DNA from: Parcubacteria group bacterium
GTDB taxonomy: Bacteria; Patescibacteriota; Minisyncoccia; Phycocordibacterales; UBA2135
Length of the DNA: 64,000 nt
Assembly: GCA_016204045.1 (NCBI GenBank)
Contig: JACQLQ010000001.1
Coordinates: forward strand, 21,515-85,514
Direction: 5' to 3'
Shown here: positions 1-64,000 of the stretch, piece after piece
Position numbering within the stretch: position 1 is the stretch's first letter
Layout of the letters: the number at the start of each line of letters is the position of its first letter
The notes under the pieces: generated by a model
The model's database searches: none
Told to the model about the DNA's origin: nothing
What the model saw: the letters and a program-made list of their open reading frames with translations, nothing else
Translations under genes and position numbers: made by a program

Positions 1-68
1 CATTCTCCGTACACCTAGCGGGGCCAACCCAGGTCCGTAACGCACTGCGAATTTTTTAGTGTACACAT

Positions 69-100
69 CCCCACTCATTGTGGGGATTTTATTTTTTATT
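69..100 (+). terminator. Rho-independent terminator of an upstream plus-strand gene lying outside the window
   Basis: Hairpin ccccac-tcatt-gtgggg followed by attttattttttatt. Confidence 0.5.
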
Positions 101-139
101 TCCTCGAGCGAAGAGACAATATGGGGGTTAATCCCTTTA

Positions 140-595
140 TTATTTTGAGGTAAATAAGGTCTTTGCCTTTCTTTCCACCTCATCCATTGCCTCATTCGAG
201 AGGGCGTCTGCCTCCGTGTTTTCTTCGCGACGTATGTGTGTGAAGGACAAACGTGGAAAATCGGCCACCTTGCTATTCCAAACTTTTATGAACTGTGGGA
301 AAAGAGTTGGTTCTTTAATCTGATACTCCCCGCGCAACTGCTTGATAATGAGCTCACTGTCTGACCGCACCTCGACTTCTGTCTCTCCACGCTCATCTTT
401 GGGGATTATCTTCTTTAATTCTTGGAGCGCGTGGGCTACCGCTTCGTACTCTGCCCAGTTATTTGTCTGCGTGCCTAGTGGCAGAGCGATTTTCTTCAAA
501 ACCCCTTTCTTTTCGTCTGTAATGACAATTCCAGCGCCGGAAGGACCCGGATTGTTTCTTGCTCCCCCATCAGTGTAGATAGTAATTTTCCGCAT
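140..595 (-). CDS. rnhA: Ribonuclease HI
   Basis: The N-terminus MRKITIYTDGGARNNPGPSGAGIV and the central WAEYEA and C-terminal TEADALSNEA motifs match RNase H. I moved the start to the internal ATG at 595. Confidence 0.8.
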   Translation of the reverse strand: MRKITIYTDGGARNNPGPSGAGIVITDEKKGVLKKIALPLGTQTNNWAEYEAVAHALQELKKIIPKDERGETEVEVRSDSELIIKQLRGEYQIKEPTLFPQFIKVWNSKVADFPRLSFTHIRREENTEADALSNEAMDEVERKAKTLFTSK

Positions 596-617
596 GATTA
601 ATGATGCACCAAGAATA

Positions 618-2336
618 TCACTCCTCTCCAATATCTACAATTCGGAGGCGCAAACTGTCGCGGCCGGCAAAGACATTCTTCTCGATGTGGGCGGAGAACT
701 GTACGTACTGCCCCACCGCAAAACGACCGAGTAAGTGTTCTGCAAAAAATTGTATTGCTTCTATCTCTCTGCCAAAGCTATTTGCAAAGATAAGTTTGAG
801 ATGGTTCTTTTGCTTCCCGAAGCCCTCGACACGCCTGACCTCCGCATTCCGAAAAAGAAAAAGTGGTTTGGGGTTGCCCATCCCATAGGGCGAAAGCTTC
901 TCTATAACGCCATACGCCTCCCTTGTTACATTGTCGAGCGAGAGTGTTGTGTCTGCTTCCTGCGCCCCCTTTCGCTCTCGACGCGGTACTGTGTTACTTG
1001 CCTCCGCAAGGGCATCGGCAAGGAGGTGTAGCTTGTCCCTTCTTACCGAAAAGCCGCCTGCGCATTCGTGTCCTCCGTACGCCGTGAGTATCTCATCGGC
1101 ACATTGCATAAGCTCGAGCAAATGGACACTGCCATCTGAACGGCACGACCCCTTGAGGGTCCCATCCCCGCCCTCGCCCCACAAAAATACCGGGCGCGAG
1201 AATTCCTGCATAAGGGTGTTCGCCGCAAGTCCAAGTAGGCCCGGCTGCCAATTCGTGTTACCCAAGACAAGGACCGATTTGAGTTGGGACTCCTGAAGGC
1301 GTGCGCGCGCCTCCTTTACGATAGCCGCGACAAAACCCTTCCTTTTATTGTTCAGTACCTCAAGTTCTTTGGTAAGGGCGAGCGCTTCTGCATCGTTTTC
1401 TGTCGCAAGTAGGCGAAAAGCTTTTTCGGGAGAATCCATCCGCGAAGCGACGTTGATACGCGGCCCAATAACAAACCCGACATCATCTTCGGTGAGTAAG
1501 CTCTGTCTCACGCGCGCCGCACGCAAAAGTTCCTGGAGTCCCTTCCTCCTGTTCCGCTTGAGCACTGCGAGTCCATAGTAGGCAAGGGCCCTATTTTCCC
1601 CACGAAGCGGCACCATGTCGGAGAGTGTCGCGATACCCACCATATCTAGGAGCCACTTTTCCCAACCATCGTGGACCACAAACACACCTTCTTCGTTTCC
1701 TCTACGCAAGACTGCTGTGACGAGCTTCCAGGCAACTGCCGCTCCACATAGGTCCTTGAATGGATATTGGTCCCCTTCTTGTTTCGGGTTTATGATCGCG
1801 TATGCAGGGGGCATCTCCTGCGGCAGGTGGTGATCTGTTACGATGACATCAATGCCGAGCTCGTTTGCGCGCTCAATCGCCTTAGAGTCCGCCATGCCAC
1901 AGTCGGCGGTGATAATGAGAGCGGTCCCCTCGCCCGCAAGCTCCTCAACCGCGCTTACGTGTACGCCAAACCCTTCGTTGTGGCGATGCGGAATATAATT
2001 TCTAAAATTAGAGAAACCGATTTTCTTAAAAAAGTCGTGGAAAATAATCCCGGCAGGAATACCATCCGTGTCATAGTCGGTATATGCAACAATCCGCTCG
2101 CCACCCTTCACAGCCTTGAGAACGCGCGAGACACTTCGTTCCATGTCCTTTAAGAGAAACGGGTCATGTGTGTGGAGGTCGTAGTCAGGGTTTAGAAAAA
2201 ACTCGCGCTCATGCTCTTCAATCCCGCGATTTTGAAGGAGGAGGGTAAGTAGTTCTGAAATCTCTGTTTGAACGATTTCTTCGCGTTCACCTCGAGATAC
2301 TGCCGCGCCGTATGTCATCTCGATATTGTAGCGCAC
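618..2336 (-). CDS. recJ: Single-stranded-DNA-specific exonuclease RecJ (DHH/DHHA1)
   Basis: DHH-family motifs are present (VAYTDYDTDGIPAG, ITADCG, VIVTDHH), and the length is typical of RecJ. Confidence 0.8.
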   Translation of the reverse strand: MRYNIEMTYGAAVSRGEREEIVQTEISELLTLLLQNRGIEEHEREFFLNPDYDLHTHDPFLLKDMERSVSRVLKAVKGGERIVAYTDYDTDGIPAGIIFHDFFKKIGFSNFRNYIPHRHNEGFGVHVSAVEELAGEGTALIITADCGMADSKAIERANELGIDVIVTDHHLPQEMPPAYAIINPKQEGDQYPFKDLCGAAVAWKLVTAVLRRGNEEGVFVVHDGWEKWLLDMVGIATLSDMVPLRGENRALAYYGLAVLKRNRRKGLQELLRAARVRQSLLTEDDVGFVIGPRINVASRMDSPEKAFRLLATENDAEALALTKELEVLNNKRKGFVAAIVKEARARLQESQLKSVLVLGNTNWQPGLLGLAANTLMQEFSRPVFLWGEGGDGTLKGSCRSDGSVHLLELMQCADEILTAYGGHECAGGFSVRRDKLHLLADALAEASNTVPRRERKGAQEADTTLSLDNVTREAYGVIEKLSPYGMGNPKPLFLFRNAEVRRVEGFGKQKNHLKLIFANSFGREIEAIQFFAEHLLGRFAVGQYVQFSAHIEKNVFAGRDSLRLRIVDIGEE

Positions 2337-2394
2337 TTTCCGAACAGATTGTTAAAAACAAAAGCCCCCTGATTCAAATCGGGGGGCTTTTGGG

Positions 2395-3189
2395 TTAGTC
2401 AATCGCGTAGGTAACGTTCACATTCACCATTACTGTGTTTTCTCCCACAGGAAGTTCCGGAACTGGTGGGGCTCCCTTTTCCATATCGCCCCCCATGCCA
2501 AAGGCCGCCTCACGAGCAAAGTAAATCGGGCCGCCTCCTGATTCATAGAAGTTTACGACTTTCACAAGCCGTACATCGAGGTCGTCTGCGAGCTGTTTTG
2601 CTTTGTCTTCTGCGTCTTCAATCGCTTCCTTCCGTGCTTCCCGTCGTACTTCGTCTTCATCTTCAACGGTAAAGTTGATGCTAGAGATATTGGTTGCGCC
2701 ACGGCTCCCGAGTTGTGCGATCATCTCACCTGCCTTGTCCGTCTTTTTGGTTTTAACAGAAACCCAATGAGACACCTCGTACCCAATAAGCACGCGCTCG
2801 CCAGTCGGGAATCCTCTATTGTTCTGGTAATCATAGCGCGGGGAAATGTTGTAGCTGGTGGTCTTAAGATTTTTCTCTTCTACTCCCGCGTCCTTAAGGT
2901 ACGAGAGGAGGGCATTGCTGGTTTCTGTCACCACTCGTTGCGCGTCTGCGATTGTTTTTGCTTCTTCGATAACAGCAAAGGAGAATTCGGCCGTATCAGC
3001 GACGACAAACGCTTCCCCGGATCCGGAGACAGTAATCGTCCGTGTAAACTGGGCGTCTTGACCAATAAAGCGAAGCGCCTTCAATTCACCCGCGAATGAC
3101 GCGAGCAAGAAGAGTGCTCCGGTAAAAAGAAGCGCGATAAAGCCATAACGTATAACCTTGTCATTCCCCATTTCTTCGAAAGTTATCAT
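2395..3189 (-). CDS. SIMPL-domain (DUF541, YggE-like) secreted/membrane-anchored protein
   Basis: N-terminal TM helix followed by the characteristic SIMPL pattern ITVSGSGEA...TAEFSFAV... Confidence 0.6.
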   Translation of the reverse strand: MITFEEMGNDKVIRYGFIALLFTGALFLLASFAGELKALRFIGQDAQFTRTITVSGSGEAFVVADTAEFSFAVIEEAKTIADAQRVVTETSNALLSYLKDAGVEEKNLKTTSYNISPRYDYQNNRGFPTGERVLIGYEVSHWVSVKTKKTDKAGEMIAQLGSRGATNISSINFTVEDEDEVRREARKEAIEDAEDKAKQLADDLDVRLVKVVNFYESGGGPIYFAREAAFGMGGDMEKGAPPVPELPVGENTVMVNVNVTYAID

Positions 3190-3247
3190 AGATGATTAAA
3201 TACTATAGGGTTTAATACTCTTTATTCCTTCATGGTATCATAAACTC

Positions 3248-4021
3248 ATGTCAGAAATCTATCTGTATACATTGGGGAGTGTCGCTGCCGTGAGCGCCAT
3301 CTCCTTTGTGGGCCTGTTTGCTCTTTCGTGGAAGGAGCGCTTTTTGCGGAGCATTATTTCTTTTTTGGTCGCACTCGCTGTCGGGGCGCTCTTGGGGGAC
3401 GCATTTATTCACCTTATTCCGCAAGCGTTTGCCGAAGCGGCAAATCCATCTTTTGTTGCAATACTTATTATTGCCGGCATTGTCCTGTTCTTTCTTCTTG
3501 AAACATTGGTGCATTGGCACCACGCGCATAGCCTAGAGTTGAGTGGCGAATCTCGAAATAGCGCAAAAGGCGTGCATATACATCCCACTGGCTATATGGT
3601 TCTCGTTGCCGACGGCTTACATAATTTCATTGATGGCATCATCATTGCGGTTTCTTATCTTGTTTCTATCGAAGTTGGTGTCGCCACAACAATTGCTGTC
3701 GTCTTGCACGAAATTCCCCAGGAGATCGGGGACTTCGGTGTGCTCTTACACGCAGGATTCGGAAGGATGCGGGCGCTTTTTCTTAACTTCGTCTCTGCAA
3801 CACTTGCCATTTTAGGAGCAATCATCGCCCTTGTGGCGGGCGAGAGTATCGAGCAGTTTGTCTTTTGGGTGCTCCCGCTCGCAGCTGCAAGCTTCATCTA
3901 CATCGCAACCGCAGACCTCTTCCCCGAGCTTCGTACTGCATCAAAACCAGTCTTTTTCCTGCAACTGTGCGCAATTATTCTCGGCGTTGCCGCAATGTAT
4001 CTCCTTGTATTTGTTGAATAG
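3248..4021 (+). CDS. ZIP family divalent metal (zinc) transporter
   Basis: Multi-TM protein with the HEIPQEIGDFGVL signature and a His-rich loop (HWHHAHS). Confidence 0.75.
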   Translation: MSEIYLYTLGSVAAVSAISFVGLFALSWKERFLRSIISFLVALAVGALLGDAFIHLIPQAFAEAANPSFVAILIIAGIVLFFLLETLVHWHHAHSLELSGESRNSAKGVHIHPTGYMVLVADGLHNFIDGIIIAVSYLVSIEVGVATTIAVVLHEIPQEIGDFGVLLHAGFGRMRALFLNFVSATLAILGAIIALVAGESIEQFVFWVLPLAAASFIYIATADLFPELRTASKPVFFLQLCAIILGVAAMYLLVFVE

Positions 4022-4028
4022 CTAGTGG

Positions 4029-4457
4029 CTAGGCGTCAAAAAAACGTTTCCCGGTCTTGAGCGCCTCCATGTGTGCGTGAAAAGCTTTGTACACAGGATT
4101 TGGGACATGCCTGGGGTCGTGCCACTCCCACCCTTCACACCTATCTCTCTCCATAACCTTTGGTTCACCGGCCTTCCAATCGGCGGTGAGAGCAATATCA
4201 ATATAATGATGTGGCGGATAATCTTTCATGTTCAGTACATGCAAAAACTGAATGTTCTCAATTTCAATCCCGGTTTCCTCCAACACTTCCCGTATCCCAC
4301 AATCGACAATAGCCTCCATGTATTCAAGGTGGCCACCCGGAAGCGACCACTCCCCTTCGCCGTGAACTCCTTTGCGCTTGCCCATTAAAATCTTGCCATC
4401 CTTGAAAACGATGACCCCGACACCAACCTTTGGATAATGTGCGTGAAAATTGTCCAT
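4029..4457 (-). CDS. NUDIX hydrolase
   Basis: Nudix box GGHLEYMEAIVDCGIREVLEETGI. Confidence 0.75.
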   Translation of the reverse strand: MDNFHAHYPKVGVGVIVFKDGKILMGKRKGVHGEGEWSLPGGHLEYMEAIVDCGIREVLEETGIEIENIQFLHVLNMKDYPPHHYIDIALTADWKAGEPKVMERDRCEGWEWHDPRHVPNPVYKAFHAHMEALKTGKRFFDA

Positions 4458-4462
4458 GGATA

Positions 4463-6439
4463 TTACGCATTTCGCAACAGTGAGGCATTTATCGCGACGA
4501 TAACAGTCGAAAGCGACATTAAGACCGCGCCGACGGCCGGTGAAAGCACGATACCTGCACTATAGAGAACCCCAGCCGCAAGAGGAAGCGCGACAATATT
4601 GTATCCTGCCGCCCACCAAAGATTCTGGATCATTTTATTATATGTTTTACGAGAAAGTTCCATGACTTGAACGACATCGAGCGGGTTGTTGCGTACCAAG
4701 ATGATACTTGCCGTTTCTATAGCAACATCAGTGCCAGCCCCTATGGCAACACCGATATCCGCCTGGGCAAGCGCGGGGGCGTCATTTACCCCGTCCCCAA
4801 CCATTAACACTTTTTGTCCCTCCTCTTGGAGGCGCATAATGACTTCGGATTTTTCGTGGGGCAATACTCCTGCGAAATAGTTATCGAGACCGAGTTCTTC
4901 GGCAACACGTTTTGCAACAGATTCATTGTCGCCGGTTAACATCACAACGTGATGCCCTTTTTCTTTAAGCACCCTCACGGCGGTGCGGGCTTCCGCACGT
5001 ACCGTATCGTCAAGGGCAAGGAAACCTATCGGCAACCCTTCTTTCAAAACAAATACTGCGGTTTTGCCTTGAGCCAACACCTCGTCTGCGCGTTTTGTAT
5101 CATACGACACGCGTTGCTGTTTTACATACGCTTCGGAGACCACCTGCACCAACACTCCCTTCACTTGCGCCTGGAAACCACGCCCGGGAATAATGCTTTG
5201 ATGTTCCGCTGGGTAGGTTTCCGGAGCCGCCTTAACGATTGCCTTAGCGATTGGATGAGACGAACCCTGGTCAACACTCGCCGCGTACTTTAAAACATCT
5301 TCCTTTGAATATTCTACAAACGGAACGACATCACTTACCACAAAAGCCCCTTCGGTTAATGTCCCTGTCTTATCGAACACAATCGTAGTGACACCGCGGG
5401 CGGCTTCAAACGCCATGCGATCTCGTATCAAAAAACCTTTCTGAGCTGACAAAGAGGTGGAGAAGGCGACAACAAGCGGTATCGCGAGGCCGAGTGCGTG
5501 CGGACAGGCAATCACGATGACCGCAATCGCACGCTCAACCGCAAAACCAAGAGGCTGGAGCAAAAAGAGCCAGGCAAAAAGAGTAACCGCCCCCCCGCCC
5601 AAAGCGACGACGGTGAGCCACATCGCGGCCCTGTTTGCCAAGTCCTGGGTCTTCGACTTGCTCTTCTGTGCCTCCTGCACAAGCGTCACCACATATGAAA
5701 GGTAGGTGTCTTTCCCCGTTTTTGTCACCTGCACAATGATAACAGCCTCTGCATTGAGGGCTCCTGCAATAACGCGACTTCCGGTTTGTTTTGAAACAAG
5801 CTTCGACTCACCTGTTAGCATCGATTCATCAACTGCCGTGAGACCCTCGACAACAACACCGTCGACAGGGATCCGCTCCCCCGGCTTAATGATGACCTCG
5901 TTCCCAATGTGGAGATCGGCAATGAAGACCTCGGAAACAGAACCATTGGCGTTTCGTAGGTGAGCGGTCTTCGGCAGAAGCCCCGCAAGTTCTTCGAGCG
6001 TGCGTGATGCGCCCATGACGCTCCGCATCTCGATCCAATGCCCGAGGAGCATAATATCAATAAGCGTCACAAGTTCGGAGAGAAGCTCCTTCCCGTTTCC
6101 CGCAAAGCCCAGAACAACTGCTCCGCTGTAGAGGAAGGCGGCCGTAATTGCCGCCGCAACTAGGGTCATCATCCCCGGCTGGCCATTTTTTAGCTCACTC
6201 CACGATCCCCTGAGAAAAGGCCAACCACCATAAAAATAGATAAGCGACGCGATGAGAAAAGCCAATTCAAAGCCGTACGACACCTGCAACCCAAAGAGAG
6301 ACTGCGCGTGCGGGGAAAGCGCGAGTACTGGGAGCGAGAGAACAAGCGCTACCCAAAAGCGCTTTTTAAAATCCTCCGCCATGTGGTTTCCATGCGTTCC
6401 GTGGGGAGCCCCATCATGACCCGAGTGTTCTGTGTGCAT
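4463..6439 (-). CDS. copB: Heavy-metal translocating P1B-type ATPase, CopB-like (CPH motif, His-rich N-terminus)
   Basis: DKTGTLT phosphorylation site, GDGVNDAPAL, a CPH motif in the TM segment (IACPHALGLA), and an N-terminus with many His (MHTEHSGHDGAPHGTHGNH). Confidence 0.8.
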   Translation of the reverse strand: MHTEHSGHDGAPHGTHGNHMAEDFKKRFWVALVLSLPVLALSPHAQSLFGLQVSYGFELAFLIASLIYFYGGWPFLRGSWSELKNGQPGMMTLVAAAITAAFLYSGAVVLGFAGNGKELLSELVTLIDIMLLGHWIEMRSVMGASRTLEELAGLLPKTAHLRNANGSVSEVFIADLHIGNEVIIKPGERIPVDGVVVEGLTAVDESMLTGESKLVSKQTGSRVIAGALNAEAVIIVQVTKTGKDTYLSYVVTLVQEAQKSKSKTQDLANRAAMWLTVVALGGGAVTLFAWLFLLQPLGFAVERAIAVIVIACPHALGLAIPLVVAFSTSLSAQKGFLIRDRMAFEAARGVTTIVFDKTGTLTEGAFVVSDVVPFVEYSKEDVLKYAASVDQGSSHPIAKAIVKAAPETYPAEHQSIIPGRGFQAQVKGVLVQVVSEAYVKQQRVSYDTKRADEVLAQGKTAVFVLKEGLPIGFLALDDTVRAEARTAVRVLKEKGHHVVMLTGDNESVAKRVAEELGLDNYFAGVLPHEKSEVIMRLQEEGQKVLMVGDGVNDAPALAQADIGVAIGAGTDVAIETASIILVRNNPLDVVQVMELSRKTYNKMIQNLWWAAGYNIVALPLAAGVLYSAGIVLSPAVGAVLMSLSTVIVAINASLLRNA

Positions 6440-6466
6440 ACTGACAGTATATAAGACGAAGTGCTT

Positions 6467-7570
6467 TTATTCACCCTTTTTGGCGACAAGCTCTGGGGTC
6501 TCTGACACATATTCAAGAATAAACTGCGCGCGACCGAGAAGTTGCCCCCGCCCCGTCTTTGCATTGACGCGCCATCGCCCCGGAGCAAGGTTCTCTATGA
6601 GGGAATATCCTCGGTACCCGCCGTCACGTCCGCCAAGAATTGGGAAGGGGATGCGGGATGCAATGACCCATTCCCCCGTCGTATCATCATAGTGCTCCCA
6701 CTCATGCACGATTGAAGTTGCAAGATCTGTCGGCGCAAAGATGGAACTGTAGAAAAAGACCGGGGCATGAGGTGTAATATGCACGATTTCAGGGGATAGC
6801 AGTGTCGCGAACCACAACCTCTTTTCGTCTCGAATGATATACTCATCTCCAACTCGTCGAACTTGATGGGCCACCTCTGCCCCCTTGAGCGAGAGTGGTA
6901 TGGGCGGAATAATATTGGCAAAATAAAGCACATTCAATGCGACAAACATCGTTCCGATGCTCAGGACAAGGTAGCGCTTGCTCTCGGCGATACGCGCCGG
7001 GATGAAGAGGGCGAGGGCAAGAACGAATCCGGCAACAAGCGCGAGGCTTATTGCGCCGCTAAAGAGAAATATTTCTCCACCCATGGCACCCAACACTATC
7101 GGGACGTAAAAAATGGTAAATGAGAATAATACAAAATAGAACATGCTCACCTGGAAGACGAGACGCTGGTAGCGGGCTCTCAAAAACTCATTCCCAATAA
7201 GGAGGGCAATCAGGAATATGAGAAACGGCCAACTTGTGACGAGTGATGCGCTCTTGCTGTAGAAAATGAAAAACCCGGAAAAAAGAGCTCCGAAGGAAAA
7301 TTGCATGAGAAGCGGCGCAACCCTCCGCATGAATGGTCGCGACTGCGCGGCGAGCGCTTTTCCTTCGTAGAAATTAATAAAGGTGATGCAGGCCGCGACA
7401 ATGACCAAATGCGTCACAATCACAAACTGCTCAAAGGCAAGATCAATACGCCTGAGCGTCAACGTATCAACGATAAACCCAAGAATCAGTGCGCCAGACA
7501 AAAAACGTCCTTCATATCGGAAATACCATGACTCAAACTTTTTTGTTGTCCCCTTCAGTTTGCTTAACAC
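6467..7570 (-). CDS. Polytopic membrane protein with C-terminal soluble domain (DUF2914-like)
   Basis: About 8 predicted TM helices, then a conserved-looking C-terminal domain (HEWEHYDDTTGEWV...GYRGYSL...PGRWRVNAKTGRGQLLGRAQF). The family assignment is from memory only. Confidence 0.4.
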   Translation of the reverse strand: MLSKLKGTTKKFESWYFRYEGRFLSGALILGFIVDTLTLRRIDLAFEQFVIVTHLVIVAACITFINFYEGKALAAQSRPFMRRVAPLLMQFSFGALFSGFFIFYSKSASLVTSWPFLIFLIALLIGNEFLRARYQRLVFQVSMFYFVLFSFTIFYVPIVLGAMGGEIFLFSGAISLALVAGFVLALALFIPARIAESKRYLVLSIGTMFVALNVLYFANIIPPIPLSLKGAEVAHQVRRVGDEYIIRDEKRLWFATLLSPEIVHITPHAPVFFYSSIFAPTDLATSIVHEWEHYDDTTGEWVIASRIPFPILGGRDGGYRGYSLIENLAPGRWRVNAKTGRGQLLGRAQFILEYVSETPELVAKKGE

Positions 7571-7619
7571 ATTTACTACTTCTTACTTCCTGTGGGCCTG
7601 AGGTGGTCACAAGGAGTGT

Positions 7620-8630
7620 TTAATTTATTTCGATATCAATATACTTGACCGAGGGAACCGCGGCTATGATCTTCTTCTCTACTTCATCAATCTTCCGACC
7701 CACGAGGCGCGGGATGTGGTTCGTCTGGTACGCAATGAACCTTTTGAACTCTTCATAGTCGTCTTTAATGATCTCGTATTCCCCCTCAAGATCCCCTCGA
7801 TCAAACACTTCTTTGATGAGTGCCGCTCCATTGAATTCTATTTCGCACTTTATCCGGTACTTCCCAATATCGAGGACTTCTGATTTGAAATCAATCACCT
7901 TTTCGATATAGGGCTCCGCAACGAGCATTTCCGTGATTTGTTCTGCGAGTTCCTCTGGAATACTTTTCCCTATGAGAAATTCTCGATTCTTTTTGATGAG
8001 AAAAACGGCGATAACGGCCAAGATAAGCCCGACAATAATAGAACCAACGGCATCCCACAAATAGTTGTGCGTGAAATATGAAAGGGTGACCGAGCATAAG
8101 GCTACGATTACTCCCAAGACGGCAGCTGTGTCTTCGTACACAACAGCGATGGTAACTGGATCTCCGTGCTCAAGTGCCTCAACAAATGTCTTTTCTTTGT
8201 TATGCAGTCGCAGTTCTTGAGCCGCCTTGTACAGGGTAAACGACTCAATAACAAATGCGGTGATGAGAATGGCAAATATTGTGGTGCTTAGCTCCGCTTC
8301 ATGGTGCGACAGAAGGGACGAGATACCATGATACACAGTAACTCCTGCACCTAAAAAGAAGATGCCGCATGCCGAGATGAGCGCCCAGAGGAACCGCTCG
8401 TTCCCGTAGCCATATGCGTACTCCTCGTCTGCAACACGGGTTGAACTACGGAGTCCAATAAGGAGGAGAGATTGGTTCATGGTGTCCGCTAAGCTGTGCA
8501 CCGCCTCGCTAAAGAGAGAACTTGAGCCAGAGAGAAAATATCCAATAAACTTAAGGACTGTTATGCAGGCATTCCCTCCCAAAGCAAAAATGACCGAGGT
8601 AGTACCGGCTATTGCTTTATTGGGCTTCAT
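7620..8630 (-). CDS. Cation diffusion facilitator (CDF) family metal efflux transporter
   Basis: The HSLADTMNQ...YGYGNERF segment and a C-terminal cytoplasmic domain fit CDF/CzcD-like proteins. Confidence 0.7.
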   Translation of the reverse strand: MKPNKAIAGTTSVIFALGGNACITVLKFIGYFLSGSSSLFSEAVHSLADTMNQSLLLIGLRSSTRVADEEYAYGYGNERFLWALISACGIFFLGAGVTVYHGISSLLSHHEAELSTTIFAILITAFVIESFTLYKAAQELRLHNKEKTFVEALEHGDPVTIAVVYEDTAAVLGVIVALCSVTLSYFTHNYLWDAVGSIIVGLILAVIAVFLIKKNREFLIGKSIPEELAEQITEMLVAEPYIEKVIDFKSEVLDIGKYRIKCEIEFNGAALIKEVFDRGDLEGEYEIIKDDYEEFKRFIAYQTNHIPRLVGRKIDEVEKKIIAAVPSVKYIDIEIN

Positions 8631-8665
8631 AGAGAGGAATTATACCACACTGGAGATGATGCTTT

Positions 8666-8741
8666 TGGGGTGCCCAAAGGGATTCGAACCCTTTCTGGAT
8701 CCTTCACAGGGATCAGTGCTAACCGTTACACCATGGGCACC
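8666..8741 (-). tRNA. tRNA-His(GTG): tRNA-His (anticodon GTG) with encoded G-1 and CCA
   Basis: Manual cloverleaf: acceptor stem, D arm, anticodon loop CTGTGAA, T arm GGTTCGAATCC, 3' CCCA. Confidence 0.8.
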
Positions 8742-8812
8742 ATCTTCTACTATCTTCTACTAAACGTGTGGTAGTGTACCATGAAAAATGCGGGGTGAAA
8801 ATGGGTAGCGTG

Positions 8813-9649
8813 CTACCAGCCGCCGCGTTCAACAAGACCTTTAAAACGAGACATCATTTCTTTCGTATTCTCCCCAACAACACCATCACCGATTGTGTGG
8901 GCATCAATGCGTGTAACCGGCACAATGCGACGCCCCGTTGAGGTGATGAACGCTTCGGTTGCTTCACTCAAAACTTCTTCGAGAGACAATTCGCGCTCTT
9001 CGACCTCAAACGTATCTCTCGCCAACTTAAGTGTGGCGTAACGAGTGATGCCTTGGAGAATATTCTTTTGCGGAGTGATGAGTGTGTCGCCCTTAAAAAT
9101 ACAGAAATTGCACGTTGAAGCTTCGAGCACATTACCCTCCCATGTGTAGAGGATCTCATACGCCCCAGCCTTCTTCTTTTTGCCCTGGAGAAGGACGGGG
9201 AAAATATAATTACTTGTTTTTGCTTCCGGGAAAAGACGTAGGTGCTCTGCCGTCATGAGCTTTACTCCTTTTTCATAGGCTTCCTTCTTCGGACTAATGT
9301 CGCCTTGGAGAAAAATGAAGAAGGTTGGCGTCTCTGGGTTGAAGATAAGACCATCGATTCTTCCGGCGTTGAGTACCGCGCGAAGAGAACAGTCTTTCAT
9401 TTTGTTCTTCCGGAGCAAGAGCCCCACCTGGCGCCTGAACTCATCCTTTGAGAGCGGAATTCTTAAGTTAAGTTTCTTTGCGGAGTTCTGAAACCTGTTC
9501 CAATGTTCATCAAAAAGGAAAATCTCGCCGTCATGGATACCCATAAAGTCGAAAATCCCATAGCCGCGCAAAATCCCCCCGTCACTTATGTGCAAGGTCG
9601 CGTCATCGCTCGGAATAATCTTTCCGTTAAGGTAACAATACTCGTGCAT
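8813..9649 (-). CDS. Class IV aminotransferase (branched-chain/D-amino-acid aminotransferase or aminodeoxychorismate lyase family)
   Basis: Fold-type IV signature (YLNGKIIP...DGGILRGYGIFDF ... ITRYATLKLA). I moved the start to MHEYCYLNGK; the upstream ORF extension is Arg/Ser-rich junk. Confidence 0.65.
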   Translation of the reverse strand: MHEYCYLNGKIIPSDDATLHISDGGILRGYGIFDFMGIHDGEIFLFDEHWNRFQNSAKKLNLRIPLSKDEFRRQVGLLLRKNKMKDCSLRAVLNAGRIDGLIFNPETPTFFIFLQGDISPKKEAYEKGVKLMTAEHLRLFPEAKTSNYIFPVLLQGKKKKAGAYEILYTWEGNVLEASTCNFCIFKGDTLITPQKNILQGITRYATLKLARDTFEVEERELSLEEVLSEATEAFITSTGRRIVPVTRIDAHTIGDGVVGENTKEMMSRFKGLVERGGW

Positions 9650-9750
9650 ATAGGTAGTATATACTCTGTAACACTCCGAAATCAAAAAACGACATCCCCC
9701 TTCGCCTCCGCCAGACGGCGGATGGCGAATGGTGGAGCCGCTTAAACCAT

Positions 9751-10128
9751 TCACAACTTCAGTATCGCGATGAGCCGACGAGGAAGGTCGCGTTTCTGAC
9801 ATTCGTGGGTGCATCCCATCGCTACGCAACGCATGCGAACAAACTCATCACTTGAAACAGAAATCATTGGACCCGTAAATGTGGGACTAAACTCCTTAAT
9901 GAGGGCGAGCGCTTCGGGTACCGTGCTGTGACCACTCAAATAGCCATCCAAGACGATCGCAGCGAGATCAGGATTGGCCTTGAACTGTTCTATCGCCTCA
10001 TCAACAGTAAAAGCCTGAACTATCTCTACTTTATCGCCCAAGTCTGCAAGCTGCAGTTTCCACGCCGCGTGGACACCCCTTTCGTCATCAACAAAAAGAA
10101 CCTTCGGCTTCATTGGATTCCTCGCCAT
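9751..10128 (-). CDS. Stand-alone response regulator receiver (CheY-like) domain protein
   Basis: KVLFVDDE...VLDGYL phospho-acceptor pattern, 125 aa, no output domain, and no histidine kinase nearby. Confidence 0.6.
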   Translation of the reverse strand: MARNPMKPKVLFVDDERGVHAAWKLQLADLGDKVEIVQAFTVDEAIEQFKANPDLAAIVLDGYLSGHSTVPEALALIKEFSPTFTGPMISVSSDEFVRMRCVAMGCTHECQKRDLPRRLIAILKL

Positions 10129-10170
10129 GTTTGCTCCCTAGAGGATACTCCTCAAAGAAGTGCGGGGCAA

Positions 10171-10698
10171 CTAGAGACCTTGCCCCGCTCCTTTCCTCGC
10201 ACGATGGACGAGTTCATCGCGAAGTTTTTCTGCAACCTCCCTTGAGAGACCAGGGAGGGTCCCCTCTGCTCCAACCCCCCAGACACCACGACGACGAACA
10301 ACTGCGCTAGCTCCCGCTGTTTGAATCTCGAGATCGGATAAGCCCAATAGCCGAGCAATAATCCCGCGATGAATATCGACGTTTTGGATACGGTTGTAAG
10401 GAATGGTTACGTATGTTTTCCAGATGATGCCGTGCTCTTTGCGAAATCCTTCTTCGCGGAGTTCGTAGCGAACAAAATGGTAGGTAAGTTTGGCAATAAC
10501 CCAGAGGAGAATAATCACAAGTACCCCAAGGGAGAGCAGTCCACCCCACCACAGTACGGGTGATATTTCGAGTTCTTCCAGTAGTACCGCACCCTCGTCC
10601 CCCAAAAAGGAAAAGATGATGATAATTATGGGTAAACCAAAAATGAGCAGGTTTTGAATGAAAAACATCAAAACGGCTTTAGGGTCGAGTTGTTGCAT
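10171..10698 (-). CDS. Membrane protein with bacterial PH domain (YdbS/YdbT, DUF304-like)
   Basis: Two N-terminal TM helices, then WKTYVTIPYNRIQNVDIHRGIIARLLGLSDLEIQTAG. Confidence 0.55.
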   Translation of the reverse strand: MQQLDPKAVLMFFIQNLLIFGLPIIIIIFSFLGDEGAVLLEELEISPVLWWGGLLSLGVLVIILLWVIAKLTYHFVRYELREEGFRKEHGIIWKTYVTIPYNRIQNVDIHRGIIARLLGLSDLEIQTAGASAVVRRRGVWGVGAEGTLPGLSREVAEKLRDELVHRARKGAGQGL

Positions 10699-10710
10699 GT
10701 GTAAAGTATA

Positions 10711-10995
10711 TCACTTGCTCGCTAAAACGTAACGAACAGTTACCTCTTCTCCGATGACGAGGGACTCTTTTCTGCAGACCGACTTTTTTATCGGGATGAA
10801 GTACTGTTTGCCTTTAATAGGAAAGAGTGAGGTCCGCCACGTCGTCTTGCCAACCGTCGCCATGACAGGGATGCTCCCCCACCCACCGCGCGGCACATCT
10901 GGCACCTTCGAGTCCGGAATAGGGACATAGGTCCACGGCGCCTCCATTGGGAACACGTGGAGTTTTTCTTTTACGACAAAAGCCTTAGTAACCAT
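10711..10995 (-). CDS. DUF1905 domain protein
   Basis: The WTYVPIP...GGWGSIPVMATVGKTTWRTSLFP pattern fits DUF1905. The start ATG abuts the tRNA-Leu 3' end; the longer ORF runs into the tRNA. Confidence 0.5.
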   Translation of the reverse strand: MVTKAFVVKEKLHVFPMEAPWTYVPIPDSKVPDVPRGGWGSIPVMATVGKTTWRTSLFPIKGKQYFIPIKKSVCRKESLVIGEEVTVRYVLASK

Positions 10996-11079
10996 TGGTG
11001 CGCAGGGGGGGATTTGAACCCCCAAGCCTTGCGGCATACGCCCCTCAAGCGTACGTGTATACCGTTCCACCACCTGCGC
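10996..11079 (-). tRNA. tRNA-Leu(GAG): tRNA-Leu (anticodon GAG), long variable arm, encoded CCA
   Basis: Manual fold: anticodon loop TTGAGGG, variable arm TGCCGCAAGGCT, T loop TTCAAAT, 3' ACCA. Confidence 0.75.
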
Positions 11080-11164
11080 ATACTTCAATCTCTACGTGGT
11101 TTCTAGTATATGGTAAATCGCATGGTTCGTAAAGAAAACGACCCGTTTGAGACGGATCGGTTCC

Positions 11165-11644
11165 TTACTCCTTCTTTGCTGGTTCTGCGGCCTCTGCTTT
11201 GACTTCTTCTGCCGGAGCTTCCGCGGTTACCACTTCTTCTTCCATGGCTTCTGTGGGTACCATCTCTTGATATTTGACGGTTGCGAAATCGGAGAAGCGC
11301 TTCATCTTGCGACGGGTATCCTTTGCTGTCTTTTCGCGAACATAATAGAGTTTGGCGCGTCGCGTCTTTGAACGGCTGAGGATCTCAATCTTATCAATCG
11401 TTGGAGAGTATAAAGGAAAAATCTTCTCTACGCCGACACCACTCGCAATCTTGCGCACCGTAAAGGTAGCGCCCGACTCTGCGCCGTGCTTGCGTGCAAT
11501 GACGAGACCCTCGAAGGCCTGGAGACGAGTTTTGTCCCCTTCTTTGAGCTTAACCCACACCCGGATCGTGTCGCCGGAGCGGATGTCGATCTTTTTTCGC
11601 TCTTTAATATTAACGGGGGAAAAAGTAATAGTAGTCATAGACAA
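11165..11644 (-). CDS. rplS: 50S ribosomal protein L19 with Ala/Glu/Lys-rich C-terminal extension
   Basis: IRSGDTIRV...FEGLVIARK...[19 protein letters not shown] matches L19. Confidence 0.85.
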
Positions 11645-11661
11645 TACGCCACTCTAACAGA

Positions 11662-12387
11662 TTATCCGCGGCTTTGCAACCCTGGGAATTGGGCATGTAC
11701 GAACCGCGCAAATTCCTCAGGCAGAGGCGCTTCGAGGCGCATACGGGTGCCGTTTGGGTGCGTTAACGAAAGCCCTAAGGCGTGAAGCGCGAGACGACCC
11801 ATCTCTCCTGGGCACTCGCGTCTTGGCGCATAGAGCGGATCACAAAGTATGGGGTGCTCAATCGACTTCAGGTGGACACGCAGCTGGTGCGTACGACCCG
11901 TTTTGGGGAAAAGCGCCATATACGAATAGGCTTCAGAGGTACCGAGTGTTCGGTAGAGCGTCTTTGCTTCACGCCCGTCTACGCCGACTTTCCTCCTTCG
12001 ATAATCTCTTTTGCTTCGAGCAATGGGGGTGTCGATGACGCCCTCTTTCTTACTCACATTGCCGTACACAATGGCACGATATTCTTTTTCTATCTCTCGC
12101 TCTTGAAATTGTTTCTTCAGTGCGAGGTATGCGTCTTGCGTTTTTGCGATAAGCAAGATGCCGGAGGTGTCTTTGTCGAGTCGGTGCACAATACCGGGGC
12201 GATTGATAATGGCGCCGTCGGGCAAGACAAAGGGCTCTCCGACTTTCCCGATCTCTGGATACCTCTCCTCGATCCAGGTAACAACTGTTTCTTCGCTACT
12301 CTTTTTTGATGGCGAGTGCACGAGTAAACCCGCCGGTTTGTTCACCGCAACAATATACTCATCTTCATACACAATTGCTATGGGCAT
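11662..12387 (-). CDS. RluA-family pseudouridine synthase
   Basis: The HRLDKDTSGILLIAKT catalytic motif is present. Confidence 0.8.
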   Translation of the reverse strand: MPIAIVYEDEYIVAVNKPAGLLVHSPSKKSSEETVVTWIEERYPEIGKVGEPFVLPDGAIINRPGIVHRLDKDTSGILLIAKTQDAYLALKKQFQEREIEKEYRAIVYGNVSKKEGVIDTPIARSKRDYRRRKVGVDGREAKTLYRTLGTSEAYSYMALFPKTGRTHQLRVHLKSIEHPILCDPLYAPRRECPGEMGRLALHALGLSLTHPNGTRMRLEAPLPEEFARFVHAQFPGLQSRG

Positions 12388-12407
12388 AGTAGAGAAACGA
12401 ACGCCTG

Positions 12408-13079
12408 TTACTTGCCGCGCCGACGCGAGCGTTCGGGAAACTCTTTTAAAATAGCATCAAATTCTTCTTTCGAAAAATCGGGCCAATAGCTGTCGACAAA
12501 GAAGAGCTCGCTATACACCGACTGCCATGGGAGGAAGTTCGAAAGTCGCTGTTCGCCGCCCGTGCGAATAATAGCGTCTGGATCGGGAAGATTGTTGGTC
12601 CAGAGATGCTTCGCGAATGTTTCTTCGGTAAACCCTAGACCTTCGGCAGAGGCCTTGCGTGCGGCCTCGACAATCTCCTTGCGTCCGCCGTATGAGATTG
12701 CGACAGCAACGGTAATCGCTGTATTGTTTTTTGTCTTCTCCTCCAGGTCGCGCACGAGCGTTTGGATGTTCTGCGGAAGTCGCTCTCGCTCGCCTATGCA
12801 CACGATGCGCGCGTTTTCTTTTTGCAGTTGACCAAACTCCTCTTTGAGAGCAGTCTCAAAGAGCCGCATGAGATACTCGACCTCGTTCTGCGCGCGATTC
12901 CAGTTCTCTGTCGAAAAAGCATAAAAAATGAGTGTTCCGATACCCGCCTCTCGCGCCCACGAAACCACCTCTTTCAACTTTTCGTAACCACGACGATGCC
13001 CTTCAAAGACAGGGAGACCATGCTCCTCTGCCCAGCGGCGATTGCCATCCATAATAATACCAATGCTTTGGGGAATCAT
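12408..13079 (-). CDS. uppS: Undecaprenyl diphosphate synthase (isoprenyl transferase)
   Basis: IGIIMDGNRRWA...FSTENWNR motifs. Confidence 0.85.
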   Translation of the reverse strand: MIPQSIGIIMDGNRRWAEEHGLPVFEGHRRGYEKLKEVVSWAREAGIGTLIFYAFSTENWNRAQNEVEYLMRLFETALKEEFGQLQKENARIVCIGERERLPQNIQTLVRDLEEKTKNNTAITVAVAISYGGRKEIVEAARKASAEGLGFTEETFAKHLWTNNLPDPDAIIRTGGEQRLSNFLPWQSVYSELFFVDSYWPDFSKEEFDAILKEFPERSRRRGK

Positions 13080-13083
13080 ATGA

Positions 13084-13359
13084 TTAATATACTATGGTAA
13101 ATCCTCGAAACTCCTGTGTTGGGGAACGCCAGGCGACCTTAACATTATCCACGCGCGAGAGTAGCGAACCTTTGTGGAGATGCTCAACAAGTTTCGCGAG
13201 GCTTTCTTCGTCTCCCTGCGCCACAACATAGACAGAACCATCTTTGATATTTTGTACAAAACCGAGAAGAGAGAGTCCGCGTGATTTGCGTTGCACAAAA
13301 TCACGGAACATCACCAATTGCACCCTGCCCGTTATTTTTGCTTCAATTTCTTTTTTCAT
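13084..13359 (-). CDS. acyP: Acylphosphatase
   Basis: 91 aa with ITGRVQLVMFRDF (the V-x-G-x-V-Q-G-V-x-F-R family motif). Confidence 0.7.
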   Translation of the reverse strand: MKKEIEAKITGRVQLVMFRDFVQRKSRGLSLLGFVQNIKDGSVYVVAQGDEESLAKLVEHLHKGSLLSRVDNVKVAWRSPTQEFRGFTIVY

Positions 13360-13381
13360 CTTGCAATCAGGGGCTTATGCA

Positions 13382-14176
13382 TTAGAACAAGCTATAGATG
13401 AGATAGGTGAGATATAGAGAAACCACGGTCAGGAGCAACACCCTAAGGTATTTCTCGGGCACCTTGCGGATGTGCCTGGTCATGAAGTTCGCACTGATAA
13501 ACGAGGCGACAAAAATCACGAGGAAATGGGGCCATGCGATGAGCCCGGAGAATGCCGTAACGACTGTTGAAAAGAGTGTTGGCGGCAACGCGATAAGACT
13601 TGCGAGACCAAGACCCTCAACGAAACTTATGCGAAGGATGCTTTGGTATGCAAACCGACTGAATGTCCCGACTCCGACACCACTCACGTTTCCGTACACC
13701 CCAAGTATAAACATCAGGGTAAAGATGAACGGGTAGTGTCTCATGCTAAGGTGTACATTCTCTACTGCTTGCATCTCTGCCTTCTTCCCAATCAACACAT
13801 ATATCAAGAGCACGGAGAGACCCAGTATCAAAACCGCTTTCAAAAACACAACAGGGATGTAGATGAGGAATGCTGTGCCGATGACCCCACCAACAAACAT
13901 GGGGAGGGCTAACATAAAGAGCAGTTTCTTGTTGCTCAGCACCTTCCGAGATGACGCGAGAACTATGCCTATATCTGCCCCTTGTGAGCCGCCGATGTCT
14001 GTCGCCACAACGACTGCGAGCGGCAATCCAATAGCCGCGAGTGTAAACTGTATAAGCACGCCCCCGCTTCCGACGATTGTTGCGTAACCCTCACCGATAA
14101 ACCCAGCGAGGAAACTTGCGAGTAAATGCCAGACTTCAAAATACGGCGGCAGAAGATGCAAGAGAAAATCGGGCAT
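13382..14176 (-). CDS. TSUP (TauE/SafE) family membrane transporter
   Basis: About 8 TM helices, 264 aa, and Gly-rich helices typical of TSUP. Confidence 0.5.
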   Translation of the reverse strand: MPDFLLHLLPPYFEVWHLLASFLAGFIGEGYATIVGSGGVLIQFTLAAIGLPLAVVVATDIGGSQGADIGIVLASSRKVLSNKKLLFMLALPMFVGGVIGTAFLIYIPVVFLKAVLILGLSVLLIYVLIGKKAEMQAVENVHLSMRHYPFIFTLMFILGVYGNVSGVGVGTFSRFAYQSILRISFVEGLGLASLIALPPTLFSTVVTAFSGLIAWPHFLVIFVASFISANFMTRHIRKVPEKYLRVLLLTVVSLYLTYLIYSLF

Positions 14177-14178
14177 GA

Positions 14179-14397
14179 TTACTTAGTGCTCTTTTCTTTT
14201 TTGATTTTAGCGAGCTCGACGGTTGCCGAGATAATAAACACCGCTTGGAGTATGACGAATATTATTTCGTCGATTGATACGCTGTATATAAGGAGTGAGA
14301 TACCACCAATGATAAAGACGATGTTTTGCTTCACCTCATCACGCACCCACAGTGCACAAGAAACTGCCAGCAACCCAAAAATGCCAAAAGTGATCAT
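14179..14397 (-). CDS. Small hypothetical membrane protein (2-3 TM)
   Basis: 72 aa and hydrophobic, translationally coupled upstream of the TSUP gene. Confidence 0.35.
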   Translation of the reverse strand: MITFGIFGLLAVSCALWVRDEVKQNIVFIIGGISLLIYSVSIDEIIFVILQAVFIISATVELAKIKKEKSTK

Positions 14398-14401
14398 ACG
14401 G

Positions 14402-14474
14402 TGCGCGGTGAGGGACTCGAACCCCCGACATCTTCAGTGTAAATGAAGCGCTCTACCAACTGAGCTAACCGCGC
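14402..14474 (-). tRNA. tRNA-Val(TAC): tRNA-Val (anticodon TAC)
   Basis: Manual fold: TAGCTCAGTTGGTAGAGC D arm, anticodon loop TTTACAC, T arm GGGGGTTCGAGTCCCTC. CCA is not fully encoded (CCG). Confidence 0.75.
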
Positions 14475-14485
14475 ATATTACTTTC

Positions 14486-14651
14486 GAGCTTAGACCTGCC
14501 AAAACAGCTAACTGCACATTATATCGAGCTTAGACCTGCCAAAACAGCTAACTGCACATTATATTGAGCTTAGATTTATCAAAACAGCTAACCGAGCATA
14601 TTACTTCCGAGCTTAGACCTGCCAAGACAACTAACCATCCTTGTCTCTAGC
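14486..14651. repeat. Four tandem ~40-43 bp repeats (gagcttagacctgccaaaacagctaactgcacattatat), each a degenerate copy of the tRNA-Val 5' third
   Basis: Units sit at 14486-14525, 14526-14565, 14566-14608 and 14609-14651. The unit tail ctgccaaaacagctaactgcacat resembles the tRNA-Val 5' region ctaccaactgagctaaccgcgcat. Confidence 0.7.
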
Positions 14652-14653
14652 TA

Positions 14654-14725
14654 TCCCCCCGGCAGGAATCGAACCTACATCAATGCCTTAGAAGAGCACT
14701 GCTCTATCCATTGAGCTACGGGGGG
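14654..14725 (-). tRNA. tRNA-Arg(TCT): tRNA-Arg (anticodon TCT)
   Basis: Manual fold: D arm TAGCTCAATGGATAGAGC, anticodon loop CTTCTAA, T arm GTAGGTTCGATTCCTGC, acceptor CCCCCCG/CGGGGGG. Confidence 0.7.
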
Positions 14726-14766
14726 TATCATACAACACGCACCGCGCATTGTACCTCGTTTCCGCT

Positions 14767-15102
14767 TTATTGTGAAGGATCGCTCATGCGCGGCGGCGGT
14801 GTCGTAAGGAGTTCCACAAGCGTTGCTTCTTTTGCTTTGTAAATCTCTTCGAGATCCCCGATATCTTCAATGCTGAGGGCGGTCTCTTCGCTCTCACTCA
14901 ACGCATGCGAGGCAAATACCTCTCCATCGGAAATCGCAATAAACAAATACACACCAACGCCCGCAGACAATATAAGAAGAACGAAAAGCCCAACAACAAG
15001 AAACATCCAGTCACGATACGGGGATGGTTCCGTTTTTGCGGAATCATAATCAAAAACCCCCTTAATGCGTTCGACGATATTTTTTGTGCTTAAGGTTTTC
15101 AT
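14767..15102 (-). CDS. Hypothetical single-TM protein, last gene of the pilMNO operon
   Basis: 111 aa with one TM helix, immediately downstream of the PilO-like gene. Confidence 0.35.
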   Translation of the reverse strand: MKTLSTKNIVERIKGVFDYDSAKTEPSPYRDWMFLVVGLFVLLILSAGVGVYLFIAISDGEVFASHALSESEETALSIEDIGDLEEIYKAKEATLVELLTTPPPRMSDPSQ

Positions 15103-15114
15103 TTGTTGTGCACG

Positions 15115-15735
15115 TTACGCGGCGTCCTTTGCAATAAAACTTTTTATATCCATCATGAACGCGCCCTCCCATGGGCCAACGCGCTTCCCGTCTTCAAAAC
15201 CACCATCTGTGTTCCTGATGACAAACTGCTCAAGTGCCGTGTTGTAGGGAAGCGTTTCAATAAGGGCGAGTAGGTAGTACACACTTCCGAACTCCCCATA
15301 CACCTTGAACCGCACTCTAAGAAACGGATTTGACCCACCACCGCGTTCGATAGTTACGTGTTCAATGGTGGTTGTCACCCCCGCGCGCCTCCCGACAGTC
15401 TCCATCTCTTGGAGGAACAGCGCAACATTATTTTCTGAGACAAAATATTTCTCGAGGGCGTCGCGGGTCGCCTTCGTTTCAGTAAGCGCATGTCGTATCG
15501 CGCGATATGTTTGTTCCTTCTTTGCCTCGCCTCCAAGCTCTTCGAGGAGTGTTGCTGTTGTGACGCTTTTCTTTATGATCGTATACAATACGGTGCCATA
15601 CGCACCAATCGCTATCGTGATGAAAACCATGAGCAACACGAGTAACCGAACACCCTTGGAAAGTCCGCGCGGACGCCCCGCTCTTGGTGGCGCGGTGGAG
15701 GGGTCTTCTTTTGTGTTTTGTCTTTCTTGGTCCAT
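15115..15735 (-). CDS. pilO: Type IV pilus assembly protein PilO-like
   Basis: N-terminal TM helix, coiled coil and a C-terminal domain; it follows pilN, the canonical pilMNO order. Confidence 0.5.
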   Translation of the reverse strand: MDQERQNTKEDPSTAPPRAGRPRGLSKGVRLLVLLMVFITIAIGAYGTVLYTIIKKSVTTATLLEELGGEAKKEQTYRAIRHALTETKATRDALEKYFVSENNVALFLQEMETVGRRAGVTTTIEHVTIERGGGSNPFLRVRFKVYGEFGSVYYLLALIETLPYNTALEQFVIRNTDGGFEDGKRVGPWEGAFMMDIKSFIAKDAA

Positions 15736-15744
15736 GATACGAGA

Positions 15745-16329
15745 CTACTCTCCAAGCATCTGTTCCTCGCCTAAACGATAGGTAAGCGTAATCGAAAAGG
15801 GAATATCAACACTCTTTGCCAATTGTTCCACGGGGAGCGCAACCTTGCCCACAAACGAAAGACCTTGGAGTCCCTCGGAAAATGACAAAAGAGAAGCGCG
15901 GTTCTCGCTCACGCCGCGTACGACCAACGTCTGGGTGATTCCCTTCGGTTTTTTGGGCTCCTCGCGGTAGAAAAACTCCTCAATAACGACCCCTTTCTCC
16001 TGCTTCCCAATAACAGCCTTCACTATTTCGGTGTGGGTAAGGAGAACCCTCTCTTCTCCCCTAAGAAGCCCTGTTTTTTTCTTTGCGGCACGGGACTGTT
16101 CTGTAACGAGCGCTTTCTCAGCCCGCTCTGTTGCTTCGCGTGCAATAGCCAGCCGCTCTCCCGCGGCACGTATGTTCACTTCACCCAAAAAGAGGGCTGG
16201 CAAGGTAAAAAGTGTACTCAACGTGGCGAAGAGTATGAAGAGGATAGCGGCAACAGTAAGGAGACGCCCCCGATATCGTCGGTAGACTGCTCGTTTCTGT
16301 ATTTGCGGAAGAAGGTTAATTGATGTCAT
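15745..16329 (-). CDS. pilN: Type IV pilus assembly protein PilN
   Basis: N-terminal INLLP motif (MTSINLLPQ), a single TM helix, and a position between pilM and pilO. Confidence 0.7.
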   Translation of the reverse strand: MTSINLLPQIQKRAVYRRYRGRLLTVAAILFILFATLSTLFTLPALFLGEVNIRAAGERLAIAREATERAEKALVTEQSRAAKKKTGLLRGEERVLLTHTEIVKAVIGKQEKGVVIEEFFYREEPKKPKGITQTLVVRGVSENRASLLSFSEGLQGLSFVGKVALPVEQLAKSVDIPFSITLTYRLGEEQMLGE

Positions 16330-16358
16330 GCATTAGTAACAAGGAGAATCGCGAGGGA

Positions 16359-17462
16359 TTAGAGATGGGAACGCAAGGCAAGGCCTATGGCGGTGACATA
16401 ACGAAGCGCGTGATTCTGTGAAATCGGTGGGACATATTTTTCGGTCGACGCAACGTTCTTCCACGGGTTGCCGAGAGTTACCTTCATACGCATCGTAGAC
16501 GACAGGTATTCGGGGAGTCCGGGTACGTTTGCCTCTCCCCCACAAAGAAGAATCTCAGCCTCCTCGCGACGCCCGGTTACTGGGATGTTCTGATGTGTGT
16601 GCCAATAAATATAGTGCCGCTGTACCTCATCTCTCAATGCGCTGACTGTGGGCTCAAGGATAGAAAAGAGTGCGTCTTCTTTGTTGCCGTGCGAAAGTCC
16701 TCGTGTTTCTTTATAGCGTTTTGCTGTCTCCCAATCGAGACGCATTTTCCGTGCAATGACTTCGGTCAACATGTTGCCGCCAACTCGGAGTGTCGCGGTG
16801 AACCGCACGACACCTTCGGAAATGATGGAGACGCTCGAGCGCGTGGCGCCGAGGTCGACAATCATGTACGTCTTGCAGTCCCCAGGCGAGAGAAGGGCGC
16901 GAGCGAGCGCGTGGGCCTCGAGTTCAAACGAGAGCGGGACAATACCGGTGGTCGAAAATAACTCGACATACTCCTCAACGCTTTTCCTTTGCATCACCGC
17001 GAGCCCAACATCGTGCACATGTGCTTTCTTGCGGGCCTCCTCATCGCCGCACGTGATGAGTGAGTAGTCAAAAATAGCATCCTTGGGAGAGAGGGGTACA
17101 TGTTCTTCGAGTTGGAGCTCTACTGTGGAATAGAGCTCGCGCTTGGCGACACGGGGAATTTGGATTTTTACGAGATAGCTCTGCTCTTCTGACAACGCAA
17201 CACGCACGAACGAGAGGGTAAACTCACGCTCGAGCCGGAGGAGTTCCGTCTTCAGGGCGCGCGGGTTCTTAATCTCCCCCTCAACAACAATCCCTTCGGG
17301 GAGAGTCCTCTCCCCGAAACGGCTAAGTTCTAGATGCCCGTTTGCGCTTTTGAGCTCTGCAAATCTAATAGAACGATCTGATATGTCGAGCCCAACACTC
17401 GGCATGAGCAAAGACTTCGGCGGCGGGAAATATTCGAAAAAAAGATTGCTTGGACGCATCAC
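16359..17462 (-). CDS. pilM: Type IV pilus assembly ATPase-like protein PilM (actin/FtsA fold)
   Basis: VGLDISDRSIRFAEL start and DLGATRSSVSII are typical of PilM/FtsA-like proteins. Confidence 0.7.
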   Translation of the reverse strand: MMRPSNLFFEYFPPPKSLLMPSVGLDISDRSIRFAELKSANGHLELSRFGERTLPEGIVVEGEIKNPRALKTELLRLEREFTLSFVRVALSEEQSYLVKIQIPRVAKRELYSTVELQLEEHVPLSPKDAIFDYSLITCGDEEARKKAHVHDVGLAVMQRKSVEEYVELFSTTGIVPLSFELEAHALARALLSPGDCKTYMIVDLGATRSSVSIISEGVVRFTATLRVGGNMLTEVIARKMRLDWETAKRYKETRGLSHGNKEDALFSILEPTVSALRDEVQRHYIYWHTHQNIPVTGRREEAEILLCGGEANVPGLPEYLSSTMRMKVTLGNPWKNVASTEKYVPPISQNHALRYVTAIGLALRSHL

Positions 17463-17499
17463 TTTAAGTATAGCAAACTACGTTGCGCAATTGTGGACT

Positions 17500-18117
17500 C
17501 TACTTCACTAGCAAGAAGGCAACAATAAGGAGTAGGACGAGTGCGATGGTACCAATGTTGAAATAGCGATACGCCAGATCTGTCGCCTTCTTGCCCCATA
17601 GTCGCATGAAGAGCCCTATCGCAAAGAATTGGAGGCCGCGCCCAACGAATGACGCGACAACGAAAGTGAGGAGATTAATCTTAAAGAAGCCCCCCGCAAT
17701 GGTAAAAACCTTAAACGGAATGGGGGTAAACGCGGCGGTGAAAAGGGCGAGGAAGGCATTGTCCGCAAAAAGTTTCCCCGCCTGCGCAAATGCGTCTTCT
17801 AGGCCGTAGAACGCGATGAGCGGCGCGCCAATGAGGTCAAAGAGGAAGAAGCCCACCGCGTAACCACCGAGACCACCCAAGACAGAAGTGACGGTAGTGA
17901 GGAGGGAGAGGTACACCCAGCGGCTCACATCGGCCATTAATACGGCAATCAGGAAAAAGGCGATCGGAACAGGAAAAAAGATTGACTCAATGAACGAAAA
18001 AAATCCAAGCCATGCGTGTGCGTGCTTGCCTTGCGCATGCCTCACAAGCCACGCATGAAACTGCGCTTTATAGTGTTCTTCTTTCGCACGAAATGACGTG
18101 AACCGTTCTTGTATCAT
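17500..18117 (-). CDS. YqaA-family (DedA/VTT-domain) membrane protein
   Basis: Conserved FLALFTAAFTPIPFKVFTIAGG segment. Confidence 0.6.
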   Translation of the reverse strand: MIQERFTSFRAKEEHYKAQFHAWLVRHAQGKHAHAWLGFFSFIESIFFPVPIAFFLIAVLMADVSRWVYLSLLTTVTSVLGGLGGYAVGFFLFDLIGAPLIAFYGLEDAFAQAGKLFADNAFLALFTAAFTPIPFKVFTIAGGFFKINLLTFVVASFVGRGLQFFAIGLFMRLWGKKATDLAYRYFNIGTIALVLLLIVAFLLVK

Positions 18118-18494
18118 TTGTTTTTATCGATGAAGTGTTGGAGGATAAGCGCCGCCGCAGAAGCGTCTAAGTCTTCGCGCTCTCCTTGATAGCGCTTCGC
18201 CTCGGCAGAGGTGAACATCTCTGATTCGAAAGAAACAGGGAGACCAGTTTTTGACTCCAGTTCTGTTTTAAACTGGCGAATTTTCTCCATAATGGGATTT
18301 TCGCGTTTGCTGTAGCTTATGGATTCTCCAATGATAATGTGCCTCACTCCTTCAGTGCTTGTTATATCGACAATCTTCCCTAAAAGATTCCTGTCGGTCG
18401 GTACTACTGAATGCGGAAAAGCAATGGTTCCTTCATCATCAGAGAGAGCTACCCCTGTCTTGCGGGAACCGTAGTCAATGCCCATGTATCTCAT
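18114..18494 (-). CDS. ruvX: Holliday junction resolvase-like RNase RuvX/YqgF
   Basis: MRYMGIDYGSRKTGVALSD start matches YqgF. The upstream ORF extension overlaps tRNA-Ser and was discarded. Confidence 0.8.
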   Translation of the reverse strand: MRYMGIDYGSRKTGVALSDDEGTIAFPHSVVPTDRNLLGKIVDITSTEGVRHIIIGESISYSKRENPIMEKIRQFKTELESKTGLPVSFESEMFTSAEAKRYQGEREDLDASAAALILQHFIDKNK

Positions 18495-18543
18495 AGAGGT
18501 AGTATATGATATATAGTATATGGTATAAAAGCGGGATATATAA

Positions 18544-18628
18544 GGAGGGGTGGCAGAGTGGTCTATTGCACTGGTCTTGAAAACCAGAGCACCGCAAGGT
18601 GCCGTGAGTTCGAATCTCACCCCCTCCG
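18544..18628 (+). tRNA. tRNA-Ser(TGA): tRNA-Ser (anticodon TGA), long variable arm
   Basis: Manual fold: acceptor GGAGGGG/CCCCTCC, anticodon loop CTTGAAA, variable arm GAGCACCGCAAGGTGCCGTG, T arm GAGTTCGAATCTC. Confidence 0.8.
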
Positions 18629-18652
18629 CAGATCGAACGCAGTGAGAGCTGC

Positions 18653-18788
18653 GGAGGGGGTGAATTGTGAAGGGGTCGGGAAACGGTAGTTTCCCGTGTA
18701 GGAGAGCAGTCCCGACTTGGGTCGGGACGTTGAGAACCGTGGGTTCTCAAGGAGGAGCGGGAGCGACGACGTCTCACTCCCCTCCGCC
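18653..18788 (+). other. tRNA-like structured element: acceptor-stem-like ends (GGAGGGGG ... CTCACTCCCCTCCGCC) bracketing three regular 7-8 bp tetraloop hairpins
   Basis: The 5' end repeats the tRNA-Ser 5' end, and the 3' end repeats the tRNA-Ser T-stem/acceptor 3' end. The hairpins lie at 18677-18696, 18709-18728 and 18732-18748. The tRNA 3' end also forms a 12-bp inverted repeat with 18649-18660. Confidence 0.4.
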
Positions 18789-18894
18789 AAAATTGAAACT
18801 TCACGATTTGCGGTGAAATTGTATCTTTTGTACGAACCTTTTAAAAAAGAACGATTAAAAATCGTTCTTTTTTGTTTGCGTAATGATATTGTAT

Positions 18895-19098
18895 TTACTT
18901 TCTATATTCCAAAATATCTCCAGGCTGGCATTTGAGTGCCTCGCAGATCGCCTCCAAGGTTCCCAGCCGGATCGCTTTAGCTTTGCCATTTTTCAATATG
19001 GAAATATTGGCCATCGTGATGCCGACTTTGTCGGCGAGCTCGGTGACGCTCATCTTCCGCTTCGCCAACATGACGTCGATGTTAATGATGATTGCCAT
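18895..19098 (-). CDS. XRE-family (Cro/C1, YozG-like) HTH transcriptional regulator
   Basis: 67 aa with MSVTELADKVGITMANISILKNGK, a typical HTH_26 pattern. Confidence 0.75.
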   Translation of the reverse strand: MAIIINIDVMLAKRKMSVTELADKVGITMANISILKNGKAKAIRLGTLEAICEALKCQPGDILEYRK

Positions 19099-19125
19099 AG
19101 GGTTATGTATCGTGAGATTGTCGAA

Positions 19126-19626
19126 CTATACAGTTAAGTCGTTCTCGGACTTTATATCTACAGCATTCTGCAACACTCGTTCAAACACGGCCGCGGCAGT
19201 TCCAACAACGATAGCGATGAAGGCAGCGACAATGCCCAACACAACGGCACCCTCGGGGCCATCCTGGGCACCAAGTTCGGGATAAAGGCGTGCGTGTATC
19301 ATGAGGAAAGCATCTGCCGCGACGATTGCACCGGCAGTGATTAGTGCGCAGTATTTGATAATCCGCAAAGCTTTAACCGCGCTTCTCGAGAATGTTTTAT
19401 TTTGCCCTACATATCGAAGCACCTTGAATGCCTCCCAGAGGCCCACGAAAAATGGGATTGATCCTAAATACACATAGGCCAAGAAGGGGTCTTTGAAGTA
19501 AATCTCGAAGAGTGTTGCGTTAACATTCCTGCCCTCAAGGTGGGGTTCCCAAAGCAGAGCGACGAGAACACCGATGCCTAAAGCCACGACGACTACCTGA
19601 AGAAATACTGTTGAGCCTTTTTTCAT
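19126..19626 (-). CDS. DUF2975-family membrane protein (partner of YozG-like regulator)
   Basis: Four TM helices, 166 aa, and the conserved operon pairing with a short XRE regulator. Confidence 0.5.
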   Translation of the reverse strand: MKKGSTVFLQVVVVALGIGVLVALLWEPHLEGRNVNATLFEIYFKDPFLAYVYLGSIPFFVGLWEAFKVLRYVGQNKTFSRSAVKALRIIKYCALITAGAIVAADAFLMIHARLYPELGAQDGPEGAVVLGIVAAFIAIVVGTAAAVFERVLQNAVDIKSENDLTV

Positions 19627-19759
19627 GACTAATTCTTATACATTTTTAATAGTTCCATTGTAATTTACCGCTTATCGTATGTCAATATATATTTATCGTT
19701 ATTTGTAACTTGGTGTGAGTGGGCGACTCAAGATTACAAAAATTTGCTACAATAATCCC

Positions 19760-20140
19760 ATGTCTAAAAAAACAACCTTAATTATTTTCTCTGTAGTTGG
19801 ACTTGTCGTCATTGGCTCATTGTATTTCGGAGTCTCTGCGTACAAGACGCCAGGCAAGCTTGATGCGTTTGCGATGTGTCTCGAAGAAAAGGGGGCTATG
19901 TTTTACGGCGCGTTCTGGTGCCCGCACTGTCAGAACCAAAAGGCAATGTTCGGCAAATCGGCCAAACTCCTCCCCTACACAGAGTGTTCTACTCCAGACG
20001 GACGGAGCCAGACCGCTCTTTGCAAGGAGCGCGGCATAGTCTCATACCCGACATGGGTGTTTGCTGACGAGAGCCGAGAATCTGGTGAGGTGTCGTTGCA
20101 AAAGCTCTCCGAAAAAACGCTCTGCGCACTACCCCAGTAA
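19760..20140 (+). CDS. Thioredoxin-fold thiol-disulfide oxidoreductase (DsbA/BdbD-like), membrane anchored
   Basis: N-terminal TM helix, the WCPHC active site and a cis-Pro motif SYPTW. Start moved to MSKKTTL. Confidence 0.65.
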   Translation: MSKKTTLIIFSVVGLVVIGSLYFGVSAYKTPGKLDAFAMCLEEKGAMFYGAFWCPHCQNQKAMFGKSAKLLPYTECSTPDGRSQTALCKERGIVSYPTWVFADESRESGEVSLQKLSEKTLCALPQ

Positions 20141-20143
20141 ACC

Positions 20144-20695
20144 ATGGACTTTTCCTCACTCTTTAACCAAGCGATGGCGCTTTCTACCATGGGAGCGCAC
20201 GTTGGTATTGTGGCGATCGTACTCGCGGCAACACTCTTCCGCGAACAGTCGCGACCACTCCTCTCGTGGCTCGGCAAACACGCCTTGTGGCTTATTCTCT
20301 TTGTCACACTAGGCAGCGTTGTCGGGAGTCTCATCTACTCCGAAGTCGTTGGGTACCCGGCCTGCTCTCTGTGTTGGTGGGGAAGAATCTTCCTCTACCC
20401 ACAACTGGTCATTGTCGGGGTGGCGCTCTGGAAGAAGCGTCACGACGTGGACGTGTACCTCTGGCCGCTCACTGTGCTCGGCGCCATCGTGGCCCTCTAC
20501 AATGTGTACATTCAGTATGGCGGCAAGGAGTTCTTCGCTTGTGCAAGCACTGAGGTCTCGTGCGCCCAGCGTTTTGTCTTCGAATTTGGCTACATTACTA
20601 TTCCCATGATGGCGCTCACTTCTTTCGCCCTCATCGCTCTATTGTTGTGGCTTCAGAAGGATGGGGGGGAATCAGAACACAACGCACATCACTAA
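20144..20695 (+). CDS. Disulfide bond formation protein DsbB/BdbC-like
   Basis: Four TM helices, the GYPACSLCWWGR motif and a second Cys pair (CASTEVSC). It is translationally coupled to the thioredoxin-like gene. Confidence 0.65.
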   Translation: MDFSSLFNQAMALSTMGAHVGIVAIVLAATLFREQSRPLLSWLGKHALWLILFVTLGSVVGSLIYSEVVGYPACSLCWWGRIFLYPQLVIVGVALWKKRHDVDVYLWPLTVLGAIVALYNVYIQYGGKEFFACASTEVSCAQRFVFEFGYITIPMMALTSFALIALLLWLQKDGGESEHNAHH

Positions 20696-20761
20696 AAAAG
20701 ACACCGTGGGTGTCTTGCTGTCGTAGGTATCCTCAAAAAACGAAAGGGTGCAATTACTGTG

Positions 20762-20983
20762 TTATCTCTTTTTTCCTGCCAAGGAGATACTTGGGCCACC
20801 AACTAGCTTTGGTAACGAACGATTCTTTATCGCCAAATACATAGCATAGACCATTGCTAGGTCTGAAAAAAGCACGAGGACAAGGACCACCATACCAAGC
20901 TGTGCCGACACCGCACTCCAAATGCCCCAGATGATAATCGGCGATACAAGCAGTAGGAACACCATAGATGCGACCTCGAACAT
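20762..20983 (-). CDS. Hypothetical small membrane protein
   Basis: 73 aa with two hydrophobic helices. An alternative overlapping frame (20754..21002) cannot be excluded. Confidence 0.25.
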   Translation of the reverse strand: MFEVASMVFLLLVSPIIIWGIWSAVSAQLGMVVLVLVLFSDLAMVYAMYLAIKNRSLPKLVGGPSISLAGKKR

Positions 20984-21020
20984 GGGCGTCTTTCCTGTCC
21001 AACCCTAGACTGCCGACAGT

Positions 21021-21048
21021 TTAACAAAAAAGTAAAGTGTAGTAAAAT
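21021..21048 (+). promoter_or_regulatory. Putative sigma70-type promoter for the pilin gene
   Basis: TTAACA, a 16-nt spacer, then TAAAAT about 30 nt upstream of the ATG at 21079. Confidence 0.3.
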
Positions 21049-21078
21049 ATAAAGACTACCAACCTCGTCTCACTTATC

Positions 21079-21492
21079 ATGCACACATACAAAGGATTCA
21101 CTATATTAGAGCTTCTGGTCGTTCTCGCGGTTATTGGTATGCTTATGTCAGTGGTTATCGTCTCAATGAGCGGCGTCAAAGAAAAGGGACGCGACGCGAC
21201 GCGCATGCAACACCTGCAGGAAGTACAAAACGCGCTTAACCTCTACTACACCAACCACTCGAAGTTCCCTGTTTTCGCAAGCGCGACCACAATTACGGGC
21301 GACGACGCGTTCTCTGTTGTGCTCGAGGGTGAGCTGGTCATTAGCGAGGTGCCACCAGACCCACAACACCCCGTCCGCACGTACACGTATCAGTCAAACG
21401 CATCTGGGTCAGATTACACACTCACCTTCTGTCTTGAAACAAATTCAATTAAGGGATACAGCATGGGGTGTGCAAACACCAAGAAACCGTAA
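21079..21492 (+). CDS. Type IV prepilin (N-terminal methylation motif)
   Basis: KGFTILELLVVLAVIGMLMSVVIV is a class III signal peptide (G/F cleavage, E+5). Confidence 0.8.
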   Translation: MHTYKGFTILELLVVLAVIGMLMSVVIVSMSGVKEKGRDATRMQHLQEVQNALNLYYTNHSKFPVFASATTITGDDAFSVVLEGELVISEVPPDPQHPVRTYTYQSNASGSDYTLTFCLETNSIKGYSMGCANTKKP

Positions 21493-21525
21493 GAGAAATT
21501 TCTAAGTCTTAATTGCTACTATCTA

Positions 21526-22023
21526 ATGGGTACTCCTCAAGCACAAAAAGGCACTGACGCGGGGCCCGTGCTTTCATGGACCGCGGACGAATACCCCCAC
21601 CGTGAACAAGGTATTGAGTGGTACGGGATACTCGCCCTCATTTTCATCTCGCTCATTGGCGGGACAATCTTCTTTGGTAACTACCTTCTCGCGGCGCTCA
21701 TCGCTGTAGCGGCGTTTGCGTTATTCGTTCAATCGTTTCGGGCGCCGCAGAAAATACGTTTAGAGATTTCTTCAGAGGGTATTTCTCTAGACAAAGAGTT
21801 GTTCCCCTACGAAACACTTGTGTCCTTCTGGATTGCAAAGGGAAACGGGGAAAACCCAAAACTCATTGTCGACGCGAGGCGGCTCTTCTTGCCCCATTTG
21901 GTTATCCCTCTGGGAACCACAGACGCAGAGGAGGTTCGCGAGTTTCTAAGCGAGTATCTCGAAGAGTCTGACGAGGAACACGAGCCCATATCTCACGCAA
22001 TTATGGAAAAGCTGGGGTTTTAG
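21526..22023 (+). CDS. Hypothetical membrane protein (2 TM, acidic C-terminus)
   Basis: The ORF lies immediately downstream of the pilin gene; no recognisable motif. Confidence 0.35.
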   Translation: MGTPQAQKGTDAGPVLSWTADEYPHREQGIEWYGILALIFISLIGGTIFFGNYLLAALIAVAAFALFVQSFRAPQKIRLEISSEGISLDKELFPYETLVSFWIAKGNGENPKLIVDARRLFLPHLVIPLGTTDAEEVREFLSEYLEESDEEHEPISHAIMEKLGF

Positions 22024-22034
22024 TTGATTCTGGC

Positions 22035-22592
22035 TCAACACGATAATACATAGAGCGTCACCGGAAAAATCCTCATCCACTTTTTAGATTCCACATTCTG
22101 GAAACTCATCAACTGAAAGAGGTCTCTCCACCCACTTTCACTTCGATAGAAAAACGTACTTGGTACACCGTGCGGACTATTGGCGATAACATCCCAGATT
22201 GCATTCAGCCACCACCAGAATGCATTTGGTGGAGTTACCTCGACAATGAGAACTTGTTTTTTTGTGACGCGACGCACTTCTCTCAAGAGCACCTCTTGAT
22301 CTTTGAATGTTTTTAAATGATGAAGGACGAGCACCAAGAGTGTCGTATCGAAATGCTTATCGGGAAATGGAATTGTATTGCCATCAAAAAGTTGTAGTGG
22401 TAGTGGCACCGTGTGATAGTCGGTAACATCGAGGAGGGTAAACGAAGCACCCGTTATTTTTTGAAGTTCGTACGCGAGCATCCCTGACCCAGCGCCGATA
22501 TCAGCAGCTGTCTCGCCTTGGTGAAAATAGGGGGAAAGTTTCTTTGCATCATTCCTCCTTGGTCTGAGGTTGGGTAAAAGATGCTGGAACAT
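22035..22592 (-). CDS. Class I SAM-dependent methyltransferase
   Basis: Motif I AADIGAGSGMLAYEL and an acidic motif II (LLDVTDY). Confidence 0.65.
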   Translation of the reverse strand: MFQHLLPNLRPRRNDAKKLSPYFHQGETAADIGAGSGMLAYELQKITGASFTLLDVTDYHTVPLPLQLFDGNTIPFPDKHFDTTLLVLVLHHLKTFKDQEVLLREVRRVTKKQVLIVEVTPPNAFWWWLNAIWDVIANSPHGVPSTFFYRSESGWRDLFQLMSFQNVESKKWMRIFPVTLYVLSC

Positions 22593-22693
22593 ATTGGTCC
22601 GATGCTAATCCTTAAAAGTATACAGGAGAGGGGTTGTGTCGTGTAGGTGGGCGTGCTACTGTTTCCCCAGATTACCGCCGGAACGAGGCAACC

Positions 22694-22966
22694 ATGTCAC
22701 AAAAGACGCAGGGTTATGTGCAAGCATTTTTTGATATTGAACGCATGTTTTTCAAGCGCGCGTTCAAGGTGAAACCCATTTTCGGTTATGGAGTCCTCGT
22801 GATAATGTTCGCGCAAATGTTTCTTATGTACCCCTCCAATCCCCTTACGCCCTTGTGGAGTGCTTCATGGTGGATGATTTCTCTCGTAACGGTGTTCCTT
22901 TGGTTTGTGCTCTTGCCAGCCGCAATGTATCGCCTGAACCCAAAGCTTTTTGAGGAAATGTTATAA
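22694..22966 (+). CDS. Hypothetical membrane protein
   Basis: Two or three TM helices; I chose the MSQKTQ start. Confidence 0.3.
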   Translation: MSQKTQGYVQAFFDIERMFFKRAFKVKPIFGYGVLVIMFAQMFLMYPSNPLTPLWSASWWMISLVTVFLWFVLLPAAMYRLNPKLFEEML

Positions 22967-23095
22967 ACCAATTGAAAAAGGTACGCATATGCCGGACTAC
23001 TCCGGCTTTTTTAGTGTTTAAACTTGCAGCGTCATACTAAAAAACCGCCCGATGAGATTCGTGCGGAATACATGACCTTACCCTGGAGGGTTATA

Positions 23096-23683
23096 CTACA
23101 AGCGTGCGTCGGCAAATTTCTTCAGGCGAAAAAATAACTCGGCCTGTGCTGCGGCATCGTCAACTGGGTCGTGCGAATGCGGAGTGTTGGGGACTCCTAG
23201 CGCCTTGCACACATTTGTCCTCGACACTTCTCCAAACGTCGCGGCTTTCATGACAGCCATGGCGTACGTCTTGATGTCGATACCATCGTGGCCAAACGGA
23301 GGATCACCAACGAATGCTACGTAGTACCAGTATAGAAATGTGAAATCGATTGGTAGAGGCCACCCTAGAAGCTTTGGTGGGCCAGGTAATGTGTCGAGCC
23401 AATTGGCGAATTGGAGCATCCCATCTTTTGGTGAAACAGCGTCTGTCGTTAGCGCCTTCCACATATCGGGAAACTTGCTCCACCACTCCATCGTCACCTC
23501 TTCTCGGCTAGCGCCGGGGAGTTCTTCCAAGTGGACCTTGAACCGCGAGATCTCGTCACCCGCGTGCGTGTAGGCAACGGCGCCAAGCGCAATCATGGAA
23601 TGGGGTCCCGGGATACGTCCCGTGAATTCTCCGTCGACACTCACGAGAACTTCGGGTGTCTTAGCCCTCTTGGCCATGGTCAT
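23096..23683 (-). CDS. DEDD-type 3'-5' exonuclease-like protein
   Basis: Exo motifs VSVDGEFTG (D-x-E), FGHDGIDIKTY and HSHDPVDDAAAQAELF (H-x4-D). I moved the start to MTMAKRAK because the ORF N-terminus overlaps the tRNA. Confidence 0.45.
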   Translation of the reverse strand: MTMAKRAKTPEVLVSVDGEFTGRIPGPHSMIALGAVAYTHAGDEISRFKVHLEELPGASREEVTMEWWSKFPDMWKALTTDAVSPKDGMLQFANWLDTLPGPPKLLGWPLPIDFTFLYWYYVAFVGDPPFGHDGIDIKTYAMAVMKAATFGEVSRTNVCKALGVPNTPHSHDPVDDAAAQAELFFRLKKFADARL

Positions 23684-23760
23684 GCCCACAACATCACTGT
23701 CTGATGAGAATGATGCCAGGAATGCTGTGGCTTCACAAGCGTTTGCTTTAGACTCTGTAT

Positions 23761-23835
23761 TGGTGCCCTCGAGAGGAATCGAACCTCTATCACGGGATCC
23801 GCAATCCCGTGTCCTATCCGTTGAACGACGAGGGC
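23761..23835 (-). tRNA. tRNA-Arg(GCG): tRNA-Arg (anticodon read as GCG), CCA encoded
   Basis: Manual fold: acceptor GCCCTCG/CGAGGGC, D arm GTTCAACGGATAGGAC, anticodon stem CGGGA/TCCCG with loop TTGCGGA, T arm AGAGGTTCGATTCCTCT, ACCA. The anticodon is unusual for bacteria and needs tRNAscan confirmation. Confidence 0.6.
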
Positions 23836-23858
23836 AATGTAAAAACACTATACCACGA

Positions 23859-24536
23859 ATGCGGCACTTTGCCATTTATGCTCTGTTTGCTACTATCCGC
23901 GATAGAACAAGGGGTGTATACATCGTGGCACTCATCATCGGACTCGTCGGGAAGCCCAAGCGCGGCAAGGGTACATGCACAAAGATAATTACGGGAATAC
24001 TCAAAGAATACGATGTGGGGATACGGGCAAGAACACTCACATTCTCTGCTGACCTCTTGGCTCCAGAGCTCGTAAGACGTGCTCTGCCGCTCTCCAGAGA
24101 AAACATGCAGAGACTTGCGCAAGAGTGGGTGACAACCGAAGGCGCGGGGGCTTTGAGTCGGCGGATGAAAATCCTCATCGAAAGTGAGAGTCTGGCCGGG
24201 GTTCATGTCATCTTTGTCGACGGAGTGCGTTGGTTTTCAGACAGAGACTTGATTCGCTCGTTTCCTCTCAACTTCCTTTTGTATGTGTACTGCTCTCCGG
24301 AAGCGGCATATAAACGTTCGAAAGAGCAAAACGATAAGGCGGGAGATCAGACGATGTCCTTCGAAGAATTTATGCGCCTCGATGGAGCATTGAACGAGCG
24401 CTCCATTTCCGAAATTGGACGAGGTGCAGATTTTGTCATCGACAACGAAGTTGGTGATAGAGAAGGAGAGCTCCTCCGAGCAAAAATCGAGCACAATGTT
24501 ATCCCCAAAGTTCTTGCGCGACTGGGCATCTCCTAA
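23859..24536 (+). CDS. P-loop NTPase, nucleotide/nucleoside-kinase-like (AAA/cytidylate-kinase-like fold)
   Basis: Walker A-like IIGLVGKPKRGKGTCTKII. Start chosen at MRHFAIY, downstream of the divergent tRNA. Confidence 0.35.
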   Translation: MRHFAIYALFATIRDRTRGVYIVALIIGLVGKPKRGKGTCTKIITGILKEYDVGIRARTLTFSADLLAPELVRRALPLSRENMQRLAQEWVTTEGAGALSRRMKILIESESLAGVHVIFVDGVRWFSDRDLIRSFPLNFLLYVYCSPEAAYKRSKEQNDKAGDQTMSFEEFMRLDGALNERSISEIGRGADFVIDNEVGDREGELLRAKIEHNVIPKVLARLGIS

Positions 24537-24613
24537 ACGCAAAACCCCAATCGCTTTCCGCCAACTGGCGGAGCGACTGGGGTTTTTAATTCACACAAAG
24601 ACGCGACGAGGGG

Positions 24614-24877
24614 TTATTGTATCTTTTTCACTAAAGCGACGAGGCGCGACTTCTTCCGTGCGGCGTTATTTTTCTTGATAACTCCGCGCTTTGCTGCCTT
24701 GTCTATGGCTTTGTAGGCTTCGGACAAAAGCTTCTTGGCTTCTGGCGCATTTTTAGCCTCTGCGGCCTTGCGAATACTCTTCAAAACATCCTTCATCGCT
24801 CGGCGACGACGGTCGTTAAAGACACGTTTCCTCTCTGAAACTCGAACGGCCTTTTTGGCTCCACGTGTAATTGGCAT
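24614..24877 (-). CDS. rpsT: 30S ribosomal protein S20
   Basis: MPITRGAKKAVRVSERKRVFNDRRRRAMKDVLK matches S20. Start moved to MPITRG. Confidence 0.85.
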   Translation of the reverse strand: MPITRGAKKAVRVSERKRVFNDRRRRAMKDVLKSIRKAAEAKNAPEAKKLLSEAYKAIDKAAKRGVIKKNNAARKKSRLVALVKKIQ

Positions 24878-25032
24878 GTTTCGCAGTATAAAGCATCGGG
24901 GCGAATGTATCAAGTCTCCCGACATTTTGGGGTGCGTTGGGCGGCTTTCAGGGACGTAACGATTGTCTCCAATGGTTGACAAAAATGGTTTTATGTTTAC
25001 TCTTTCATAAGACACCAGGGTTGTGGATTTGA

Positions 25033-25650
25033 GTGGCGATGACGCTTACGGGACCCGATCAGCGCACGGTGCAAATATACAACAGAGACGCCCTCGCAGG
25101 CAGAATGCATGACCCAGTTTGGGCAGACCCGTTCAGCCGTGGCGCCTTTGGCTCCCTCCCACAGAACCACCTTGTCGTTGATGTGGGGTGCGGATACGGA
25201 AGGATGGTCGACATTCTCGACGACCTCGGTATTGAGAGATATCTCGGTGTTGACCCCGCAGAAGAACAGATCAATCTGGCTCGGCGGCTTCATGCCGACT
25301 CTCCTCTTCGCACATTCGAGGTGGGCAACATATACGAGCTTGGAGAAAAGTACCCAGGACGATTTGACGGCTTCATGCTTATGGCTGTGCTCATGCACAT
25401 TCCCGCCCCAAGACTCGAAGAGGCTTTTCGTTCGTTGCGCAAAGCACTCAAAGTACCAGGAACAGGAATGTTCTCAACACCTTTTAGCACAGACCGAGAG
25501 GAAGGAGAGGTGGTTGAGGTTGAGCCGGGCTTCTTCCTCACCCTGCACAACCCGGACACCATTAGGGACATCTTGCTCCGCTCTGGTTTTTCTACTGGGC
25601 ATCCTTTGCGCTCGGGAAATATGCTCCTCGGCTCCATAGAGACCTGCTAA
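25033..25650 (+). CDS. Class I SAM-dependent methyltransferase
   Basis: Motif I VVDVGCGYGRMV and motif II-like GFMLMAVLMHIP. Confidence 0.6.
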   Translation: MAMTLTGPDQRTVQIYNRDALAGRMHDPVWADPFSRGAFGSLPQNHLVVDVGCGYGRMVDILDDLGIERYLGVDPAEEQINLARRLHADSPLRTFEVGNIYELGEKYPGRFDGFMLMAVLMHIPAPRLEEAFRSLRKALKVPGTGMFSTPFSTDREEGEVVEVEPGFFLTLHNPDTIRDILLRSGFSTGHPLRSGNMLLGSIETC

Positions 25651-25727
25651 ATTCGACGTCGCACATTGCTCTGTGTGGCGTTTTTTGTTGCGTAAACAAG
25701 CTATCTTCACTGTGCTAATATTAATGC

Positions 25728-26300
25728 ATGATTATTCGTCTTGCAGGCATGATATACGCCAAGGGGCATAACTACGCCGTCATTGAAGCCAATGATATTG
25801 GATACAAGGTGCACGTAACGCCCGAGATGCTTTCGAGAATGGCGGAGCGCGAACGCGCAACACTCTGGACACATCAGGTGGTCCGCGAAGACTCGACGGA
25901 ACTGTTCGGATTCGAGACACGCCCGGAGCTCGAGTTTTTTGAAATGCTGATTGGTATTTCGGGCATTGGTCCTCGTTCCGCCATTGCCATCCTCTCCCTC
26001 GCTCCCGTTACGACGCTCAAGCGCGCCATTGCTGGAGAAGACACCACGTATCTGACAAAAGTCTCTGGAATTGGTAAGAAAACCGCCGCAAAGATAGTTT
26101 TGGAGCTCAAAGAAAAGATTGTCCTTGAGGATGGAGAAGAGGTGGGGAACACCCGTAGCGAGGAAGGAGAGGTTCTCGAAGCTTTGGTCTCCCTCGGATA
26201 CCAATTGCGAGACGCGAGAGAGGCACTAAAAAAGGTTGGCTCGGAAACACTTGGGACAAACGAGAAGATTAAAGAAGCGCTCAAGGTTCTGACGCACTAG
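25728..26300 (+). CDS. ruvA: Holliday junction DNA helicase RuvA
   Basis: Typical RuvA start MIIRLAGMIY...AVIEANDIGYKVHV, followed by FETRPELEFFEMLIGISGIGPRSAIAILS (HhH). Confidence 0.85.
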   Translation: MIIRLAGMIYAKGHNYAVIEANDIGYKVHVTPEMLSRMAERERATLWTHQVVREDSTELFGFETRPELEFFEMLIGISGIGPRSAIAILSLAPVTTLKRAIAGEDTTYLTKVSGIGKKTAAKIVLELKEKIVLEDGEEVGNTRSEEGEVLEALVSLGYQLRDAREALKKVGSETLGTNEKIKEALKVLTH

Positions 26301-26307
26301 GGCACGT

Positions 26308-27615
26308 ATGGACACGATTCTCTTTCAATTAAAAAAACTTATACCACAAAAGCTGTTTTCCATATTACAGCCCATCTATCACTATGCGCTTGCGCTCTTC
26401 GGGGCGCTTGTATACCGTTTCCCTTCACGAAAAATAATTGTCGTGGGTGTCACTGGCACCAAGGGTAAGACGAGTGTCATTGAGCTTACCAACGCACTCC
26501 TTGAACACGCGGGGTACAAGACTGCCCTTCTTAACACCGTGCGTTACAAGATTGATGACGAGTCATACGACAACAAATTCAAAATGACGATGCCTGGTCG
26601 CCTGTTCGTCCAATCACTTTTGCGCAAGGCAGTACAAAAAAAGTGCCAGTATGCGCTCATCGAAATGACCTCCGAGGGTGCGCGACAATATCGCCACAAG
26701 TTCATAGCTATGGATGCCCTCATCTTCACGAACCTTGCGCCGGAACACATCGAGTCGCATGGCTCGTACGAAAAGTATCGCGAAGCAAAGTTGAGCATTG
26801 CCAAAGCGCTTGCGGCATCCAAAAAGGCGCGCACGATTATGGTCGCCAACAAAGACGATAACGAGGGTGGGCGCTTTCTTAACGTCTCTGTAAAAGAAAA
26901 GTACCCCTACGCACTCCCGGATGCCGAGCCGTACGAGATTTCGCAAGATGAAATGTGGTTTACGTTTGGAGGTGCGCGCATTCAAACGCGCCTGCGGGGA
27001 CGTTTTAATCTCTACAACATTCTCGCCGCACTTACATTCGCCAAAAGCCAAAATGTGAGTACTGAAGTGATGAAGCGCGCGATTGAATCGTTTAACGGAA
27101 TCCCCGGGCGCATGGAGTCCATTACCCTTCCCTCAACAAGCCCTCTACGGAGTAAGCAGGACTTCGTGGTTGTTGTGGACTACGCGCATACTCCCGACTC
27201 GCTCGCTAAGGTCTATGATGTCTTCCAGCACTCAAGAAAAATCTGTGTTTTGGGCGCAACGGGGGGCGGAAGAGACCGATGGAAAAGGAAGGAGATGGGG
27301 CGCATAGCAGGCGATCAGTGCACGCACGTAATCCTGACAAACGAAGACCCGTACGACGAAAACCCGCGCGACATTGTTGAGGATGTCGCGAGCGGCATGA
27401 CCCAGCCAATTTATCGCATTATCATGGACCGTCGAGAGGCAATTAGGGAGGCCCTCAAAGAAGCCGAGACGAGCGACACGGTCATCATCACCGGGAAGGG
27501 CACAGACCCCTACATTATGGGACCCAATAATACAAAGCTCCCGTGGAGCGATGCTCGCGTGGCGCGAGAAGAATTAGAGCGCGTGTTACAATCAAGAGTA
27601 TCAGTAAAACAATGA
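26308..27615 (+). CDS. murE: Mur ligase, UDP-N-acetylmuramoyl-tripeptide synthetase (MurE-like)
   Basis: ATP-binding VVGVTGTKGKTS and DYAHTPDSL motifs, with a Mur ligase middle and C-terminal domain. Confidence 0.7.
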   Translation: MDTILFQLKKLIPQKLFSILQPIYHYALALFGALVYRFPSRKIIVVGVTGTKGKTSVIELTNALLEHAGYKTALLNTVRYKIDDESYDNKFKMTMPGRLFVQSLLRKAVQKKCQYALIEMTSEGARQYRHKFIAMDALIFTNLAPEHIESHGSYEKYREAKLSIAKALAASKKARTIMVANKDDNEGGRFLNVSVKEKYPYALPDAEPYEISQDEMWFTFGGARIQTRLRGRFNLYNILAALTFAKSQNVSTEVMKRAIESFNGIPGRMESITLPSTSPLRSKQDFVVVVDYAHTPDSLAKVYDVFQHSRKICVLGATGGGRDRWKRKEMGRIAGDQCTHVILTNEDPYDENPRDIVEDVASGMTQPIYRIIMDRREAIREALKEAETSDTVIITGKGTDPYIMGPNNTKLPWSDARVAREELERVLQSRVSVKQ

Positions 27616-27639
27616 GCGTAGCGATTATGTTTTACTAGA

Positions 27640-27755
27640 CCAGAGCACATACAATCATGCATCATGTATACTTGATTAAGAATCAGCGTTGGCAAACTGT
27701 TCGTAGACTAAAAGAAAAGCTCCGACGCAGTCCTGCATGATTGTATGTGCTCGGT
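27640..27755. repeat. Long-range perfect 19-bp inverted repeat (gagcacatacaatcatgca / tgcatgattgtatgtgctc) with 72-nt AT-rich loop
   Basis: The arms at 27643-27661 and 27734-27752 are exact reverse complements. The element lies between murE and the next gene. Confidence 0.6.
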
Positions 27756-27795
27756 GCACAAATTTTTTACTCGTTAATACTCGTTAAAATTTGGC

Positions 27796-28764
27796 ATGGA
27801 AGTCTTACGTTGGGCACTTGTTGGTTTGGGGATTATCTTTGCAGTCTGGTATTTTGGTGGTGGGCAGGGACGCAGCTCTAGCTTTAGCGGACCTTTCTTA
27901 AACCCACCCGCTCCGATTAGTACCGGGGATGCATATGGACCCAGTGGGAGTGATTTCTTCTATTCCGGAAATACAAATACTGGAAACACTGGTTCACAAA
28001 CTCAAGAAAAGCCGCCGTACATACAAGAGGTTATAAAGATACTTCGCGAAAAGGGAGAAACGGAAGAGACTATCAATGGCGCAACGAAAACCTCTATTTT
28101 TGGGGACAGGGTTTCTTTCGAGAATGCATATAACACGCGTGAGACCGACCCGCAAAAAGAGTACATTTTAATTCGTGCCTCGTATCAAAACGCGGAACCC
28201 ATCATCATCACTGGTTGGCAAATAAAAAGCCTTCTCACTGGAAACTCGGTAGTTATTGGATCTGGAACCTATTTGCCCGATCAATACACCATTACCACAG
28301 CGCAAGCAATCGCGCTTTCTCCGGGGGGGGCCGCGGCGCTTGTCACTGGTCGCTCCCCTCTTGGCGCCTCATTCCGCAGTAATATCTGCACCGGCTATTA
28401 CGAATACCTCCAAGATTTTGTACCCCCACTCCCAATCGAATGCCCATTGCCGGAGGATGATTTCCAATATGCAGGAACGACAAGTGATGGGCAGTGTCTT
28501 GATTACCTCGAGTCATTGAACCAATGCCAGCCGCACTTACAAGCGATTCCCCTCTCGCTCACCAATAACGCGCGGTGTCAGGAGTTCATTTCACAATATG
28601 TGAATTACAGCGGGTGTGTTTCCCTTCATAAAAACGAGCCTGGATTCTACAAGAACGGGTGGCGCATCTACTTCAGCCGTGGCCAGGAGTTGTGGCGAGA
28701 TAAGCGCGAAGTGCTCGTGCTCTACGATCGAGAGGGTAGAATAGTGGACTCAATTACTCCATAG
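27796..28764 (+). CDS. Hypothetical secreted/anchored protein, Cys-rich C-terminal half
   Basis: An N-terminal TM or signal helix, a Gly/Ser/Thr-rich linker, and about 8 Cys in the C-terminal 130 aa. Confidence 0.4.
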   Translation: MEVLRWALVGLGIIFAVWYFGGGQGRSSSFSGPFLNPPAPISTGDAYGPSGSDFFYSGNTNTGNTGSQTQEKPPYIQEVIKILREKGETEETINGATKTSIFGDRVSFENAYNTRETDPQKEYILIRASYQNAEPIIITGWQIKSLLTGNSVVIGSGTYLPDQYTITTAQAIALSPGGAAALVTGRSPLGASFRSNICTGYYEYLQDFVPPLPIECPLPEDDFQYAGTTSDGQCLDYLESLNQCQPHLQAIPLSLTNNARCQEFISQYVNYSGCVSLHKNEPGFYKNGWRIYFSRGQELWRDKREVLVLYDREGRIVDSITP

Positions 28765-28829
28765 GCCATTCCATCGCAGGCAAAACGACCAATCAAAACC
28801 TCTCGAAGGAGAGGTTTTGATTTAAAAAT

Positions 28830-29306
28830 CTAGACGTTGAGGATTCGAAAGAGCGCAACCCCTCCGGCGACAGCAACATTCAATGACTCTTTCGTTCCCC
28901 TCACTGGTATTTCTGCGGTCACGTCGGCAGAATCAAGTATCGCTTTGGAGAGGCCACGCACTTCATTGCCAAGGACAAACGCCGTCTTCTTCTTGGGGTG
29001 TATCTTTTTGTAATCAATTGACCTTGGAGCCTGCTCAATCGCGACTATAAAGTATCCTTCTTCTTTGAGACGCGTAAGTACGCGCGTAATGTTCTTTACA
29101 GCTTCCCACGAAAGCGCCTCTGCACCGAGAGCTGTTTTGGCAATCTTGCTTTGTGTTCTACCAAAGCGATCGGTCGGTGTTGGGGTATAACCCGTCAGAT
29201 ATATCTTCCCAACCCCCGCCGCATCAGCGGTTCGAAAAATGGCGCCAACATTGTGGGCACTCCGAACGTTGTGGAGGATAACAACTACGTTGTCGGCTTT
29301 TGTCAT
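28830..29306 (-). CDS. SpoU/TrmH-family RNA 2'-O-methyltransferase
   Basis: LHNVRSAHNVGAIFRTADAAGV...VLGNEVRGLS...LNVAVAGGVALF is the SPOUT class. Confidence 0.8.
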   Translation of the reverse strand: MTKADNVVVILHNVRSAHNVGAIFRTADAAGVGKIYLTGYTPTPTDRFGRTQSKIAKTALGAEALSWEAVKNITRVLTRLKEEGYFIVAIEQAPRSIDYKKIHPKKKTAFVLGNEVRGLSKAILDSADVTAEIPVRGTKESLNVAVAGGVALFRILNV

Positions 29307-29409
29307 ACAAAGGTCATACTACCATACTGGTGAATGTCTACGGAGGGGTCGGTTGTTGGGGTTTTGTCGTGTACTAGATACAAAATACTAGATACCATAT
29401 ACTTAATAG

Positions 29410-29763
29410 ATGCTTTCTGTATTTCCGGATCTTCTTTCGTTCGCTATACTGGCGCCTTTCATTATCCGTATTTTCTTGGGGGGATACTTTGTTGTAAGTG
29501 GGGCATACGCTCTTCGCACTGCGTATGCAAAAGATAAAAACTTTATCTCGATTGCGAACGCGGTGACTGTCATCGGCGTTGTTGCGGGCGCGTGTGTACT
29601 TGTCGGCCTCTACACACAGCTCGCCGCAATCGCCTTGGCGGTCCTCTCCGTATATCTCGCGCGTGATAAACGAGAACGCGTTACATTCCTTCTCCTCACG
29701 GGGTTGGCGCTTTCGCTCCTCTTTTCCGGCGCAGGAGCATTCGCGTTTGATTTACCTCTCTAA
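29410..29763 (+). CDS. DoxX-family membrane protein
   Basis: 117 aa, four TM helices, and the RIFLGGYFVVSG pattern. Confidence 0.5.
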   Translation: MLSVFPDLLSFAILAPFIIRIFLGGYFVVSGAYALRTAYAKDKNFISIANAVTVIGVVAGACVLVGLYTQLAAIALAVLSVYLARDKRERVTFLLLTGLALSLLFSGAGAFAFDLPL

Positions 29764-29773
29764 CCGACAACAG

Positions 29774-29848
29774 GCGACAATCAACCTACAACCCCTCCCG
29801 ATTTGCTGGTTTAGCTTTTTTGTTGTAAAGTTGTAGGTTGTTTGTTGC
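29774..29848. repeat. Imperfect 19-bp inverted repeat (gcgacaatcaacctacaac / gttgtaggttgtttgttgc) followed by a T-rich tract, immediately upstream of tRNA-Lys
   Basis: 17 of 19 positions are complementary, with a 37-nt loop. It may serve as the DoxX gene terminator. Confidence 0.5.
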
Positions 29849-29861
29849 GGGTTGATTTTTC

Positions 29862-29933
29862 CCGCCCATAGCTCAACGGTAGAGCAGCTGCCTTTTAAGC
29901 AGTTGGTTGTAGGTTCGATTCCTACTGGGCGGA
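29862..29933 (+). tRNA. tRNA-Lys(TTT): tRNA-Lys (anticodon TTT)
   Basis: Manual fold: TAGCTCAACGGTAGAGC D arm, anticodon loop CTTTTAA, T arm GTAGGTTCGATTCCTAC, acceptor CCGCCCA/TGGGCGG. CCA is not encoded. Confidence 0.7.
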
Positions 29934-29983
29934 TTTAAGTAATAAATAAAAGGAACCACTTTTAGAGTGGCTCCTTTTTGTAA

Positions 29984-30526
29984 TCAATTCCTCTGCCCCA
30001 ACAAAACTCTGCCGACAAGAGCATCTTCGTAGGTAAAGATGGCCTCACGCCATTCCTGCTCAAACCCAACAGTTATCTGAAATCCAACCGCAAGCACAAA
30101 ATCACCAGCCTCAAACCCACGCACCAGTTCTTCATGATTTGTGAAATACGCAAAGAAATCGTTGTAGATATCTATCTCTTGAGTAAACTCCTTCAAAGAA
30201 ACATGATTTGTTGCCCAGAGCGCTTCGAGACATTCCTGCGATTCCCAAAGGGCAAAACCGGTTCCCCTCCCCAACGGACCATTCTCAAGCTCCAGTGACT
30301 CGCGCGCAAATGGGACCTTGCGATAGGGCTGAAAGCCCTTGCAGAGGGCCACATCAGGATATCGGGGGACTTCAACCCTCAGGTGTGGGTTTTTGTTTTC
30401 TCCGGTAACAAAAACGCTTACTTTGTCATCTTGGGCCGGGAGATAAAGGCCTATGATGCCCGCATTCGCCAACGACGGGGCAAGGATGATAAGGGTTACA
30501 AAAATCGCCCACATCCAAGTTCTCAT
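29984..30526 (-). CDS. Hypothetical secreted protein (signal peptide)
   Basis: MRTWMWAIFVTLIILAPSLANA signal peptide; no recognisable motif. Confidence 0.4.
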   Translation of the reverse strand: MRTWMWAIFVTLIILAPSLANAGIIGLYLPAQDDKVSVFVTGENKNPHLRVEVPRYPDVALCKGFQPYRKVPFARESLELENGPLGRGTGFALWESQECLEALWATNHVSLKEFTQEIDIYNDFFAYFTNHEELVRGFEAGDFVLAVGFQITVGFEQEWREAIFTYEDALVGRVLLGQRN

Positions 30527-30940
30527 GCAATTTCTCTGGGTTACCTGAAACTGAGTAGTTTGTAGCATGCATGCCCCACAACAAGCAAGTAACTGGTACA
30601 GCGATCAAAATACAAAGTCATACATAACATAAGGCCCCTGGAGAAAGTTGGGGCCTTGTTTGCGCTTGCGCGCCAATCTACGGAGAACGAGCGGTGCTAT
30701 GTCATATTAAGTTGTACTACAGACCAAAGAACTGTTTCGAAAATCTGTTTTCGGAAGAAGCTTGTGAACTGACCCAACGAGGGTGTAACGTTGCTCTCGA
30801 AAACGTCTTTCGAGGTCTACCCACAGTCTACCCCGCTCTACGGGTTGACGCAATCAAATGGGTGTGGATAAACTAGAAAGACCTATTATTGTCCTTTTAA
30901 CACAAGGTTATTTGAGATACCCTTTTCGAAAAGAGGTGGC

Positions 30941-31672
30941 TTATATATTCAGTACAAACCGTTCCAATGCAACATCAAGATCTTCTCCCCCAAGGCGTGC
31001 TTCGTGGGATATCGACACGAGTGTGCTTGAAAGTTTTTGCAATTCTGTTTCTGAAAAATTTTTTTTGAATTGTTTTGCTTTTTTCTCAACAAAAGGATTG
31101 AGTCCGAGCGCTGTTATAGCCGCGGGTCCTTCTTGTTCCGCCTGTGTGAGTGAGAGGAGATTTTTTACTTGCCAAAAGAGTGTTCCGTGGATCTGCTCTG
31201 GTTCGTGCCCACCCCGAAGTGCTTTCTGGAGCAAAACCCATGCTTCTTGCCTATTCCGTGCACCCAAAGCATCGGAAAGCTCGAAGGTAATAGTGTCTTT
31301 TCGCTGTTTTTGTTCAGGTTTTTCAAGAAGAAAAGCCTTCTTTGCATACTTAGCAAGGACTCTTTTAAGAGTCGCGGATAGCTTTGCCTCTTTAAAAACA
31401 AAGACGGTTGCCGAATCGGCAAGTTGCGCGACCTCCTCTTCTACGAATTCGGCTATGGGCTCAAGCGACAACGTGTTGCTTAATACAACTATGTTGTTGG
31501 ATTCGAAAAGACCGTGCGCCCTCACAAGCTCCTCAAGAGAAGAGACCGAGACTGTCTCTTCATCAAAGACCAGTATGGGCGCCTCCGGCTTTTTTGCCCG
31601 GAGTGCATCAACAAAAGCACTCGATTTCTCGGCAACGCGCGCGGTATCAGACCCCCAAAATACGTATATCAC
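30941..31672 (-). CDS. holA: DNA polymerase III delta subunit (HolA)-like, probable GTG start
   Basis: The conceptual N-terminus MIYVFWGSD resembles holA starts. The ORF extension further upstream is Arg/Pro-rich and non-protein-like. Confidence 0.5.
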   Translation of the reverse strand: MIYVFWGSDTARVAEKSSAFVDALRAKKPEAPILVFDEETVSVSSLEELVRAHGLFESNNIVVLSNTLSLEPIAEFVEEEVAQLADSATVFVFKEAKLSATLKRVLAKYAKKAFLLEKPEQKQRKDTITFELSDALGARNRQEAWVLLQKALRGGHEPEQIHGTLFWQVKNLLSLTQAEQEGPAAITALGLNPFVEKKAKQFKKNFSETELQKLSSTLVSISHEARLGGEDLDVALERFVLNI

Positions 31673-31761
31673 ATGTATATGATACCCCGCAGGTGCCTGT
31701 TGGACAATTTTGGGTACAATGCTACCCTTACAGTAGTATTGAAAACTTGACGGAGACGGCC

Positions 31762-32535
31762 ATGTTCCGAAGTGTTTACACGCTTTGCGCCGCCGTCGTT
31801 GTTGCGGCGATTGCGGCTTGCAAACCTTTCCCAAAAGCAGCAAACGAGTACCCCGCGGGGCATGTGGTTCATGAAGCAGCAAAGGGCTATCTCTCAATCA
31901 GCGGAGCTTGCGGGCTCATTAGTTGGATGGGAAGCGCTTTCGTTGTTGAAGTGAATGGTGTTTCAATGGGTTTGGGTAACGGTTTAACCGCCGCTCATAA
32001 TCTCTGGTATATGTGCGGCGACATTGGTGAAGTGATGGCGGAAACACATACGGGCGCAAAATTTAAAGTGAACGCCGTCGGCTACGAAAAGGAAACTGAC
32101 ATTGGTGTTATCTACTCCCCGTCCTATCCGGGCATGAAACCCCTTTCTTTGGGGAACTCAGACGACTTAAAGTTGGGCCAAATGTTGTATGGACTTTGCA
32201 CCACGGTATGGAATCCTTCCGTAATTCCTTATGGACCGCTCATTGCAAAGGATATCACCGATTACTACACGGATCTCGAAGTCACTCTTACGGGTCTTAT
32301 GACCTTTGACGGCGCGCGGCATCCCCAGGGGTGCTCTGGCGGCCCCGTACTTACAGAGGATGGAAAGGTTGTGGGTGTGATGAGTGGAATACCCACAATT
32401 ACAGTAACTAACTTCGAGGCGGGACGCGGAGCAGTGTCCACGTACGAGGAACAACGGGGACGAGAAATCTATTTCGTTCCCATTAACACAGCTCTCGAAG
32501 CGATGCGTCGCATTGTTGCGAAAAACGGTCACTAG
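31762..32535 (+). CDS. Trypsin-like (S1 family) serine peptidase, secreted/lipoprotein
   Basis: Signal peptide ending AAIAAC, a TAAH His motif and the GCSGGPV active-site serine motif. Start chosen at MFRSVY. Confidence 0.65.
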   Translation: MFRSVYTLCAAVVVAAIAACKPFPKAANEYPAGHVVHEAAKGYLSISGACGLISWMGSAFVVEVNGVSMGLGNGLTAAHNLWYMCGDIGEVMAETHTGAKFKVNAVGYEKETDIGVIYSPSYPGMKPLSLGNSDDLKLGQMLYGLCTTVWNPSVIPYGPLIAKDITDYYTDLEVTLTGLMTFDGARHPQGCSGGPVLTEDGKVVGVMSGIPTITVTNFEAGRGAVSTYEEQRGREIYFVPINTALEAMRRIVAKNGH

Positions 32536-32545
32536 AGCCAAAGCA

Positions 32546-32597
32546 AACATCCCGAGTCCTGCCCTTGGCAGATCAGGACTCGGGATGTTTTTATTTC
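32546..32597 (+). terminator. Rho-independent terminator after the peptidase gene
   Basis: A 14-16 bp stem (aacatcccgagtcctg ... caggactcgggatgtt) followed by tttatttcg. A second palindrome, aaaatgaaaatgtcttcattttcatttt, at 32614-32641 may terminate polA from the opposite strand. Confidence 0.6.
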
Positions 32598-32675
32598 GTC
32601 GAGCGAGCGGGCAAAATGAAAATGTCTTCATTTTCATTTTCTCCGAGCGAAGACGAAATATAAGACGAGGTGCTT

Positions 32676-35051
32676 TTATGTTTTAACTACCTCCATCTCC
32701 CCCCAATTTTTCCCCAAAGAAGCATCTGCGATGATGGGCACATCGTGTTTAAGGACGGCCTCCATCTCCCTCTTAATTAGAGGTATCACCTCTCCAACCA
32801 CATCGTCGTTCACTTCGTACAAGAGTTCGTCATGTACCTGGAGAAGAAGGAGCGCCCTGTCTTCCCACCCGTGTTTGCGGAGCATTGTGTCAACATTAAC
32901 AATCGCAAGCTTGATAATGTCCCCAGTGGCCGTTCCTTGGAGTGGGGCATTGACTGCCATGCGTTCAGCAGCAGCTCTAATATAGGGGATGTTTGAATTG
33001 ATACCTTCAAAATAGCGGCGTCTCCCAAAGAAGGTTTCGGTGTATCCTTGCTTTGCTGCCTTTCTTTTTATTTCTTCGAGAAAGTTGGCAATTCCGGGAA
33101 ATTCATCGAAATAGCTATTATAGAAATTTTGAGCTTCCTCGCGCGTGCCACCAAGAGCTTTCTGTAAACTGGAAATCCCCATGCCGTAGATAATGCCGAA
33201 GTTGATTGTTTTTGCTTTGCGACGCATCTCTTTTGTTACTTCTTCCTGTGGCACCTTAAAAACTCTTGAGGCAACAGCCGCGTGTACATCACGACCCTCT
33301 TTAAAAATGCGAGTGAGGTCTTCGTCTTTGGAGAGAATGGCGAGGACGCGAAGCTCAATTTGGGAATAATCGAACGCCGCGAGCGTAAACCCCTTTCGTG
33401 CAATAAACGCTCGGCGTATCTTCCCGCCGTGTTCCCCTTTTATGGGAACGTTTTGGAGATTCGGGTTTTCTGAAGCCATCCGCCCCGTTGTTGTGCCTGT
33501 CTGTATAAATGATGTATGCAGTGCGCCTTCGGCATCGACCATTCCCGGAATATTGTCGATATATGTGGAAACAAGCTTTTGAAACTCGCGAAATGCGAGA
33601 ATGTCCGCAATGATTGGGTGCACATCTTCGAGCTTTAGGAGCTCTGATTCGCGCGTCGAGCGAGCGCCGCCCTCGGTCTTTTTAAGACCCTTCGCGGTGA
33701 GGCCCATTGTGTCAAAAAGCACTTCGCCGAGTTGCCGCGGGGAATTGATGTTGAATCGCGTACCCGCGCTCTTCCAGATACGCTCGGAGAGTTTGTCGAG
33801 CTCTTTGTGATATTCTTTTGAAAGATTTTTGAGATACGACGTGTCGATTAAGACCCCGCGTTCCTCTGCTTTTTTGATAATTGGTGTGAGTGGTAGCTCT
33901 ATTTCACGATACACGCGCTCGAGGCCAAGTGACTTGATCTCTCGGAGAATCCCTTCTTTTGCCTCGACAAATGTCTTCGTGCGTGCGTGGCGCATGATAT
34001 CCTCTAGAGTTGGGTTCGTTATGTCTGAATTGACAAGCCAAAGCGCAATCGCCGTCTCAACAATCTCTCTCGGATCTGGTTTTTCTTGTGTTTCTTCTTT
34101 CTGTGTTTCTTTTTTCTCACCCAAGACACCTCGCAATCGATCCTCAAGTGTTCGAAAGTCGAGTTCTTGAAAGAGGTTAGACGCCTTTGCAATATCGAAT
34201 GTGTCTCTCCATGTTTTTTGTGGGAGAGAAAAATCAATTGGTGCGTCTTTCCTAATTGATGCAAGTGTTTTTGAAAAAAGTGCCTCCTCTTCGTTGTCTT
34301 TCAAGAGTTGCACAATACGCGGTTTAATCGCCTTCTTCTCGAACGCCTTCTCGTCCTTCTTAAGTTTTTTATAAATATCTTCAATGCCACCGAAGGCGAG
34401 GATGAGCTCTGTTGCCGTCTTTTCGCCGATACCGCGAATGCCCGGGATGTTGTCGGAGGGATCACCGCGCAATCCTTTGTAATCCGCGAGGAGTTCTGGT
34501 CCGAAGCCGAAGCGTTCGCGCACCGCCTTCTCGTCATAAAGAATCGTGTCTGAAATACCTTTTTTGAGTGTATAGACCATAACCCGTCTATCATCTACCA
34601 AACTTAAGGTGTCCATGTCACCTGATGCGATGATGATTTCGAGCGCCTCTTTCTTGAGCGCGCCCTTGGATTCTTCGACAATGGTGCCAATAACGTCATC
34701 GGCTTCAAAGCCTGCTTTTTCGTAAATGGGAATGCCGAGCGCCCCAAAGACATCTCTTGATCGAATCATTTGCGCAACTAAATCGTCCTCGGCCTTTGGC
34801 CGCTTTGCTTTGTACCCCTCAAACGCTTCATGACGAAATGTCGGCCCCGCCAAGTCATAGCACGCAATGAGGTAATCGGGCTTCAGGTCGCTAATAAGTT
34901 TGATTAACATTGCCGAAAGCCCATACAACCCACCAGTTGGCTCACCCTTTCTCGAAGTGAAGTCTGGGAGTGCGTGATACGCACGATGCAAGATTGCGTG
35001 AGCATCTAAGAGCACGAGCCGTCTTTTTGTTGTTTCCTTTGTTTGTTTCAT
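32676..35051 (-). CDS. polA: DNA polymerase I
   Basis: N-terminal 5'-3' exonuclease (LVLLDAHAILHRAYHALP) and polymerase motifs RRKAKTINFGIIYGMG and LLLQVHDELLYEV. Confidence 0.9.
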   Translation of the reverse strand: MKQTKETTKRRLVLLDAHAILHRAYHALPDFTSRKGEPTGGLYGLSAMLIKLISDLKPDYLIACYDLAGPTFRHEAFEGYKAKRPKAEDDLVAQMIRSRDVFGALGIPIYEKAGFEADDVIGTIVEESKGALKKEALEIIIASGDMDTLSLVDDRRVMVYTLKKGISDTILYDEKAVRERFGFGPELLADYKGLRGDPSDNIPGIRGIGEKTATELILAFGGIEDIYKKLKKDEKAFEKKAIKPRIVQLLKDNEEEALFSKTLASIRKDAPIDFSLPQKTWRDTFDIAKASNLFQELDFRTLEDRLRGVLGEKKETQKEETQEKPDPREIVETAIALWLVNSDITNPTLEDIMRHARTKTFVEAKEGILREIKSLGLERVYREIELPLTPIIKKAEERGVLIDTSYLKNLSKEYHKELDKLSERIWKSAGTRFNINSPRQLGEVLFDTMGLTAKGLKKTEGGARSTRESELLKLEDVHPIIADILAFREFQKLVSTYIDNIPGMVDAEGALHTSFIQTGTTTGRMASENPNLQNVPIKGEHGGKIRRAFIARKGFTLAAFDYSQIELRVLAILSKDEDLTRIFKEGRDVHAAVASRVFKVPQEEVTKEMRRKAKTINFGIIYGMGISSLQKALGGTREEAQNFYNSYFDEFPGIANFLEEIKRKAAKQGYTETFFGRRRYFEGINSNIPYIRAAAERMAVNAPLQGTATGDIIKLAIVNVDTMLRKHGWEDRALLLLQVHDELLYEVNDDVVGEVIPLIKREMEAVLKHDVPIIADASLGKNWGEMEVVKT

Positions 35052-35053
35052 GA

Positions 35054-35503
35054 CTACGGATTAACGATTCTGATTTTTCTTGTGCGTTCGTCTACTCCTT
35101 CAAAATACATCTTTATCGCATCGTACGGCAATGCGGCCTCTATCCGGTCTGCCCATTCTATGAAAATGAGGTTCTTCGGATCTTTTGAGATCTCCTCCCA
35201 CCCGAGACTCAACAATTCGTCACTGTCCCGTAAGCGATATGCATCAATATGTATAAAGCGGGCAAAGCGCGGGTGGTCCATGGCATACACGCGTTCAATG
35301 ATGAACGTTGGGGAGACCACAGGTTCCACAACACCGAGTGATTCTGCGATGCTTTTTACAAACGTGGTTTTGCCACTCCCCAAATCGCCATACAATCCTA
35401 TGACGGATGCCTCCTTGGGCGCCACACGCCCAAATACTTCTTGCGCGAGTATCGCGGCCACAGCCTTCAGGTCATCGGGGGTTTTTGCGTAGAGCTCTTG
35501 CAT
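35054..35503 (-). CDS. tsaE: tRNA threonylcarbamoyladenosine biosynthesis protein TsaE (YjeE)
   Basis: LYGDLGSGKTTFVKSIAESLGV and SPTFIIERVY motifs. Start moved to MQELYAK. Confidence 0.8.
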   Translation of the reverse strand: MQELYAKTPDDLKAVAAILAQEVFGRVAPKEASVIGLYGDLGSGKTTFVKSIAESLGVVEPVVSPTFIIERVYAMDHPRFARFIHIDAYRLRDSDELLSLGWEEISKDPKNLIFIEWADRIEAALPYDAIKMYFEGVDERTRKIRIVNP

Positions 35504-35523
35504 GCGTCTATTGTACCAAATGA

Positions 35524-35556
35524 AAGGGCGCGAGGGGGGGTAACCTCCTCGCGCCC
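35524..35556 (-). terminator. GC-rich hairpin terminator downstream of the lipoprotein gene
   Basis: gggcgcgagg...cctcctcgcgccc is a 10-13 bp GC stem, followed on the minus strand by a short T tract. Confidence 0.4.
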
Positions 35557-35576
35557 GTTTTGTTGTGGTCGACGTG

Positions 35577-36056
35577 CTACTGCACGCGCCACTGACCGTC
35601 TGGCTGCCGACAGGCGGTGCCAAAGGCGTTCTGCGTCTGGCCACCAACGGTGACCGTCTGCTGGTACTCGCGGCAGTAGACGCCTGAACGTGGCTCTGTC
35701 GTGTTGGTGGGCGTCACCGTGCCGTAGTGGCCAGTGTCCGGGTTCCGCCACGTCGTCGTGGTGTTGCGCGGGGTATCGTTCAGCGCACGCTCTGTCGTTT
35801 GGTGCATCAGACGACGGTCTGTCGCATCCACGGACCGGCCGAGTTCGCCACCAATGGCGGCGCCCAGGAGGGTACCGATGCCGACTCCGACGAGCTGGCC
35901 CGTGCCACGCCCGAATTGCGCACCAGCGAGACCGCCAGCGATAGCGCCCAGGACTGTGCCGGCCTGCTGATTTTCGCCACCAGCGCAGCCGATGGGGCCA
36001 CCAAACGCCAGGGAAACTCCCAGCACTGCAACCAAAAGCACTTTATTTGACTTCAT
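35577..36056 (-). CDS. Glycine-zipper (17-kDa surface antigen/SlyB-like) lipoprotein with Cys-containing C-terminal domain; GC-anomalous
   Basis: Lipobox LAFGGPIGC, Gly-zipper GAIAGGLAGAQFGRGTGQLVGVGIGTLLGAAIGG, and C-terminal YCREYQQTVTVGG...GTACRQPDGQWRV. Local GC is about 65% against about 48% background. Confidence 0.6.
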   Translation of the reverse strand: MKSNKVLLVAVLGVSLAFGGPIGCAGGENQQAGTVLGAIAGGLAGAQFGRGTGQLVGVGIGTLLGAAIGGELGRSVDATDRRLMHQTTERALNDTPRNTTTTWRNPDTGHYGTVTPTNTTEPRSGVYCREYQQTVTVGGQTQNAFGTACRQPDGQWRVQ

Positions 36057-36375
36057 TTTACCCGTTCCTTCCTATAAGCTGGATTGCCAAGTCAATTATA
36101 TCATAATCGGCTAAAAAGTCAATAAAAATGAGGTTATGTAGCGCAGAACATAACAACTACCTCACACCAAAATCACGTACTCGCAGATGGTACTTTCGTT
36201 AGTAAGAATGAGCACTGGGGCTAACAAAACAATTGGGTTGTGTTTACTGTCGTGATGGTGCACAGTGATTCTCTGCACAGAACCACTGTTTCAACAAAGT
36301 GCAATATTGTTTTACGTAGAAGCACGCGCTAGTATTAAAAGCAAGAGACGCTCCTCCTTTGCCCTCTTCATTTTC

Positions 36376-38055
36376 ATGGTCACGTTTGACGAAGACAAGC
36401 AAAAAAAGAAAGTAGCTGAACTGCAAACGCAGGAAGCTGAAGAACTTGCTCGATTTATAGCAGAAAGGCATGATCTTCCTTATATAGACCTTTTAACTGT
36501 TCCCCTTTCAAGTGACGCTTTGCGCCTTCTAAAGGAAGAAGAGGCGCGTACGGGGCTTCTCGCTCCGTTTCGTTTGGTTGGAAAACAGGTTCATGTTGCC
36601 ATTGCGGCGCCCAACAACCAAGACACAATAGACCGAATAAAAGAGCTAGAAAATGCGGGGTATTCTCCGATCCTCTATGTTGCATCCAAAAAGAGTCTTG
36701 GGCGCGTATGGGAACGATATGCGGAGCTTTCTTTAAGCTTAGAGACGGAGGAGGGCGTTCTTGAGGTCTCCTCAGAACAAGTTCTGTCTTACTTGGCAGA
36801 ATTTAAGAGCTTAAACAGTGTCGCAGAGGTTATTGCTGGCGTACTTGCGGGGAAGGAACGATATCAGACCACAAGAATCCTTGAAATTTTGATTGCTGGG
36901 TCCCTCGCCACCGACGCGTCAGACATTCATATTGAACCAGAAGAGACGCAGGTGATGCTCCGCTATCGTTTGGATGGTGTTCTTCAGGAGGTTGCTGCCA
37001 TAGAGGAGCGGGTGTTCACACTCCTTGTTTCACGTATTAAAATTCTCTCCGGCATGAAGTTGAACGTGCGTGATGATGCGCAAAACGGCCGGTTCACCAT
37101 CAAGGTGCATGATGCGGACATCGAAGTTCGAATCTCGACAGTGCCCGGAGCATATGGAGAGTCTGTGGTGCTTCGTATCCTAAACCCCAAGGCGATAGCG
37201 GTTCCATTTGATAAGTTGGGTATGGAAAAGAGACTTGAGGAAATTGTGAGACGGGAGATAAAAAAGCCCAATGGCTTGATCCTAAACACGGGTCCTACTG
37301 GTTCTGGAAAGACGACAACGCTTTACGCGATCCTACGTCTGTTGAACGACCCGACAGTCAAAATTATTACCATTGAGGACCCGGTTGAATATCATCTTCC
37401 CGGGATAACACAGACGCAGGTTGATAGTAATACCGCGTATAACTTTTTTGAGGGGCTCCGTTCGGGGCTCCGCCAAGACCCAGACGTCATCATGGTCGGA
37501 GAAATCCGCGACAAAGAAACTGCGGAGACTGCGATTGATGCCGCGCTCACGGGTCACTTGGTGCTTTCGACCCTTCACACAAACAACGCGGCGGGAACCA
37601 TACCTCGGCTCATCGACCTTGGAGTAAATCCAAAAATCATCGGCTCTGCGCTAACGCTTGCTCTTGCCCAACGACTCCTACGAAAACTCTGTGAATACTG
37701 TAAGAAGGAAGACACACCAACGGAAGAAGAGCGAAAGATCATCGCTCATATGGAGCCGCGGTTGCGCACCGCATTCGCCGACATACAAACCACACGAGTA
37801 TGGCGGGGAAGCAAGTGTGACAAATGCAACAACACCGGCTATAAAGGACGTATTGGTATTTTTGAGGCGGTGCACATGGATGCCGAAATTGAAAAACTCG
37901 CTTCAGAAAACCCGAGCGAGCGTGAGATAAAAAAGTTAATGGATACACAGGGATTGCTTGATATGGGAGAAGATGGTGTTTCAAAGATTCTTCATGGTGT
38001 CACTTCTTTTGAGGAGGTGATGCGTGTAATTGATTTGAGCTCTTACGCCACCTGA
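36376..38055 (+). CDS. pilB: Type IV pilus assembly ATPase PilB / GspE-family secretion ATPase
   Basis: N-terminal GSPII_E N-domain, Walker A GPTGSGKTTTLYA, the His box STLHTNNAAG and a tetracysteine motif CEYC...CDKC. Start moved to MVTFDED. Confidence 0.85.
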   Translation: MVTFDEDKQKKKVAELQTQEAEELARFIAERHDLPYIDLLTVPLSSDALRLLKEEEARTGLLAPFRLVGKQVHVAIAAPNNQDTIDRIKELENAGYSPILYVASKKSLGRVWERYAELSLSLETEEGVLEVSSEQVLSYLAEFKSLNSVAEVIAGVLAGKERYQTTRILEILIAGSLATDASDIHIEPEETQVMLRYRLDGVLQEVAAIEERVFTLLVSRIKILSGMKLNVRDDAQNGRFTIKVHDADIEVRISTVPGAYGESVVLRILNPKAIAVPFDKLGMEKRLEEIVRREIKKPNGLILNTGPTGSGKTTTLYAILRLLNDPTVKIITIEDPVEYHLPGITQTQVDSNTAYNFFEGLRSGLRQDPDVIMVGEIRDKETAETAIDAALTGHLVLSTLHTNNAAGTIPRLIDLGVNPKIIGSALTLALAQRLLRKLCEYCKKEDTPTEEERKIIAHMEPRLRTAFADIQTTRVWRGSKCDKCNNTGYKGRIGIFEAVHMDAEIEKLASENPSEREIKKLMDTQGLLDMGEDGVSKILHGVTSFEEVMRVIDLSSYAT

Positions 38056-38063
38056 AGATTTGA

Positions 38064-38275
38064 ATTGGAGGGGTCACTTTAAACGTTAAAGTCCCCAACC
38101 TCCAGACAATCCTTTAAGTTCCGTGCAAGGAATAAAAAGGCAGATATAACCTTGAGAAACACCTCAGTTATATCTGCCGAAGCAGAAAAACCAAGACGCT
38201 CTTAGGAAACACCCAAATGATCAAAAAATGATCTGATTGCCTGGAGGTTGGGGACTTTAAATGTGCTATCGTAAA
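38064..38275. repeat. Complex palindromic element: perfect 20-bp terminal inverted repeats (ttaaagtccccaacctccag / ctggaggttggggactttaa) enclosing ~135 bp with a perfect 12-bp internal hairpin
   Basis: The outer arms lie at 38086-38105 and 38241-38260. The inner hairpin is ggcagatataac ... gttatatctgcc at 38139-38178, with further small palindromes actttaaacgttaaagt and gatcaaaaaatgatc. Confidence 0.6.
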
Positions 38276-38362
38276 GAGGAAGACACGAGCTAGAGAGTTC
38301 GTGTCGTATACAAAGAAGGCTCGTTCGCCTCTTTACGCATACGTTATCATAAAACACTTAAA

Positions 38363-39376
38363 ATGTCAAGTAACCCAACAGAGCCTCTTAAGAAGGACGC
38401 CGCCCTAGATCACCTCTTGCGCCCCGCAACACTGGGGGAGTATATAGGACAAAAACGGATAAAGCAAAACCTTGAAATTTTGCTCAAGGCGGCCAAAGAA
38501 CGCTCACATCCGCCGGAGCATCTTCTTTTTTACGGCCCACCGGGCTTGGGAAAAACAACGCTTGCAAACCTTATCGCCCGAGAACTTGGAGCAGACATTA
38601 AAACTACATCCGGGCCAGCAATAGAAAAGGTTGGTGATCTTGCTTCTATAGTTACCAACCTCTCTCCTGGGGATGTCCTTTTCATAGACGAAATCCATCG
38701 CCTTTCAAAAACAGTCGAGGAAATGCTTTACCCAGCAATGGAGTCTGGTAAGCTTGATATTATCTTGGGCAAGGGCCCTTCGGCCCGCATCATCCAGCTT
38801 GAGTTGGCGCCCTTTACGCTTGTTGCTGCCACAACACGCGTCGCCCTTCTCTCTGCGCCACTTCGTTCCCGCTTTTCGGGCGGAGTGTTTCGTTTGGAGT
38901 TTTATACCCTTGAAGAAATGAAGCAAATCCTTAGGCGCTCCGCCCAAATTCTTGGGGTTTCTTTACCTGAAGATGCCTGCGAGGAGATAGCAATACGAAG
39001 TAGGTGTACCCCAAGAACAGCAAACTATTTATTAAAACGGTGCCGAGATTTTGCTCAGGTCGCCAAACGCCCCCTTGAGAAGGATGCTGTGCAAAAAGCG
39101 CTATCACTTCTTGAAATCGACGAAAGGGGGCTCTCTGCCCTCGACCAGCAGATTCTTGCTGCTATTATCGAAAAATACCACGGTGGGCCCGTTGGTATTG
39201 GGACCATTGCTGCTTCTCTTTCTGAGGAACGCTCGACCATCGAGGAGGTTAATGAGCCCTACCTCATTCAGCTTGGGTTTCTCGAGCGAACATCGCGTGG
39301 ACGTGTGGCGACAGACGCGGCATACAAGCACCTTGGCCTTAAGGCACCAGAAAACAGACAGGAGCGCTTGATTTGA
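38363..39376 (+). CDS. ruvB: Holliday junction DNA helicase RuvB
   Basis: LLFYGPPGLGKTTLANLIA Walker A, DEIHRL Walker B and sensor motifs. Confidence 0.9.
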   Translation: MSSNPTEPLKKDAALDHLLRPATLGEYIGQKRIKQNLEILLKAAKERSHPPEHLLFYGPPGLGKTTLANLIARELGADIKTTSGPAIEKVGDLASIVTNLSPGDVLFIDEIHRLSKTVEEMLYPAMESGKLDIILGKGPSARIIQLELAPFTLVAATTRVALLSAPLRSRFSGGVFRLEFYTLEEMKQILRRSAQILGVSLPEDACEEIAIRSRCTPRTANYLLKRCRDFAQVAKRPLEKDAVQKALSLLEIDERGLSALDQQILAAIIEKYHGGPVGIGTIAASLSEERSTIEEVNEPYLIQLGFLERTSRGRVATDAAYKHLGLKAPENRQERLI

Positions 39377-39454
39377 GCAGCGTGTCGTACGATTTTGCAC
39401 TTCCTTTAAAAACTTGAATAAAAATATTTTCTTCAGTTACAATACAGATACCAT

Positions 39455-39985
39455 ATGTCTGGTCATAATAAGTGGTCACAAATTAAAAGAAAGAAGGGCA
39501 TCACAGACGCAAAAAAGAGTCGCGAGTTTTCGAAGTTGGCACAGGTAATAACCATGGAGGCAAGGAGGGTTGGTGGCGACACAAACGCATCAACGTTAAA
39601 AAATGTCGTTGAGCGCGCCCGTGTTGCAAACATGCCTCTCGCAAACATTGAGCGGGCAATCAAGCGAGCCACAGAAAAAGACGCGGCCTCTCTTGAGGAG
39701 GTCACGTATGAAGCATATGGTCCTGGTGGTACCGCTATTATTGTCGAGTGTTTGACTGATAACAAAAACCGGACGGTTGCGGAGGTAAAGAAAATCCTTG
39801 CTGACAACAGCGCCGTGTTCGTCGAGCGCGGCGCCGCCAAGTGGGCTTTTGTAAAAGAAGGTAACGAATGGAACCCAACCTCCACCGTGTCCCCCGAAGA
39901 CGATGATCTTGAAAAGCTTGGGGCCTTGGTCGACGCACTTGAAGAGCAAAGTGACGTGCAGGGGGTGTTTACCAACGCCTCGTAA
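39455..39985 (+). CDS. yebC: YebC/PmpR-family probable transcriptional regulator
   Basis: MSGHNKWSQIKRKKG start, and a position between ruvB and ruvC. Confidence 0.8.
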   Translation: MSGHNKWSQIKRKKGITDAKKSREFSKLAQVITMEARRVGGDTNASTLKNVVERARVANMPLANIERAIKRATEKDAASLEEVTYEAYGPGGTAIIVECLTDNKNRTVAEVKKILADNSAVFVERGAAKWAFVKEGNEWNPTSTVSPEDDDLEKLGALVDALEEQSDVQGVFTNAS

Positions 39986-39998
39986 ATCTGCCACGACA

Positions 39999-40487
39999 AT
40001 GAGAATCATTGCTATAGACCCGGGCTTTGAGCGTGTTGGGGTTGCTGTGTTGGAAAAATCAGCGGGTAAAGAAGTTCTCATCTTCTCTGATTGTATTAGA
40101 ACAAATCCTAAAGATGTTTTTGAAGAGCGTTTGCGCGTCATTGGAACCGCGTTTGGAAAGCTTGTCGAAACGTACGCACCTGAGGTTCTCGCGATAGAAA
40201 CGCTACTGTTTAACACCAATCAAAAAACAGCGATGAAGGTTGCCGAAGGGCGCGGAACCATCGTTTTCAAAGCAAAGGAGGCTGGGCTCCACGTCGAAGA
40301 ATATACCCCACTTCAAATAAAGGTTGCCATTACGGGTTGGGGGCGAGCCCCAAAAGAACAAGTGACACTCATGGTGAAGCAGCTTCTGCGCGTTCCTGAA
40401 AAGAAGGGGCGATTGGATGATGAATATGACGCAATCGCTGTGGGGCTTACCCACTTTGCCACAGAGAAAACTCGGTCACTCTCTTGA
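39999..40487 (+). CDS. ruvC: Crossover junction endodeoxyribonuclease RuvC
   Basis: MRIIAIDPGFERVGVAVLE start with catalytic acidic residues and DEYDAIAVGLTH near the C-terminus. Confidence 0.8.
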   Translation: MRIIAIDPGFERVGVAVLEKSAGKEVLIFSDCIRTNPKDVFEERLRVIGTAFGKLVETYAPEVLAIETLLFNTNQKTAMKVAEGRGTIVFKAKEAGLHVEEYTPLQIKVAITGWGRAPKEQVTLMVKQLLRVPEKKGRLDDEYDAIAVGLTHFATEKTRSLS

Positions 40488-40629
40488 CGTAATTGGTTAT
40501 CCACAACCCAATCTTTTTTACTCTTGCATTACCAATAGAATCTGCTAAAAATAGAAGCACTGCGTCTTAGAGACGTAAGAAGTCCAATTAAAAGTTTTAG
40601 GTCGCAAATAAATTTTTAAATCATAAGCG

Positions 40630-40758
40630 CATGTTACCTGACGAATTTGCACAAAGTGGAGAGCTCGGCCTCGAGGAAGAGGAGGCGGACGAAGAGGGTG
40701 AGGATGGAGTGGAAGGAGATGACACCCTTTTTGAGAGCGAAGAAGAGACCGAGGAATA
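40630..40758 (+). CDS. Small highly acidic peptide ORF (42 aa, about 50% Glu/Asp)
   Basis: MLPDEFAQSGELGLEEEEADEEGEDGVEGDDTLFESEEETEE, followed immediately by a strong hairpin. Whether it is coding is uncertain. Confidence 0.25.
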
Positions 40759-40767
40759 ATTTGCATT

Positions 40768-40814
40768 GAACATAACAAAACTCGGTCGCTCAAGGCGACC
40801 GAGTTTTGTTATGT
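40768..40814. terminator. Strong bidirectional hairpin (21-bp perfect stem) between the acidic small ORF and tyrS
   Basis: aacataacaaaactcggtcgc-tcaa-ggcgaccgagttttgttatgtt. Confidence 0.5.
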
Positions 40815-40819
40815 TGGGC

Positions 40820-42088
40820 TCAAAGAAGAACGCGTAGGAACCGCCGCTTTCCGATTTTGAACGTTGTCGGTTTTGTAATGACGTGTTTTTCGTCTTCGAT
40901 CAGGTGTGCTTGGTCGAGATCTGTTACTGCTCCCTCTTTGACCAAACGTCTGAATTCCGTCTTTGATGCTACAGTTCCTTCTCGCAACAAAACATCGACG
41001 AGCAATTCTCCTGACGAAGCGGTCGTTTGCGGCGCCTCTCTTGGTGTGTCTTTTTTTTGAAATGTCGCAACAAAAAACGCCTCTGCCTCAATGGCATCTT
41101 TTTCTCCGTGGTATGTTTTCACAACCTCACGCGCAAGCAACATTTTTAGATCTCGCCGATTCTCGGGGTGTGAAAAATCTTTTTCCATTTTTCTAACATT
41201 AGAAATCGAAGCAAGTGTGGAGTGTTCGAGAACAGAGACTACTACTTCGTCGGGTAGCGCCATTACTTTACCGTACATGTCTTGCGGAGCGTCGTTCAGT
41301 GCAACATACCCACCCTCACTTTTGCTCATGAGTTTCTTTCCTGTCCGCGGATCTTCGAGTAGTGGGGTTGTGATGACAAATTTTTCTTTATTGTTATAGG
41401 TTTTTTGTAAATCACGACCAACAAGCATATTAAACGTCTGGTCGGTGCCCCCAACCTCTACGTCGACATCCATTGCGACACTGTCGTATCCCTGAAGAAG
41501 TGGGTAGAAAAATTCATGAAGGTAGATCGGTTTGTGCGCAATAAGGCGACGCTCAAACATGTCACGCTCAATCATGCGTTGCACAGTTACGTGTGCAGCA
41601 AGTTTAAGAATCTCTTCGGGAGAAAGTTTAGAGAGCCACACACTATTCTTTTTGATGACAGCTGGGTTTTCTTTGTCGTCTAGATGCAAAACTTTTCCCA
41701 CTTGTTTTTTCCATGTCTTGATGTTCTCTTCAATTTCTTCTTCTGTAAGGGCTTTTCGTGCTGCGTCCTTGTCGGTGGGATCCCCGATTCGTGCCGTAAA
41801 ATCGCCAAAAAGGACGATTATCTCGTGTCCAAGCTTTCTCATTCTCTCGAGGAGAATGAAGTTGGTTGCGTGACCAAGGTGAAGGTCGGGGCCCGTCGGA
41901 TCTGCTCCGATATAAAAGCGGAGGCGCTTGCCCGTAAGGAGTATTTTTTTTAACGCTTCTTTGGAGGGAAGAATGTTCGCGACGCTTCTTTCGAGTGCCT
42001 CGTCAATTTTTTTCTCATCGGTCAGAACGTTCATATACGGTATTGTACCATACGATTTCATTGGGCACGCAGGCTTCTTTGGTACCAA
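40820..42088 (-). CDS. tyrS: Tyrosyl-tRNA synthetase
   Basis: HIGH motif (DLHLGH), KMSKS variant (KLMSKS) and a C-terminal S4 domain. Confidence 0.9.
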   Translation of the reverse strand: MVPKKPACPMKSYGTIPYMNVLTDEKKIDEALERSVANILPSKEALKKILLTGKRLRFYIGADPTGPDLHLGHATNFILLERMRKLGHEIIVLFGDFTARIGDPTDKDAARKALTEEEIEENIKTWKKQVGKVLHLDDKENPAVIKKNSVWLSKLSPEEILKLAAHVTVQRMIERDMFERRLIAHKPIYLHEFFYPLLQGYDSVAMDVDVEVGGTDQTFNMLVGRDLQKTYNNKEKFVITTPLLEDPRTGKKLMSKSEGGYVALNDAPQDMYGKVMALPDEVVVSVLEHSTLASISNVRKMEKDFSHPENRRDLKMLLAREVVKTYHGEKDAIEAEAFFVATFQKKDTPREAPQTTASSGELLVDVLLREGTVASKTEFRRLVKEGAVTDLDQAHLIEDEKHVITKPTTFKIGKRRFLRVLL

Positions 42089-42134
42089 GAAAAATTGTCA
42101 ATCAATCTTTTGCGTGGTATTATAGCGCCATACC

Positions 42135-44645
42135 ATGCGAAAACGAAGGTTTTTTCTCAAAAACACACTCTTGGTCTTGTTCGCCATCGGCCTTTTTTCT
42201 ACCGGTGGTCTTTTGTTGTGGGCTTCAACCCTGCAAATTCCTGATCTCGAAACGTTTGATGAGCGGCGCGTTGTTGAAACAACAAAAATATACGATCGAA
42301 CTGGTGAGGTGCTCCTTTACGAGGCCAACCAAGACATTCAGCGCACAAGTGTGCCTTTTGACCTCATTTCTCGGCACCTCAAAAACGCAACGGTCGCTAT
42401 TGAAGATGCTGAGTTCTATGATCACTCGGGCATAAAACCGACAGCGATACTTCGAGCTGTTATTGTAAATATTTTTTCCTTGGGGTTCGAACAGGGAGGT
42501 TCTACAATTACGCAACAGGTTGTTAAGAACTCTTTGCTTACCTCAAAAAAGACCATACCAAGAAAACTCAAGGAGTGGGTGCTCGCACTTAAAATTGAGG
42601 GTGTGATGACAAAAGAGGAGATCCTCGAGCTTTACCTGAACGAAGCACCCTACGGAGGAAGCATCTACGGAGTTGAGGAGGCAAGCAGGGCGTTCTTTAA
42701 CAAGGGGGCTGAAGAACTCTCCTTGAATGAGGCGGCCTACCTGGCCTCTCTTCCGCAGGCGCCAACATACTACTCCCCTTACGGAAACAACCGGGAGGCT
42801 CTTGATCAACGAAAGGATATCGTCCTCGGGCGCATGCTTGAGCTCGGTTTTATAACTGAGGAAGAACATGCGGGGGCAAAGGGCGTCGTCGCGTCCTTTG
42901 AACCAGCCGCAACCCTCGGCATTCGTGCTCCGCATTTTGTTTTTTATGTCCTTGAGCAGTTGGAGGGAACGTACGGGCGCGAGCGAGTAGAAAATGGTGG
43001 GTTTCGTGTAATCACGACACTTGATTACGGCCTACAAGAAAAGGCCGAGGAAATCGTACGTCGTTACGCTGAAGAAAACGTTATAAAGTTTAAAGCAACA
43101 AACGCCGGGCTTATTGCTATTGACCCAAAAACTGGGCAGGTCCTTGTTATGGTGGGCTCAAAAAACTACTTCGCGGAAGACATCGATGGCAATTTTAATG
43201 TAACAACAAAGCCAAATCGACAGCCCGGGTCAGCCTTTAAGCCGTTTGTGTACGCAACGGCCCTAGAAAAGGGGTATACAGCCGATACGGTCGTCTTTGA
43301 CCTCCCGACGCAGTTTAGTACCGAATGTGATGCAAAAGGAAAGCCCCTCAGTCCGGATGTTAAGGAAGAGACGTGTTACATGCCCCAAAACTATGATGAG
43401 AAGTTTCGTGGACCAATAACATTCCGAGATGCACTCGCCCAGTCAATCAACGTTCCTGCGGTTAAGGTATTGTATCTCTCTGGTTTGCAAGACTCTCTTA
43501 AAACTGCCCGAAATATGGGCATCACAAGCCTGAACGATCCAAATCGCTACGGACTTACTTTGGTCCTTGGTGGTGGCGAGGTGTCGCTCATTGAGATGAC
43601 GAGTGCGTATTCGGTCTTTGCAAATAAGGGGGTTCGGAACCCACACTACAGCATCATTGAGGTAAGAGACGGAAATGGGGAAATGCTTGAGTCGTCAACT
43701 CCAAAACCCAAGCAGGTCTTGTCCCCCGAGATTGCTGGGACAATCACTGATATTCTTTCGGACAATAAAGCAAGGACACCCGCTTTCGGTGCCTCTTCCC
43801 CACTTTATTTTCCAGGAAGAGACGTGGCCGCGAAAACTGGTACAACGAACGATTCTCGCGACGCCTGGATTATTGGGTACACACCCAATATAGCTGTTGG
43901 TGCGTGGGTTGGAAACAACGACAACAGTGAAATGGTGAAAAGTGTTGCTGGGTTTATTGTTGCGCCGATGTGGAATGCGTTTATGAAGACTGCTCTTGAG
44001 AAACTTCCTGACGAACCTTTTGCTTCTGTTTCGTATGATTACCCAGACGGCTTTAAGCCCGTGCTTCGTGGTGTCTGGCAGGGCGGGGAAACGTACACCA
44101 TAGACACCGTATCTGGCAATCTTGCAACAGCACACACTCCTGAGGAGACGAGGAGAGAGGTTGTTCTCACTGACGTGCACTCAATTCTTTATTGGTTGAA
44201 CAAAGGAGACCCTCGAGGCCCCAGGCCGGCATTCCCTGAAGAAGATTCTCAGTTCCTGTTGTGGGAAGAGCCCGTTCTTCTCTGGGCGGCGGGGTTGGGC
44301 CTCGCAAAAGAAGCCTCACCGAGCATCCCACAAAAATACGACGAGGTGCACAAACCCGAGTATGCGCCATCACTTGCTGTGTTTGGTCTCGATGAAACCA
44401 CGTATCACAAGCGAAACGAGCGTGTTTCGTTTGCTGTCACTGGAAGTGGTGCACACACACTAAGCAGGGTTGATTTGTTCATAAACAACACGTATGTTGG
44501 CATGTCTGACCGAGCGCCGTTTCAGTTTTCTTTCGTTCCTGGGAATGTTTCTGGGCTGAAAAATGAAAACAAATTAACCTTGGTTGGATACGATACTGTA
44601 AAAAACAAAGGTGTGCGGGAGTTTGTCTTTCTTGTCGAGGACTAA
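42135..44645 (+). CDS. Class A penicillin-binding protein (PBP1A, transglycosylase + transpeptidase)
   Basis: N-terminal TM helix, glycosyltransferase 51 motifs (EDAEFYDHSGI, GGSTITQQVVKN), a transpeptidase SxxK/KTG region and a C-terminal extension. Confidence 0.85.
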   Translation: MRKRRFFLKNTLLVLFAIGLFSTGGLLLWASTLQIPDLETFDERRVVETTKIYDRTGEVLLYEANQDIQRTSVPFDLISRHLKNATVAIEDAEFYDHSGIKPTAILRAVIVNIFSLGFEQGGSTITQQVVKNSLLTSKKTIPRKLKEWVLALKIEGVMTKEEILELYLNEAPYGGSIYGVEEASRAFFNKGAEELSLNEAAYLASLPQAPTYYSPYGNNREALDQRKDIVLGRMLELGFITEEEHAGAKGVVASFEPAATLGIRAPHFVFYVLEQLEGTYGRERVENGGFRVITTLDYGLQEKAEEIVRRYAEENVIKFKATNAGLIAIDPKTGQVLVMVGSKNYFAEDIDGNFNVTTKPNRQPGSAFKPFVYATALEKGYTADTVVFDLPTQFSTECDAKGKPLSPDVKEETCYMPQNYDEKFRGPITFRDALAQSINVPAVKVLYLSGLQDSLKTARNMGITSLNDPNRYGLTLVLGGGEVSLIEMTSAYSVFANKGVRNPHYSIIEVRDGNGEMLESSTPKPKQVLSPEIAGTITDILSDNKARTPAFGASSPLYFPGRDVAAKTGTTNDSRDAWIIGYTPNIAVGAWVGNNDNSEMVKSVAGFIVAPMWNAFMKTALEKLPDEPFASVSYDYPDGFKPVLRGVWQGGETYTIDTVSGNLATAHTPEETRREVVLTDVHSILYWLNKGDPRGPRPAFPEEDSQFLLWEEPVLLWAAGLGLAKEASPSIPQKYDEVHKPEYAPSLAVFGLDETTYHKRNERVSFAVTGSGAHTLSRVDLFINNTYVGMSDRAPFQFSFVPGNVSGLKNENKLTLVGYDTVKNKGVREFVFLVED

Positions 44646-44728
44646 AAACACCCCCTACTGGGGGTGTTTTTTAATACTTAATTGCGGAAGACCGGGGTCG
44701 TAGTGTCCCAACTAGAGTACGGGGGGAA

Positions 44729-44986
44729 TCATCGTATGTCAGAAAACTGCCGTTCTTTGAGTTCGCTGTTTGCTATCTTTAAAATCCTTCCTCTTTCCAT
44801 AAAGATTGTTGCCTTAACTCCGTGGCGCTCTTTAACAAAGATTGTGTTGCCTTTGAGTACTATGGCCTTATCGTCAATGGAGATCCCCGTAACCTCCTCG
44901 ATTGCCTTACTGATACAAGTTTTTATATACGCCTCGGGTGGTGTGAGTGCTTGGTATTTACTGAGTAGGTTCTTTATCCAAGACAT
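44729..44986 (-). CDS. DUF721/DciA-like small protein downstream of dnaN
   Basis: 85 aa whose core AIVLKGNTIFVKERHGVKATIFMERGRILKIANSEL fits the DUF721 pattern. Position immediately after dnaN as in actinobacterial dnaA-dnaN-recF-dciA loci. Confidence 0.4.
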   Translation of the reverse strand: MSWIKNLLSKYQALTPPEAYIKTCISKAIEEVTGISIDDKAIVLKGNTIFVKERHGVKATIFMERGRILKIANSELKERQFSDIR

Positions 44987-44990
44987 GGAC

Positions 44991-46091
44991 TTATTGGTTT
45001 AAGGGCATAATCAGCGCCGTAAACGAACGGTCCCCAACCCCCTGGACCACCAATGGTTTTGATCCACCGTTACATTGCAAAGAAACACTGTCTGTTGTTA
45101 TTGATTGTAAGGAATCAACAACATACCTGTGGTTAAAATTGAGAGAGACGCCTTCTCCGGAAAAAGACGAGTCGATAAAGGCCGTATTCTCACCAACATC
45201 GGGGTTCCTTGAGGTAATAGAAAAAGTTTTCCCTTTTGGATCAACAACCAAGGTGATTTGGTTAAACTTGTCTGCAAAGAGGGTTGTTGTTTTTAGTGCG
45301 TTCACAAAATCCTGTTTCAACACAATAACCTCTGTTGTGTGCTCTTTGGGGATGATTTGTTTGTAGTCTGGGAAAACGCCCTGGATAAGCCTTGAGGTGA
45401 GGTAAATTCCTCCGCTCTTGAATGATATTTGGTTGTCGTCAAAAGATATTTTAATGTCTTCTTTTGTTGCATCAAAAACGCGGATAATCTCTGCGACATT
45501 TCTAATAGGAACAAGGAGTGTTTCTCCATCAACCTCTGTTTCGTAGTCAATAATTTTTTCAGCGAGTCGGAAGGAGTCGGTAGCTGTAAATGTAATTGTT
45601 TTGTTGTTAATACCGAGGAAAACACTGGCTATCTCGGGTTTAATATCGGAAACTGATGCACTGTACCAAACTGATCTTAGTCCGTTTACGAGTTTTTCTG
45701 GTTTAATCTGGATTGTCTTTTTATTCGATGAAACAACAGGGAGTGTTGGGAAATCCTCGTTCGGGAAACTTTTAATAACGGCTTTGTTTTTTTGTGATTG
45801 AACAAAGAGATTACCATCCTTAACTTCAAGAGATATTGTTTCGTCGGTTATGTTTGATAAGAGATTGTTTAGTATGTTTCCAGGAACAGCAACTATTCCT
45901 TTTTTGTGTACCTTAACAGGTAGTGTGATCTCTATTCCAATATCAAGGTTGGTTGCTCTAATAGTGATTGATTTATCATCAACAACAAGCAGGACTGTTC
46001 CAAGGATAGGTAGGGTGAGGTTTTTCCCAGTCATCTTCTCTGCAAAAGAGAGTGCGGTTTTTAATTTGTCCTTTCTGCTTTCTATTTGCAT
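44991..46091 (-). CDS. dnaN: DNA polymerase III beta sliding clamp
   Basis: MQIESRKDKLKTALSFAEKMTGKNLTLPILGTVLL start, 366 aa, three-domain length. Confidence 0.9.
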   Translation of the reverse strand: MQIESRKDKLKTALSFAEKMTGKNLTLPILGTVLLVVDDKSITIRATNLDIGIEITLPVKVHKKGIVAVPGNILNNLLSNITDETISLEVKDGNLFVQSQKNKAVIKSFPNEDFPTLPVVSSNKKTIQIKPEKLVNGLRSVWYSASVSDIKPEIASVFLGINNKTITFTATDSFRLAEKIIDYETEVDGETLLVPIRNVAEIIRVFDATKEDIKISFDDNQISFKSGGIYLTSRLIQGVFPDYKQIIPKEHTTEVIVLKQDFVNALKTTTLFADKFNQITLVVDPKGKTFSITSRNPDVGENTAFIDSSFSGEGVSLNFNHRYVVDSLQSITTDSVSLQCNGGSKPLVVQGVGDRSFTALIMPLNQ

Positions 46092-46343
46092 ATATAATTA
46101 AAGATAGTGAACTAATGATTATTGTTATTATTGGTATGTGGAAACAGTGGAAATCTATTTTACCCTTTAATATCAAAGCAAAACACAGCACCCAAAAAGA
46201 ACTACTTGTTTATTGCATGTGTATAACATGTTGTTAAAAACACTAGCATACAACCCACACGTCACCAACTCAAGAAATATACCAATCTTTTCAACAACCA
46301 ATCCCTACGTTATACCCAAACTTTCAACAACTAATCCACACAA
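46092..46343. other. oriC: Probable oriC: AT-rich DUE plus DnaA-box-like 9-mers in the dnaA-dnaN intergenic region
   Basis: AT-rich tract atatataattaaagatagtgaactaatgattattgttattatt. Box-like 9-mers TGTGGAAAC, TGTGTATAA, TAATCCACA and TTATACCCA against the consensus TTATCCACA/TGTGGATAA. Confidence 0.6.
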
Positions 46344-47717
46344 CTAAAACATTGATCGGATCTGCTCAAGGTCTTGAGAAAGCACCACATCCATCGCAAT
46401 ATCCCTCTTAACCTTTTCACATGAATGGATAACTGTTGTGTGATCTCTTCCCCCCAACTTTTGTCCTATTGTCGGAAAAGAGATACCAAAGTCCTCGCGA
46501 AGCAAGAACATGATGATTTGTCGAGGGCGGACAACCTCCTTTCTCCTTGTTTTTTCATATATCACCCCTTTTTCTATGTTATAAAATCCGGAAACAATAC
46601 CAACAACATCATCAACAGACAATGATTTTCGAGGTTTTTCACTATTTTTTATAAGCGACTTAACCTCGTTTATTGTGAGATTGCGCTTTTTGAGCTGTGC
46701 TTGGCACACAATAACATTCAAAACACCCTCAAGCTCACGTATGCTTCCTCGCGCTGTGTTTGCGACGTGATCGATAATCTCGGGAGAAGGGCAAAAATCA
46801 ATATTCTTTGATTTTGATTGTAAAATCGCCACCTTTGACTCAAAGTTGGGGTCTTGAATATCAATAATCATACCCGCCCCAAAGCGTGAACGGAGGCGGT
46901 CCTCCAGAGTGCCAATATAGTTCGGGTGCTTATCGGAAGAAAAGATAATCTGTTTGTTTTTGTCGTAAAGCTCATTAAAGAGGTGGAAGAGCTCGTCTTG
47001 GGTGCTTTGTTTGCCGGTCAAAAACTGGACATCGTCCATAATTAAAACATCATATTTTCTATATTTTTCTTTAAAGGTTCCAACCTTGTTTGCCCCAACG
47101 GCGTTCACAAAATCAAGATAAAAACGTTCCGCCGTTACATAAAAGACCCTTTTGTCTTTTGCTGTCTCCTTTATTTTATTCCCCGTCGCTTGTAGAAGGT
47201 GTGTTTTGCCAAGACCAGTTCCTCCATAGACGAATAACGGATTATACGAGTGCCCAGGAGACTCTATAATCGAACGGGCGGCGGCATAAGCAACCTCGTT
47301 GAAGGGTCCCACGACGAACGAATCGAATGTGTACCGCGGGTTTAAGTTATCTTCCTTGTTAACGTAAAGATCCTTAAGAGGAAGCTCGTTTGTGTATGAC
47401 GGGACCCCACGCTCCTTTTCCTGTTTTTCGGTGTATTTTTCTCCTCGAGGGACAATAACGTAGTCAACACCCCGTACGTACGGAGAAACATTGCGCAGAG
47501 ACTTCAAAATAAACTTGTGATATTTCCCCTGAAGCCACTCTTTCACAAAACCATTAGGCACAGAGATATGTATTACCCCCTCCTCCTCCTTTAAAACACA
47601 AGTATTTTTAAACCACGTAGTAAAATTTGCCTTCGAAACGCTAAGTTCTATCTCAGTGAGGGCGCGTTCCCAGAGTTGCTCGATGTCGGTTGCTGTTTTT
47701 GTCTCTGATTCTTGCAT
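46344..47717 (-). CDS. dnaA: Chromosomal replication initiator DnaA
   Basis: AAA+ Walker A GGTGLGKTHLLQA and a C-terminal DNA-binding domain. Start moved to MQESETK. Confidence 0.9.
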   Translation of the reverse strand: MQESETKTATDIEQLWERALTEIELSVSKANFTTWFKNTCVLKEEEGVIHISVPNGFVKEWLQGKYHKFILKSLRNVSPYVRGVDYVIVPRGEKYTEKQEKERGVPSYTNELPLKDLYVNKEDNLNPRYTFDSFVVGPFNEVAYAAARSIIESPGHSYNPLFVYGGTGLGKTHLLQATGNKIKETAKDKRVFYVTAERFYLDFVNAVGANKVGTFKEKYRKYDVLIMDDVQFLTGKQSTQDELFHLFNELYDKNKQIIFSSDKHPNYIGTLEDRLRSRFGAGMIIDIQDPNFESKVAILQSKSKNIDFCPSPEIIDHVANTARGSIRELEGVLNVIVCQAQLKKRNLTINEVKSLIKNSEKPRKSLSVDDVVGIVSGFYNIEKGVIYEKTRRKEVVRPRQIIMFLLREDFGISFPTIGQKLGGRDHTTVIHSCEKVKRDIAMDVVLSQDLEQIRSMF

Positions 47718-47789
47718 GAGGAGAAAGTTACAAGTGAATGAAGTGAAAGGCAGACACCAATAATCTCTATAGTATATCGGTAAACCAAA

Positions 47790-47850
47790 CACGAGAGAAC
47801 TTGCGAAAAGAGCCTCAATATGTTGATAAGCTGTTCATAAGGTGTGTATA
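47790..47850. promoter_or_regulatory. DnaA-box-like cluster upstream of dnaA (autoregulatory / second origin module)
   Basis: TGTTGATAA (8/9), TGTTCATAA and TGTGTATAG lie within the rpmH-dnaA divergent intergenic region. Confidence 0.35.
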
Positions 47851-48001
47851 GCAACAAGTTGAACAGTTTTGGCTCGCGTGAGCAGATTTTTTCGTTGAAA
47901 CGAAACATACCAACCCAACAGCGAACTTTTTTGACACTTTTTGTGCCACTTGCGCACCACAATTTTGTTTTTAAGGCGTTTATGGTAGACTATGAAGCAT
48001 A

Positions 48002-48136
48002 ATGGCAAAGAAATATCATCCCAAAACAAGGAAAAGGAAGAAGACCCACGGGTTTTTGGTAAGGAAAAGAAGCGCAGGGGGGCGCAAAACCCTAAAAAGA
48101 AGACAGCGCAAAGGACGAAAGAGGTTAGCGGCATAA
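48002..48136 (+). CDS. rpmH: 50S ribosomal protein L34
   Basis: Manual translation gives MAKKYHPKTRKRKKTHGFLVRKRSAGGRKTLKRRQRKGRKRLAA (44 aa). It is absent from the ORF track because it is under 60 aa. Confidence 0.85.
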   Translation: MAKKYHPKTRKRKKTHGFLVRKRSAGGRKTLKRRQRKGRKRLAA

Positions 48137-48157
48137 TTCCCCACAGAGTCTCCTCCT

Positions 48158-48499
48158 ATGTTCCCCAAAAACCGTAGGGTGGCGAGGAGTGAATTTGCCC
48201 CCATTCTAAAAAAAGGGAGAACACTCCACTCCCCCCTTCTGTCTTTGCGAGTGCTCGAAAAGAAGCAGTGCGAGAAGGAACCAAGCACGTTCGCTTTTGT
48301 TGTGTCGAAAAAAGTCGCCGCAAAAGCAACAGCCAGAAACCGCATTAAGCGACGCGGCTACGCTACCCTTCGCGAGATTCAAAGCATTTCCCCGTGTCAT
48401 TCTTGCGTGGTTTTCTTCAAAAAAGGAGCAGACACAGCGTCGTTTGCTGCGCTCAAAAAAGAAATCCTCTCTCTTTTTAAGGAGGCGCAGCTCGTGTAA
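48158..48499 (+). CDS. rnpA: Ribonuclease P protein component
   Basis: FAFVVSKKV...ARNRIKRR motif and its position after rpmH. Confidence 0.8.
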   Translation: MFPKNRRVARSEFAPILKKGRTLHSPLLSLRVLEKKQCEKEPSTFAFVVSKKVAAKATARNRIKRRGYATLREIQSISPCHSCVVFFKKGADTASFAALKKEILSLFKEAQLV

Positions 48500-48554
48500 G
48501 CTACAGATCGTGGAGCGAGAACCCTTGATATAACGGCTCGCGGTCATACATATC

Positions 48555-48785
48555 ATGCGATATATTGCCGTACTACTCATCAACTGCTATCAAACACTTT
48601 TCTCCCCCGATAGGGGGATGCTGCGGGTCAGGAGCAGCACCGTGTGCTGTTTTTATCCATCGTGTTCCCAATATGCAAAAGAGGCAATAGTAAAGTATGG
48701 CGTTTGGGGTGGTGGCATGCGGGCTCTCGCACGGGTTTTTCGCTGTCACCCATGGCAAAAAGAATGGATTGACCCCCTGCGATGA
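48555..48785 (+). CDS. yidD: Membrane protein insertion efficiency factor YidD
   Basis: CCFYPSCSQYAKEAIVKYG signature. Confidence 0.85.
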   Translation: MRYIAVLLINCYQTLFSPDRGMLRVRSSTVCCFYPSCSQYAKEAIVKYGVWGGGMRALARVFRCHPWQKEWIDPLR

Positions 48786-48822
48786 TTTTGCGCCACCACG
48801 CAGATTTAGCTAGAATACAACA

Positions 48823-49581
48823 ATGATCGGAGATGCTTTTCACATTGTTTTCTATCAACCCCTATACAACGGGTTGGTTTTTTTGGTTTCATGGGTGCCG
48901 TTTGCGGATGTCGGAATTGCGATTATCACCCTGACCATCCTGGTCAAGTTTGTGCTTCTTCCGCTCACACACAAATCAACAAAGGCACAAAGAAAAATTA
49001 AAGAAATTGAACCTGAAGTCACAAAGCTTCGCGAAAAGCACAAAGAGGACAAGCAAATACAGGCACAGAAAATGATGGAACTGTACAAAGAACACGGAAT
49101 TAACCCCTTCTCGGGCTGCCTCCTCTTCATTGTTCAAATCCCCTTCATTATCGCGCTTTATTGGGTGTTTTGGAAAGGTATCCAAAACGGAAATTTTGAC
49201 CCCGGAGCACTATATTCTTTTGTCGACGTACCCGCAACGGTAAACCTCAATTTCCTTAGCCTCGTTAATATGTCTGAGAAGAGTGTCGTGCTCGCGCTTT
49301 TGGCTGGCATCTCACAATATTTCCAAATTAAACTTTCGATCCCCACTCTCCCAGAGAGCACGAACGAGGGCAATAAACCGTCACTCAAAGACGATTTCAT
49401 GAGAAGCTTTCAACTGCAAATGAAATACGGACTCCCGATCTTTGTTGCGTTTATCGCGTACACCATATCATCGGCTGTTGCATTGTACTGGGTAACATCC
49501 AACGTGTTCACCATCATTCATGAATTGTACGTTCGACACAAAGCAAAAAAGGTTACTCTTATCGCAAAAAGTAGAACATAA
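48823..49581 (+). CDS. yidC: Membrane protein insertase YidC (short form)
   Basis: Conserved KELYKEHGINPFSGCLLFIVQIPFIIALY region; 252 aa like monoderm YidC. Confidence 0.85.
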   Translation: MIGDAFHIVFYQPLYNGLVFLVSWVPFADVGIAIITLTILVKFVLLPLTHKSTKAQRKIKEIEPEVTKLREKHKEDKQIQAQKMMELYKEHGINPFSGCLLFIVQIPFIIALYWVFWKGIQNGNFDPGALYSFVDVPATVNLNFLSLVNMSEKSVVLALLAGISQYFQIKLSIPTLPESTNEGNKPSLKDDFMRSFQLQMKYGLPIFVAFIAYTISSAVALYWVTSNVFTIIHELYVRHKAKKVTLIAKSRT

Positions 49582-49647
49582 GATGTAGAGGATTTGCAAA
49601 AGAGGGGCAATGCGGTATAGTGAGGAAAATTCAAGGATTTGCCTTAA

Positions 49648-50166
49648 TTGATCTATCACTACCCCATGAATCAAGAGCGTGCCCAAAAAATCGTTGAAGA
49701 TATTTTGTCCCGTTTGTGTGTGGACTGGCGTTTTGATGGTGTCAAAGATCTCCACGACGGTGCAATCACAAAGATTTCTATTGTAACAGAGGAACCCCAC
49801 CTTCTTATTGGAGAGGAGGGCAAAACACTACTTGCCATAAACCATTTGATGAAAAAGATATTGGAACGCGATGAAGAAGAGGGTGCGCGCGAGACAATGT
49901 CATTTATGGTGGACGTAAATGATCACCAAGAGAAACGAATTGAGGAACTCAAAAACAAAGCAACAATCATGGCGGAACGGGCACGTTTTTTCAAATCGAG
50001 CATTGAGTTGGAGCCGATGAATCCGTATGAGCGCATGATTGTGCACTCCTTTTTCTCACAGACTCCAGATATAAAAACAGAGTCTACGGGCTCTGGGCGC
50101 GAGCGCCGCGTTGTTATGAAGTTTGTGGATCCCGAGAGTGATAGCGGGCGCGCTCTCTCATTTTAG
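49648..50166 (+). CDS. khpB: Jag/KhpB RNA-binding protein (KH + R3H domains)
   Basis: R3H motif PMNPYERMIVHSFF, and a position after yidC. Confidence 0.75.
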   Translation: MIYHYPMNQERAQKIVEDILSRLCVDWRFDGVKDLHDGAITKISIVTEEPHLLIGEEGKTLLAINHLMKKILERDEEEGARETMSFMVDVNDHQEKRIEELKNKATIMAERARFFKSSIELEPMNPYERMIVHSFFSQTPDIKTESTGSGRERRVVMKFVDPESDSGRALSF

Positions 50167-50218
50167 TGTAAAAGAACAGGAGACAAGGGATACATCGGAA
50201 CGTTCTAAAAAACAACCC

Positions 50219-51451
50219 CTAGTATAGGGGGTTGTTTTTTAGAAGCCAGAGCGTGTTGTCGATTTTATTCTTGAAAATAAGGTATGTTTCGTCTTTTGAG
50301 AGCACTGGATTCACAGCATCTATTGGTGTTCGAGCATCTCTCTTCGAAGAGACGAGGAACGTTTGTATTCCCCCATCGGCATCAATGCGCCACAAGTCGT
50401 CTGATGTCGCGGAGCCCCCGGCATACCACGTTTCAAGGGAAAACGATCTCTCTGGGACAGCACAGAAGAGCGTCCCCGTGTTTTTGTGACCCCAGACGCA
50501 CTTTTCTGGGAGTAGAGAAAGTGAGAGGGGTTGAGTGGTTGCTGTTTTTCGATTGAGAACGAAACTTTCAAGAATACCACTTTGGTATGTGGAATAAAGG
50601 AGCAGGTTGGCGTCTGGAGAGAGATTTGAGGTGAGACCGCGCCCTTGAGTGAGTTTTGCAAGTGCCCCGGTTTGCATGTTGAGTGCGTACGAAACACCCG
50701 TTATATTCTCCGATGGCCTTGTGGTTAAGAGTGTAATTCCAGCGCTTTGCCATCCGCCCAACCACTCTGCAAACGGGAAGTTGAAGACATTTTTGAGATT
50801 CTTGTTTTCAAACGACACACGCGTACCCACTGCACGAGTGCCGAAGCGCGCGAGATAAAAGACCTCTTTTGCGTCTGGTGATGGGGCGACAAATAGGATG
50901 TCGTCGGGCATGAACACGCCCGTAATTTTTCCAGGGCTTTGTCCGCCGTTCTTTATAATCTCTCCGAGAAAGGTTTTTATCGTGTCATCTTCCCCCAAAT
51001 AGCGAAGGATAAGCCTGTTGCCAGTTTCGTTCCACACGACCTCCTCTACTGTAAGAAGTGTGGTGTTGGTAATACGGCTCTTTTCACCACTTTCAAGGCG
51101 AATATCGTAGACATGCCCTGTCGCTCTCTCCATATATCGCACTGTTGTTGAAGCCCCCTCCCCAAGAATTGTCGCGCCAGAAACAGGAATGCGTGTGAGT
51201 TGAGACAATGTTGCGCCAACAGGAATCCCCATCTCAGGAGCTTCTTCGCCGGTGCCCTCTCCCTCCTCTGTTAATCCCCGGTCATCCACAATGGGACGAT
51301 CTGCCACCTCGCCCCCAAAAGGAAGAAAGTCGAGCAACACCTCACCTGTTGATTGTCCCGTGTCGCGTGCAATGTAAAACGCCGCGCCAAAAAGCCCCCC
51401 AATCAAGATGGTAAAGATGATAACGATGATGAGTAGGGTTTTTTGTGACAT
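50219..51451 (-). CDS. Hypothetical membrane-anchored extracellular protein, probable beta-propeller (TolB/PD40-like repeats); last gene of the T4SS-like cluster
   Basis: N-terminal TM helix, a Glu/Gly-rich linker and a repetitive beta-rich C-terminal region. Start moved to MSQKTLL. Confidence 0.35.
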   Translation of the reverse strand: MSQKTLLIIVIIFTILIGGLFGAAFYIARDTGQSTGEVLLDFLPFGGEVADRPIVDDRGLTEEGEGTGEEAPEMGIPVGATLSQLTRIPVSGATILGEGASTTVRYMERATGHVYDIRLESGEKSRITNTTLLTVEEVVWNETGNRLILRYLGEDDTIKTFLGEIIKNGGQSPGKITGVFMPDDILFVAPSPDAKEVFYLARFGTRAVGTRVSFENKNLKNVFNFPFAEWLGGWQSAGITLLTTRPSENITGVSYALNMQTGALAKLTQGRGLTSNLSPDANLLLYSTYQSGILESFVLNRKTATTQPLSLSLLPEKCVWGHKNTGTLFCAVPERSFSLETWYAGGSATSDDLWRIDADGGIQTFLVSSKRDARTPIDAVNPVLSKDETYLIFKNKIDNTLWLLKNNPLY

Positions 51452-51486
51452 GGGATAACAATTTTTAAGCAACGCGTAGAGTGGCC

Positions 51487-52272
51487 TCATCCACCAAAAC
51501 AAGAATACCGAAGTATTTCACAAACCGTGCCCTCTCGAGGAAAAACACATCTTGCCGTCCACGTCCCACTGTTCGTTGTGCACCTGGTGCGATAATTCTC
51601 AATTTCCGCAGTGTCCTCAACGGCAAAATCTTCAGACTCCGGTCTTCCAGAGGGAGCCGGTCTCTCTGGTTCACGTAACATACAACAAAACGAGGAAGAA
51701 TCCGGCTTCCCGAGAGAACCACCAGAACAGAATCGATCAGCGATGGGTGCTTGTCTTACGCCGCGGACGTCTAGACACAAGCGATCCTCGCTCGAATTAA
51801 CATTTGTCACCCAGGTGTAAGAATATCCCGGCGGCGCACTTGGTGGGGTGGCAGGACTGATGCCCTCTAGGCGCAAATCAATATTTAAGAGGTTGGGGTT
51901 TATGGTTTGGAGAATAAGCACTGACGATAGGATAAGGATGAAACCCCATATGGCATTTTGCATTCTCTTCATCCCCTCTTCTTTTCCGCTGATTATCTCA
52001 CTTGCCATGTACTGTATACCCCCAACGACAATAAGAAGGACCGCCAATACAGTTGCTGCGCCGACAGCAAGACTAAAAAACCCCTCAATATAACGTCCCA
52101 CGGGTGTCTCCGCCTGTGGGGTACCACCCAAAGGCGGAAGTTGCTCAAGGGGCACGTACCCCCCGGGGGTTCCTTGGGCAAAGGCGATTCCGAAAATACC
52201 AAAAATACCGACAAGTAAAAGAATGGCAAGAAGACCAAAGAGAGGCAACCTTTTTAAGTATGAGCGGTGCAT
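51487..52272 (-). CDS. VirB2/TrbC-like pilin family protein with Cys-rich C-terminal extension
   Basis: Signal peptide, then two hydrophobic helices (FFSLAVGAATVLAVLLIVVGGIQYMAS; AIWGFILILSSVLILQ) in a TrbC/VirB2-like arrangement, then about 130 aa containing at least 8 Cys. Confidence 0.45.
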   Translation of the reverse strand: MHRSYLKRLPLFGLLAILLLVGIFGIFGIAFAQGTPGGYVPLEQLPPLGGTPQAETPVGRYIEGFFSLAVGAATVLAVLLIVVGGIQYMASEIISGKEEGMKRMQNAIWGFILILSSVLILQTINPNLLNIDLRLEGISPATPPSAPPGYSYTWVTNVNSSEDRLCLDVRGVRQAPIADRFCSGGSLGKPDSSSFCCMLREPERPAPSGRPESEDFAVEDTAEIENYRTRCTTNSGTWTARCVFPREGTVCEILRYSCFGG

Positions 52273-52284
52273 ATGTGTACAAAA

Positions 52285-53286
52285 CTAAATTTTCTCCTCA
52301 CTACCAAAGTTTACCAAAAATTCGGCTGTTGTGGCCTGGAGTGCGCGCGCCGCATTTTCAACAACCAAAGAGATCTGCGCCACGCTTGCGGATTGCTGAG
52401 ATCCTTCCTGGCGCAGGGTAATCTCGCCGGATCTTTCTCCACCAGGTACCATACGTCCATTTAACGACCAAACAAAAGAAATTTTGCCCAAGCGCACGTC
52501 GTTCAAAGAAAAATACAGTGGTTCAGCACGCAGTGTCGTTTCCTCTGTCTCCAGATCAATGACTCCTGGTAAGGCCTTATTATACAGGACCCCCAACAGT
52601 GGGTGCCGTTCATACAGAAGAACGCGTGAGTCATGGGGAACAAGACGCATTTCTTTTTTAACAGAAAAAGAATTTTGAAGGGAGGAAACCTCAACCATGA
52701 CGTCAACGGGTCGGAATCCCGATGGCATTGTCAGCTCAACCACGTCCCTTCCGTACCCAGAGAGATTTCCAAGCACAGTACGGTCCTTAGACCACGTGAA
52801 CACTAGCTCACTTGAAGCGAGGCGTGTGCCGTTCCCAAGTACGAAGTGTGGGACCGCAGTGACTCTGACCGTGCTTCCTGGCGACGCCAGAGCCTTGCCT
52901 CGATAAAACGGTGGAGTATACGTGTCTGCCTCCCAAAGGAAGTCGACCTCTGCTGGTCGGATGACTGTCTCGCCACGCAACTGTTTGCCGTCGATGGTTC
53001 GCACAAGAGCCGTGATGGTTGTTGCACTTCCCAAGGGACCCGCCGAAAAGCGAAATGTTTTTACCCCTCGCCCGCTTGAAACAACGCGCCCACTTTGTGT
53101 CCATGAAATAGTGGAGCGATTAAGGTCGGCCGCGGAGGAAGAAAGTGAAAGAGTGACCTCCTGTCCAGGTCCGGGCGTTGTTGGTGAAACAGCAACCTGG
53201 AGAACCGGAGCAATAGTCTGTGCACTCGTCCACAGAGGGAAGAGTAAAGATAGCGAGATGAAGAGTGTTGTTACAAGCTTAGACAT
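52285..53286 (-). CDS. Hypothetical secreted protein (signal peptide, beta-rich/Ig-like)
   Basis: MSKLVTTLFISLSLLFPLWTSAQT signal peptide; Ser/Thr/Val-rich. Confidence 0.35.
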   Translation of the reverse strand: MSKLVTTLFISLSLLFPLWTSAQTIAPVLQVAVSPTTPGPGQEVTLSLSSSAADLNRSTISWTQSGRVVSSGRGVKTFRFSAGPLGSATTITALVRTIDGKQLRGETVIRPAEVDFLWEADTYTPPFYRGKALASPGSTVRVTAVPHFVLGNGTRLASSELVFTWSKDRTVLGNLSGYGRDVVELTMPSGFRPVDVMVEVSSLQNSFSVKKEMRLVPHDSRVLLYERHPLLGVLYNKALPGVIDLETEETTLRAEPLYFSLNDVRLGKISFVWSLNGRMVPGGERSGEITLRQEGSQQSASVAQISLVVENAARALQATTAEFLVNFGSEEKI

Positions 53287-53309
53287 TTTTAGAATGCAGA
53301 ATCTAGAAT

Positions 53310-55145
53310 TTAGCTTTTGGAAGCTTCCTCGATGGGTGGTTCTCCCGCCGGAGTCTCGCGCGCCCTCTTAATTGCGAGAAGCTCTGATGGGTCTGACGTG
53401 ATAATTTGGTCTTCGGCGTATGAGGCAATAGTTTTCATTGCGACGTGTTTTAACCCGGCAAAGAAAATCCCCTCACCAACGTCTGATTCGAGAAGGAGAA
53501 ACTTCTCCTCATTTGTGAGGTTAAAGGTTTTTTGCACGAGATCGATAGCAGAGGTTGATTGTTTAAGGAGAAGACGGATCGACGAGTTGTTGATAATTGC
53601 CTCACCATAAGGTGAACGAAGAAAGTCGTTTACGTCCTGTGTAATTGTTGCGAGTCCAAGGTAGTACTTTCGGCCACGCTTCGCAAGCGAGAAGAGGAAA
53701 GAGGCTGTATCTTCTTGTTTCATCATCCACCACGCCTCATCGATAACCATAAGACGTTTTTTGAGATTCTTTCGGACTGCGTTCCAAATGAAATGCGTGA
53801 CGATATACATCGCAACAGGCTTAAGCTCATCCTCCATGTCTCGGACGGAGAAAACAACGAACTTTTTGTTGATGTCCACATTTGTCGGGCGGTTGATGAA
53901 GCCGCTCCATGTCCCCTTGGTGTATTTGGTAAGGCGCTGGGAGAGTGATTCCCCGCCCTTCATTCCAGCGAGCACGAGCTCAAAGTCAGAAAGTAGTGGA
54001 GGTGCAATGTTTGAGAAGTTTGAATCAGGCGTAATATCTTTGAGCGCATAGGTTTCAGTGATCGCACGGTCGATAATAGAGTCTTCTTCCGGAGTAAGCC
54101 CACCCAACATAATACGGAAGAGTCCGACTAAGTTAACAATATTAGAGCGTAGCACGTCTGCTGGCGCCTCCCCCTCTCCCACTGGGGGTAGGTCAAAGGG
54201 ATTAATGTGGTGCTCGGAGGTCAATGAAATATTGAAGTATCGTCCACCCGTCGCTTCTGCAAGGTATTCGTACTCACGTTCCGGGTCAATGACGATAACA
54301 TCAATGTCGAACATGAGCGATCGCAAGATTTCAAGTTTTGTGGCGTATGATTTCCCAGCACCTGATGTCGCGAACATAATAGAGTTGTAGTTCGGCATCG
54401 AGAAGCGATCAAACAAGACGAGGCTTGAGTTATGACGGTTTACTCCATACAAAATACCTCGGTCGGATGTCAGATCGAAAGACACGAATGGGAAGAAAGA
54501 GGAAAGTGGCGACGAGTTAAGTTTCGAATGAACATTCAGGCGGTCATCTGCGATGGGGAGCACACTTCGATACCCCTCCTCTTGTTGGAAGAGGGCTGGG
54601 CGGATATATACCAACTTCGACTCGAGCATCGTTTTAATCTCCTGTTCGATTTTGTCCACCTCGCTCTCGGTGTCACCATAGATAGTGATATAGAGACCCA
54701 CGTCGAAAAGTCGCTCTTGTGCTTGCTGGAGCTTGTCTCGGAGCGCTTCGAGGTCTTGGTATGCAGTGTCGAGCTTTGGGTCGCGCACAAGACCCTTTTC
54801 TTCGCGGATGCTGATCTGGCTCTGCACCTCGGCAACCTTTTTTTGGAACTCACGAAGAGCCTGGCCAGTGTCAATTGGGTGCACAAAGATGGAGATATCA
54901 AAGATTTTGTCGAGATTGATGATGGGAGAAAGCCAGTTGTCTGAAAGAAAGCGTGGATAGGAAATTGCAAAAAAGGTACGCGCTATTTTCTCGCTTAAGT
55001 AGAATTGTCTCGGCTCGATCTTCAAGGCGGCGGGAGCGATAATGTCGCGCAACTCCAAGACTCCCGCTTCATAAATTTCTTGCGGAAGAATTGGTGAAAT
55101 CTCCGTTTTCTCTTCTCGTTTTAAGATTTTGTCGAGCAAACCCAT
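53310..55145 (-). CDS. VirB4/TrbE/CagE-family type IV secretion ATPase (ATPase domain)
   Basis: Walker A MFATSGAGKSYATK, Walker B LMVIDEAWWMM, 611 aa. Confidence 0.75.
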   Translation of the reverse strand: MGLLDKILKREEKTEISPILPQEIYEAGVLELRDIIAPAALKIEPRQFYLSEKIARTFFAISYPRFLSDNWLSPIINLDKIFDISIFVHPIDTGQALREFQKKVAEVQSQISIREEKGLVRDPKLDTAYQDLEALRDKLQQAQERLFDVGLYITIYGDTESEVDKIEQEIKTMLESKLVYIRPALFQQEEGYRSVLPIADDRLNVHSKLNSSPLSSFFPFVSFDLTSDRGILYGVNRHNSSLVLFDRFSMPNYNSIMFATSGAGKSYATKLEILRSLMFDIDVIVIDPEREYEYLAEATGGRYFNISLTSEHHINPFDLPPVGEGEAPADVLRSNIVNLVGLFRIMLGGLTPEEDSIIDRAITETYALKDITPDSNFSNIAPPLLSDFELVLAGMKGGESLSQRLTKYTKGTWSGFINRPTNVDINKKFVVFSVRDMEDELKPVAMYIVTHFIWNAVRKNLKKRLMVIDEAWWMMKQEDTASFLFSLAKRGRKYYLGLATITQDVNDFLRSPYGEAIINNSSIRLLLKQSTSAIDLVQKTFNLTNEEKFLLLESDVGEGIFFAGLKHVAMKTIASYAEDQIITSDPSELLAIKRARETPAGEPPIEEASKS

Positions 55146-55155
55146 GATTAATTGA

Positions 55156-55803
55156 TTATATCTTAGCCGCTTTCTCTGATGGAATTGGTTTTTCTACTTC
55201 GCCGGGGTTAAACATCTTGAAGAAAAGCTCTATAAGCTCTTCTGTCCCAAGGCGTGCGACGCGAATACCCGTTGACGCAAGTCCCTGCTCGACAACGGAA
55301 GCGCGCTGCTCAAGTTGAGTACGGTTTTCTTCGAATGACTCTAGGTGTGCCTCTTTCCCCTCTTGCCGCGTCCTCCCAGTGAAACGACTAATAAGGTCAC
55401 CACCCGCCTTGCCGAGGACCGAGGGAGAATATGGGATTACGATAAAAAAAGTTTTTGTCATGATATTGACGGTTTCCGAAAAACTTTTGATGAATTCTAT
55501 ATACTCCCCCACCTGGAGGCGCATAAGATCCGATGTTTGCTCCTTTTCCCGCTCCTGAAGGAGTGAAATGTAGGGTCTAATATCGAGTTTGCGCGACTGT
55601 ACGAAGAATTGTATCGAGAAATCGAGAGAGTTTAAGGTGTTCTGAAACTGCGAAAGGATTGCCTCTTGTTCATCTTCTGATTTGAGTGCCAGGTTGTGGG
55701 AAGAGGCCATAAGCACCAAGCGGAGAGAACCATCCTTAAGGATGATAATGCCGTTTCGGATTTCCCTAATTGGAACGAATTCTTGAGTTGATGTTGAAAC
55801 CAT
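55156..55803 (-). CDS. VirB4-family N-terminal domain encoded as a separate ORF (split VirB4 or frameshift)
   Basis: FVPIREIRNGIIILKDGSLRLVLMASSHNLALKSEDEQEAIL resembles the N-terminal domain of monoderm VirB4 homologues (TcpF/TrsE-type). It ends 10 nt before the ATPase ORF, in a different frame. Confidence 0.5.
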   Translation of the reverse strand: MVSTSTQEFVPIREIRNGIIILKDGSLRLVLMASSHNLALKSEDEQEAILSQFQNTLNSLDFSIQFFVQSRKLDIRPYISLLQEREKEQTSDLMRLQVGEYIEFIKSFSETVNIMTKTFFIVIPYSPSVLGKAGGDLISRFTGRTRQEGKEAHLESFEENRTQLEQRASVVEQGLASTGIRVARLGTEELIELFFKMFNPGEVEKPIPSEKAAKI

Positions 55804-55853
55804 AATTCGGTCAGTAGTCTTTAGTCCTTAGTCTGTAGGCTATCGACTACGAG

Positions 55854-56309
55854 CTATCGACTATTTTTTTCTTGTCCGGCGTAAATGCTGTCGTGGACGT
55901 CTAAACTCCAGGCAATATCTTTGAGCTTGCTTTCCGATAGCTTTGGCACTACGAGACCCGACTCCTGCGGCAACGCCTCCGGTCTTTCGGCAGCCTTAGG
56001 CTGCTTCTTCCATAAATACAGTTTACCACGTGTCACATACCGGAACAGCGCCTCAAGTGCGTAGACGAAGCTGCGGTCATTCACTTTGTAAAACGCGAGC
56101 GCAAGTGACAACCCCCCCACTCCCACGATGAGCGGAATGGAAAGGAAAATGGGGAGAAGCCGCCACAAGAGAAAAACCATACCCGCCCCCCCAGCAAGAT
56201 AGATGAACTGTCGAAACGTCAGCGGGCCGAAAATCCTATCTTCTATCTCAATAAATTGTGGTGTTTGGAAACGCATAATTAAGTTACCAGTCTTTAGCCT
56301 ATGGACCAC
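55854..56309 (-). CDS. PrgI/VirB3-like small membrane protein
   Basis: MRFQTPQFIEIEDRIFGPLTFRQFIYL followed by two TM helices, the typical PrgI-family N-terminus, immediately upstream of VirB4. Confidence 0.55.
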   Translation of the reverse strand: MVHRLKTGNLIMRFQTPQFIEIEDRIFGPLTFRQFIYLAGGAGMVFLLWRLLPIFLSIPLIVGVGGLSLALAFYKVNDRSFVYALEALFRYVTRGKLYLWKKQPKAAERPEALPQESGLVVPKLSESKLKDIAWSLDVHDSIYAGQEKNSR

Positions 56310-56312
56310 AAA

Positions 56313-57080
56313 CTATTCTATTGGCTCACGGTATGGGTCGCCTTCTCCGTAATGCTCAACTTTTTCGTGGGGCGTATGCACAGTTTCTTGAAGTTGTGTG
56401 CGCACCAGATCGGTTGGCGCACTCGGGGTAATCCCTGACGATACAGACTCATTCTTTGGCGTAGGAAGGGTTGCGCTCTCTTGCCCCCCCTCGATCATTT
56501 GCAAGAGTTCTAGCTTGCTTTCTATTGGTTCGGTAATCGGGTATTCTTTGTCTATTTCTGGAGCGGGCTCCCCCTCTGTTTCTTCCGGTAGATTCTCCGG
56601 AACGTCTCCCGCTTTTTCGGATGCTTTTGGTTCAAACGCCTGATTAGATTTCGTGGTGTCTGTATTCCCCACGGCTCCTCCTGTGACAATAGCGGGAACT
56701 GTAGATTTTGGCGCGACTTGATTGTCCGACACAGTCTCAACCGAAGAGGAGTCCCCCGTTATCTGGTGAATTTTTTTCAACGATTCACGGATTGGTCGAA
56801 AAATCTGTTCATTGATATCAGTGGCAATTGTATGCGCACTTCCCGCATCAACACCTAGGCGGTCAGCAATTTTTCCCACGAAATCTTTTGGGTGTGTTGC
56901 GCCAATCATGACCCACCCCACCTCATCATTCAGATCCGCAATTTTATCAACATGAAGATTGTATTTTTTCCCAATATTCTCAATTTGTTCTGTTACTCCA
57001 ACTGATGAATACGCCTCCTTCACATTTTCAGGAAGATTTTTATAAAGTGTACGAAATTTTTGTGGGTCGATGATATTCAT
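56313..57080 (-). CDS. Hypothetical protein with low-complexity Glu/Pro/Thr-rich C-terminus
   Basis: No TM helix; lies inside the T4SS-like cluster. Confidence 0.3.
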   Translation of the reverse strand: MNIIDPQKFRTLYKNLPENVKEAYSSVGVTEQIENIGKKYNLHVDKIADLNDEVGWVMIGATHPKDFVGKIADRLGVDAGSAHTIATDINEQIFRPIRESLKKIHQITGDSSSVETVSDNQVAPKSTVPAIVTGGAVGNTDTTKSNQAFEPKASEKAGDVPENLPEETEGEPAPEIDKEYPITEPIESKLELLQMIEGGQESATLPTPKNESVSSGITPSAPTDLVRTQLQETVHTPHEKVEHYGEGDPYREPIE

Positions 57081-57093
57081 ATGTCACTTTTGA

Positions 57094-59094
57094 TTATGCG
57101 AAGCCATGGGCCCTCAGGGTGTTGCTTCCTTCACGGCTTTGGGCCCAAGTAGATAATCTTTTATTGCCGATAGCCGAAAGGTAGGTTTTAACATTGGAGA
57201 GGCTTCTCCCGACGGGTCGTGGGCCAAATACCGGGTCGGTGTACATCATTGAAGAAAGCTGATCAAAAAACCCGGTTGGCACAGCTGCGTCGTTGTGTTC
57301 CAATATTGCCCTAACGTGTCCCCCATGAAATTGCCTAAACATTGCCGCAGTCACCGTCGGGTCCGTAAACCAGCTTCCATTCAATTTCTCTACGGTGGCA
57401 GGGGTAACCGTCCTAATGGTATCTGGGTGTGCCCGTTCTGCTGGGGTGGTAGAGTATTGCCACCTGAGGCCTTCAATCGGCTTTGTACTTATGTTCCTAC
57501 TTTTAAGTTCAGCAATGGCCTGCGTTACGTCATCGGCGTTAAAATCTCGAGCCGCGCTAAGATTCCCCTTTTGAGCAAGAAGGCGTACTGCGGCAGCGCG
57601 ACGCGTGCCAGAAAGCGTTGAGGCAGCAACGTTCTTAACCGCGTCATCAGACAAAGCCTTGAGTTCAGCCTCCATTTTTTGGATATCAGTTTCTGCCCGT
57701 GCGCCAACTCGGCCCAATGCCTTAGTTGTTGCTGTGCCCAGAACGGGGATTCTACGGAGTGTTCCGGCAATGCGTCCAGTGACCCCCTTATCTGCCTTTT
57801 GAAATCCTTCTGCCGCCCTAGCTGCCTCTGCGACGAACGCAGTTCCAATAGCAGCCAAGGGTCTTTTAAAGACAAACCCCGCTCCTCCAGAGGCAGCCCC
57901 TGTTGCAAATCCGATGGCTTTTCCGCTCCAATTTGTGGCAATCTTACCCGCCTCTCCGGAGAGTGACTGCGCGTAACTGACCGCCATTTTTATCAAAATA
58001 TAGAGTACTGCAAACTTAAACAGGACACCTAGAATAAGGAGGATGAGGTCATTTAACTCATCGCCCAAACTTCCGTTAGCGGGGGTGCTTGTGATGCCGA
58101 CACTGTCAAAGAAAGGGGTGTCGACGATGAAATGCACGATGAGATACAAGAAGAAGAGGAACAAAGCCACAACAACCGATTGTTTCCAAAGCGTGCTCCA
58201 CCATTCGTTTGACTTCCCACGCATCCCAGGCACAATCCACGCAGCAAATGCGGCAGGTGCGGCGATCATGAGGAGCCAAAGTACCGGCACACGAATGAGG
58301 AAGATTGCGCTTGCGGTAAAGAGTGCCCACGCGAACATGAAGACGATGACTGACGCAGAAATAAACACAAACGCCATTCCTATATGGCCGCTTGCCGAAT
58401 CTTTCCATTTTGCGAAGCTTTCGTCGGCAAAAAGGGTTTGCGGATCGAATCCTGCAACAAGAGCGTCACTAATATTTTTTACGGGCACACCCCCAATATA
58501 TTTTTGAGTTGCTCCGGTAATCTCGAAGCTGTTATAAAACGCAAAAGCAAGGGTGTTGCCCGCATCGATGACAACACGAGTGAAGAATAAGCTGAAGTTA
58601 ATGAGAAGGGCCACGACAATGAGATTTGCAAGCGCGGTGCGCATGTTTACTCCACCCATCTGAAGCATGGTCGCGAACGCGATATAGAGGAGGATGAAGA
58701 TAAATGTAAGATTTGCGAGGTCGCGAACAATTTTCCACCCCTCTCTTGCAAACTCGGAATCAATTACTTGGCTCGAAAGAGAAAAAGCGATGGCGTAGTT
58801 AAACACGTTCCCGACCAGATGAAGCACCAGCGTAGATAATTTAAAGATAAGGCTAGTTAACTGCACTAAGCAGCCACTAATTTTGGTAACGCCACAGTCT
58901 GGAAGTGGATTGTCTTCTCCGGGTCGCTGACCCTGAATTGTTATTGGGCCGCTATTCGTCCCCCCTGGTTCTACTCCTTGAGCTTCAACGGTACCAAAAG
59001 AGGCAAACATTGAGCTGAAAAGCACCCCCAAAAACACCAACGTCAAGATGGCTTGTTTCCCGTAGGTTATTTTTTTGTATAACGTTGGCGACAT
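57094..59094 (-). CDS. Large polytopic membrane protein, VirB6/TrbL-like candidate
   Basis: Signal peptide, at least 8 TM helices and a C-terminal soluble region; size and position are consistent with a VirB6-like channel component. Confidence 0.4.
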   Translation of the reverse strand: MSPTLYKKITYGKQAILTLVFLGVLFSSMFASFGTVEAQGVEPGGTNSGPITIQGQRPGEDNPLPDCGVTKISGCLVQLTSLIFKLSTLVLHLVGNVFNYAIAFSLSSQVIDSEFAREGWKIVRDLANLTFIFILLYIAFATMLQMGGVNMRTALANLIVVALLINFSLFFTRVVIDAGNTLAFAFYNSFEITGATQKYIGGVPVKNISDALVAGFDPQTLFADESFAKWKDSASGHIGMAFVFISASVIVFMFAWALFTASAIFLIRVPVLWLLMIAAPAAFAAWIVPGMRGKSNEWWSTLWKQSVVVALFLFFLYLIVHFIVDTPFFDSVGITSTPANGSLGDELNDLILLILGVLFKFAVLYILIKMAVSYAQSLSGEAGKIATNWSGKAIGFATGAASGGAGFVFKRPLAAIGTAFVAEAARAAEGFQKADKGVTGRIAGTLRRIPVLGTATTKALGRVGARAETDIQKMEAELKALSDDAVKNVAASTLSGTRRAAAVRLLAQKGNLSAARDFNADDVTQAIAELKSRNISTKPIEGLRWQYSTTPAERAHPDTIRTVTPATVEKLNGSWFTDPTVTAAMFRQFHGGHVRAILEHNDAAVPTGFFDQLSSMMYTDPVFGPRPVGRSLSNVKTYLSAIGNKRLSTWAQSREGSNTLRAHGFA

Positions 59095-59111
59095 CGTGGT
59101 CGTAATTGTGT

Positions 59112-60665
59112 CTATTCTGTTTCGTCTGGTGGCGGGGTGGATGGAAAGACGTTGCAGGCCGCGATTTTTTCCTCCGTTTCGAGGTCAAGCGCAGTTGTCT
59201 GTTCTTCTGCTCCGCGTATCTCGTCTTCTGCTCTTACTACGTCAAGACTTGTGTGAAAGACACTTGCCGGAGAAGAGGTGCCCACTACTTCTGTTGCTTC
59301 ACGGAACGCCCTAATTGCCTCCTCAATCTCGGCGGGCGAATTCGCACTTTCCATATCAGCGAGGATAGAGGAGAGGCGTGACAGGTTCGCATCAGCTTTG
59401 GCGACGTCACCCGCGATACGAGTTTTTTCCGGTGTAATCCGTGTCGCTATAGTGGTTGTGGCGCTCAGGGCTCTCGATAGAGCTTCAGAACGATTTTCGG
59501 GAGTCAAAGCAACCTCCTCGCTTTTTCTTACATAACAAGCGTTTAATTGGCGAAGAAGATTTTCGGAGTCCTGAATGTGTCCAAGTGTCGTGCGCTTTGC
59601 TCTTCGGTAAGCGGTTTCCGTGTCACGGATAAATGTCACCGACTCAATGGCGACTATTTTGGCGCTTTCAGAGATGGCGCCGGATTCATTGCGTAGCCGG
59701 TTAGTGTACGAATTCCCACCGCCCGAAAGGGCGCGCAATCCACCAGCGAGCGCCTGTTCCGTGAGCTGTGTCATCAGGGCCGTTATAATCTCGTCAATTT
59801 CGTCTGCTATCTCGATTCGGCGTTTGTTGCTGTCGAGGGTATCATTCAGCTGGTGCTCGACGACCTTACCAGGAGTTGCGGTCTCGCAACGCTGTCGCGG
59901 CGCATCTACCTCCGGAGTGTCGGGGTTGTCCCACTGGACCGTCGTACACTCTTTCCATTCGAGAAAACCGTCTCCCCAACCAAGTCGCTCGAGCTCGCTC
60001 TGTCGGTTTATATCCAAACGTCGAGAGGCCTCATTGCTTGCGATAAGGTAACGTCCGTAGGCGTTGTTTTGTCCCCAAAGCACCATTCGTACAAAACGTT
60101 CGGTTCCGCCGTATCTGAAGTCGAACAAAAATTGCGCAAACGCCTCCTCAGCAATGTTCGGAGAGAGTAAATCCCCTCCCCGAATCGTCGCGCACGGGTC
60201 AGTGAGAGCAATGCTTCGTGCAAGGAGTATCTGTGAGCGAGAGTTTAGGCCTCTTGTGCTGCCAAGTTCATTAACAAAATCGTCGAAAGTGCCATAACAG
60301 GCGTTGGTGAGATGGCGATCAAGGTCTGTTATGAATGCGGGGTTTCCATCAAAGCCGGAGTTAATCCAGTCGATAATGTTTGCGGTCATTTGGCGGATAA
60401 TTGAGTTAATGAGCGCGAAAGCGATAGGGTCAAACACATACTCTTTAATCCACTCTGCATTGGCCCTAGCCACTTGCGTTACCGAGTTTGCCGCGGAGAG
60501 GGCGTTTTCCACCCAGTTGGTTGGGTCGTAGACAACGCTACCACTTGCCACCGCGTGCGCTTCTCTCGGCACCAAAAGGAATCCTGCCGAGGGCGCAAAA
60601 AGTGCCACAAGAAGGATAAGGGCGCACACCTTCTTAATTTGTAGAGGTAAAGCGTTCATATTCAT
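59112..60665 (-). CDS. Hypothetical secreted protein (517 aa) of the T4SS-like cluster
   Basis: MNMNALPLQIKKVCALILLVALFAPSAGFLLVPREAHA signal peptide; alpha-rich with coiled-coil-like segments. Confidence 0.35.
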   Translation of the reverse strand: MNMNALPLQIKKVCALILLVALFAPSAGFLLVPREAHAVASGSVVYDPTNWVENALSAANSVTQVARANAEWIKEYVFDPIAFALINSIIRQMTANIIDWINSGFDGNPAFITDLDRHLTNACYGTFDDFVNELGSTRGLNSRSQILLARSIALTDPCATIRGGDLLSPNIAEEAFAQFLFDFRYGGTERFVRMVLWGQNNAYGRYLIASNEASRRLDINRQSELERLGWGDGFLEWKECTTVQWDNPDTPEVDAPRQRCETATPGKVVEHQLNDTLDSNKRRIEIADEIDEIITALMTQLTEQALAGGLRALSGGGNSYTNRLRNESGAISESAKIVAIESVTFIRDTETAYRRAKRTTLGHIQDSENLLRQLNACYVRKSEEVALTPENRSEALSRALSATTTIATRITPEKTRIAGDVAKADANLSRLSSILADMESANSPAEIEEAIRAFREATEVVGTSSPASVFHTSLDVVRAEDEIRGAEEQTTALDLETEEKIAACNVFPSTPPPDETE

Positions 60666-60670
60666 CTCTC

Positions 60671-61669
60671 TTACTGTTTCTGAACAAGCTCCAAGGCCGC
60701 GTCAATCGCATGTGTAACGAAATATCCCGGCTCGTTTCCCGAAAAGGTAATACCGTGTTTTGTGAAAAGAAGTTCTGACTCCGAGAATGCGTTGTAGAGC
60801 AACTCGGCGTTTTCTTGATATTGTCGTACCGAGATCAAAGTTGCCATGGGGTCTTCAAAAGTGCGAGTGAATGTTTGTATGGTGTAGCGCATGCGTGCAA
60901 AACCTGTAAGGAACTCTGCGTGAAGTGTGGCGACGCTTGCCGGCGGAGTGAGCTTCTCAAGGTCATAGACGACGGCACCATACGCTGCTGCGACGGGATA
61001 TAGTTTCTCTAGTTCGCTTTTGTCGCCCGTTGTAATGGCGTCGCGGAGGATGAGCGCCTCATGTTTTGTTTTAAATGCATGCTTTTGAAGAATAGCCCCC
61101 AAATTGTTGCCATACTGGCGTATGCCCGCCTCCCCTCCGTCAGGGACTGTTTTTATTTGGGCGCTCGAATATGTTGGAAGCTCGGAGAGTGATGATGAAA
61201 CAGATTGTTCCGCGAGCGAAAGGGCAAGCGCGTCAGGGTTGGGACCAGAAGAGCTCTTTTTTGAGGCAAGGTAATCAACAAAAAGAGATTGTGCCACCTC
61301 CTCGGTCAAGTTGTGTTCGCCCCCACTTTCTCCGGCAAGTTGAGACGCTGTTTCTTTGGTGGTCGGGTCACGTTCTGCGAACACCTCTTTTCTGTCAGAC
61401 ACCCCATCTCCATCGGTGTCCGAGTTGGTTGGATTGGTTCCAACAAGTCTCTCTTCCCAGTCAGCGAGTCCGTCTTCGTCGGTGTCCTTTGAAAAATCTG
61501 GGTTTTTTGCCGCAAGGGTTATATGTTCTGTTTCACCAACTGTCGTCTCAACGCTTGACTGGTAACGCAAAGCAAAGAACACCACGGCAATGAAAAGGGC
61601 CGTCGCTATGAAGAAAAAAGCGAACTTTTTCTGTGCAAAATATTTCACGCTCGGTAATGCGCTATGCAC
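60671..61669 (-). CDS. Membrane-anchored protein with thrombospondin type-3-like Ca-binding Asp repeats
   Basis: N-terminal TM helix, then DTDEDGLADWEE and DTDGDGVSDRKE repeats. Confidence 0.4.
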   Translation of the reverse strand: MHSALPSVKYFAQKKFAFFFIATALFIAVVFFALRYQSSVETTVGETEHITLAAKNPDFSKDTDEDGLADWEERLVGTNPTNSDTDGDGVSDRKEVFAERDPTTKETASQLAGESGGEHNLTEEVAQSLFVDYLASKKSSSGPNPDALALSLAEQSVSSSLSELPTYSSAQIKTVPDGGEAGIRQYGNNLGAILQKHAFKTKHEALILRDAITTGDKSELEKLYPVAAAYGAVVYDLEKLTPPASVATLHAEFLTGFARMRYTIQTFTRTFEDPMATLISVRQYQENAELLYNAFSESELLFTKHGITFSGNEPGYFVTHAIDAALELVQKQ

Positions 61670-61755
61670 TTTAAATTATAGCAAGACGACACCCCTTTTG
61701 ATATGGGCTTTTGAAAGGTCTTGTGTGGATAAAGACCAAGAACTATAAGCGAGGA

Positions 61756-63387
61756 TTACAAAGCAGGAGCTGGGCGTTTTTTGAAATAGAAGAAGAGTTT
61801 CCCGCTAATCGATATTACTAGCGCCATGAAGAGGATTAGGTCCCCAAAGCGCGTATAGGGGGTGGCGCCAGTCGTCGGTGTGGTGGTTGCGAACAAAACA
61901 GCATTGCCAACACTAGCTGTTTCTGCAATAACAGCACCGTTTTCGTTAAGGACAAGGGAAATTGTGCCGTTTCCCGAGCGTATAAATGGGCGTCCGTGTT
62001 CAGCGGCACGTATACTACCCATATTTTTACTTTGTTTTTCCATGAGTTTTGAATTGTGGAACCATGAGTGTGAAGCAACATTTACAAAGACGCCAGGGCT
62101 TTTTTGTGCCATTTCACGATACAGTATGGGGCTCATGACGTCAGAGCAAAAGAGACCCCCGACCCTAACCCCAGCCACCTCGCCGGTTTCCATGGAGAAT
62201 CCCCGCGCATAGGAATGTCTTTCGGCCAGGCGATCAAACAAAGCACTTTTCCCAGCAGCTTTCTCTATGATTTGGTAAAAAAATGGTCGATACTCCCCTT
62301 GCGGAACCAACAATTGCTTGTCTTGTGTCGGCATGTCTCCCGTTTTCGTATTGAAATAGTACATGCGCAGGTGCATGGACGAGGAAGTGTCCCGAACAGA
62401 GCCGGAATCGATAATTAACCGCTCTTTTTCTCCTAGAATTGTATTGAAAAAATACCCAGCCCCTTCTTTGGGGAGAAGAGATTGTAAGAAAAGCGAGTCT
62501 TCCGGGAAAATGATGATATCCGGATTTTCCCCAGCTTTTCTTATTTGCGCAACCAATGACTCTAGGGCGAGAAAATTCCTTGTTTCCCCAATTTTCCCTT
62601 GAAAACCAGGGGGAAAATTGGTTTGCATGACAGCGACACGCAGGGAATGCTCATGATTTTGCTTTATACCCACGGAAAAGGGTGCAAAAAAAGTACTTAG
62701 AGCGACAAACGCCACCAAACCCCCTAAAAGTACGACTTTGCCCCTAAGGGCGCCGTGCCCCCGGAGGAGTATCCAAGAAACAGTGCTTGTCACCCCGACA
62801 ACTATGAACGAAAGAAGATAAACACCCCCAAGACTTGCAAATGAGCGAAGGAACGCATGTTCAGCAAGGGCATAGCCAAGTACGCCGACGCTCCAGTGCC
62901 CTCCGACAATCGTCCCCTCCCCATAGGCGAAAAGCGAAAACGCCCACGATCGAGCATATTCAAAAAGTATCCACAATGACGGGAAGAGCAGTATGTCAAA
63001 AGGTGTTTTTGTAAACAAGAAGCGTGCAGAAAGTCCCCAAAGAGCGGGAAAAATACCAAGAAAAAGAGAAATCGTACCCCAATACAGGAGAATGGCGATT
63101 CTTTGGAGTGCCGGGTCGGTAACGCCAAGCCAGTTCAAGGGAAGTGTGTGCCATAGCCACCACAAAACTCCCCCAAAGAAGATGGTTCCCCATAGCAAGC
63201 AAAGGAAGAATAATCGTTTGTTAAGAACACCCTCGTTGTAGATGCTCACGAGAAGAGGAGTGGGCGATAAGAAAATAAGCCACCAAAGAACGTCATATGA
63301 GAAAGCAAGAGCTCCGAGCAGGGCGCCAACAATGACGAGGCAATGGAGCATAAACGGTGAACCAAAAAACTTGAGAGATTGAATCAT
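61756..63387 (-). CDS. lnt: Apolipoprotein N-acyltransferase-like (polytopic N-domain + carbon-nitrogen hydrolase domain)
   Basis: About 7 TM helices, then a CN-hydrolase region RVAVMQTNFP...IIIFPEDSLF. The ATG overlaps the rsmA stop (ATGA). Confidence 0.55.
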   Translation of the reverse strand: MIQSLKFFGSPFMLHCLVIVGALLGALAFSYDVLWWLIFLSPTPLLVSIYNEGVLNKRLFFLCLLWGTIFFGGVLWWLWHTLPLNWLGVTDPALQRIAILLYWGTISLFLGIFPALWGLSARFLFTKTPFDILLFPSLWILFEYARSWAFSLFAYGEGTIVGGHWSVGVLGYALAEHAFLRSFASLGGVYLLSFIVVGVTSTVSWILLRGHGALRGKVVLLGGLVAFVALSTFFAPFSVGIKQNHEHSLRVAVMQTNFPPGFQGKIGETRNFLALESLVAQIRKAGENPDIIIFPEDSLFLQSLLPKEGAGYFFNTILGEKERLIIDSGSVRDTSSSMHLRMYYFNTKTGDMPTQDKQLLVPQGEYRPFFYQIIEKAAGKSALFDRLAERHSYARGFSMETGEVAGVRVGGLFCSDVMSPILYREMAQKSPGVFVNVASHSWFHNSKLMEKQSKNMGSIRAAEHGRPFIRSGNGTISLVLNENGAVIAETASVGNAVLFATTTPTTGATPYTRFGDLILFMALVISISGKLFFYFKKRPAPAL

Positions 63388-64000
63388 AAATCTGAAATTG
63401 TCTGCGCGAGCCTTTTCCACTCGTCGACCGAAAGATTTTCTGCTCGAGCGTTTACATTGACGGACGCCTTTTCAAAAGCATTTTTGTCGATGCCAGTGTG
63501 TGCCAAGTTACCCAAGAGTTTTTTCCGTGGATGCGCGAAGCCGGCGCGGAGAACAGTAAAAAATCTGTCTTCAGAAGTGGTGTCAAATGCACCACGGGAA
63601 ATGTTCTCTATGCTTAGGATTGCCGAGTCTACCTTTGGTGTCGGATCGAAGGAGCCTGCTCGTATTGTTTTGACATAGCGTGGTTCACCGTAGACCTTTA
63701 CCGATATTGAGAGGAGAGACTCTCGCCCACCCCCGATAATACGCCGCGCTACCTCTTTTTGGATAATGAGCGCGATCGTTTCTGGTTGTGGGTCAATCGA
63801 GAGGAAGCGTCGCAAAAAGAAACCCGTGATGTAGTAAGGAATGGAACCGACGAGCTTGTAACTCCCAGCTCCCAAGTTGTAGTTTTTTGGATCAAAAAGA
63901 AGAATATCAGCGGAAACGACCGTTAGTTTTCCATTTCCCACTTCCTCTGAGAACGTTTGCGCCAGTTCCGCAGCAAGAGCCTCGTCTTTCTCAACGGCAA
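63384..64000 (-). CDS. rsmA: 16S rRNA (adenine1518/1519-N6)-dimethyltransferase RsmA/KsgA, 3' part (gene continues beyond window end)
   Basis: C-terminal region VSADILLFDP...FDPTPKVDSAILSI... matches KsgA; the start codon lies outside the window. Confidence 0.7.
   Translation of the reverse strand, partial: AVEKDEALAAELAQTFSEEVGNGKLTVVSADILLFDPKNYNLGAGSYKLVGSIPYYITGFFLRRFLSIDPQPETIALIIQKEVARRIIGGGRESLLSISVKVYGEPRYVKTIRAGSFDPTPKVDSAILSIENISRGAFDTTSEDRFFTVLRAGFAHPRKKLLGNLAHTGIDKNAFEKASVNVNARAENLSVDEWKRLAQTISDL

Follow-up and report, generated by a model that had tools for sequence, protein, structure and literature searches.

A four-unit array separates tRNA-Arg from tRNA-Val

The window analyzed here is a 64,000-nt stretch of a Parcubacteria group genome in which tRNA-Arg(TCT) and tRNA-Val(TAC) are separated by a 179-bp spacer that holds a four-copy tandem array. 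Read along the minus strand, which carries both tRNAs, the array and the promoter-like site, tRNA-Arg (14654..14725; ARAGORN, and Rfam RF00005 at 68 bits) is followed by a 13-nt junction, TAGCTAGAGACAA (14641..14653, by direct reading), then by four head-to-tail units (14640-14475) and, in phase with them, by tRNA-Val (14400..14474; ARAGORN, and Rfam at 72.4 bits). Upstream of tRNA-Arg stands a promoter-like site, TTCACA-17-TACAAT (14748..14776), which scored 10/12 in a consensus scan. The neighboring genes encode L19, an RluD-type synthase, UppS, an acylphosphatase and TauE or belong to a PilM cluster, and downstream of the array tRNA-Val is followed by a 72-aa YgjV-like ORF and then by TauE.

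Named U4 to U1 in the direction of tRNA-Val, the units measure 43, 40, 40 and 43 nt, and each is made up of a 7-nt acceptor copy, a 17-nt box and a tail that links it to the next repeat. U4 (14598..14640) reads GGATGGT, TAGTTGTCTTGGCAGGT and CTAAGCTCGGAAGTAATAT, and its box (14633-14617) has one mismatch to the family core described below, while U3 (14558..14597) reads GCTCGGT, TAGCTGTTTTGATAAAT and CTAAGCTCAATATAAT and has a decayed box (14590-14574) with three mismatches to the degenerate consensus (G19A, G22A and G23A). U2 (14518..14557) is GTGCAGT, TAGCTGTTTTGGCAGGT and CTAAGCTCGATATAAT, U1 (14475..14517) is GTGCAGT, TAGCTGTTTTGGCAGGT and CTAAGCTCGAAAGTAATAT, and the boxes of both (14550-14534 and 14510-14494, respectively) are exact family cores. 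U1 equals U2 over 34 nt, and the units are more alike among themselves than to tRNA-Val. The linkers are A/T-rich and end in ...AAT or ...ATAT, confirming the ATAT-containing linker of the original prediction, with tails of 16-19 nt in this window; the tail of U1 is the immediate 5′ leader of tRNA-Val, the +1 of which is the base right after U1. The repeat phase is therefore kept, and runs on into the first 12 nt of tRNA-Val (acceptor 5′ strand and TTAGC-T). TRF reports a single array (14484-14635; period 40, 3.7 copies, 82% matches, score 200), and the four tandem units between the two tRNAs are real. The exact count is that of a short-read MAG assembly and is without independent support, since same-species Logan contigs break inside both tRNAs.

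Aligned to tRNA-Val in register and without gaps, nucleotides 1-22 of the units match at 14/22 (U4), 16/22 (U3), 16/22 (U2) and 16/22 (U1) positions. A single match of at least 16/22 arose in 12 of 20,000 shuffles of the spacer, only one other match of at least 15/22 exists on either strand of the 64-kb window (at 15/22), and the unit core pattern occurs four times in the window against an expectation of 0.02. This alignment, which had been proposed as a check, upholds the view that the units are tRNA-derived, although the copy of the first ~24 nt of tRNA-Val that had been described is in fact a similarity over ~22 nt, with unit positions 23-34 matching at 2/12, no better than chance. The acceptor copies agree with the first 7 nt of tRNA-Val at 5/7 (U1), 5/7 (U2), 6/7 (U3) and 4/7 (U4) positions, compared to a family mean of 5.98/7, and the box differs from the true D arm by five changes: C13G, A14T, G15Y, A23G and G24T.

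Several identities for the array could be set aside at this point. A CRISPR array, already dismissed in the original prediction, does not fit head-to-tail units without unique spacers, and Pfam and PADLOC found no cas or defence genes nearby. Tandem tRNA genes or pseudogenes are not called within the spacer, where ARAGORN and Rfam (E up to 10) report only the two flanking tRNAs, and the suggestion that the units are remnants of a tRNA gene array is not supported, as they lack an anticodon arm, a T arm and a 3′ acceptor strand.

The box is conserved in an orthologous array

A related Parcubacteria genome carries an orthologous array (L086) in an 8-kb locus that is syntenic with the window at 69-75% nucleotide identity. 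U4, U2 and U1 align one to one with units a, b and c of L086, and U3 is without an orthologue there. Between the two loci the box TAGCTGTYTTGGYAGGT is identical at 49/51 positions and the acceptor copy at 13/21, and a binomial estimate for 49/51 against a 72% background gives P ~1e-5. The AAT|G junctions are kept, and the remaining tail sequence has diverged. With U4, U2 and U1 each having its own orthologue, the array is old and has escaped erasure, and the divergence of the acceptor copies is likewise old, because the diverged form GTGCAG is common to both loci. L086 also has a site, TTCACA-17-TATAAT, that corresponds to the promoter-like site in the window. A search for synteny through the neighboring TauE gene was empty in the genome scan, and TauE homologues at 70-75% identity lay in unrelated contexts.

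Units of the same kind precede many Patescibacteria tRNA genes

To survey tRNA-Val loci free of any core requirement, 120 species-representative genomes were picked by tRNA-Val alone; the exact core occurs only upstream of tRNA-Val, in 5 of the 120, and nowhere else in 878 kb. Across metagenomes, at least 95 distinct tRNA sequences, of 13 anticodon classes, have the box immediately before them on the same strand. Among the matches listed, the tRNAs so preceded include Val, Thr, Lys, Phe, Asn, Ile and Met, and the arrays contain 1-10 tandem copies. Near-identical loci differ in copy number as well, so the variation among related loci that was suggested as a check is present.

Each unit follows its local tRNA in one part and the family in another. 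Among the matches listed, the first 7 nt equal those of the local tRNA at 7/7 positions in 107 of 182 units, and the acceptor copy matches the local tRNA at a mean of 5.98/7, versus 2.89 +/- 0.11 after random reassignment of tRNAs to loci. The core does not reproduce the local D arm, as GTTTTGG units stand even before tRNAs with a CAGCTGG D loop. Its invariance at the family level follows in part from the search design, in which the core was a requirement; in degenerate units the strongest constraint falls on positions 12-22, TGTYTTGGYAG. Unit length has its mode at 37-41, and the tails are 9-22 nt long and A/U-rich with U at -1 (family-wide composition U(-1) 0.68 and A(-2) 0.56). Family-wide, unit tails are no closer to the body of their own tRNA than to other tRNAs, and the loss of a tRNA's interior, which would join the D loop directly to variable loop and T arm, fits one tRNA-Lys locus as the origin of a unit and has no family-wide signal. 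Linker classes are specific to tRNA families, and at two loci (L161 and L141) the end of the linker recurs ahead of the first unit, a tandem-duplication signature. The linker start of the present array, TCTAAGCTC, appears private to this lineage, since a metagenome scan with a pattern that included it gave no matches. In acceptor copies C is the base that is lost preferentially (C>T 41 versus G>A 16, P = 3e-4), an excess that could come from selection favoring U-G pairs with the tRNA 3′ strand, in which case the acceptor copy would be functional, contrary to the reading favored below, or could equally reflect transcription-associated deamination.

We refer to these elements as class-1 tRNA 5′-mimic leader units, a name coined here, and consider them a widespread and apparently undescribed tandem family upstream of many Patescibacteria tRNA genes; our literature search found no description of such elements, and Rfam gave no family match for the units even at E = 10. 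The array in the window belongs to this class: it lies directly upstream of, on the same strand as and in phase with a tRNA whose D arm is TAGCTCAGTTGGTAGAGC, the box TAGCTGTYTTGGYAGGT occupies unit positions 8-24 (exactly in U1 and U2), and the A/U-rich tail ends in U(-1). Because the 17-nt box is conserved across species and recurs before many tRNA genes, it appears to be under selection, an argument that is free of core-search bias where it draws on the L086 comparison (one species pair) and on the 120 tRNA-Val loci. The same five D-arm differences recur at dozens of unrelated tRNA loci, which is not what random decay products of tRNA-Val, as the units were first described, would show. Independent convergence on five substitutions before a dozen tRNA families seems unlikely, and no mechanism that would transfer the five-substitution box among tRNA families was found.

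The units are probably pre-tRNA leader or spacer

The promoter-like site upstream of tRNA-Arg is the likely start of an Arg-array-Val transcript, and a scan found no terminator-like site between it and tRNA-Val. Among the matches listed, a good promoter-like site lies upstream in 21 of 112 arrays, and in those 21 the gap between the -10 box and the first unit peaks at 8-9 nt, where plain tRNAs have 8-11 nt. Relatives without units have the same promoter directly before the tRNA. Since these sites put the first unit at the usual tRNA start, the units are probably part of the pre-tRNA, as its leader or as a spacer.

Within such a transcript the units are predicted to be unstructured. Neither the spacer (folded on both strands) nor the single units fold better than shuffled sequences, the z-scores being positive, RNAalifold leaves the unit unpaired, and together with the Rfam result this led us to reject a structured RNA. 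A 4-bp mini-hairpin (C11-G22 to U14-G19) is not supported either, C11 being one of the positions that vary most. Peptide coding was rejected, the unit lengths not being divisible by three, and an ATG-NNN-NNN-TAG mini-ORF across the junctions, with AGGT as Shine-Dalgarno, is not universal and is poorly spaced. A sigma-54 -24/-12 promoter has inconsistent spacing, and ops/RfaH-like and NusG TTNTTT pause motifs show loose resemblance only.

Origin and function of the units

The reading that we favor, with somewhat better than even confidence, is that of a leader module which tandem duplication has produced and multiplied, and whose box is under selection and would act in cis on the precursor or on the transcribing polymerase. 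Three segments make up a unit: first the acceptor 5′ strand of the downstream tRNA, copied together with T8-T12; next a box of 17 nt, TAGCTGTYTTGGYAGGT, derived from the D arm but altered so that no D stem can form; and last an A/U-rich tail of 9-22 nt that has U as its final base and resembles an RNase P leader. Tandem duplication or unequal recombination across the boundary between leader and tRNA 5′ end would create and expand the units, always leaving an intact gene at the downstream end. Here the Arg-Val precursor would include the units, elsewhere the primary transcript would begin with them, and an RNase P cut at tRNA +1 would remove them. Selection would keep the box for its action in cis, most likely as an unstructured, G/U-rich, C-poor candidate site for a trans-acting factor of the processing, pausing or antitermination type. 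The acceptor copy would mainly be left over from how a unit arises and would decay as the unit ages, standing here at 4-6 of 7 positions. Two of the four boxes in the window (U3 and U4) are decaying, which counts against this reading to the extent that not every copy is maintained. The suggestion of a tRNA-derived regulatory or small-RNA locus thus holds in its general form, given a box that is conserved across species and recurs before many tRNAs, and in nothing more specific.

The decay of U3 and U4 would equally be expected if slippage or unequal crossing-over had duplicated the leader and tRNA 5′ end and left functionless pseudo-fragments. The tandem-duplication signatures and copy-number variation fit such neutral junk, self-copies are common in these genomes (a 5′ copy upstream of 15/441 tRNAs and a 3′ copy downstream of 25/441), and other 5′ copies exist that are not class-1. 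We nevertheless regard it as unlikely, though worth keeping in mind, as an identical 17-mer with the same five D-arm differences stands before at least 95 distinct tRNAs of 13 anticodon classes, the box far outlasts the acceptor copy (49/51 against 13/21) where coding DNA is 69-75% identical, and three of four units are individually orthologous in L086. The same orthology, unit by unit, indicates stable inheritance and weighs against scars or att sites of an element that inserts into the D loop of a tRNA, rebuilds the gene and adds one unit per cycle. Such an element would account for 12 local nucleotides at the start of a unit followed by sequence common to all loci, as well as for the restriction to tRNAs with one common D-arm sequence; the linker classes specific to tRNA families are compatible with it, and tRNA genes of these genomes do carry insertions (class-2 D-loop inserts and 3′-end elements). 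We found no integrase, transposase or defence genes within ~6 kb (Pfam, PADLOC), no locus among the matches listed in which an element body parts the fragment from its tRNA (in the 'far' cases the tRNA contains an intron), and a duplicated leader length that varies from 9 to 23 nt, where a target duplication would have a fixed length. On viral contigs the core matches are due to chance, the 17 bare-core matches in IMG/VR sitting in sequence unrelated to tRNAs, so a phage association was rejected, as was an integrase att remnant, since the fragments are the 5′ 12-22 nt of the tRNA, not its 3′ end, and have no recombinase or element body adjacent. Repeated site-specific recombination at the tRNA, which the original prediction had offered, is for these reasons not supported, and we give the scar explanation very little weight.

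Other alternatives concern what a unit would do. The acceptor copy itself could be functional, vying with the true 5′ strand for the tRNA 3′ acceptor strand, with alternative helices that would delay folding or add RNase P sites at unit boundaries, freeing ~40-nt RNAs. In keeping with this, the copy is 7/7 in 107/182 units among the matches listed, the MFE fold of unit plus tRNA pairs it with the tRNA 3′ strand in 44/64 cases (MFE ignores tRNA tertiary structure), an RNase P-like ...A-U|G context is found at every junction, distal ones included, across species, and the C>T excess preserves U-G pairing. Its approximately neutral rate in the only orthologous pair (13/21) makes this quite doubtful, as do large perfect arrays with badly mismatched copies (at L256, GTGAGAG vs GCGCGAT) and the finding that full pairing is still possible in only 15/48 diverged copies, C being lost also to A and G. 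The box might instead resemble BoxA, as a loading site for NusB/NusE (a Nus-factor antitermination or RNA-chaperone complex) in tRNA leaders. The Aquifex rrn BoxA is GGCUCCUUGGCA, of which NusB/NusE read 8 nt (PMC3177189), and the gamma-proteobacterial consensus is GYTCTTTAANA (PMC5725501). Without gaps, AGCUGUYUUGGYA matches 6/8 of the BoxA octamer (G/U)GCUC(U/C)UU; CUUGGCA is common to the Aquifex BoxA and the C15/C20 box variant (U4, L086), and a box that is predicted to be single-stranded in a leader fits BoxA biology. However, octamer position 5 is G, not the conserved C, unless a 1-nt insertion is allowed, the most constrained stretch (positions 12-22) reaches beyond the octamer, and we found no BoxA in tRNA operon leaders in the literature, so we consider this identity improbable. 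No rRNA leader or operon of these organisms was present in the window or in 256 loci. Tandem promoters, in which each unit would supply a -35-like TTGGYA and a -10-like end to boost a single-copy tRNA gene, are suggested by TTGGCA-16-TAATAT in U4 and U1 (9/12 in a consensus scan), by the likeness of the box to an extended -35 (TCTTGGCA vs TCTTGACA) and by several linkers that end in TATAAT or TAATAT. Yet the -10-like hexamer lies right against tRNA +1 or the unit that follows, such that initiation would fall ~7 nt inside the acceptor stem, and we rejected a sigma-70 promoter in the units for that reason. Furthermore, the family unit length gives a 10-14-nt spacer, with 16-18 nt allowed in only ~7% of units, linkers can be as short as 9 nt or as long as 22 nt or more, and canonical promoters lie upstream of the entire array, which leaves this explanation very improbable.

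Relation to known systems and significance

Among the closest known arrangements is that at E. coli tyrT, where 178-bp tandem repeats, the source of rtT RNA, reportedly adjoin the tRNA, each with a terminal tRNA fragment, and are said to be co-transcribed with it, freed by processing and thought to come from unequal recombination. Class-1 units are likewise tandem beside a tRNA and carry a terminal fragment of it, but the tyrT repeats lie downstream, involve the 3′ end, are 178 bp long, belong to one locus in one lineage and share no box across tRNA families; a tyrT-type identity was rejected on the upstream position and 5′ end of the array and on the lack of an rtT match in Rfam. ToxI-like arrays of type III toxin-antitoxin systems are spacer-less ~34-40-nt tandem repeats that are transcribed and cut into units. 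Class-1 repeats are similar in size and also spacer-less, but they always precede the tRNA whose 5′ end they copy, and the present array has no ToxN/AbiQ-type toxin gene and no PADLOC match. In animal mitochondrial spacers, tandem duplication across a tRNA boundary reportedly yields partial tRNA copies of variable number beside the intact gene (for example, PMC5370444), and these decay neutrally and are lineage-specific, whereas one altered D-arm box is conserved across species and tRNA families in class-1 units. Prophage and integrative-element integrases leave duplications that, like the units, set a partial tRNA copy beside the intact gene (PMC9897764), but these are 3′ fragments with a kb-scale, integrase-bearing element between, while class-1 units are 5′, contiguous and tandem. 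With BoxA the units would have in common a short, single-stranded leader box in a stable-RNA transcript and a partial match (GCU.UYUU, CUUGGCA), and they differ in the G for C5, the longer constrained region, the tandem repeats and the linkage to an acceptor copy (PMC3177189, PMC5725501).

CPR bacteria have tiny genomes, one gene per tRNA and no genetic system, and CPR/Patescibacteria have diverged RNase P RNAs (PMC8172020). As a tentative and bolder proposal, which we rate as possible without expecting it to hold in full, class-1 units may be a new, Patescibacteria-specific class of cis-acting pre-tRNA leaders, in which a factor-read, linearised D-arm box and a cognate acceptor-strand mimic would govern single-copy tRNA genes at the level of transcription, folding or RNase P processing, with the module renewing itself through tandem duplication from the gene under its control. 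The units may also belong to a wider, unrecognised set of self-derived elements flanking CPR tRNA genes, candidates for which are hairpin-type 5′ mimics, D-loop-insert leaders and 3′ elements (antisense copy, structured core and sense copy). For genome annotation, the arrays matter in that they break short-read contigs and their 5′ fragments could pass for tRNA pseudogenes or integration scars. One five-substitution D-arm derivative before a dozen tRNA families poses an evolutionary puzzle, and a family that is conserved, easily recognised and absent from Rfam provides a handle for metatranscriptomics, for RNase P and Nus-factor biochemistry and for phylogenetic profiling.

Anatomy and significance of the array

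On the minus strand of this chromosomal DNA, which belongs to a Parcubacteria-group (Patescibacteria/CPR) MAG, tRNA-Arg(TCT) (14725→14654) and tRNA-Val(TAC) (14474→14400) are separated by a 179-nt spacer whose sequence we give in the direction of transcription. A 13-nt junction (TAGCTAGAGACAA) leads from tRNA-Arg into four head-to-tail units, each consisting of an acceptor 5′-strand copy, a 17-nt D-arm-derived box and an A/U-rich tail: U4 (GGATGGT-TAGTTGTCTTGGCAGGT-CTAAGCTCGGAAGTAATAT), U3 (GCTCGGT-TAGCTGTTTTGATAAAT-CTAAGCTCAATATAAT), U2 (GTGCAGT-TAGCTGTTTTGGCAGGT-CTAAGCTCGATATAAT) and U1 (GTGCAGT-TAGCTGTTTTGGCAGGT-CTAAGCTCGAAAGTAATAT). U1 is followed directly by tRNA-Val, which begins GCGCGGT-TAGCTCAGTTGGTAGAGC. 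TRF reports 3.7 copies of a 40-nt period, 82% of positions matching. The four-unit count is provisional: the MAG is a short-read assembly, and two Logan short-read contigs of the same species (L001 and L002) end inside tRNA-Val and tRNA-Arg, flanking the array on both sides, so that the array or the tRNAs break assemblies. Neighboring genes are housekeeping genes, encoding L19, an RluD-type pseudouridine synthase, UppS, an acylphosphatase, a PilM cluster and RuvX.

Aligned in a fixed register to the first 22 nt of tRNA-Val, the units match at 14, 16, 16 and 16 positions, and the likeness stops after approximately position 22. When the spacer was shuffled, a single match of at least 16/22 appeared in 12 of 20,000 shuffles and four phased matches in none, and the remaining 64-kb window holds no match of at least 16/22 to the tRNA-Val 5′-end. 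The unit core pattern occurs four times versus 0.02 expected. The similarity is thus far above chance, and the tandem array of tRNA-Val 5′-fragments put forward in the original prediction is real.

Conservation of the D-arm-derived box

We performed an unbiased scan of one genome per GTDB species using only the tRNA-Val(TAC) body as query, which returned 120 loci, almost all from Patescibacteria. In five of these, one to three same-strand units immediately precede tRNA-Val, all with the altered D-arm box TAGCTGTYTTGGYAGGT, and no units were found elsewhere in 878 kb. One of the five, L086 (Parcubacteria NC_groundwater_1209), shares 8 kb of synteny with the window at 69–75% nucleotide identity and has the order tRNA-Arg, three units, tRNA-Val. 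Its units a, b and c pair one to one with U4, U2 and U1, U3 being extra in the window.

Summed over these three pairs of orthologous units, identity is 49/51 in the 17-nt box and 13/21 in the 7-nt acceptor copy. The first 10 bases of the linker agree at 8/10 in the two complete pairs, and the linker ends are unalignable except for a kept AAT|G junction. By our own calculation, the binomial probability of 49/51 is ∼1e-5 against a 72% background, which is that of coding DNA and a conservative proxy for neutrality. The one-to-one alignment and the box identity together indicate that the array is old and has been passed on unit by unit, and that the box changes at a much lower rate than the sequence around it. 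Unbiased support for box conservation consists of the 120 tRNA-Val loci and this one orthologous species pair.

A family of arrays across tRNA types

A metagenome scan for a box followed 15–45 nt later by either a second box or a genuine D arm gave at least 120 matches on contigs without taxon labels. Among the matches listed, all resolvable arrays precede a tRNA: at least 30 Val(TAC), 15 Thr(GGT), 13 Thr(CGT), 12 Val(GAC), 11 Lys(TTT), 11 Phe(GAA), 10 Lys(CTT) and 6 Thr(TGT), with a few further arrays before Asn, Ile, Met and Val(CAC) tRNAs. As for the other matches listed, either a contig end truncates the array or the gene is a tRNA-Thr whose anticodon loop contains an insertion. At least 95 distinct tRNA sequences stand behind arrays. 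Copy number among the matches listed ranges from 1 to 10, the locus L154 having ten 38-nt units before tRNA-Phe, and near-identical loci differ in it; the mode of unit length is 37–41 nt.

In 107 of 182 units among the matches listed, the first 7 nt equal those of the downstream tRNA, with a mean agreement of 5.98/7 versus 2.89 ± 0.11 after reassigning tRNAs to loci at random. The box is not taken from the local D arm, since GTTTTGG units occur even before tRNAs with a CAGCTGG D loop. Among degenerate array members, variation is lowest at positions 12–22 (TGTYTTGGYAG) and highest at 8, 11 and 23, with box invariance at the family level partly imposed by the search patterns. The tails are no more similar to their own tRNA body than to other tRNAs, and tail classes are kept within tRNA families (ATACAAT... 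for Thr(TGT), AACG... for Val(GAC), AACAGTAAAATAC for Lys(TTT)), which points to vertical inheritance within each family. Tails end A-rich, the frequency of U being 0.68 at −1 and that of A 0.56 at −2, a composition that bacterial RNase P favors in leaders. One five-substitution D-arm derivative precedes a dozen tRNA families, each copy with the local acceptor sequence. Independent convergence of the box would need strong selection for the exact site; transfer would need a mechanism moving the box between loci, and none was found.

Origin of the units

At loci L161 and L141 the bases before the first unit repeat the linker end, as expected if a segment from the leader through tRNA position ∼24 had been duplicated in tandem. 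Such an event would put the fragments ahead of the complete gene, which is the arrangement at all loci. Unit-less relatives have the same promoter (TTGACC-17-TAATTT) 8–23 nt from tRNA-Val, and at L104 two units lie between this promoter and the tRNA gene. Among 441 tRNAs in the unbiased loci, an own 5′-end copy (an exact 9-nt copy within 250 nt) is present upstream of 15 and downstream of none, and an own 3′-end copy downstream of 25 and upstream of 2; tRNA-end duplication is therefore common in these genomes. Other self-5′-mimic leaders, in which a hairpin or D-loop insert follows the acceptor copy, precede Gly, Arg, Leu, Pro, Cys and Phe tRNAs, and units of the type described here make up about half (5/11) of self-mimic leaders at tRNA-Val(TAC) loci.

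Other tRNA-associated elements

A second self-mimic class, seen at L093 (∼150 nt upstream of tRNA-Val), L057, L101 and L105 (tRNA-Pro), comprises a near-perfect copy of the tRNA's acceptor strand and D-arm 5′ half, a structured D-loop insert (∼40 nt in L101, 85–100 nt in the others) and the D-arm 3′ half, which a linker connects to the intact tRNA. At L017, L061, L074, L126, L135, L136, L184 and others, tandem or single leaders of Val, Arg, Phe and Gly tRNAs carry an exact copy of at least 9 nt of the downstream tRNA 5′-end followed by a hairpin in place of the D arm, with the acceptor copy paired to a complementary strand in some.

On the plus strand, tRNA-Ser(TGA) (18544–18629) is followed by a highly structured element of ∼160 nt (18630–18787; MFE −73.5 kcal/mol) that overlaps spurious minus-strand ORFs and has no Rfam match. 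At its start lies an antisense copy of the tRNA 3′-end (GCGGAGGGGGTGA, 18651–18663) and at its end a sense copy (TCTCACTCCCCTCCGC, 18772–18787, one mismatch), and these two form the closing helix. The same antisense–core–sense architecture lies behind 25/441 tRNAs of the Patescibacteria loci (His, Leu, Arg, Val, Phe, Ser and Gly), with GAAAGCCGGAGC, GCGAGGCGGGGTCGCGA and GTGACC as common motifs.

Adjoining tRNA-Val is a minus-strand TauE/SafE gene (13382–14176) that is absent from the otherwise syntenic L086. Its product is 100% identical to an NCBI protein from a Parcubacteria group bacterium MAG. Homologues 70–75% identical in related MAGs occupy unrelated neighborhoods, and three follow another tRNA closely (Leu-GAG, Ile-TAT and Glu-CTC), which suggests that the gene moves between sites adjoining tRNA genes. 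The tRNA-Thr(GGT) genes of L185, L230 and L157 contain a long anticodon-loop insertion right after CATTGGT, due to which ARAGORN misses them; it is probably an intron, fitting the group I introns reported in CPR tRNAs (PMC8172020).

Identity and proposed function

The array lacks spacers, and neither cas nor defence genes were found among its neighbors, upholding the original view that this is not a CRISPR array. Of the interpretations offered with it, site-specific recombination at the tRNA is not supported, since the fragments are 5′ parts, with no element body, no phage link and no recombinase within ∼6 kb. Nor is a decayed tRNA gene array, given that unit tails resemble the body of the tRNA they precede no more than that of any other; what stands is a tRNA-derived, probably regulatory leader. 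Tandem promoters were rejected because the −10-like hexamers lie directly against the next +1 and, across the family, mostly stand 10–14 nt from TTGGYA, and a type III antitoxin array because no toxin gene lies behind it. Rfam 15 contains no family matching the array, and our literature searches found no description of such leader elements. E. coli tyrT and mitochondrial spacers likewise contain tandem repeats with a terminal tRNA fragment; unlike these, the present array has a conserved box and breadth across tRNA families.

Transcription of the units, whose position, strand, anatomy and conservation are observed directly, is predicted. A good promoter-like site (TTCACA-17-TACAAT, 14776→14748), kept in L086, precedes tRNA-Arg, and no terminator-like site lies between it and tRNA-Val, so that the array should separate the two tRNAs within an Arg-Val precursor. 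Of 112 distinct arrays, 21 likewise have a good promoter-like site upstream, and there the gap from −10 box to unit +1 peaks at 8–9 nt, like that of plain tRNAs (8–11 nt); the primary transcript would then start with the unit. Promoter-like −10 boxes lie only 8–11 nt before the tRNA +1 in tRNA genes of the window and loci L017–L136, so primary tRNA leaders would be only ∼1–4 nt unless a unit is present.

Units are unstructured, with fold z-scores of +0.4 to +1.6 and nothing paired within them by RNAalifold. Relative to the D arm, C13G, A23G and G24U remove the D stem and A14U and G15Y the tertiary-contact bases, while U8, G10–U12 and U16–G22 are retained. In diverged acceptor copies, C changes more often than G (0.285 versus 0.099 changes per site; C>T 41 versus G>A 16, P = 3e-4). 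We describe the box as a G/U-rich, C-poor, predicted single-stranded leader element under apparent purifying selection. It could be a BoxA-like Nus-factor site, although we consider this improbable: AGCUGUYUUGGYA agrees at 6/8 positions in a comparison with Aquifex and gamma-proteobacterial BoxA, but has G where C5 is conserved. In Aquifex the rrn BoxA is GGCUCCUUGGCA, of which NusB/NusE read 8 nt (PMC3177189), and the gamma-proteobacterial consensus is GYTCTTTAANA (PMC5725501). The acceptor copy itself may possibly be functional, as 44/64 MFE predictions show it paired to the 3′ strand of the tRNA and conservation extends to the U(−1) junctions. Comparison of the window with L086, however, gives it an approximately neutral rate of evolution, and in some large perfect arrays it is badly mismatched.

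The array is thus best read, from sequence, as tRNA-derived and probably a regulatory leader. In the proposed mechanism, the box would act in cis, either in the nascent precursor or in the non-template DNA, as the site of a putative trans-acting factor, which may serve in processing, pausing or antitermination, and the whole leader would then be removed by RNase P.

Follow-up and report, generated by a model that had tools for sequence, protein, structure and literature searches.

The stretch of DNA analysed here, 64,000 nucleotides from a tiny groundwater Parcubacterium (hereafter, the window), carries between tsaE and pilB a lipoprotein gene of foreign, alphaproteobacterial origin. The explanation that best accounts for all the evidence jointly, and that we consider probable, is an alphaproteobacterial xenologue that has been inherited vertically, has an expression unit of its own and encodes an exported envelope lipoprotein. 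We propose that the gene came from a high-GC, uncultured alphaproteobacterium, that the recipient was the ancestor shared by two lineages of Parcubacteria, and that the gene would have entered the short spacer from which pilB and tsaE-polA diverge, to be passed on vertically afterwards. Features of the locus and of the related host genes are compiled in Table 1.

Table 1. Features of the lipoprotein locus and of host genes bearing on its product (positions in the window)
Feature	Position	Strand	Evidence or remark
Lipoprotein ORF	35577..36056	-	159 aa, start ATG
Signal-peptide codons 1-23	35988..36056	-	GC 0.52, GC3 0.565: host-like
Cys24 codon, presumed lipidation site	35985..35987	-	Alignment of 120 sequences
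Glycine zipper	35838..35960	-	Residues 33-73; PF05433; Gly every fourth residue (n = 11)
17kDa_Anti_2 domain, C-terminal	35580..35822	-	Residues 79-159; PF16998, AlphaFold2
Sigma-70-type promoter of lipoprotein gene	36095..36122	-	TTGACT, 16 nt, TATAAT, upstream TG (extended -10)
Shine-Dalgarno-like AGGAAGGAA	36065..36073	-	8 nt 5′ of ATG; read from sequence
Intrinsic terminator hairpin	35526..35556	-	10 G-C-rich pairs, then UUUCAUUU on coding strand
Extended -10 (TGGTACAAT) of tsaE-polA unit	35510..35518	-	Ends 6 nt 5′ of tsaE ATG
tsaE	35054-35503	-	PF02367, E = 1.3e-30; downstream boundary of insertion position
polA	32676-35051	-	Neighbour beyond tsaE
pilB, type IV pilus ATPase	36376-38055	+	PF00437, E = 3e-117 (scored from start 36265); divergent upstream boundary
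Trypsin_2 protease	31762-32535		Another lipobox protein (canonical IAA-C)
DsbB homologue	20144..20695	+	PF02600, E = 1.3e-8; putative oxidant for C128-C149 disulfide
Lnt homologue (apolipoprotein N-acyltransferase)	61756..63420	-	LNT_N + CN_hydrolase; putative maturation factor

An earlier note, made from the sequence alone, had described a gene of about 65% GC in a genome of about 48% GC. The measured values, 64.6% for the gene (GC3 0.713) and 48.6% for the window, agree well with this description. Among all window ORFs of at least 150 amino acids, the lipoprotein gene is the highest in both GC and GC3; the host genes have GC3 values of 0.38-0.67, typically about 0.5, and we used a GC of about 0.49 and a GC3 of about 0.50 as host reference values. 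Sliding 200-nt windows, the check proposed in the note, gave a GC content of 0.63-0.69 along the gene, with a sharp step limited to about 0.5 kb. The flanks, described as 38-40% GC, have this composition only on the upstream side (36057-36264, 0.40); the downstream spacer (35504-35576) has a GC of 0.59 because the terminator hairpin lies within it. The annotated neighbours bear out the placement of the gene between tsaE and pilB, on the strand opposite to pilB. The divergent order of pilB and tsaE-polA is conserved across Parcubacteria. No mobile-element signatures (integrase, repeats, tRNA) were found between pilB and tsaE, and the tRNA nearest to the lipoprotein gene is at 29862. In 36 native contexts in which members of this protein family occur, the GC content of the gene follows that of its flanks (r = 0.94), the mean excess of gene over flanks being +0.027 (sd 0.034); the 17-kDa family thus equilibrates to host GC across hosts with 35-75% GC. 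The window copy exceeds its flanks by +0.162, about 4 sd from this family norm.

The glycine zipper and the Cys-pair C-terminal domain that the note had recognised by eye were both recovered with profile searches. The zipper matched PF05433 (glycine zipper 2TM) with 27.7 bits against a cut-off of 24.2, and the C-terminal part scored 40.7 bits with PF16998, where the cut-off is 26.6 (E = 2.4e-10), in an alignment spanning positions 32-111 of the 116 in the profile. In an alignment of 120 sequences, 10 of the 11 zipper glycines within G33-G73 are invariant, with G57 as the exception. The protein has cysteines at positions 24, 128 and 149. Residues C128, R129, E130, A148, C149, R150, D153, G154 and W156, invariant in the 120 sequences, are present in the window protein, which retains all of the 27 family-invariant residues (27/27), including W103 and N105-P106. 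AlphaFold2 modelled residues 81-159 with pLDDT values of 91-97 and a helix at 78-94; the C-terminal domain, which includes the invariant C128 and C149, is predicted to consist of a single helix packed against an antiparallel sheet of 4-5 strands. A Foldseek search for a solved structural relative of this domain found none (best E = 0.13). NCBIfam release 20 gave zero models at cut-off, with only glycine-zipper models below threshold (YiaD, 30 bits against 175; PRK11280, 28 against 99; OsmB, 14.6 against 98). The database entry for the identical protein (P0001), from a MAG labelled Parcubacteria group bacterium, has an NCBI name that refers only to the zipper domain.

The signal peptide has been remodelled. 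It has an insertion of 5 residues, and its lipobox reads GPIG-C; both features are common to the copy in a second Parcubacteria MAG (L003) and absent from the donor-type copies, which have LAG-C. The composition changes sharply at the Cys24 codon. At least 90% of the 120 sequences in the alignment have Cys24, which both Parcubacteria copies keep amid an otherwise diverged signal peptide. In the lipobox reported in the earlier note the cysteine is thus conserved, but the box itself, GP[IV]G-C in the two Parcubacteria copies, is non-canonical, with a proline at position -3 ([LVI][ASTVI][GAS]C being canonical). A proline at this position falls, to our knowledge, outside the published lipobox patterns.

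The search for the donor lineage by BLASTP, which the note had suggested, led to Alphaproteobacteria. The family comprises 2660 matches, the named ones overwhelmingly proteobacterial, and a Parcubacteria name combined with the remodelled signal peptide was seen in 2 among the best 120 of the 2660. The nearest relatives outside Parcubacteria are 79-85% identical to the window protein over the mature part, and they are encoded on alphaproteobacterial contigs with 66-69% GC; a comparison with proteins on such contigs gave 82-85%. In the donor-type contig the gene copy (GC 0.651) matches its surroundings (0.658), and the donor-type context is conserved: PNPOx/CDF, the gene, and Sel1-DnaJ-AroC-DXS. 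The AroC of the donor-type contig is most similar to sequences from Alphaproteobacteria, Minwuia and Rhodospirillaceae, and the donor-type protein clusters contain members named Alphaproteobacteria bacterium MAG proteins. In the protein tree, a clade of the two Parcubacteria and eight alphaproteobacterial-type sequences (P0001-P0010) had a bootstrap value of 64%, with poorly resolved internal branches. A metagenome scan for further Parcubacteria carriers gave, among the matches listed, only relatives with at most 56% identity. Two kinds of vector were considered and rejected. GenBank phages gave no match, and the family members on IMG/VR contigs are distant (35-50% identity), none of them close; for plasmids there was one match, to an Azospirillum plasmid.

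The second Parcubacteria MAG has the same order of genes, with pilB diverging from the lipoprotein gene, tsaE and polA. DNA identity between the window and L003 is 75% in the gene and 75.5% in tsaE-polA. Common to both are the promoter and terminator as well as the insertion of 5 residues and the GP[IV]GC lipobox. Ten other Parcubacteria have an empty pilB-tsaE spacer (44-249 bp), and no homologue of the window protein was found in loci L006-L065. Synonymous sites between the two Parcubacteria hosts are near saturation. As judged from these comparisons, the transfer is old, preceding the split of the two lineages. The horizontal acquisition claimed in the note is thus upheld by evidence independent of GC content, namely the mainly proteobacterial distribution of the family, the donor-type contigs, the conserved donor context and the empty sites. 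The note had also held that a close homologue of similar GC in the same lineage would speak against transfer; L003 is formally such a homologue, and the transfer still stands. As a point on the other side, the mature parts of the two Parcubacteria copies have GC3 values of 0.735 and 0.824, with no shift toward host GC, whereas neutral drift would give, by our rough estimate, about 0.55-0.6.

The regulatory elements of the gene belong to the Parcubacteria. The promoter matches the consensus at 11 of the 12 positions, in addition to the TG, and is kept in the second MAG (L003 334-361). The note's GC-rich hairpin after the gene was readily confirmed: it has a folding energy of -31.1 kcal/mol (z = -4.8 against shuffles) and lies 3′ of the stop codon and directly before a U-rich tract, as an intrinsic terminator does. 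In L003 the stems are the same and the loop is different, and the scanner calls this orthologue in the coding orientation. No counterpart of either element was found beside the donor-type gene in L001. The terminator that the note regarded as the gene's own is therefore present, but it is a possession common to the two Parcubacteria copies and is lacking in the sampled donor-type copy. A segment of 28 nt that includes the putative extended -10 of tsaE-polA is identical between the window and L003. The end of this element, 6 nt before the tsaE ATG, suggests that the tsaE-polA transcript is leaderless or nearly so. The extended -10 promoter, the Shine-Dalgarno sequence, the ORF and the intrinsic terminator would make up a self-contained unit, with the hairpin presumably separating the lipoprotein transcript from tsaE and insulating the latter. 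This architecture suggests high, monocistronic expression.

The GC content of the gene must be read against its position. At least three other Parcubacteria lineages have, in the same place between pilB and tsaE, unrelated lipobox proteins whose genes are likewise strong GC outliers. Strong outliers at this position were seen in four lineages (GC z = 5-8), and a fifth (L012) showed a modest excess (z = 2.9). Searches with tblastn, BLASTP and Pfam revealed no homology between the window protein and these same-position lipoproteins. Same-position genes have a GC3 of 0.25-0.45 above that of the genome after synonymous saturation. Since the excess in one clade persists through saturated synonymous divergence, transfer alone does not explain why GC is high at this position; and since native, unrelated lipoprotein genes here are equally anomalous, high GC is a weak criterion of transfer at this locus.

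Several other causes of the GC island were considered. A structured RNA was rejected, as Rfam searches of the window and six related loci identified only tRNAs, all of them outside the pilB-tsaE position. Amino-acid composition does not account for the island, as GC3 is also high and the family has 39-43% GC in low-GC native hosts. Codon selection as in highly expressed genes found no support, the ribosomal protein genes L19 and S20 having GC3 values of 0.49-0.54. Selected mRNA structure found none either; with 20 shuffles only, the folding z value of the window gene was +0.70, that of the donor-type gene -1.17 and that of L030 -2.27. The gene may or may not be a chimera of a native signal peptide and a foreign mature domain: the low GC of its first ~70 nt does not single out this reading, being found in the other lipoprotein genes at this position too.

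Other accounts of the origin need to be weighed against a single old transfer. One is repeated or independent acquisition, in which the Parcubacteria copies, or their mature parts, would have been refreshed by recombination with DNA of an alphaproteobacterial neighbour or host, leaving the Parcubacteria-specific promoter, signal peptide and terminator in place. The star-like distances in the mature part (81.6% identity for the window and L003, 85.3% for the window and the donor-type P0002 of L131, and 82.4% for L003 and P0002) fit this account, and the nucleotides found exclusively in the two Parcubacteria copies are no more numerous than those that they share exclusively with donor-type copies. 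The monophyly of the two has a bootstrap value of 24% and is backed by only 2 exclusive shared residues. GC3 is still donor-like, and G-C exchanges make up 31% of the third-position differences in the gene, close to the 32% between donor-type copies and far from the 10% in polA. The abrupt change of composition at the Cys24 codon and a third, independent GC-anomalous copy in a contig with 45% GC (L135) can be added on the same side. However, third-position identity between the window and L003 is 0.49 in the gene and 0.48 in polA, as co-divergence predicts. Native, unrelated lipoproteins in the same position keep a high GC3 with no detectable donor, and a position-specific force is the simpler account of the GC pattern. 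The protein is also so short that its topology carries little weight. We therefore regard recurrent acquisition as improbable.

The behaviour of the same-position genes, which are GC-rich and, as far as can be told, not foreign, might also be taken to mean that the gene is native to Parcubacteria, or passed from them to Alphaproteobacteria, and owes its GC to the positional regime only. This is very unlikely, given the mostly proteobacterial names among the matches, the rarity of Parcubacteria among the best of them, the tendency of family members to take on the GC of their hosts, the conserved native context of the donor-type copies and the ten empty sites. An assembly or binning artefact that placed a proteobacterial fragment in a Parcubacteria contig, a danger the note had raised, has in its favour the sharp GC step and can hardly be credited: the same neighbours occur in the second MAG, at 25% DNA divergence, an independent Logan assembly of run SRR12113384 has the same arrangement, and the elements specific to Parcubacteria (promoter, signal peptide, terminator) have co-diverged with the flanks. 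We give as little credence to the gene being a decaying, non-functional remnant of transfer, for which nothing but the foreign composition speaks. The ORF is intact in both lineages, the family-invariant residues are retained, and the promoter and terminator are conserved; between the window and L003, dN is 0.134-0.176 and dS 1.2-1.3 (omega about 0.10-0.14), and the gene is under purifying selection.

According to the preferred explanation, an old transfer of an envelope lipoprotein, the product would be exported through Sec by a signal peptide lengthened and recomposed for the new host, and acylated, probably on the conserved Cys24. Patescibacteria have been proposed to have no outer membrane (PMC12102498), and we accordingly envisage an anchor on the outer face of a single cell membrane. 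The zipper of 11 glycines may form a membrane-embedded, self-associating helical hairpin, as in lipoproteins of the SlyB/YfgH type; glycine-zipper lipoproteins oligomerise in membranes (bioRxiv 10.64898/2025.12.22.696046). The disulfide-braced helix-plus-sheet domain would face outward, and its physiological role could be in envelope stabilisation or in contact with a partner cell. The note had called such a protein unexpected in an organism without outer-membrane machinery. The Bam, Lol, Lpt and Tol-Pal families indeed had no match among the ~65 window ORFs scanned, but with Lnt and DsbB encoded in the window, the protein fits its host better than was assumed. The Lnt homologue aligns over its full length to Pseudomonas aeruginosa Lnt (5N6M; E = 2.8e-15), including the motifs that hold the Glu, Lys and Cys. 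The window showed neither Lgt nor LspA; if present, they are located outside it.

Whether the protein is lipidated at all can be argued both ways. It might be exported but unlipidated, either with signal peptidase I cleaving after G-C-A or with the signal peptide kept as an uncleaved membrane anchor. The departure of both Parcubacteria copies from the canonical LAG-C of the donor type, with its proline at -3, is consistent with this, as are the small residues at -3 and -1 in G-C-A, which fit signal peptidase I, and the lack of Lgt and LspA within the window. However, Cys24 is kept in both copies although the rest of the signal peptide changes fast, the host encodes Lnt, an enzyme for lipoproteins only, another host protein (the Trypsin_2 protease) bears a canonical lipobox, and the same-position lipoproteins of relatives have canonical lipoboxes. 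We consider the unlipidated form rather unlikely.

The old transfer amounts to a clean domestication of an outer-membrane-type lipoprotein by a bacterium thought to have no outer membrane, and sequence of the donor type, the unoccupied sites and the second carrier all delimit the event. Remodelling for the new host affected the signal peptide and the regulatory signals, not the mature domain. Bacteria of the Parcubacteria type are thought to live attached to other cells, and a surface protein from a specific alphaproteobacterial group is a testable lead to the partner organism. The locus also bears on methods: a GC anomaly at the pilB-tsaE position is not by itself diagnostic of recent transfer, and the GC3 excess of native lipoprotein genes through long vertical descent is not predicted by current models of amelioration. 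As a tentative extension, the spacer between pilB and tsaE may serve Parcubacteria as a conserved "expression slot", in which one surface lipoprotein is strongly expressed and can be exchanged for another, with the GC excess actively maintained. On this conjecture, at least four lineages would have filled it with lipobox proteins that are unrelated to one another, the gene in every case having a promoter close to consensus and a long terminator hairpin. Candidates for the force on GC are biased gene conversion at a hotspot of recombination, expression-related selection, and repeated uptake of DNA from partners rich in GC; the window lineage would have filled the slot from Alphaproteobacteria, possibly its host. 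If so, the gene could mark the host, and attachment could come about by association of its product's zipper with that of the host copy.

Among known proteins, the closest in design are the alphaproteobacterial 17-kDa antigens and RT0821/Lpp0805 proteins (for example, Thalassospira P0055 and Ferrovibrio P0030), which have the same PF05433 and PF16998 architecture and length. Identity is 49-62% to the listed proteobacterial relatives and 53-55% to the named genera. Unlike these antigens, the window protein belongs to a Parcubacterium presumed to have no outer membrane, and its signal peptide is 5 residues longer and ends in GPIG-C instead of LAG-C; its gene lies 16 GC points above its host, has a consensus promoter and a terminator, and has pilB and tsaE, not Sel1, as neighbours. 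The enterobacterial SlyB, YfgH, OsmB and YiaD resemble it in having an N-terminal lipoprotein signal followed by a GxxxG zipper. The similarity to SlyB (7OJF; E = 0.055), YiaD and OsmB is weak, and the zipper alone aligns; SlyB-type lipoproteins differ in having an unrelated C-terminal domain and acting at the outer membrane, and the NCBIfam scores are far below cut-off. A survey of horizontal transfer in Patescibacteria/CPR found Pseudomonadota to be occasional donors, in 3 of ~130 events (PMC12455944), and describes neither the window gene nor its insertion position. The present case resembles those transfers in involving a single gene and a distant groundwater bacterium, with ~20-25% divergence from the nearest donor-like copy. 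It differs from them in that the window copy shows no compositional amelioration and lies in a position where lipoprotein genes recur.

The window gene is the most GC-rich ORF of the window among those of at least 150 aa. Its GC content is 0.646 (0.713 at third codon positions, GC3) against 0.486 for the window, which bears out the contrast of about 65% with about 48% drawn in the earlier note, and sliding GC in 200-nt windows peaks at 0.69 over it. The flanks, described there as 38–40% GC, proved to be so upstream (40%) but not downstream (59%), because the GC-rich hairpin that had correctly been placed after the gene lies inside that spacer. The closest homologues, among the 120 best listed out of 2660, formed two groups: P0003, from another Parcubacteria MAG (GCA_016204005.1), and P0002 with P0004–P0009, whose clusters include members named as Alphaproteobacteria bacterium MAG proteins. 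A second tier, at about 53–55% identity, included Thalassospira and Ferrovibrio. Donor-type copies have the GC of their flanks, on contigs of 66–69% GC, and keep a neighbourhood of PNPOx and a cation-efflux gene upstream and of Sel1, DnaJ, short-chain dehydrogenase, AroC and DXS genes downstream; the nearest named sequences to the AroC of the donor-type contig are from Alphaproteobacteria, Minwuia and Rhodospirillaceae. In 36 native contexts of the family (flank GC 0.35–0.75), gene and flank GC were correlated (r = 0.94), with an excess of +0.027 (sd 0.034) in the gene, against which the excesses of +0.162 in the window and +0.179 in L003, the locus of the second Parcubacteria MAG, are clear outliers. 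These results support the horizontal acquisition that had been considered probable, and the homologue search for a donor lineage gave the alphaproteobacterial MAG type as the closest non-Parcubacteria copies.

A third GC-anomalous copy, P0007 (GC 0.62, GC3 0.76, flanks 0.45 GC), has the donor-type lipobox LAG-C, and the limits of its GC-rich block coincide exactly with the donor-type GTG start and the stop codon. Small ORFs surround this gene, each with its own consensus promoter and one of them GC-rich (1655–1897); this copy and the donor-type P0006 contig come from the same ENA sample. Distant family members, with 35–50% identity to the window protein, were found on 29 viral contigs of IMG/VR (L137–L165). 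On one of these, L139, the family gene (4989–5480) lies amid head-closure, endolysin and dCMP deaminase genes, and thus some phages carry a 17-kDa-antigen-family lipoprotein.

The gene stands alone between divergent pilB and tsaE-polA, as had been stated, and the same order is found in L003. A chimeric contig, which the earlier note had wished to exclude, is contradicted by this shared order and by an independent Logan assembly that reproduced the window arrangement. The window and L003 are 75.0% identical in the DNA of the gene and 75.5% in tsaE-polA, and in their alignment the promoter, the tsaE −10 element and the stems of the terminator are shared, whereas the terminator loop differs. The stop codon and roughly codon 22 mark the limits of similarity between the window DNA and L001, a donor-type contig. 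The divergent arrangement is widespread, with an empty spacer of 44–249 bp in ten loci, and no homologue of the window protein is encoded in any of L006–L065. Since L003 has the same order and site elements and the spacer is empty in those ten loci, the gene entered it before the two carrier lineages split; PolA has since diverged down to 84% amino-acid identity and dS has reached 1.2–2.4, which is nearly saturated. The tsaE-polA unit seems to start from the tsaE −10 element, whose position, together with the lack of a Shine-Dalgarno site at tsaE, suggests that the mRNA is leaderless. L003 has an extra segment of about 120 bp (~953–1072) between the terminator and tsaE. The window lacks it, and it follows immediately on the ATG used as the tsaE start in the window. 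With a 14-nt inverted repeat at either end (GTCCCGATAGTGAC ... GTCACTATCGGGAT), this insertion resembles a miniature inverted-repeat element.

In other Parcubacteria, nine further loci have an occupied pilB–tsaE spacer. In five of them (L006, L012, L013, L018 with two genes, and L030) it encodes lipobox proteins in the tsaE orientation, without a Pfam match or detectable homology to the window protein. Each spacer lipobox gene has a near-consensus promoter (12/12 in L013, 11/12 in L030 and L006) and, ahead of tsaE, a long hairpin that is rich in GC and has a run of T. The genes of four of the five loci are strong GC outliers, that of L012 being weaker; the L013 gene has a GC3 of 0.69 (mean 0.30). 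The family of L013 and L030 had six matches among 5.8 billion proteins, the sole named one being from Zambryskibacteria, and both further members that we looked up have the gene at this position. It evolves 3–6 times faster than PolA (35–62% vs 81–93% identity) and has a GC3 of 0.59–0.75 vs 0.30–0.38 despite saturated dS; throughout the clade of L013, L030, L067 and L070, the GC3 excess survives saturated synonymous divergence.

At this position high GC is maintained, and past transfer alone does not account for it. What maintains it may also underlie the window gene's lack of amelioration and the share of G-to-C or C-to-G changes among its third-position differences (31%, 10% in polA). Possible causes are biased gene conversion, selection linked to expression, and repeated re-acquisition. 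Translational selection was not supported, GC3 of L19 and S20 being 0.49–0.54; nor was mRNA structure, with z of +0.70 (window), −1.17 (donor-type) and −2.27 (L030) in 20 shuffles, or an RNA gene hidden in the GC-rich region, the Rfam hits being only tRNAs outside the pilB–tsaE position, in the window as in six related loci. The recurrence of GC-rich lipoprotein genes here is the part that deserves follow-up.

Features of the window and of related loci
Feature	Position	Strand	Remarks
Lipoprotein gene	35577..36056	-	ORF, 159 aa
Promoter TTGACT-16-TATAAT	36122-36095	-	upstream TG; 11/12 matches
Shine-Dalgarno-like AGGAAGGAA			8 nt 5' of the ATG
Hairpin, then UUUCAUUU	35526-35556		-31.1 kcal/mol, z = -4.8
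Glycine-zipper 2TM domain	residues 33-73		Pfam, 27.7 bits (cut-off 24.2)
17kDa_Anti_2 domain	residues 79-159		Pfam, 40.7 bits (cut-off 26.6)
Putative extended -10 TGGTACAAT of tsaE-polA	35510-35518 (within 35503-35518)	-	ends 6 nt before tsaE ATG; identical in L003
DsbB homologue	20144-20695	+
Trypsin_2 serine protease	31762-32535	+	canonical lipoprotein signal AAIAA-C
Type IV secretion cluster	51487-56309	-	kind known from single-membraned bacteria
T4SS pilin	51487-52272	-	in cluster
VirB4-like TraG P-loop ATPase	53310-55145	-	in cluster
TraC-like fragment	55156-55803	-	in cluster
PrgI/VirB3	55854-56309	-	in cluster
Lnt homologue	61756-63420	-	full-length alignment to P. aeruginosa Lnt; Glu, Lys and Cys motifs line up with those of solved Lnt structures
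P0007 gene	L135 221-751; L136 444-974		Logan SRR12053438, SRR12053439; also 6.5-kb contig of ERZ1305449
Spacer lipobox gene, L006	3958-4446		GC 0.61; mean of other ORFs 0.38; z 6.0
Spacer lipobox gene, L012	2782-3243		GC 0.535; mean of other ORFs 0.444; z 2.9
Spacer lipobox gene, L013	3346-4191		GC 0.55; mean of other ORFs 0.36; z 7.2
Spacer lipobox genes, L018	2542-3105; 3308-3694		GC 0.57; mean of other ORFs 0.47; z 5.0
Spacer lipobox gene, L030	3529-4197		GC 0.56; mean of other ORFs 0.38; z 7.8
Spacer lipobox gene, L067	5049-5723
Spacer lipobox gene, L070	217-894

Judged by Pfam criteria and invariant motifs (27/27 family-invariant residues kept), the window protein is a member of the 17-kDa surface antigen family; it reached no NCBIfam cut-off. 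Gly occupies each fourth position from residue 33 to 73, and Cys residues are at positions 24, 128 and 149. The zipper and the Cys pair (Cys128/Cys149) noticed earlier were confirmed, whereas the lipobox is atypical (GP[IV]G-C). AlphaFold2 gave a pLDDT of 91–97 over residues 81–159, with one helix followed by four to five antiparallel strands, and left the zipper unmodelled in the monomer; none of the solved structures searched resembled the window protein. Compared with donor-type copies, the signal peptide has a 5-residue insertion and the altered lipobox; its coding region is host-like (GC 0.52, GC3 0.56) and the mature part donor-like (GC 0.67–0.70, GC3 0.735–0.824). Between the two Parcubacteria copies, dN/dS was 0.14 for the whole gene and 0.10 for its mature part.

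The consensus promoter and own terminator suggest abundant, monocistronic expression. The protein would be exported by Sec, probably acylated at Cys24 and anchored to the single membrane on its outer side. Comparison with SlyB and YfgH suggests that the zipper could form a membrane hairpin that self-associates, and a disulfide-braced C-terminal domain would be displayed outward; the protein might serve in envelope stabilisation or partner-cell contact.

As to the host, the databases contain an identical protein from a MAG named Parcubacteria group bacterium, encoded on a contig of 387 kb, and the window PolA is 52–60% identical to those of Campbell-, Nomura-, Vogel-, Zambryski- and Kaiserbacteria-labelled MAGs. 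The window encodes dnaA, dnaN, YidC, a class A penicillin-binding protein, RuvABC and type IV pilus genes. None of the ORFs scanned (about 65 in the window) matched outer-membrane biogenesis families; to that extent the reported lack of outer-membrane machinery stands, yet Lnt and DsbB are encoded. Lnt is mostly known from double-membraned bacteria and from Actinobacteria; here a Parcubacterium encodes a homologue. The DsbB homologue has the second-highest GC3 of the window (0.668), after the lipoprotein gene. The Trypsin_2 protease with a lipoprotein signal, whose orthologue occupies the corresponding place beside polA in L003, indicates that the host makes its own lipoproteins. The genes dnaN and dnaA (44991–47792) adjoin the lowest-GC stretch of the window (0.39–0.42), after which come YidC and a Jag-like R3H protein; replication probably starts in this 45–48 kb region, some 10 kb away from the lipoprotein gene. 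Big unannotated ORFs flank the type IV secretion cluster.

Transfer into Patescibacteria has been documented generally, with Pseudomonadota as rare donors (PMC12455944), and the window gene is a further case of this known kind of event. Its product resembles SlyB-type lipoproteins in the zipper only, and the type IV secretion cluster agrees with the system that PMC12102498 describes for Patescibacteria.

Follow-up and report, generated by a model that had tools for sequence, protein, structure and literature searches.

A ten-gene operon beside dnaA in a Parcubacteria genome encodes a chromosomal Patescibacteria-type IV secretion system, probably for host interaction

In this study we describe a type IV secretion system (T4SS) in a Parcubacteria group genome, within a stretch of 64,000 nucleotides (the window). 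Positions 50219-61669 of its minus strand almost certainly hold the chromosomal, vertically inherited T4SS that is typical of the ultra-small Patescibacteria (CPR) and found beside their replication origin, laid out as a single ten-gene operon in the Paceibacteria/Parcubacteria arrangement, and not a conjugative element. We put the probability that this Patescibacteria-type system serves host interaction rather than conjugation at about 0.85. The system itself has been published (Wang et al. 2023, Cell, PMC10633639; Quiñonero-Coronel et al. 2025, Microb Genom, PMC12102498; a 2025 FEMS review, PMC12857230), and the locus is therefore an ordinary member of it.

RESULTS

Organization of the operon

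Ten co-directional, tightly packed open reading frames (g1-g10, Table 1) span the whole interval with intergenic gaps of -16 to +50 nt, and they form a single operon. A first-pass annotation, made from the sequence alone, had correctly described tightly spaced or overlapping genes in one direction on the minus strand, but had counted eleven of them where ORF calling gives ten. The gap between lnt and g1 contains an extended -10 element (TGCTATAAT), a promoter call made by eye that is absent from the list of our consensus scan. Because this element ends 5 nt ahead of the GTG start, the operon mRNA may be leaderless. A DnaA-box search also located a perfect DnaA box, TTATCCACA, in this gap at 61724-61732. 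At the opposite end the inverted repeat is predicted to be a bidirectional intrinsic terminator that serves both the 3' end of the operon and jag/khpB, which converges on it. The GC content of the cluster is 0.493 versus 0.485 for the remaining window.

Table 1. Coordinates of genes and control elements (window positions)
Feature	Position	Strand	Description	Basis
Promoter region, lnt-g1 intergenic	61670..61755	-	86 nt	sequence read by eye
g1, 332 aa	60671..61669	-	N-terminal TM anchor 16-34, two calcium-binding TSP3 repeats (~60-95), C-terminal domain without known fold	
g2, 517 aa (515 aa as deposited)	59112..60665	-	Sec signal peptide, all-alpha	
g3, 666 aa	57094..59094	-	polytopic membrane protein	hydropathy, alignment
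g4, 255 aa	56313..57080	-	predicted cytoplasmic; no signal peptide or TM helix	
g5, 151 aa	55854..56309	-	PrgI/VirB3-like	Pfam PrgI
g6, 215 aa	55156..55803	-	stand-alone VirB4 N-terminal domain (TrsD-like)	NCBIfam, Pfam
g7, 611 aa	53310..55145	-	VirB4 ATPase body	NCBIfam and Pfam matches, Walker motifs
g8, 333 aa	52285..53286	-	Sec-secreted; three tandem Ig-like beta-sandwich domains (~28-110, 113-215, 221-327), modelled	
g9, 261 aa	51487..52272	-	VirB2-like T4SS pilin	Pfam T4SS_pilin
g10, 427 aa	50219..51502	-	TM anchor, acidic/Gly-rich linker, then probable TolB/PD40-like beta-propeller	
Terminator (predicted)	50203..50244	.	perfect 17-nt inverted repeat, 8-nt spacer, A/T runs on both sides	

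A two-part VirB4 ATPase and a PrgI-like partner

To judge from the family matches, the VirB4 ATPase is made as two polypeptides, a TrsD-like N-domain and an ATPase body. The body, g7, exceeds the 325-bit cut-off of the NCBIfam CD1110-family VirB4 model (3.3e-112, 376 bits), matches Pfam P-loop_TraG (1e-26), AAA_10 and DUF87, and has intact Walker A (ATSGAGKS, 259-266) and Walker B (LMVIDE, 465-470) motifs. In NCBIfam, g6 matches VirB4 (Mbov_0397; 3.6e-11), TrsD (1.1e-4), CD1110 and VirB4_CagE, and in Pfam TraC_F_IV (3.8e-6). It aligns to positions 102-280 of the Mbov_0397 model and g7 to positions 285-892, so the split sits at a domain boundary; g6 stands as an ORF of its own (~213 aa) at 78 of 80 loci. 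We found at least 8,000 significant matches to g7. The best 120 listed are 78-100% identical (596-659 aa), and all of these with a source name come from Patescibacteria/Parcubacteria-type MAGs; the exact match is a protein from a Parcubacteria group MAG. Plasmid-borne VirB4s reach only 29-36% identity at best, the annotated ones being Firmicutes CD1110-family proteins. Directly upstream, g5 has two TM helices and matches PrgI PF12666 (1.7e-9; 38.5 bits, cut-off 27 bits); it probably starts at the ATG at codon 12 (56276) and was found in all 37 loci of our comparison set, related Paceibacteria genomes with full flanks. Both the split VirB4 with its Walker motifs and the PrgI-like protein had been proposed in the first-pass annotation and are borne out by these profile searches.

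Pilin and polytopic membrane protein

The predicted VirB2-like two-helix pilin with a Cys-rich tail was recovered as well: g9 exceeds the cut-off of T4SS_pilin PF18895 (2.4e-6) and consists of a long signal peptide, hydrophobic helices at 65-83 and 104-122 and a C-terminal tail of 135 aa with 8 Cys. PF18895 is matched by 39 of 41 orthologues and TrbC by four of the 41. The tail is hypervariable, which is a new observation: where measured, tails range from ~10 to >280 aa and are not alignable, in proteins of 140-575 aa. One orthologue carries an NlpC/P60-CHAP wall hydrolase.

The polytopic protein g3, present in 37/37 loci, has about seven hydrophobic helices (signal/TM1 plus ~6 TM, residues 15-368) and then a variable hydrophilic C-terminal domain of 300 aa. 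W120, R124, N166-F167-S168, F170, D177, N180, R268 and P280 are invariant in the orthologue alignment. Profile searches with g3 gave no direct VirB6/TrbL match and no PDB sequence was matched, so that of the earlier description as VirB6-like the topology stands and the family does not follow from g3 itself. Four of 30 orthologues match TrbL/VirB6 PF04610 (best 5.4e-5), and through these, transitively, g3 may be an extended VirB6-like channel protein.

Five further core components

The proteins g1, g2, g4, g8 and g10 are class-wide core components, which is new here. Apart from the TSP3_bac repeats of g1 and weak sub-threshold matches, none was placed in a family. No role is assigned to these five, about half of the operon's conserved proteins, and they are kept in the system on the strength of synteny and modelling. 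The first-pass annotation had listed at least five secreted or anchored proteins; this is right for g1, g2, g8 and g10, but not for g4. The TSP3-repeat protein g1 (TSP3_bac 7e-10; 23 of 35 orthologues) matched only the Ca-binding repeat in a PDB profile search. Its C-terminal domain has invariant Y186, P243 and H250, and tblastn found it in 25 of the 37 full loci. As expected, g2 is secreted and alpha-rich. Its N-domain carries conserved Cys and the invariant motif W-I-N-S-G-F-x-G-x-P-x-F, its C-terminal part is a helical bundle, and the AF2 model (pLDDT 64) is good only for 330-510 and poor for the N-domain. Behind the signal peptide lies a weak VirB5/TrbJ-like motif (V-x-D-x-x-N-x-x-Q/E-N); the TrbJ NCBIfam match (2.3e-5, residues 18-66) reaches 23.6 bits where the cut-off is 225, with TrbJ matched by 3-4 of 44 orthologues and DUF4141 by 2 of 26. 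Neither Pfam nor a fold search gave a match, and g2 resembled no solved T4SS protein in sequence or in fold. Present in 35/37 loci, g2 belongs to a family of 6,096 representatives at E<=1e-3, a family of this size for which there is no database model and which is new here.

In g4 a conserved N-terminal domain of ~105 aa is followed by a variable acidic/Pro-rich linker and a C-terminal motif, D-P-Y-R-E-P-I, that is nearly invariant in the alignment; it matched nothing in Pfam, NCBIfam or PDB and was found in 30/37 loci by tblastn, with 62 ORF-level matches. The Ig-like reading of g8 agrees with our model (pLDDT 93), which predicts a triple Ig-like domain protein, also new here, with the conserved motif W-E-A-D-T-Y-T-P-P-F-Y-R-G-K-A-L. 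For g10, found in 37/37 loci, the proposed beta-propeller is probable, with weak TolB matches only (NCBIfam 0.0029, PDB profile 0.0022) and PD40 in 3 of 36 orthologues. K334-C335, C347 and W359-Y360 are invariant, and nearly invariant M18 suggests that translation probably starts at the ATG at codon 18 (51451).

Genomic context and vertical inheritance

Like the first-pass annotation, we found no relaxase, T4CP (VirD4) or integrase, here among all window ORFs of at least 300 aa, several shorter ones and ~7 kb past the right window edge. VirD4-like genes lie distant from virB4 in most Patescibacteria (PMC12102498), and the absence of a T4CP therefore holds only for the window and these ~7 kb of the 387-kb contig. 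Neither flanking repeats nor a nearby tRNA was found at the cluster, and no VirB8 or VirB1 homologue within it. The block has ksgA(-lnt) on one side and the origin-proximal jag-yidC/dnaA-dnaN on the other. The order ksgA - g1..g10 - (jag) yidC - dnaA - dnaN recurs at the same site in 37/37 loci from different Paceibacteria species. Across these genomes median pairwise identity is 80% for VirB4 (g7; minimum 71.5%), 61% for TrsD (g6) and 51% for PrgI (g5), compared with 58.5% for DnaA, 48% for KsgA, 46% for DnaN and 44.5% for YidC; for g1, g2, g3, g8, g9 and g10 it is 22-30%. The motor thus appears to be under strong selection and the surface proteins to be changing fast. All this indicates a chromosomal, vertically inherited cluster that is neither mobile nor a conjugative element.

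DISCUSSION

The family matches and the Patescibacteria/Parcubacteria relatives support the first-pass view that this is the minimal, T4SS-like machinery of monoderm/CPR bacteria and that its secreted components are lineage-specific. Its descent from MPF-FATA, its TrsD and pilins, its lack of a relaxase and its position close to dnaA are already documented (PMC10633639, PMC12102498, PMC12857230). The patescibacterial VirB4 clade is nested in MPF-FATA and adjoined by TrsD, PrgI, VirB6 and VirB2 pilins, relaxases are almost absent, and in Paceibacteria dnaA/dnaN/ksgA are close by (PMC12102498). In the genetically tested example, Southlakia epibionticum (SEML1_0006-0019), epibiotic growth requires the T4SS genes and pilins, and no recognisable coupling protein or relaxase is reported (PMC10633639). 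Our locus shares the MPF-FATA-type VirB4 with an adjoining TrsD-like gene, PrgI/VirB3, a VirB6-like protein and a PF18895 pilin; it is likewise chromosomal, monoderm, next to dnaA/dnaN/ksgA and without relaxase or T4CP nearby. Where Saccharimonadia and Microgenomatia have arrays of 2-11 short pilins, it encodes a single pilin whose tail is long and variable, and a peptidase/lysozyme (VirB1-like) gene is missing downstream of its virB4. It also lacks a ~140-aa membrane protein encoded between virB4 and g8 in 33-35 related loci. The main texts of PMC12102498 and PMC10633639 do not discuss g1, g2, g4, g8 or g10 individually.

With Gram-positive MPF-FATA systems (pCF10 Prg/Pcf, pGO1 Trs, the Clostridioides CTn2 CD1110 family, C. 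perfringens Tcp) the locus shares the VirB4 family, PrgI, a single-membrane architecture without VirB7, VirB9 and VirB10 and, with pGO1, a separate TrsD-type N-domain. Unlike those systems, from which its VirB4 is distant, it is not on a mobile element and has a VirB2-like pilin, which they lack; relaxase, T4CP, VirB1 hydrolase, a VirB8-like protein and a PrgB-type surface adhesin are missing from the cluster. The two-helix pilin and the TrbJ motif of g2 recall diderm VirB/Trb (MPF-T) systems, but outer-membrane core proteins, VirB11 and VirD4 are missing and the pilus-tip protein VirB5 is about half as large as g2. Bordetella Ptl, Brucella VirB, Helicobacter ComB and archaeal Ced also have non-conjugative uses and no cluster-encoded coupling protein or relaxase; these are diderm (or archaeal) with other accessory sets, and the sole specific homology is the VirB4 P-loop.

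Could the cluster be what is left of a Gram-positive-type ICE, stripped of relaxase, T4CP and integrase? Its CD1110/MPF-FATA VirB4 and the ancient transfer from monoderm conjugative elements inferred in PMC12102498 would agree with this, and a split VirB4 may elsewhere be a sign of a pseudogene. However, the split is lineage-wide with a conserved product and intact Walker motifs, VirB4 is better conserved than DnaA, the block keeps one chromosomal site in every species compared, its GC content matches the window, and repeats, tRNA and integrase were not found at or near it. We consider this reading very improbable, and a decaying remnant is effectively refuted: domestication was ancient and complete, with no signs of decay. 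Uptake of DNA, as by ComB or Ced, feeding nucleotide-auxotrophic cells and/or allowing transformation, is improbable too. CPR lack nucleotide synthesis, relaxase and T4CP are absent near the cluster as in ComB, and in the class ABY1 comF, recG and radA are found alongside the T4SS genes (PMC12102498). The weak local match of g7 to CedB (2.3e-10, ~70 residues), however, is confined to the P-loop region common to both and lies far under the cut-off. Uptake has been attributed to type IV pili with ComEC (PMC12857230, PMC10633639), and the window has its own type IV pilus genes, PilM and a PilB-like ATPase. Southlakia loses competence but stays viable when comEC is deleted (PMC12857230), and the essentiality of its T4SS is therefore not due to DNA uptake.

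An organelle for adhesion only, in which a VirB2-type pilus binds the host by its variable tail and nothing is transported, is unlikely but deserves more weight. It would explain a hypervariable, surface-type tail (with a wall hydrolase in one orthologue) and a cluster without the substrate-recruiting ATPase, and VirB4 by itself is enough for pilus biogenesis in model systems (cited in PMC12102498). Yet these genomes already have type IV pili for adhesion (PMC12857230), and extreme conservation of the motor together with essentiality in Southlakia suggests more than redundant adhesion, as do host-penetrating tubes with material transfer (bioRxiv 10.64898/2026.06.21.733656). It might be possible, though it is less likely than not by a clear margin, that proteins are exported into or onto the host, subverting or permeabilising it with the pilus as needle or adhesin, as in bacteria-killing Xanthomonas-type systems or the VirB/Ptl systems of pathogens. 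Wang et al. suggest that the Southlakia system 'may instead export proteins' (PMC10633639), and T4CP-less systems such as Ptl and Brucella VirB export Sec-delivered substrates (PMC12102498, PMC12857230). Four of the operon's products are Sec-dependent envelope or secreted proteins, and the invariant C-terminal motif of g4, predicted to be cytoplasmic, could act as an adaptor or as a signal for secretion. Against this, the window ORFs and the ~7 kb beyond yielded neither effector candidates nor immunity genes nor a T4CP in or near the cluster, and each of the ten genes belongs to a syntenic core, unlike variable cargo.

In line with the host-interaction system that we favour, a pilus has been suggested to act as conduit (PMC12857230), and a cultivated Microgenomatia strain forms host-penetrating tubular structures and takes up host RNA, with the link to the T4SS given only as a suggestion (bioRxiv 10.64898/2026.06.21.733656). 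All functional data come from Saccharimonadia and Microgenomatia, classes other than Paceibacteria. By analogy with characterised T4SSs, VirB4 hexamers would dock on a VirB3/VirB6 platform in the single membrane, pull pilin from the bilayer and polymerise a pilus or tube across the wall. The proteins g1, g8 and g10 might form a wall-spanning scaffold standing in for the undetected VirB8 and VirB1 functions, and the exposed, fast-evolving parts (pilin tail, g2, g3 C-domain) would contact the host surface. In conclusion, we infer that the apparatus is a contact-dependent conduit linking parasite and host cell, in the service of a life spent obligately attached to the host, and not a device for DNA conjugation; tentatively, it may be used to acquire host material.

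Layout of the operon and its conserved components

In this analysis we confirm by family matches that a type IV secretion (T4SS)-like gene cluster lies on the minus strand of the window. The cluster comprises ten co-directional ORFs, where the first-pass annotation had counted eleven genes, separated by gaps of -16 to +50 nt; we number them g1 to g10 in transcription order. The intergenic region 5' of the operon, between the apolipoprotein N-acyltransferase gene (lnt) and g1, measures 86 nt. Only 5 nt separate the end of an extended -10 element from the GTG with which g1 starts, and no Shine-Dalgarno sequence precedes that codon; the mRNA of g1 may therefore be leaderless. TATAAT-like elements occur just 5' of g7 too.

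The motor is encoded by g6 and g7. The g7 product (611 aa) is a VirB4 ATPase that matches the NCBIfam model NF045971 'VirB4-like conjugal transfer ATPase, CD1110 family' (3.3e-112; 376 bits, above the curated 325-bit cut-off) and the Pfam model P-loop_TraG (1e-26), with intact Walker A (ATSGAGKS, residues 259-266) and Walker B (LMVIDE, residues 465-470) motifs. The g6 product (215 aa) matches VirB4 N-terminal regions only, together with TrsD, and its gene lies 10 nt upstream of g7. On the mycoplasma ICE VirB4 model g6 covers positions 102-280 and g7 positions 285-892, so that the 'split VirB4' predicted from the sequence is borne out as a clean domain split. The g6 gene is kept as an ORF of ∼213 aa in 78 loci, and the best 120 of at least 8,000 relatives of g7 (78-100% identity) are all 596-659 aa long; the split is therefore lineage-wide. 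g7 is identical to a protein of a 'Parcubacteria group bacterium' MAG, and among the same best 120 of at least 8,000 relatives all sources, where named, are Patescibacteria/Parcubacteria-type MAGs. Among plasmid-borne VirB4 relatives even the best reach just 29-36% identity, and the annotated ones are CD1110-family proteins. With identity and source of the relatives as a proxy, this strongly suggests that g7 belongs in the monophyletic VirB4 clade of Patescibacteria.

The PrgI/VirB3 protein g5 (PF12666, 1.7e-9, above the gathering score) and the pilin g9 were likewise recognised correctly in the first reading. g9 matches the T4SS_pilin family PF18895 (2.4e-6; 28 bits, cut-off 26.6 bits); behind its signal peptide come two hydrophobic helices and then a tail of 135 aa that contains eight cysteines. 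The pilin domain is conserved, PF18895 being matched by 39 of 41 orthologues. Their tails, where measurable, range from about 10 to more than 280 aa and cannot be aligned, and the whole proteins span 140-575 aa. In one orthologue (alignment A11) the tail is an NlpC/P60 plus CHAP peptidoglycan-hydrolase domain, possibly a fused VirB1 function. A second pilin paralogue adjoins the first in five loci (L014, L018, L028, L062 and L004).

The 666-aa protein g3 had been called VirB6-like. It is indeed polytopic, with about seven hydrophobic helices followed by a 300-aa hydrophilic tail, and its topology and gene position fit VirB6; this is the architecture described as 'extended VirB6' (PMC12857230). 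g3 itself gave no TrbL/VirB6 match at E ≤ 0.01 and no PDB sequence match. Four of its 30 orthologues match PF04610 (TrbL/VirB6; best 5.4e-5), which would place g3 in the VirB6 family transitively.

Features of the T4SS locus and its surroundings (coordinates in the window unless a related locus or the short contig L082 is named)
Feature	Position	Remark
T4SS operon, g1-g10	50219-61669	minus strand
Extended -10 (TGCTATAAT)	61667-61685	minus-strand operon, upstream of g1
Perfect DnaA box (TTATCCACA)	61724-61732	lnt-g1 intergenic, ∼45 nt upstream of the operon -10
TATAAT-like elements	about 55150-55165	5' of g7
g4 DPYREPI peptide	56313-56336	C-terminus of g4
Perfect 17-nt inverted repeat	50203-50244	operon 3' end; bidirectional terminator common to operon and convergent jag gene
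lnt (LNT_N + CN_hydrolase)	61756-63420	between ksgA and operon; at this position in 0/37 relatives
dnaA-yidC interval	47835-48785	
Candidate rpmH-rnpA(-yidD) ORFs, examples	48158-48499, 48555-48785	plus strand
PilM	16359-17462	type IV pilus gene; 2.4e-43
PilB/T2SSE-type assembly ATPase with MshEN domain	36265-38055	type IV pilus gene; 3e-117
LysM-LysM-Peptidase_M23 cell-wall hydrolase	L082:2869-4011	opposite strand; ∼3 kb beyond right end of window
Extra polytopic protein, examples in relatives	L016:11862-12281, L069:11839-12252, L043:11896-12408	between virB4 and g8

Variable proteins of the operon

The remaining proteins are far less readily classified. The products of g2, g4, g8 and g10 have no family match in Pfam or NCBIfam. 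Profiles built from orthologue alignments of g1, g2, g3, g4, g8 and g10 gave nothing significant against all PDB sequences, with two exceptions: the calcium-binding repeats of g1, which carries bacterial TSP3 repeats behind a TM anchor, and a weak match of g10 to the TolB beta-propeller (E = 0.002). PD40 repeats are found in 3 of 36 g10 orthologues. None of the ten cluster proteins contains a VirB8 NTF2-like domain or a lytic transglycosylase, CHAP or NlpC-P60 domain.

The all-alpha secreted protein g2 stands for a large family. When 1.84 billion cluster representatives were searched with a family profile, 6,096 were matched at E ≤ 1e-3, 3,317 of them even at E ≤ 1e-30; Pfam and NCBIfam have no model for the family. 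Its AF2 model is poor (pLDDT 64, with a poor N-domain) except for a C-terminal helical bundle, and Foldseek found no match at E < 0.05, only generic helical bundles. Many orthologues share a V-x-D-x-x-N-x-x-Q-N motif right after the signal peptide, which gives weak matches to TrbJ (VirB5 family) and DUF4141, far below cut-off: the TrbJ match scores 23.6 bits where 225 bits would be required, extends over residues 18-66 only and recurs in 3-4 of 44 orthologues. A profile of the N-terminus only had 0 matches in the PDB at E ≤ 10. Membership of g2 in the VirB5/TrbJ pilus-tip family is a lead and no more; neither a profile of that family nor the VirB5 fold, a three-helix bundle with an appendage, was matched significantly. 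Some g2 orthologues (alignment A1) reach ∼840 aa, and single members of the family have domains of the Bacterial surface Ig-like or F5/8 type C (galactose-binding-like) kind, which would fit a surface-exposed, ligand-binding role.

The 255-aa protein g4 had been listed among the secreted or anchored components; it is predicted to be cytoplasmic since it has neither signal peptide nor TM segment. A conserved N-domain of ∼105 aa is followed by highly variable, low-complexity sequence and, at the C-terminus, by a nearly invariant D-P-Y-R-E-P-I peptide, which looks like a docking or recognition motif.

Genomic context and conservation

On its downstream side the operon is bordered by jag/khpB, yidC, dnaA and dnaN, and on its upstream side by lnt and then ksgA. 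The longest ORFs of the dnaA-yidC interval are on the minus strand and have no matches; the expected rpmH-rnpA(-yidD) are probably shorter plus-strand ORFs there, although 47992-48499, translated in one frame, is interrupted by stop codons. The gap between ksgA and the operon holds different small genes in several relatives, and with lnt present in this genome only the position looks like a variable site of insertion. The other large ORFs of the window are housekeeping genes, encoding RecJ, PolA, RuvB, a Mur ligase, PBP1, PilM, a PilB-like ATPase, transporters and a class I aminoacyl-tRNA synthetase of the Trp/Tyr type. As PilM and the PilB-type ATPase are type IV pilus proteins, the organism has a type IV pilus system separate from the T4SS. 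A short contig of the same organism extends the sequence by ∼7 kb past the window and encodes KsgA, a UvrD-type helicase, a LysM-Peptidase_M23 protein and a PMM-like hydrolase, the helicase gene lying between the LysM-LysM-Peptidase_M23 gene and ksgA.

When one genome per species was scanned, more than 522 relatives were detected and 80 loci obtained; all 80 come from Patescibacteria/Parcubacteria-type MAGs (Campbell-, Taylor-, Zambryskii-, Wolfe-, Nomurabacteria and other Paceibacteria). The gene order ksgA - g1...g10 - (jag) yidC - dnaA - dnaN was found in 37/37 loci with full 10-kb flanks, so the synteny comparison suggested earlier places the same block at the same site throughout. By tblastn, g3, g5, g6, g7, g8 and g10 were each detected in 37/37 loci, g2 in 35, g9 in 31, g4 in 30 and g1 in 25; the lower counts reflect the sensitivity limits of tblastn, as ORF-level blastp finds more. 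An extra polytopic protein, typically ∼140 aa and in some cases up to ∼320 aa, is encoded between virB4 and the triple-Ig gene g8 in 33-35 related loci. It has no Pfam match and no homologue in the window (tblastn E ≤ 0.01), where only 23 nt are found at this place.

The operon shows a steep gradient of conservation. In all-against-all comparisons among the loci of the 37 genomes, the median pairwise identity is 80.0% (minimum 71.5%) for the VirB4 body g7, a value that could be inflated because similarity of VirB4 to that of the window guided the choice of loci, though the figures are all-against-all. The TrsD-like g6 follows with 61%, DnaA with 58.5%, PrgI with 51%, KsgA with 48%, DnaN with 46% and YidC with 44.5%. 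The lowest medians are those of g8 (30%), g10 (29.5%), g2, g4 and g9 (25% each), g1 (23%) and g3 (22%). The picture is that of a vertically inherited core operon in which the cytoplasmic motor is more constrained than DnaA and the exposed parts evolve very fast.

Only three perfect DnaA boxes occur in the 64 kb, and one of them lies in the operon promoter. Boxes with at most one mismatch were found within 250 nt 5' of the g1 orthologue in 14 of 43 related loci, against a background of ∼0.11 per 260 nt that is not intergenic-only. A scan of the window gave overall counts of DnaA boxes not above chance. The promoter box hints at a possible DnaA-linked regulation of the T4SS operon.

Discussion

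The locus closely resembles the chromosomal T4SS of Patescibacteria. The survey of 3,035 Patescibacteria genomes by Quiñonero-Coronel et al. 2025 (PMC12102498) reports 2,425 VirB4 proteins forming a monophyletic clade within MPF-FATA, with TrsD as the commonest partner and with PrgI/VirB3, VirB6 and PF18895/PF04956 pilins clustered with virB4. According to the same survey VirB8 and VirB1 are mostly undetectable, relaxases are nearly absent, and the Paceibacteria locus adjoins dnaA, dnaN, ksgA, rnpA and rpmH. Our operon has the MPF-FATA/CD1110-type VirB4, the adjacent TrsD-like gene, PrgI/VirB3 and a VirB2-like pilin, and it is chromosomal, proximal to the origin (dnaA, dnaN, ksgA, yidC) and has no relaxase nearby. 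As this article also reports LysM and Peptidase_M23 domains in VirB1-like proteins of Patescibacteria, the hydrolase on the short contig could supply the missing wall-lytic function.

A conjugative T4SS or ICE of the MPF-FATA type proper would differ from this locus in several respects. Such an element has a relaxase and oriT with its MPF genes as well as a coupling protein, and it is marked by an integrase, att repeats, a tRNA target, atypical composition and variable location. In the window and ∼7 kb beyond we found no type IV coupling protein (VirD4/TcpA) and no integrase, and ORFs of at least 300 aa in the window plus the 7 kb beyond gave no relaxase family match. There are no repeats flanking the cluster and no tRNA genes within 20 kb of it, its GC content is 0.493 compared with 0.485 in the rest of the window, which is no compositional shift, and its site is constant in the 37 loci. 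The split virB4 might be read as an ICE or pseudogene feature, and this was rejected because the split is lineage-wide and falls at a domain boundary. The first-pass annotation, which had described the cluster as lacking relaxase and coupling protein and had advised a check for repeats and an integrase, is supported in its overall interpretation. The motor, the VirB3 protein and the pilin are homologous to known T4SS components and the operon is a non-mobile core.

As for function, Tn-seq by Wang et al. 2023 identified the T4SS locus SEML1_0006-0019 of Southlakia epibionticum, pilins included, as essential for epibiotic growth, and the article (PMC10633639) describes a Gram-positive-like composition, unexpected pilins and no recognisable coupling and relaxase proteins. 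Uptake of DNA does not account for this essentiality, because deletion of comEC abolishes competence and leaves viability unaffected (2025 FEMS review, PMC12857230). The same review speculates on a conduit, made of T4SS and pilus, that would serve exchange or uptake. In a cultivated Microgenomatia strain, a 2026 preprint (bioRxiv 10.64898/2026.06.21.733656) describes host-penetrating tubular structures that 'may be T4SS pili', together with uptake of host RNA. In our reading the operon most probably encodes a VirB4-driven pilus or channel serving host contact and exchange, not conjugation; the roles of the scaffold proteins, the substrate and the direction of transport are what we infer.

A more specific proposal, tentative and less likely than not, would make g1, g2, g4, g8 and g10 structural parts, obligate and class-wide, of an extracellular module specific to Paceibacteria that stands in for VirB8, VirB1, VirB5 and the adhesins found in other T4SSs. 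Here g2 would be a divergent VirB5-like tip or stalk protein, the triple-Ig protein g8 and the anchored beta-propeller g10 might form a wall-spanning sheath, the hypervariable C-terminal domain of g9 on the pilus surface could determine host specificity, and the invariant DPYREPI tail of g4 would dock on the unusually conserved VirB4 motor.

In conclusion, we see here a typical representative of a system that has been described before and not a new kind, so its novelty is low. For Paceibacteria, the largest class, our findings add a ten-gene core, a steep motor-to-surface conservation gradient with a motor constraint exceeding that of DnaA, a model of g8 with three Ig domains, the size of a g2 family that lacks a database model, and a tailed, hypervariable single pilin. 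Targets for structural and genetic work are the large g2 family, the triple-Ig protein g8, the tailed pilin g9, g4 with its invariant C-terminal peptide, and g10, which is probably a propeller. Patescibacteria account for much of bacterial diversity, and almost all of them seem to be dependent on host cells. No T4SS other than their chromosomal one has, to our knowledge, been shown to be essential for its own carrier bacterium (Southlakia), and this system leads the candidates for a physical connection with the host.
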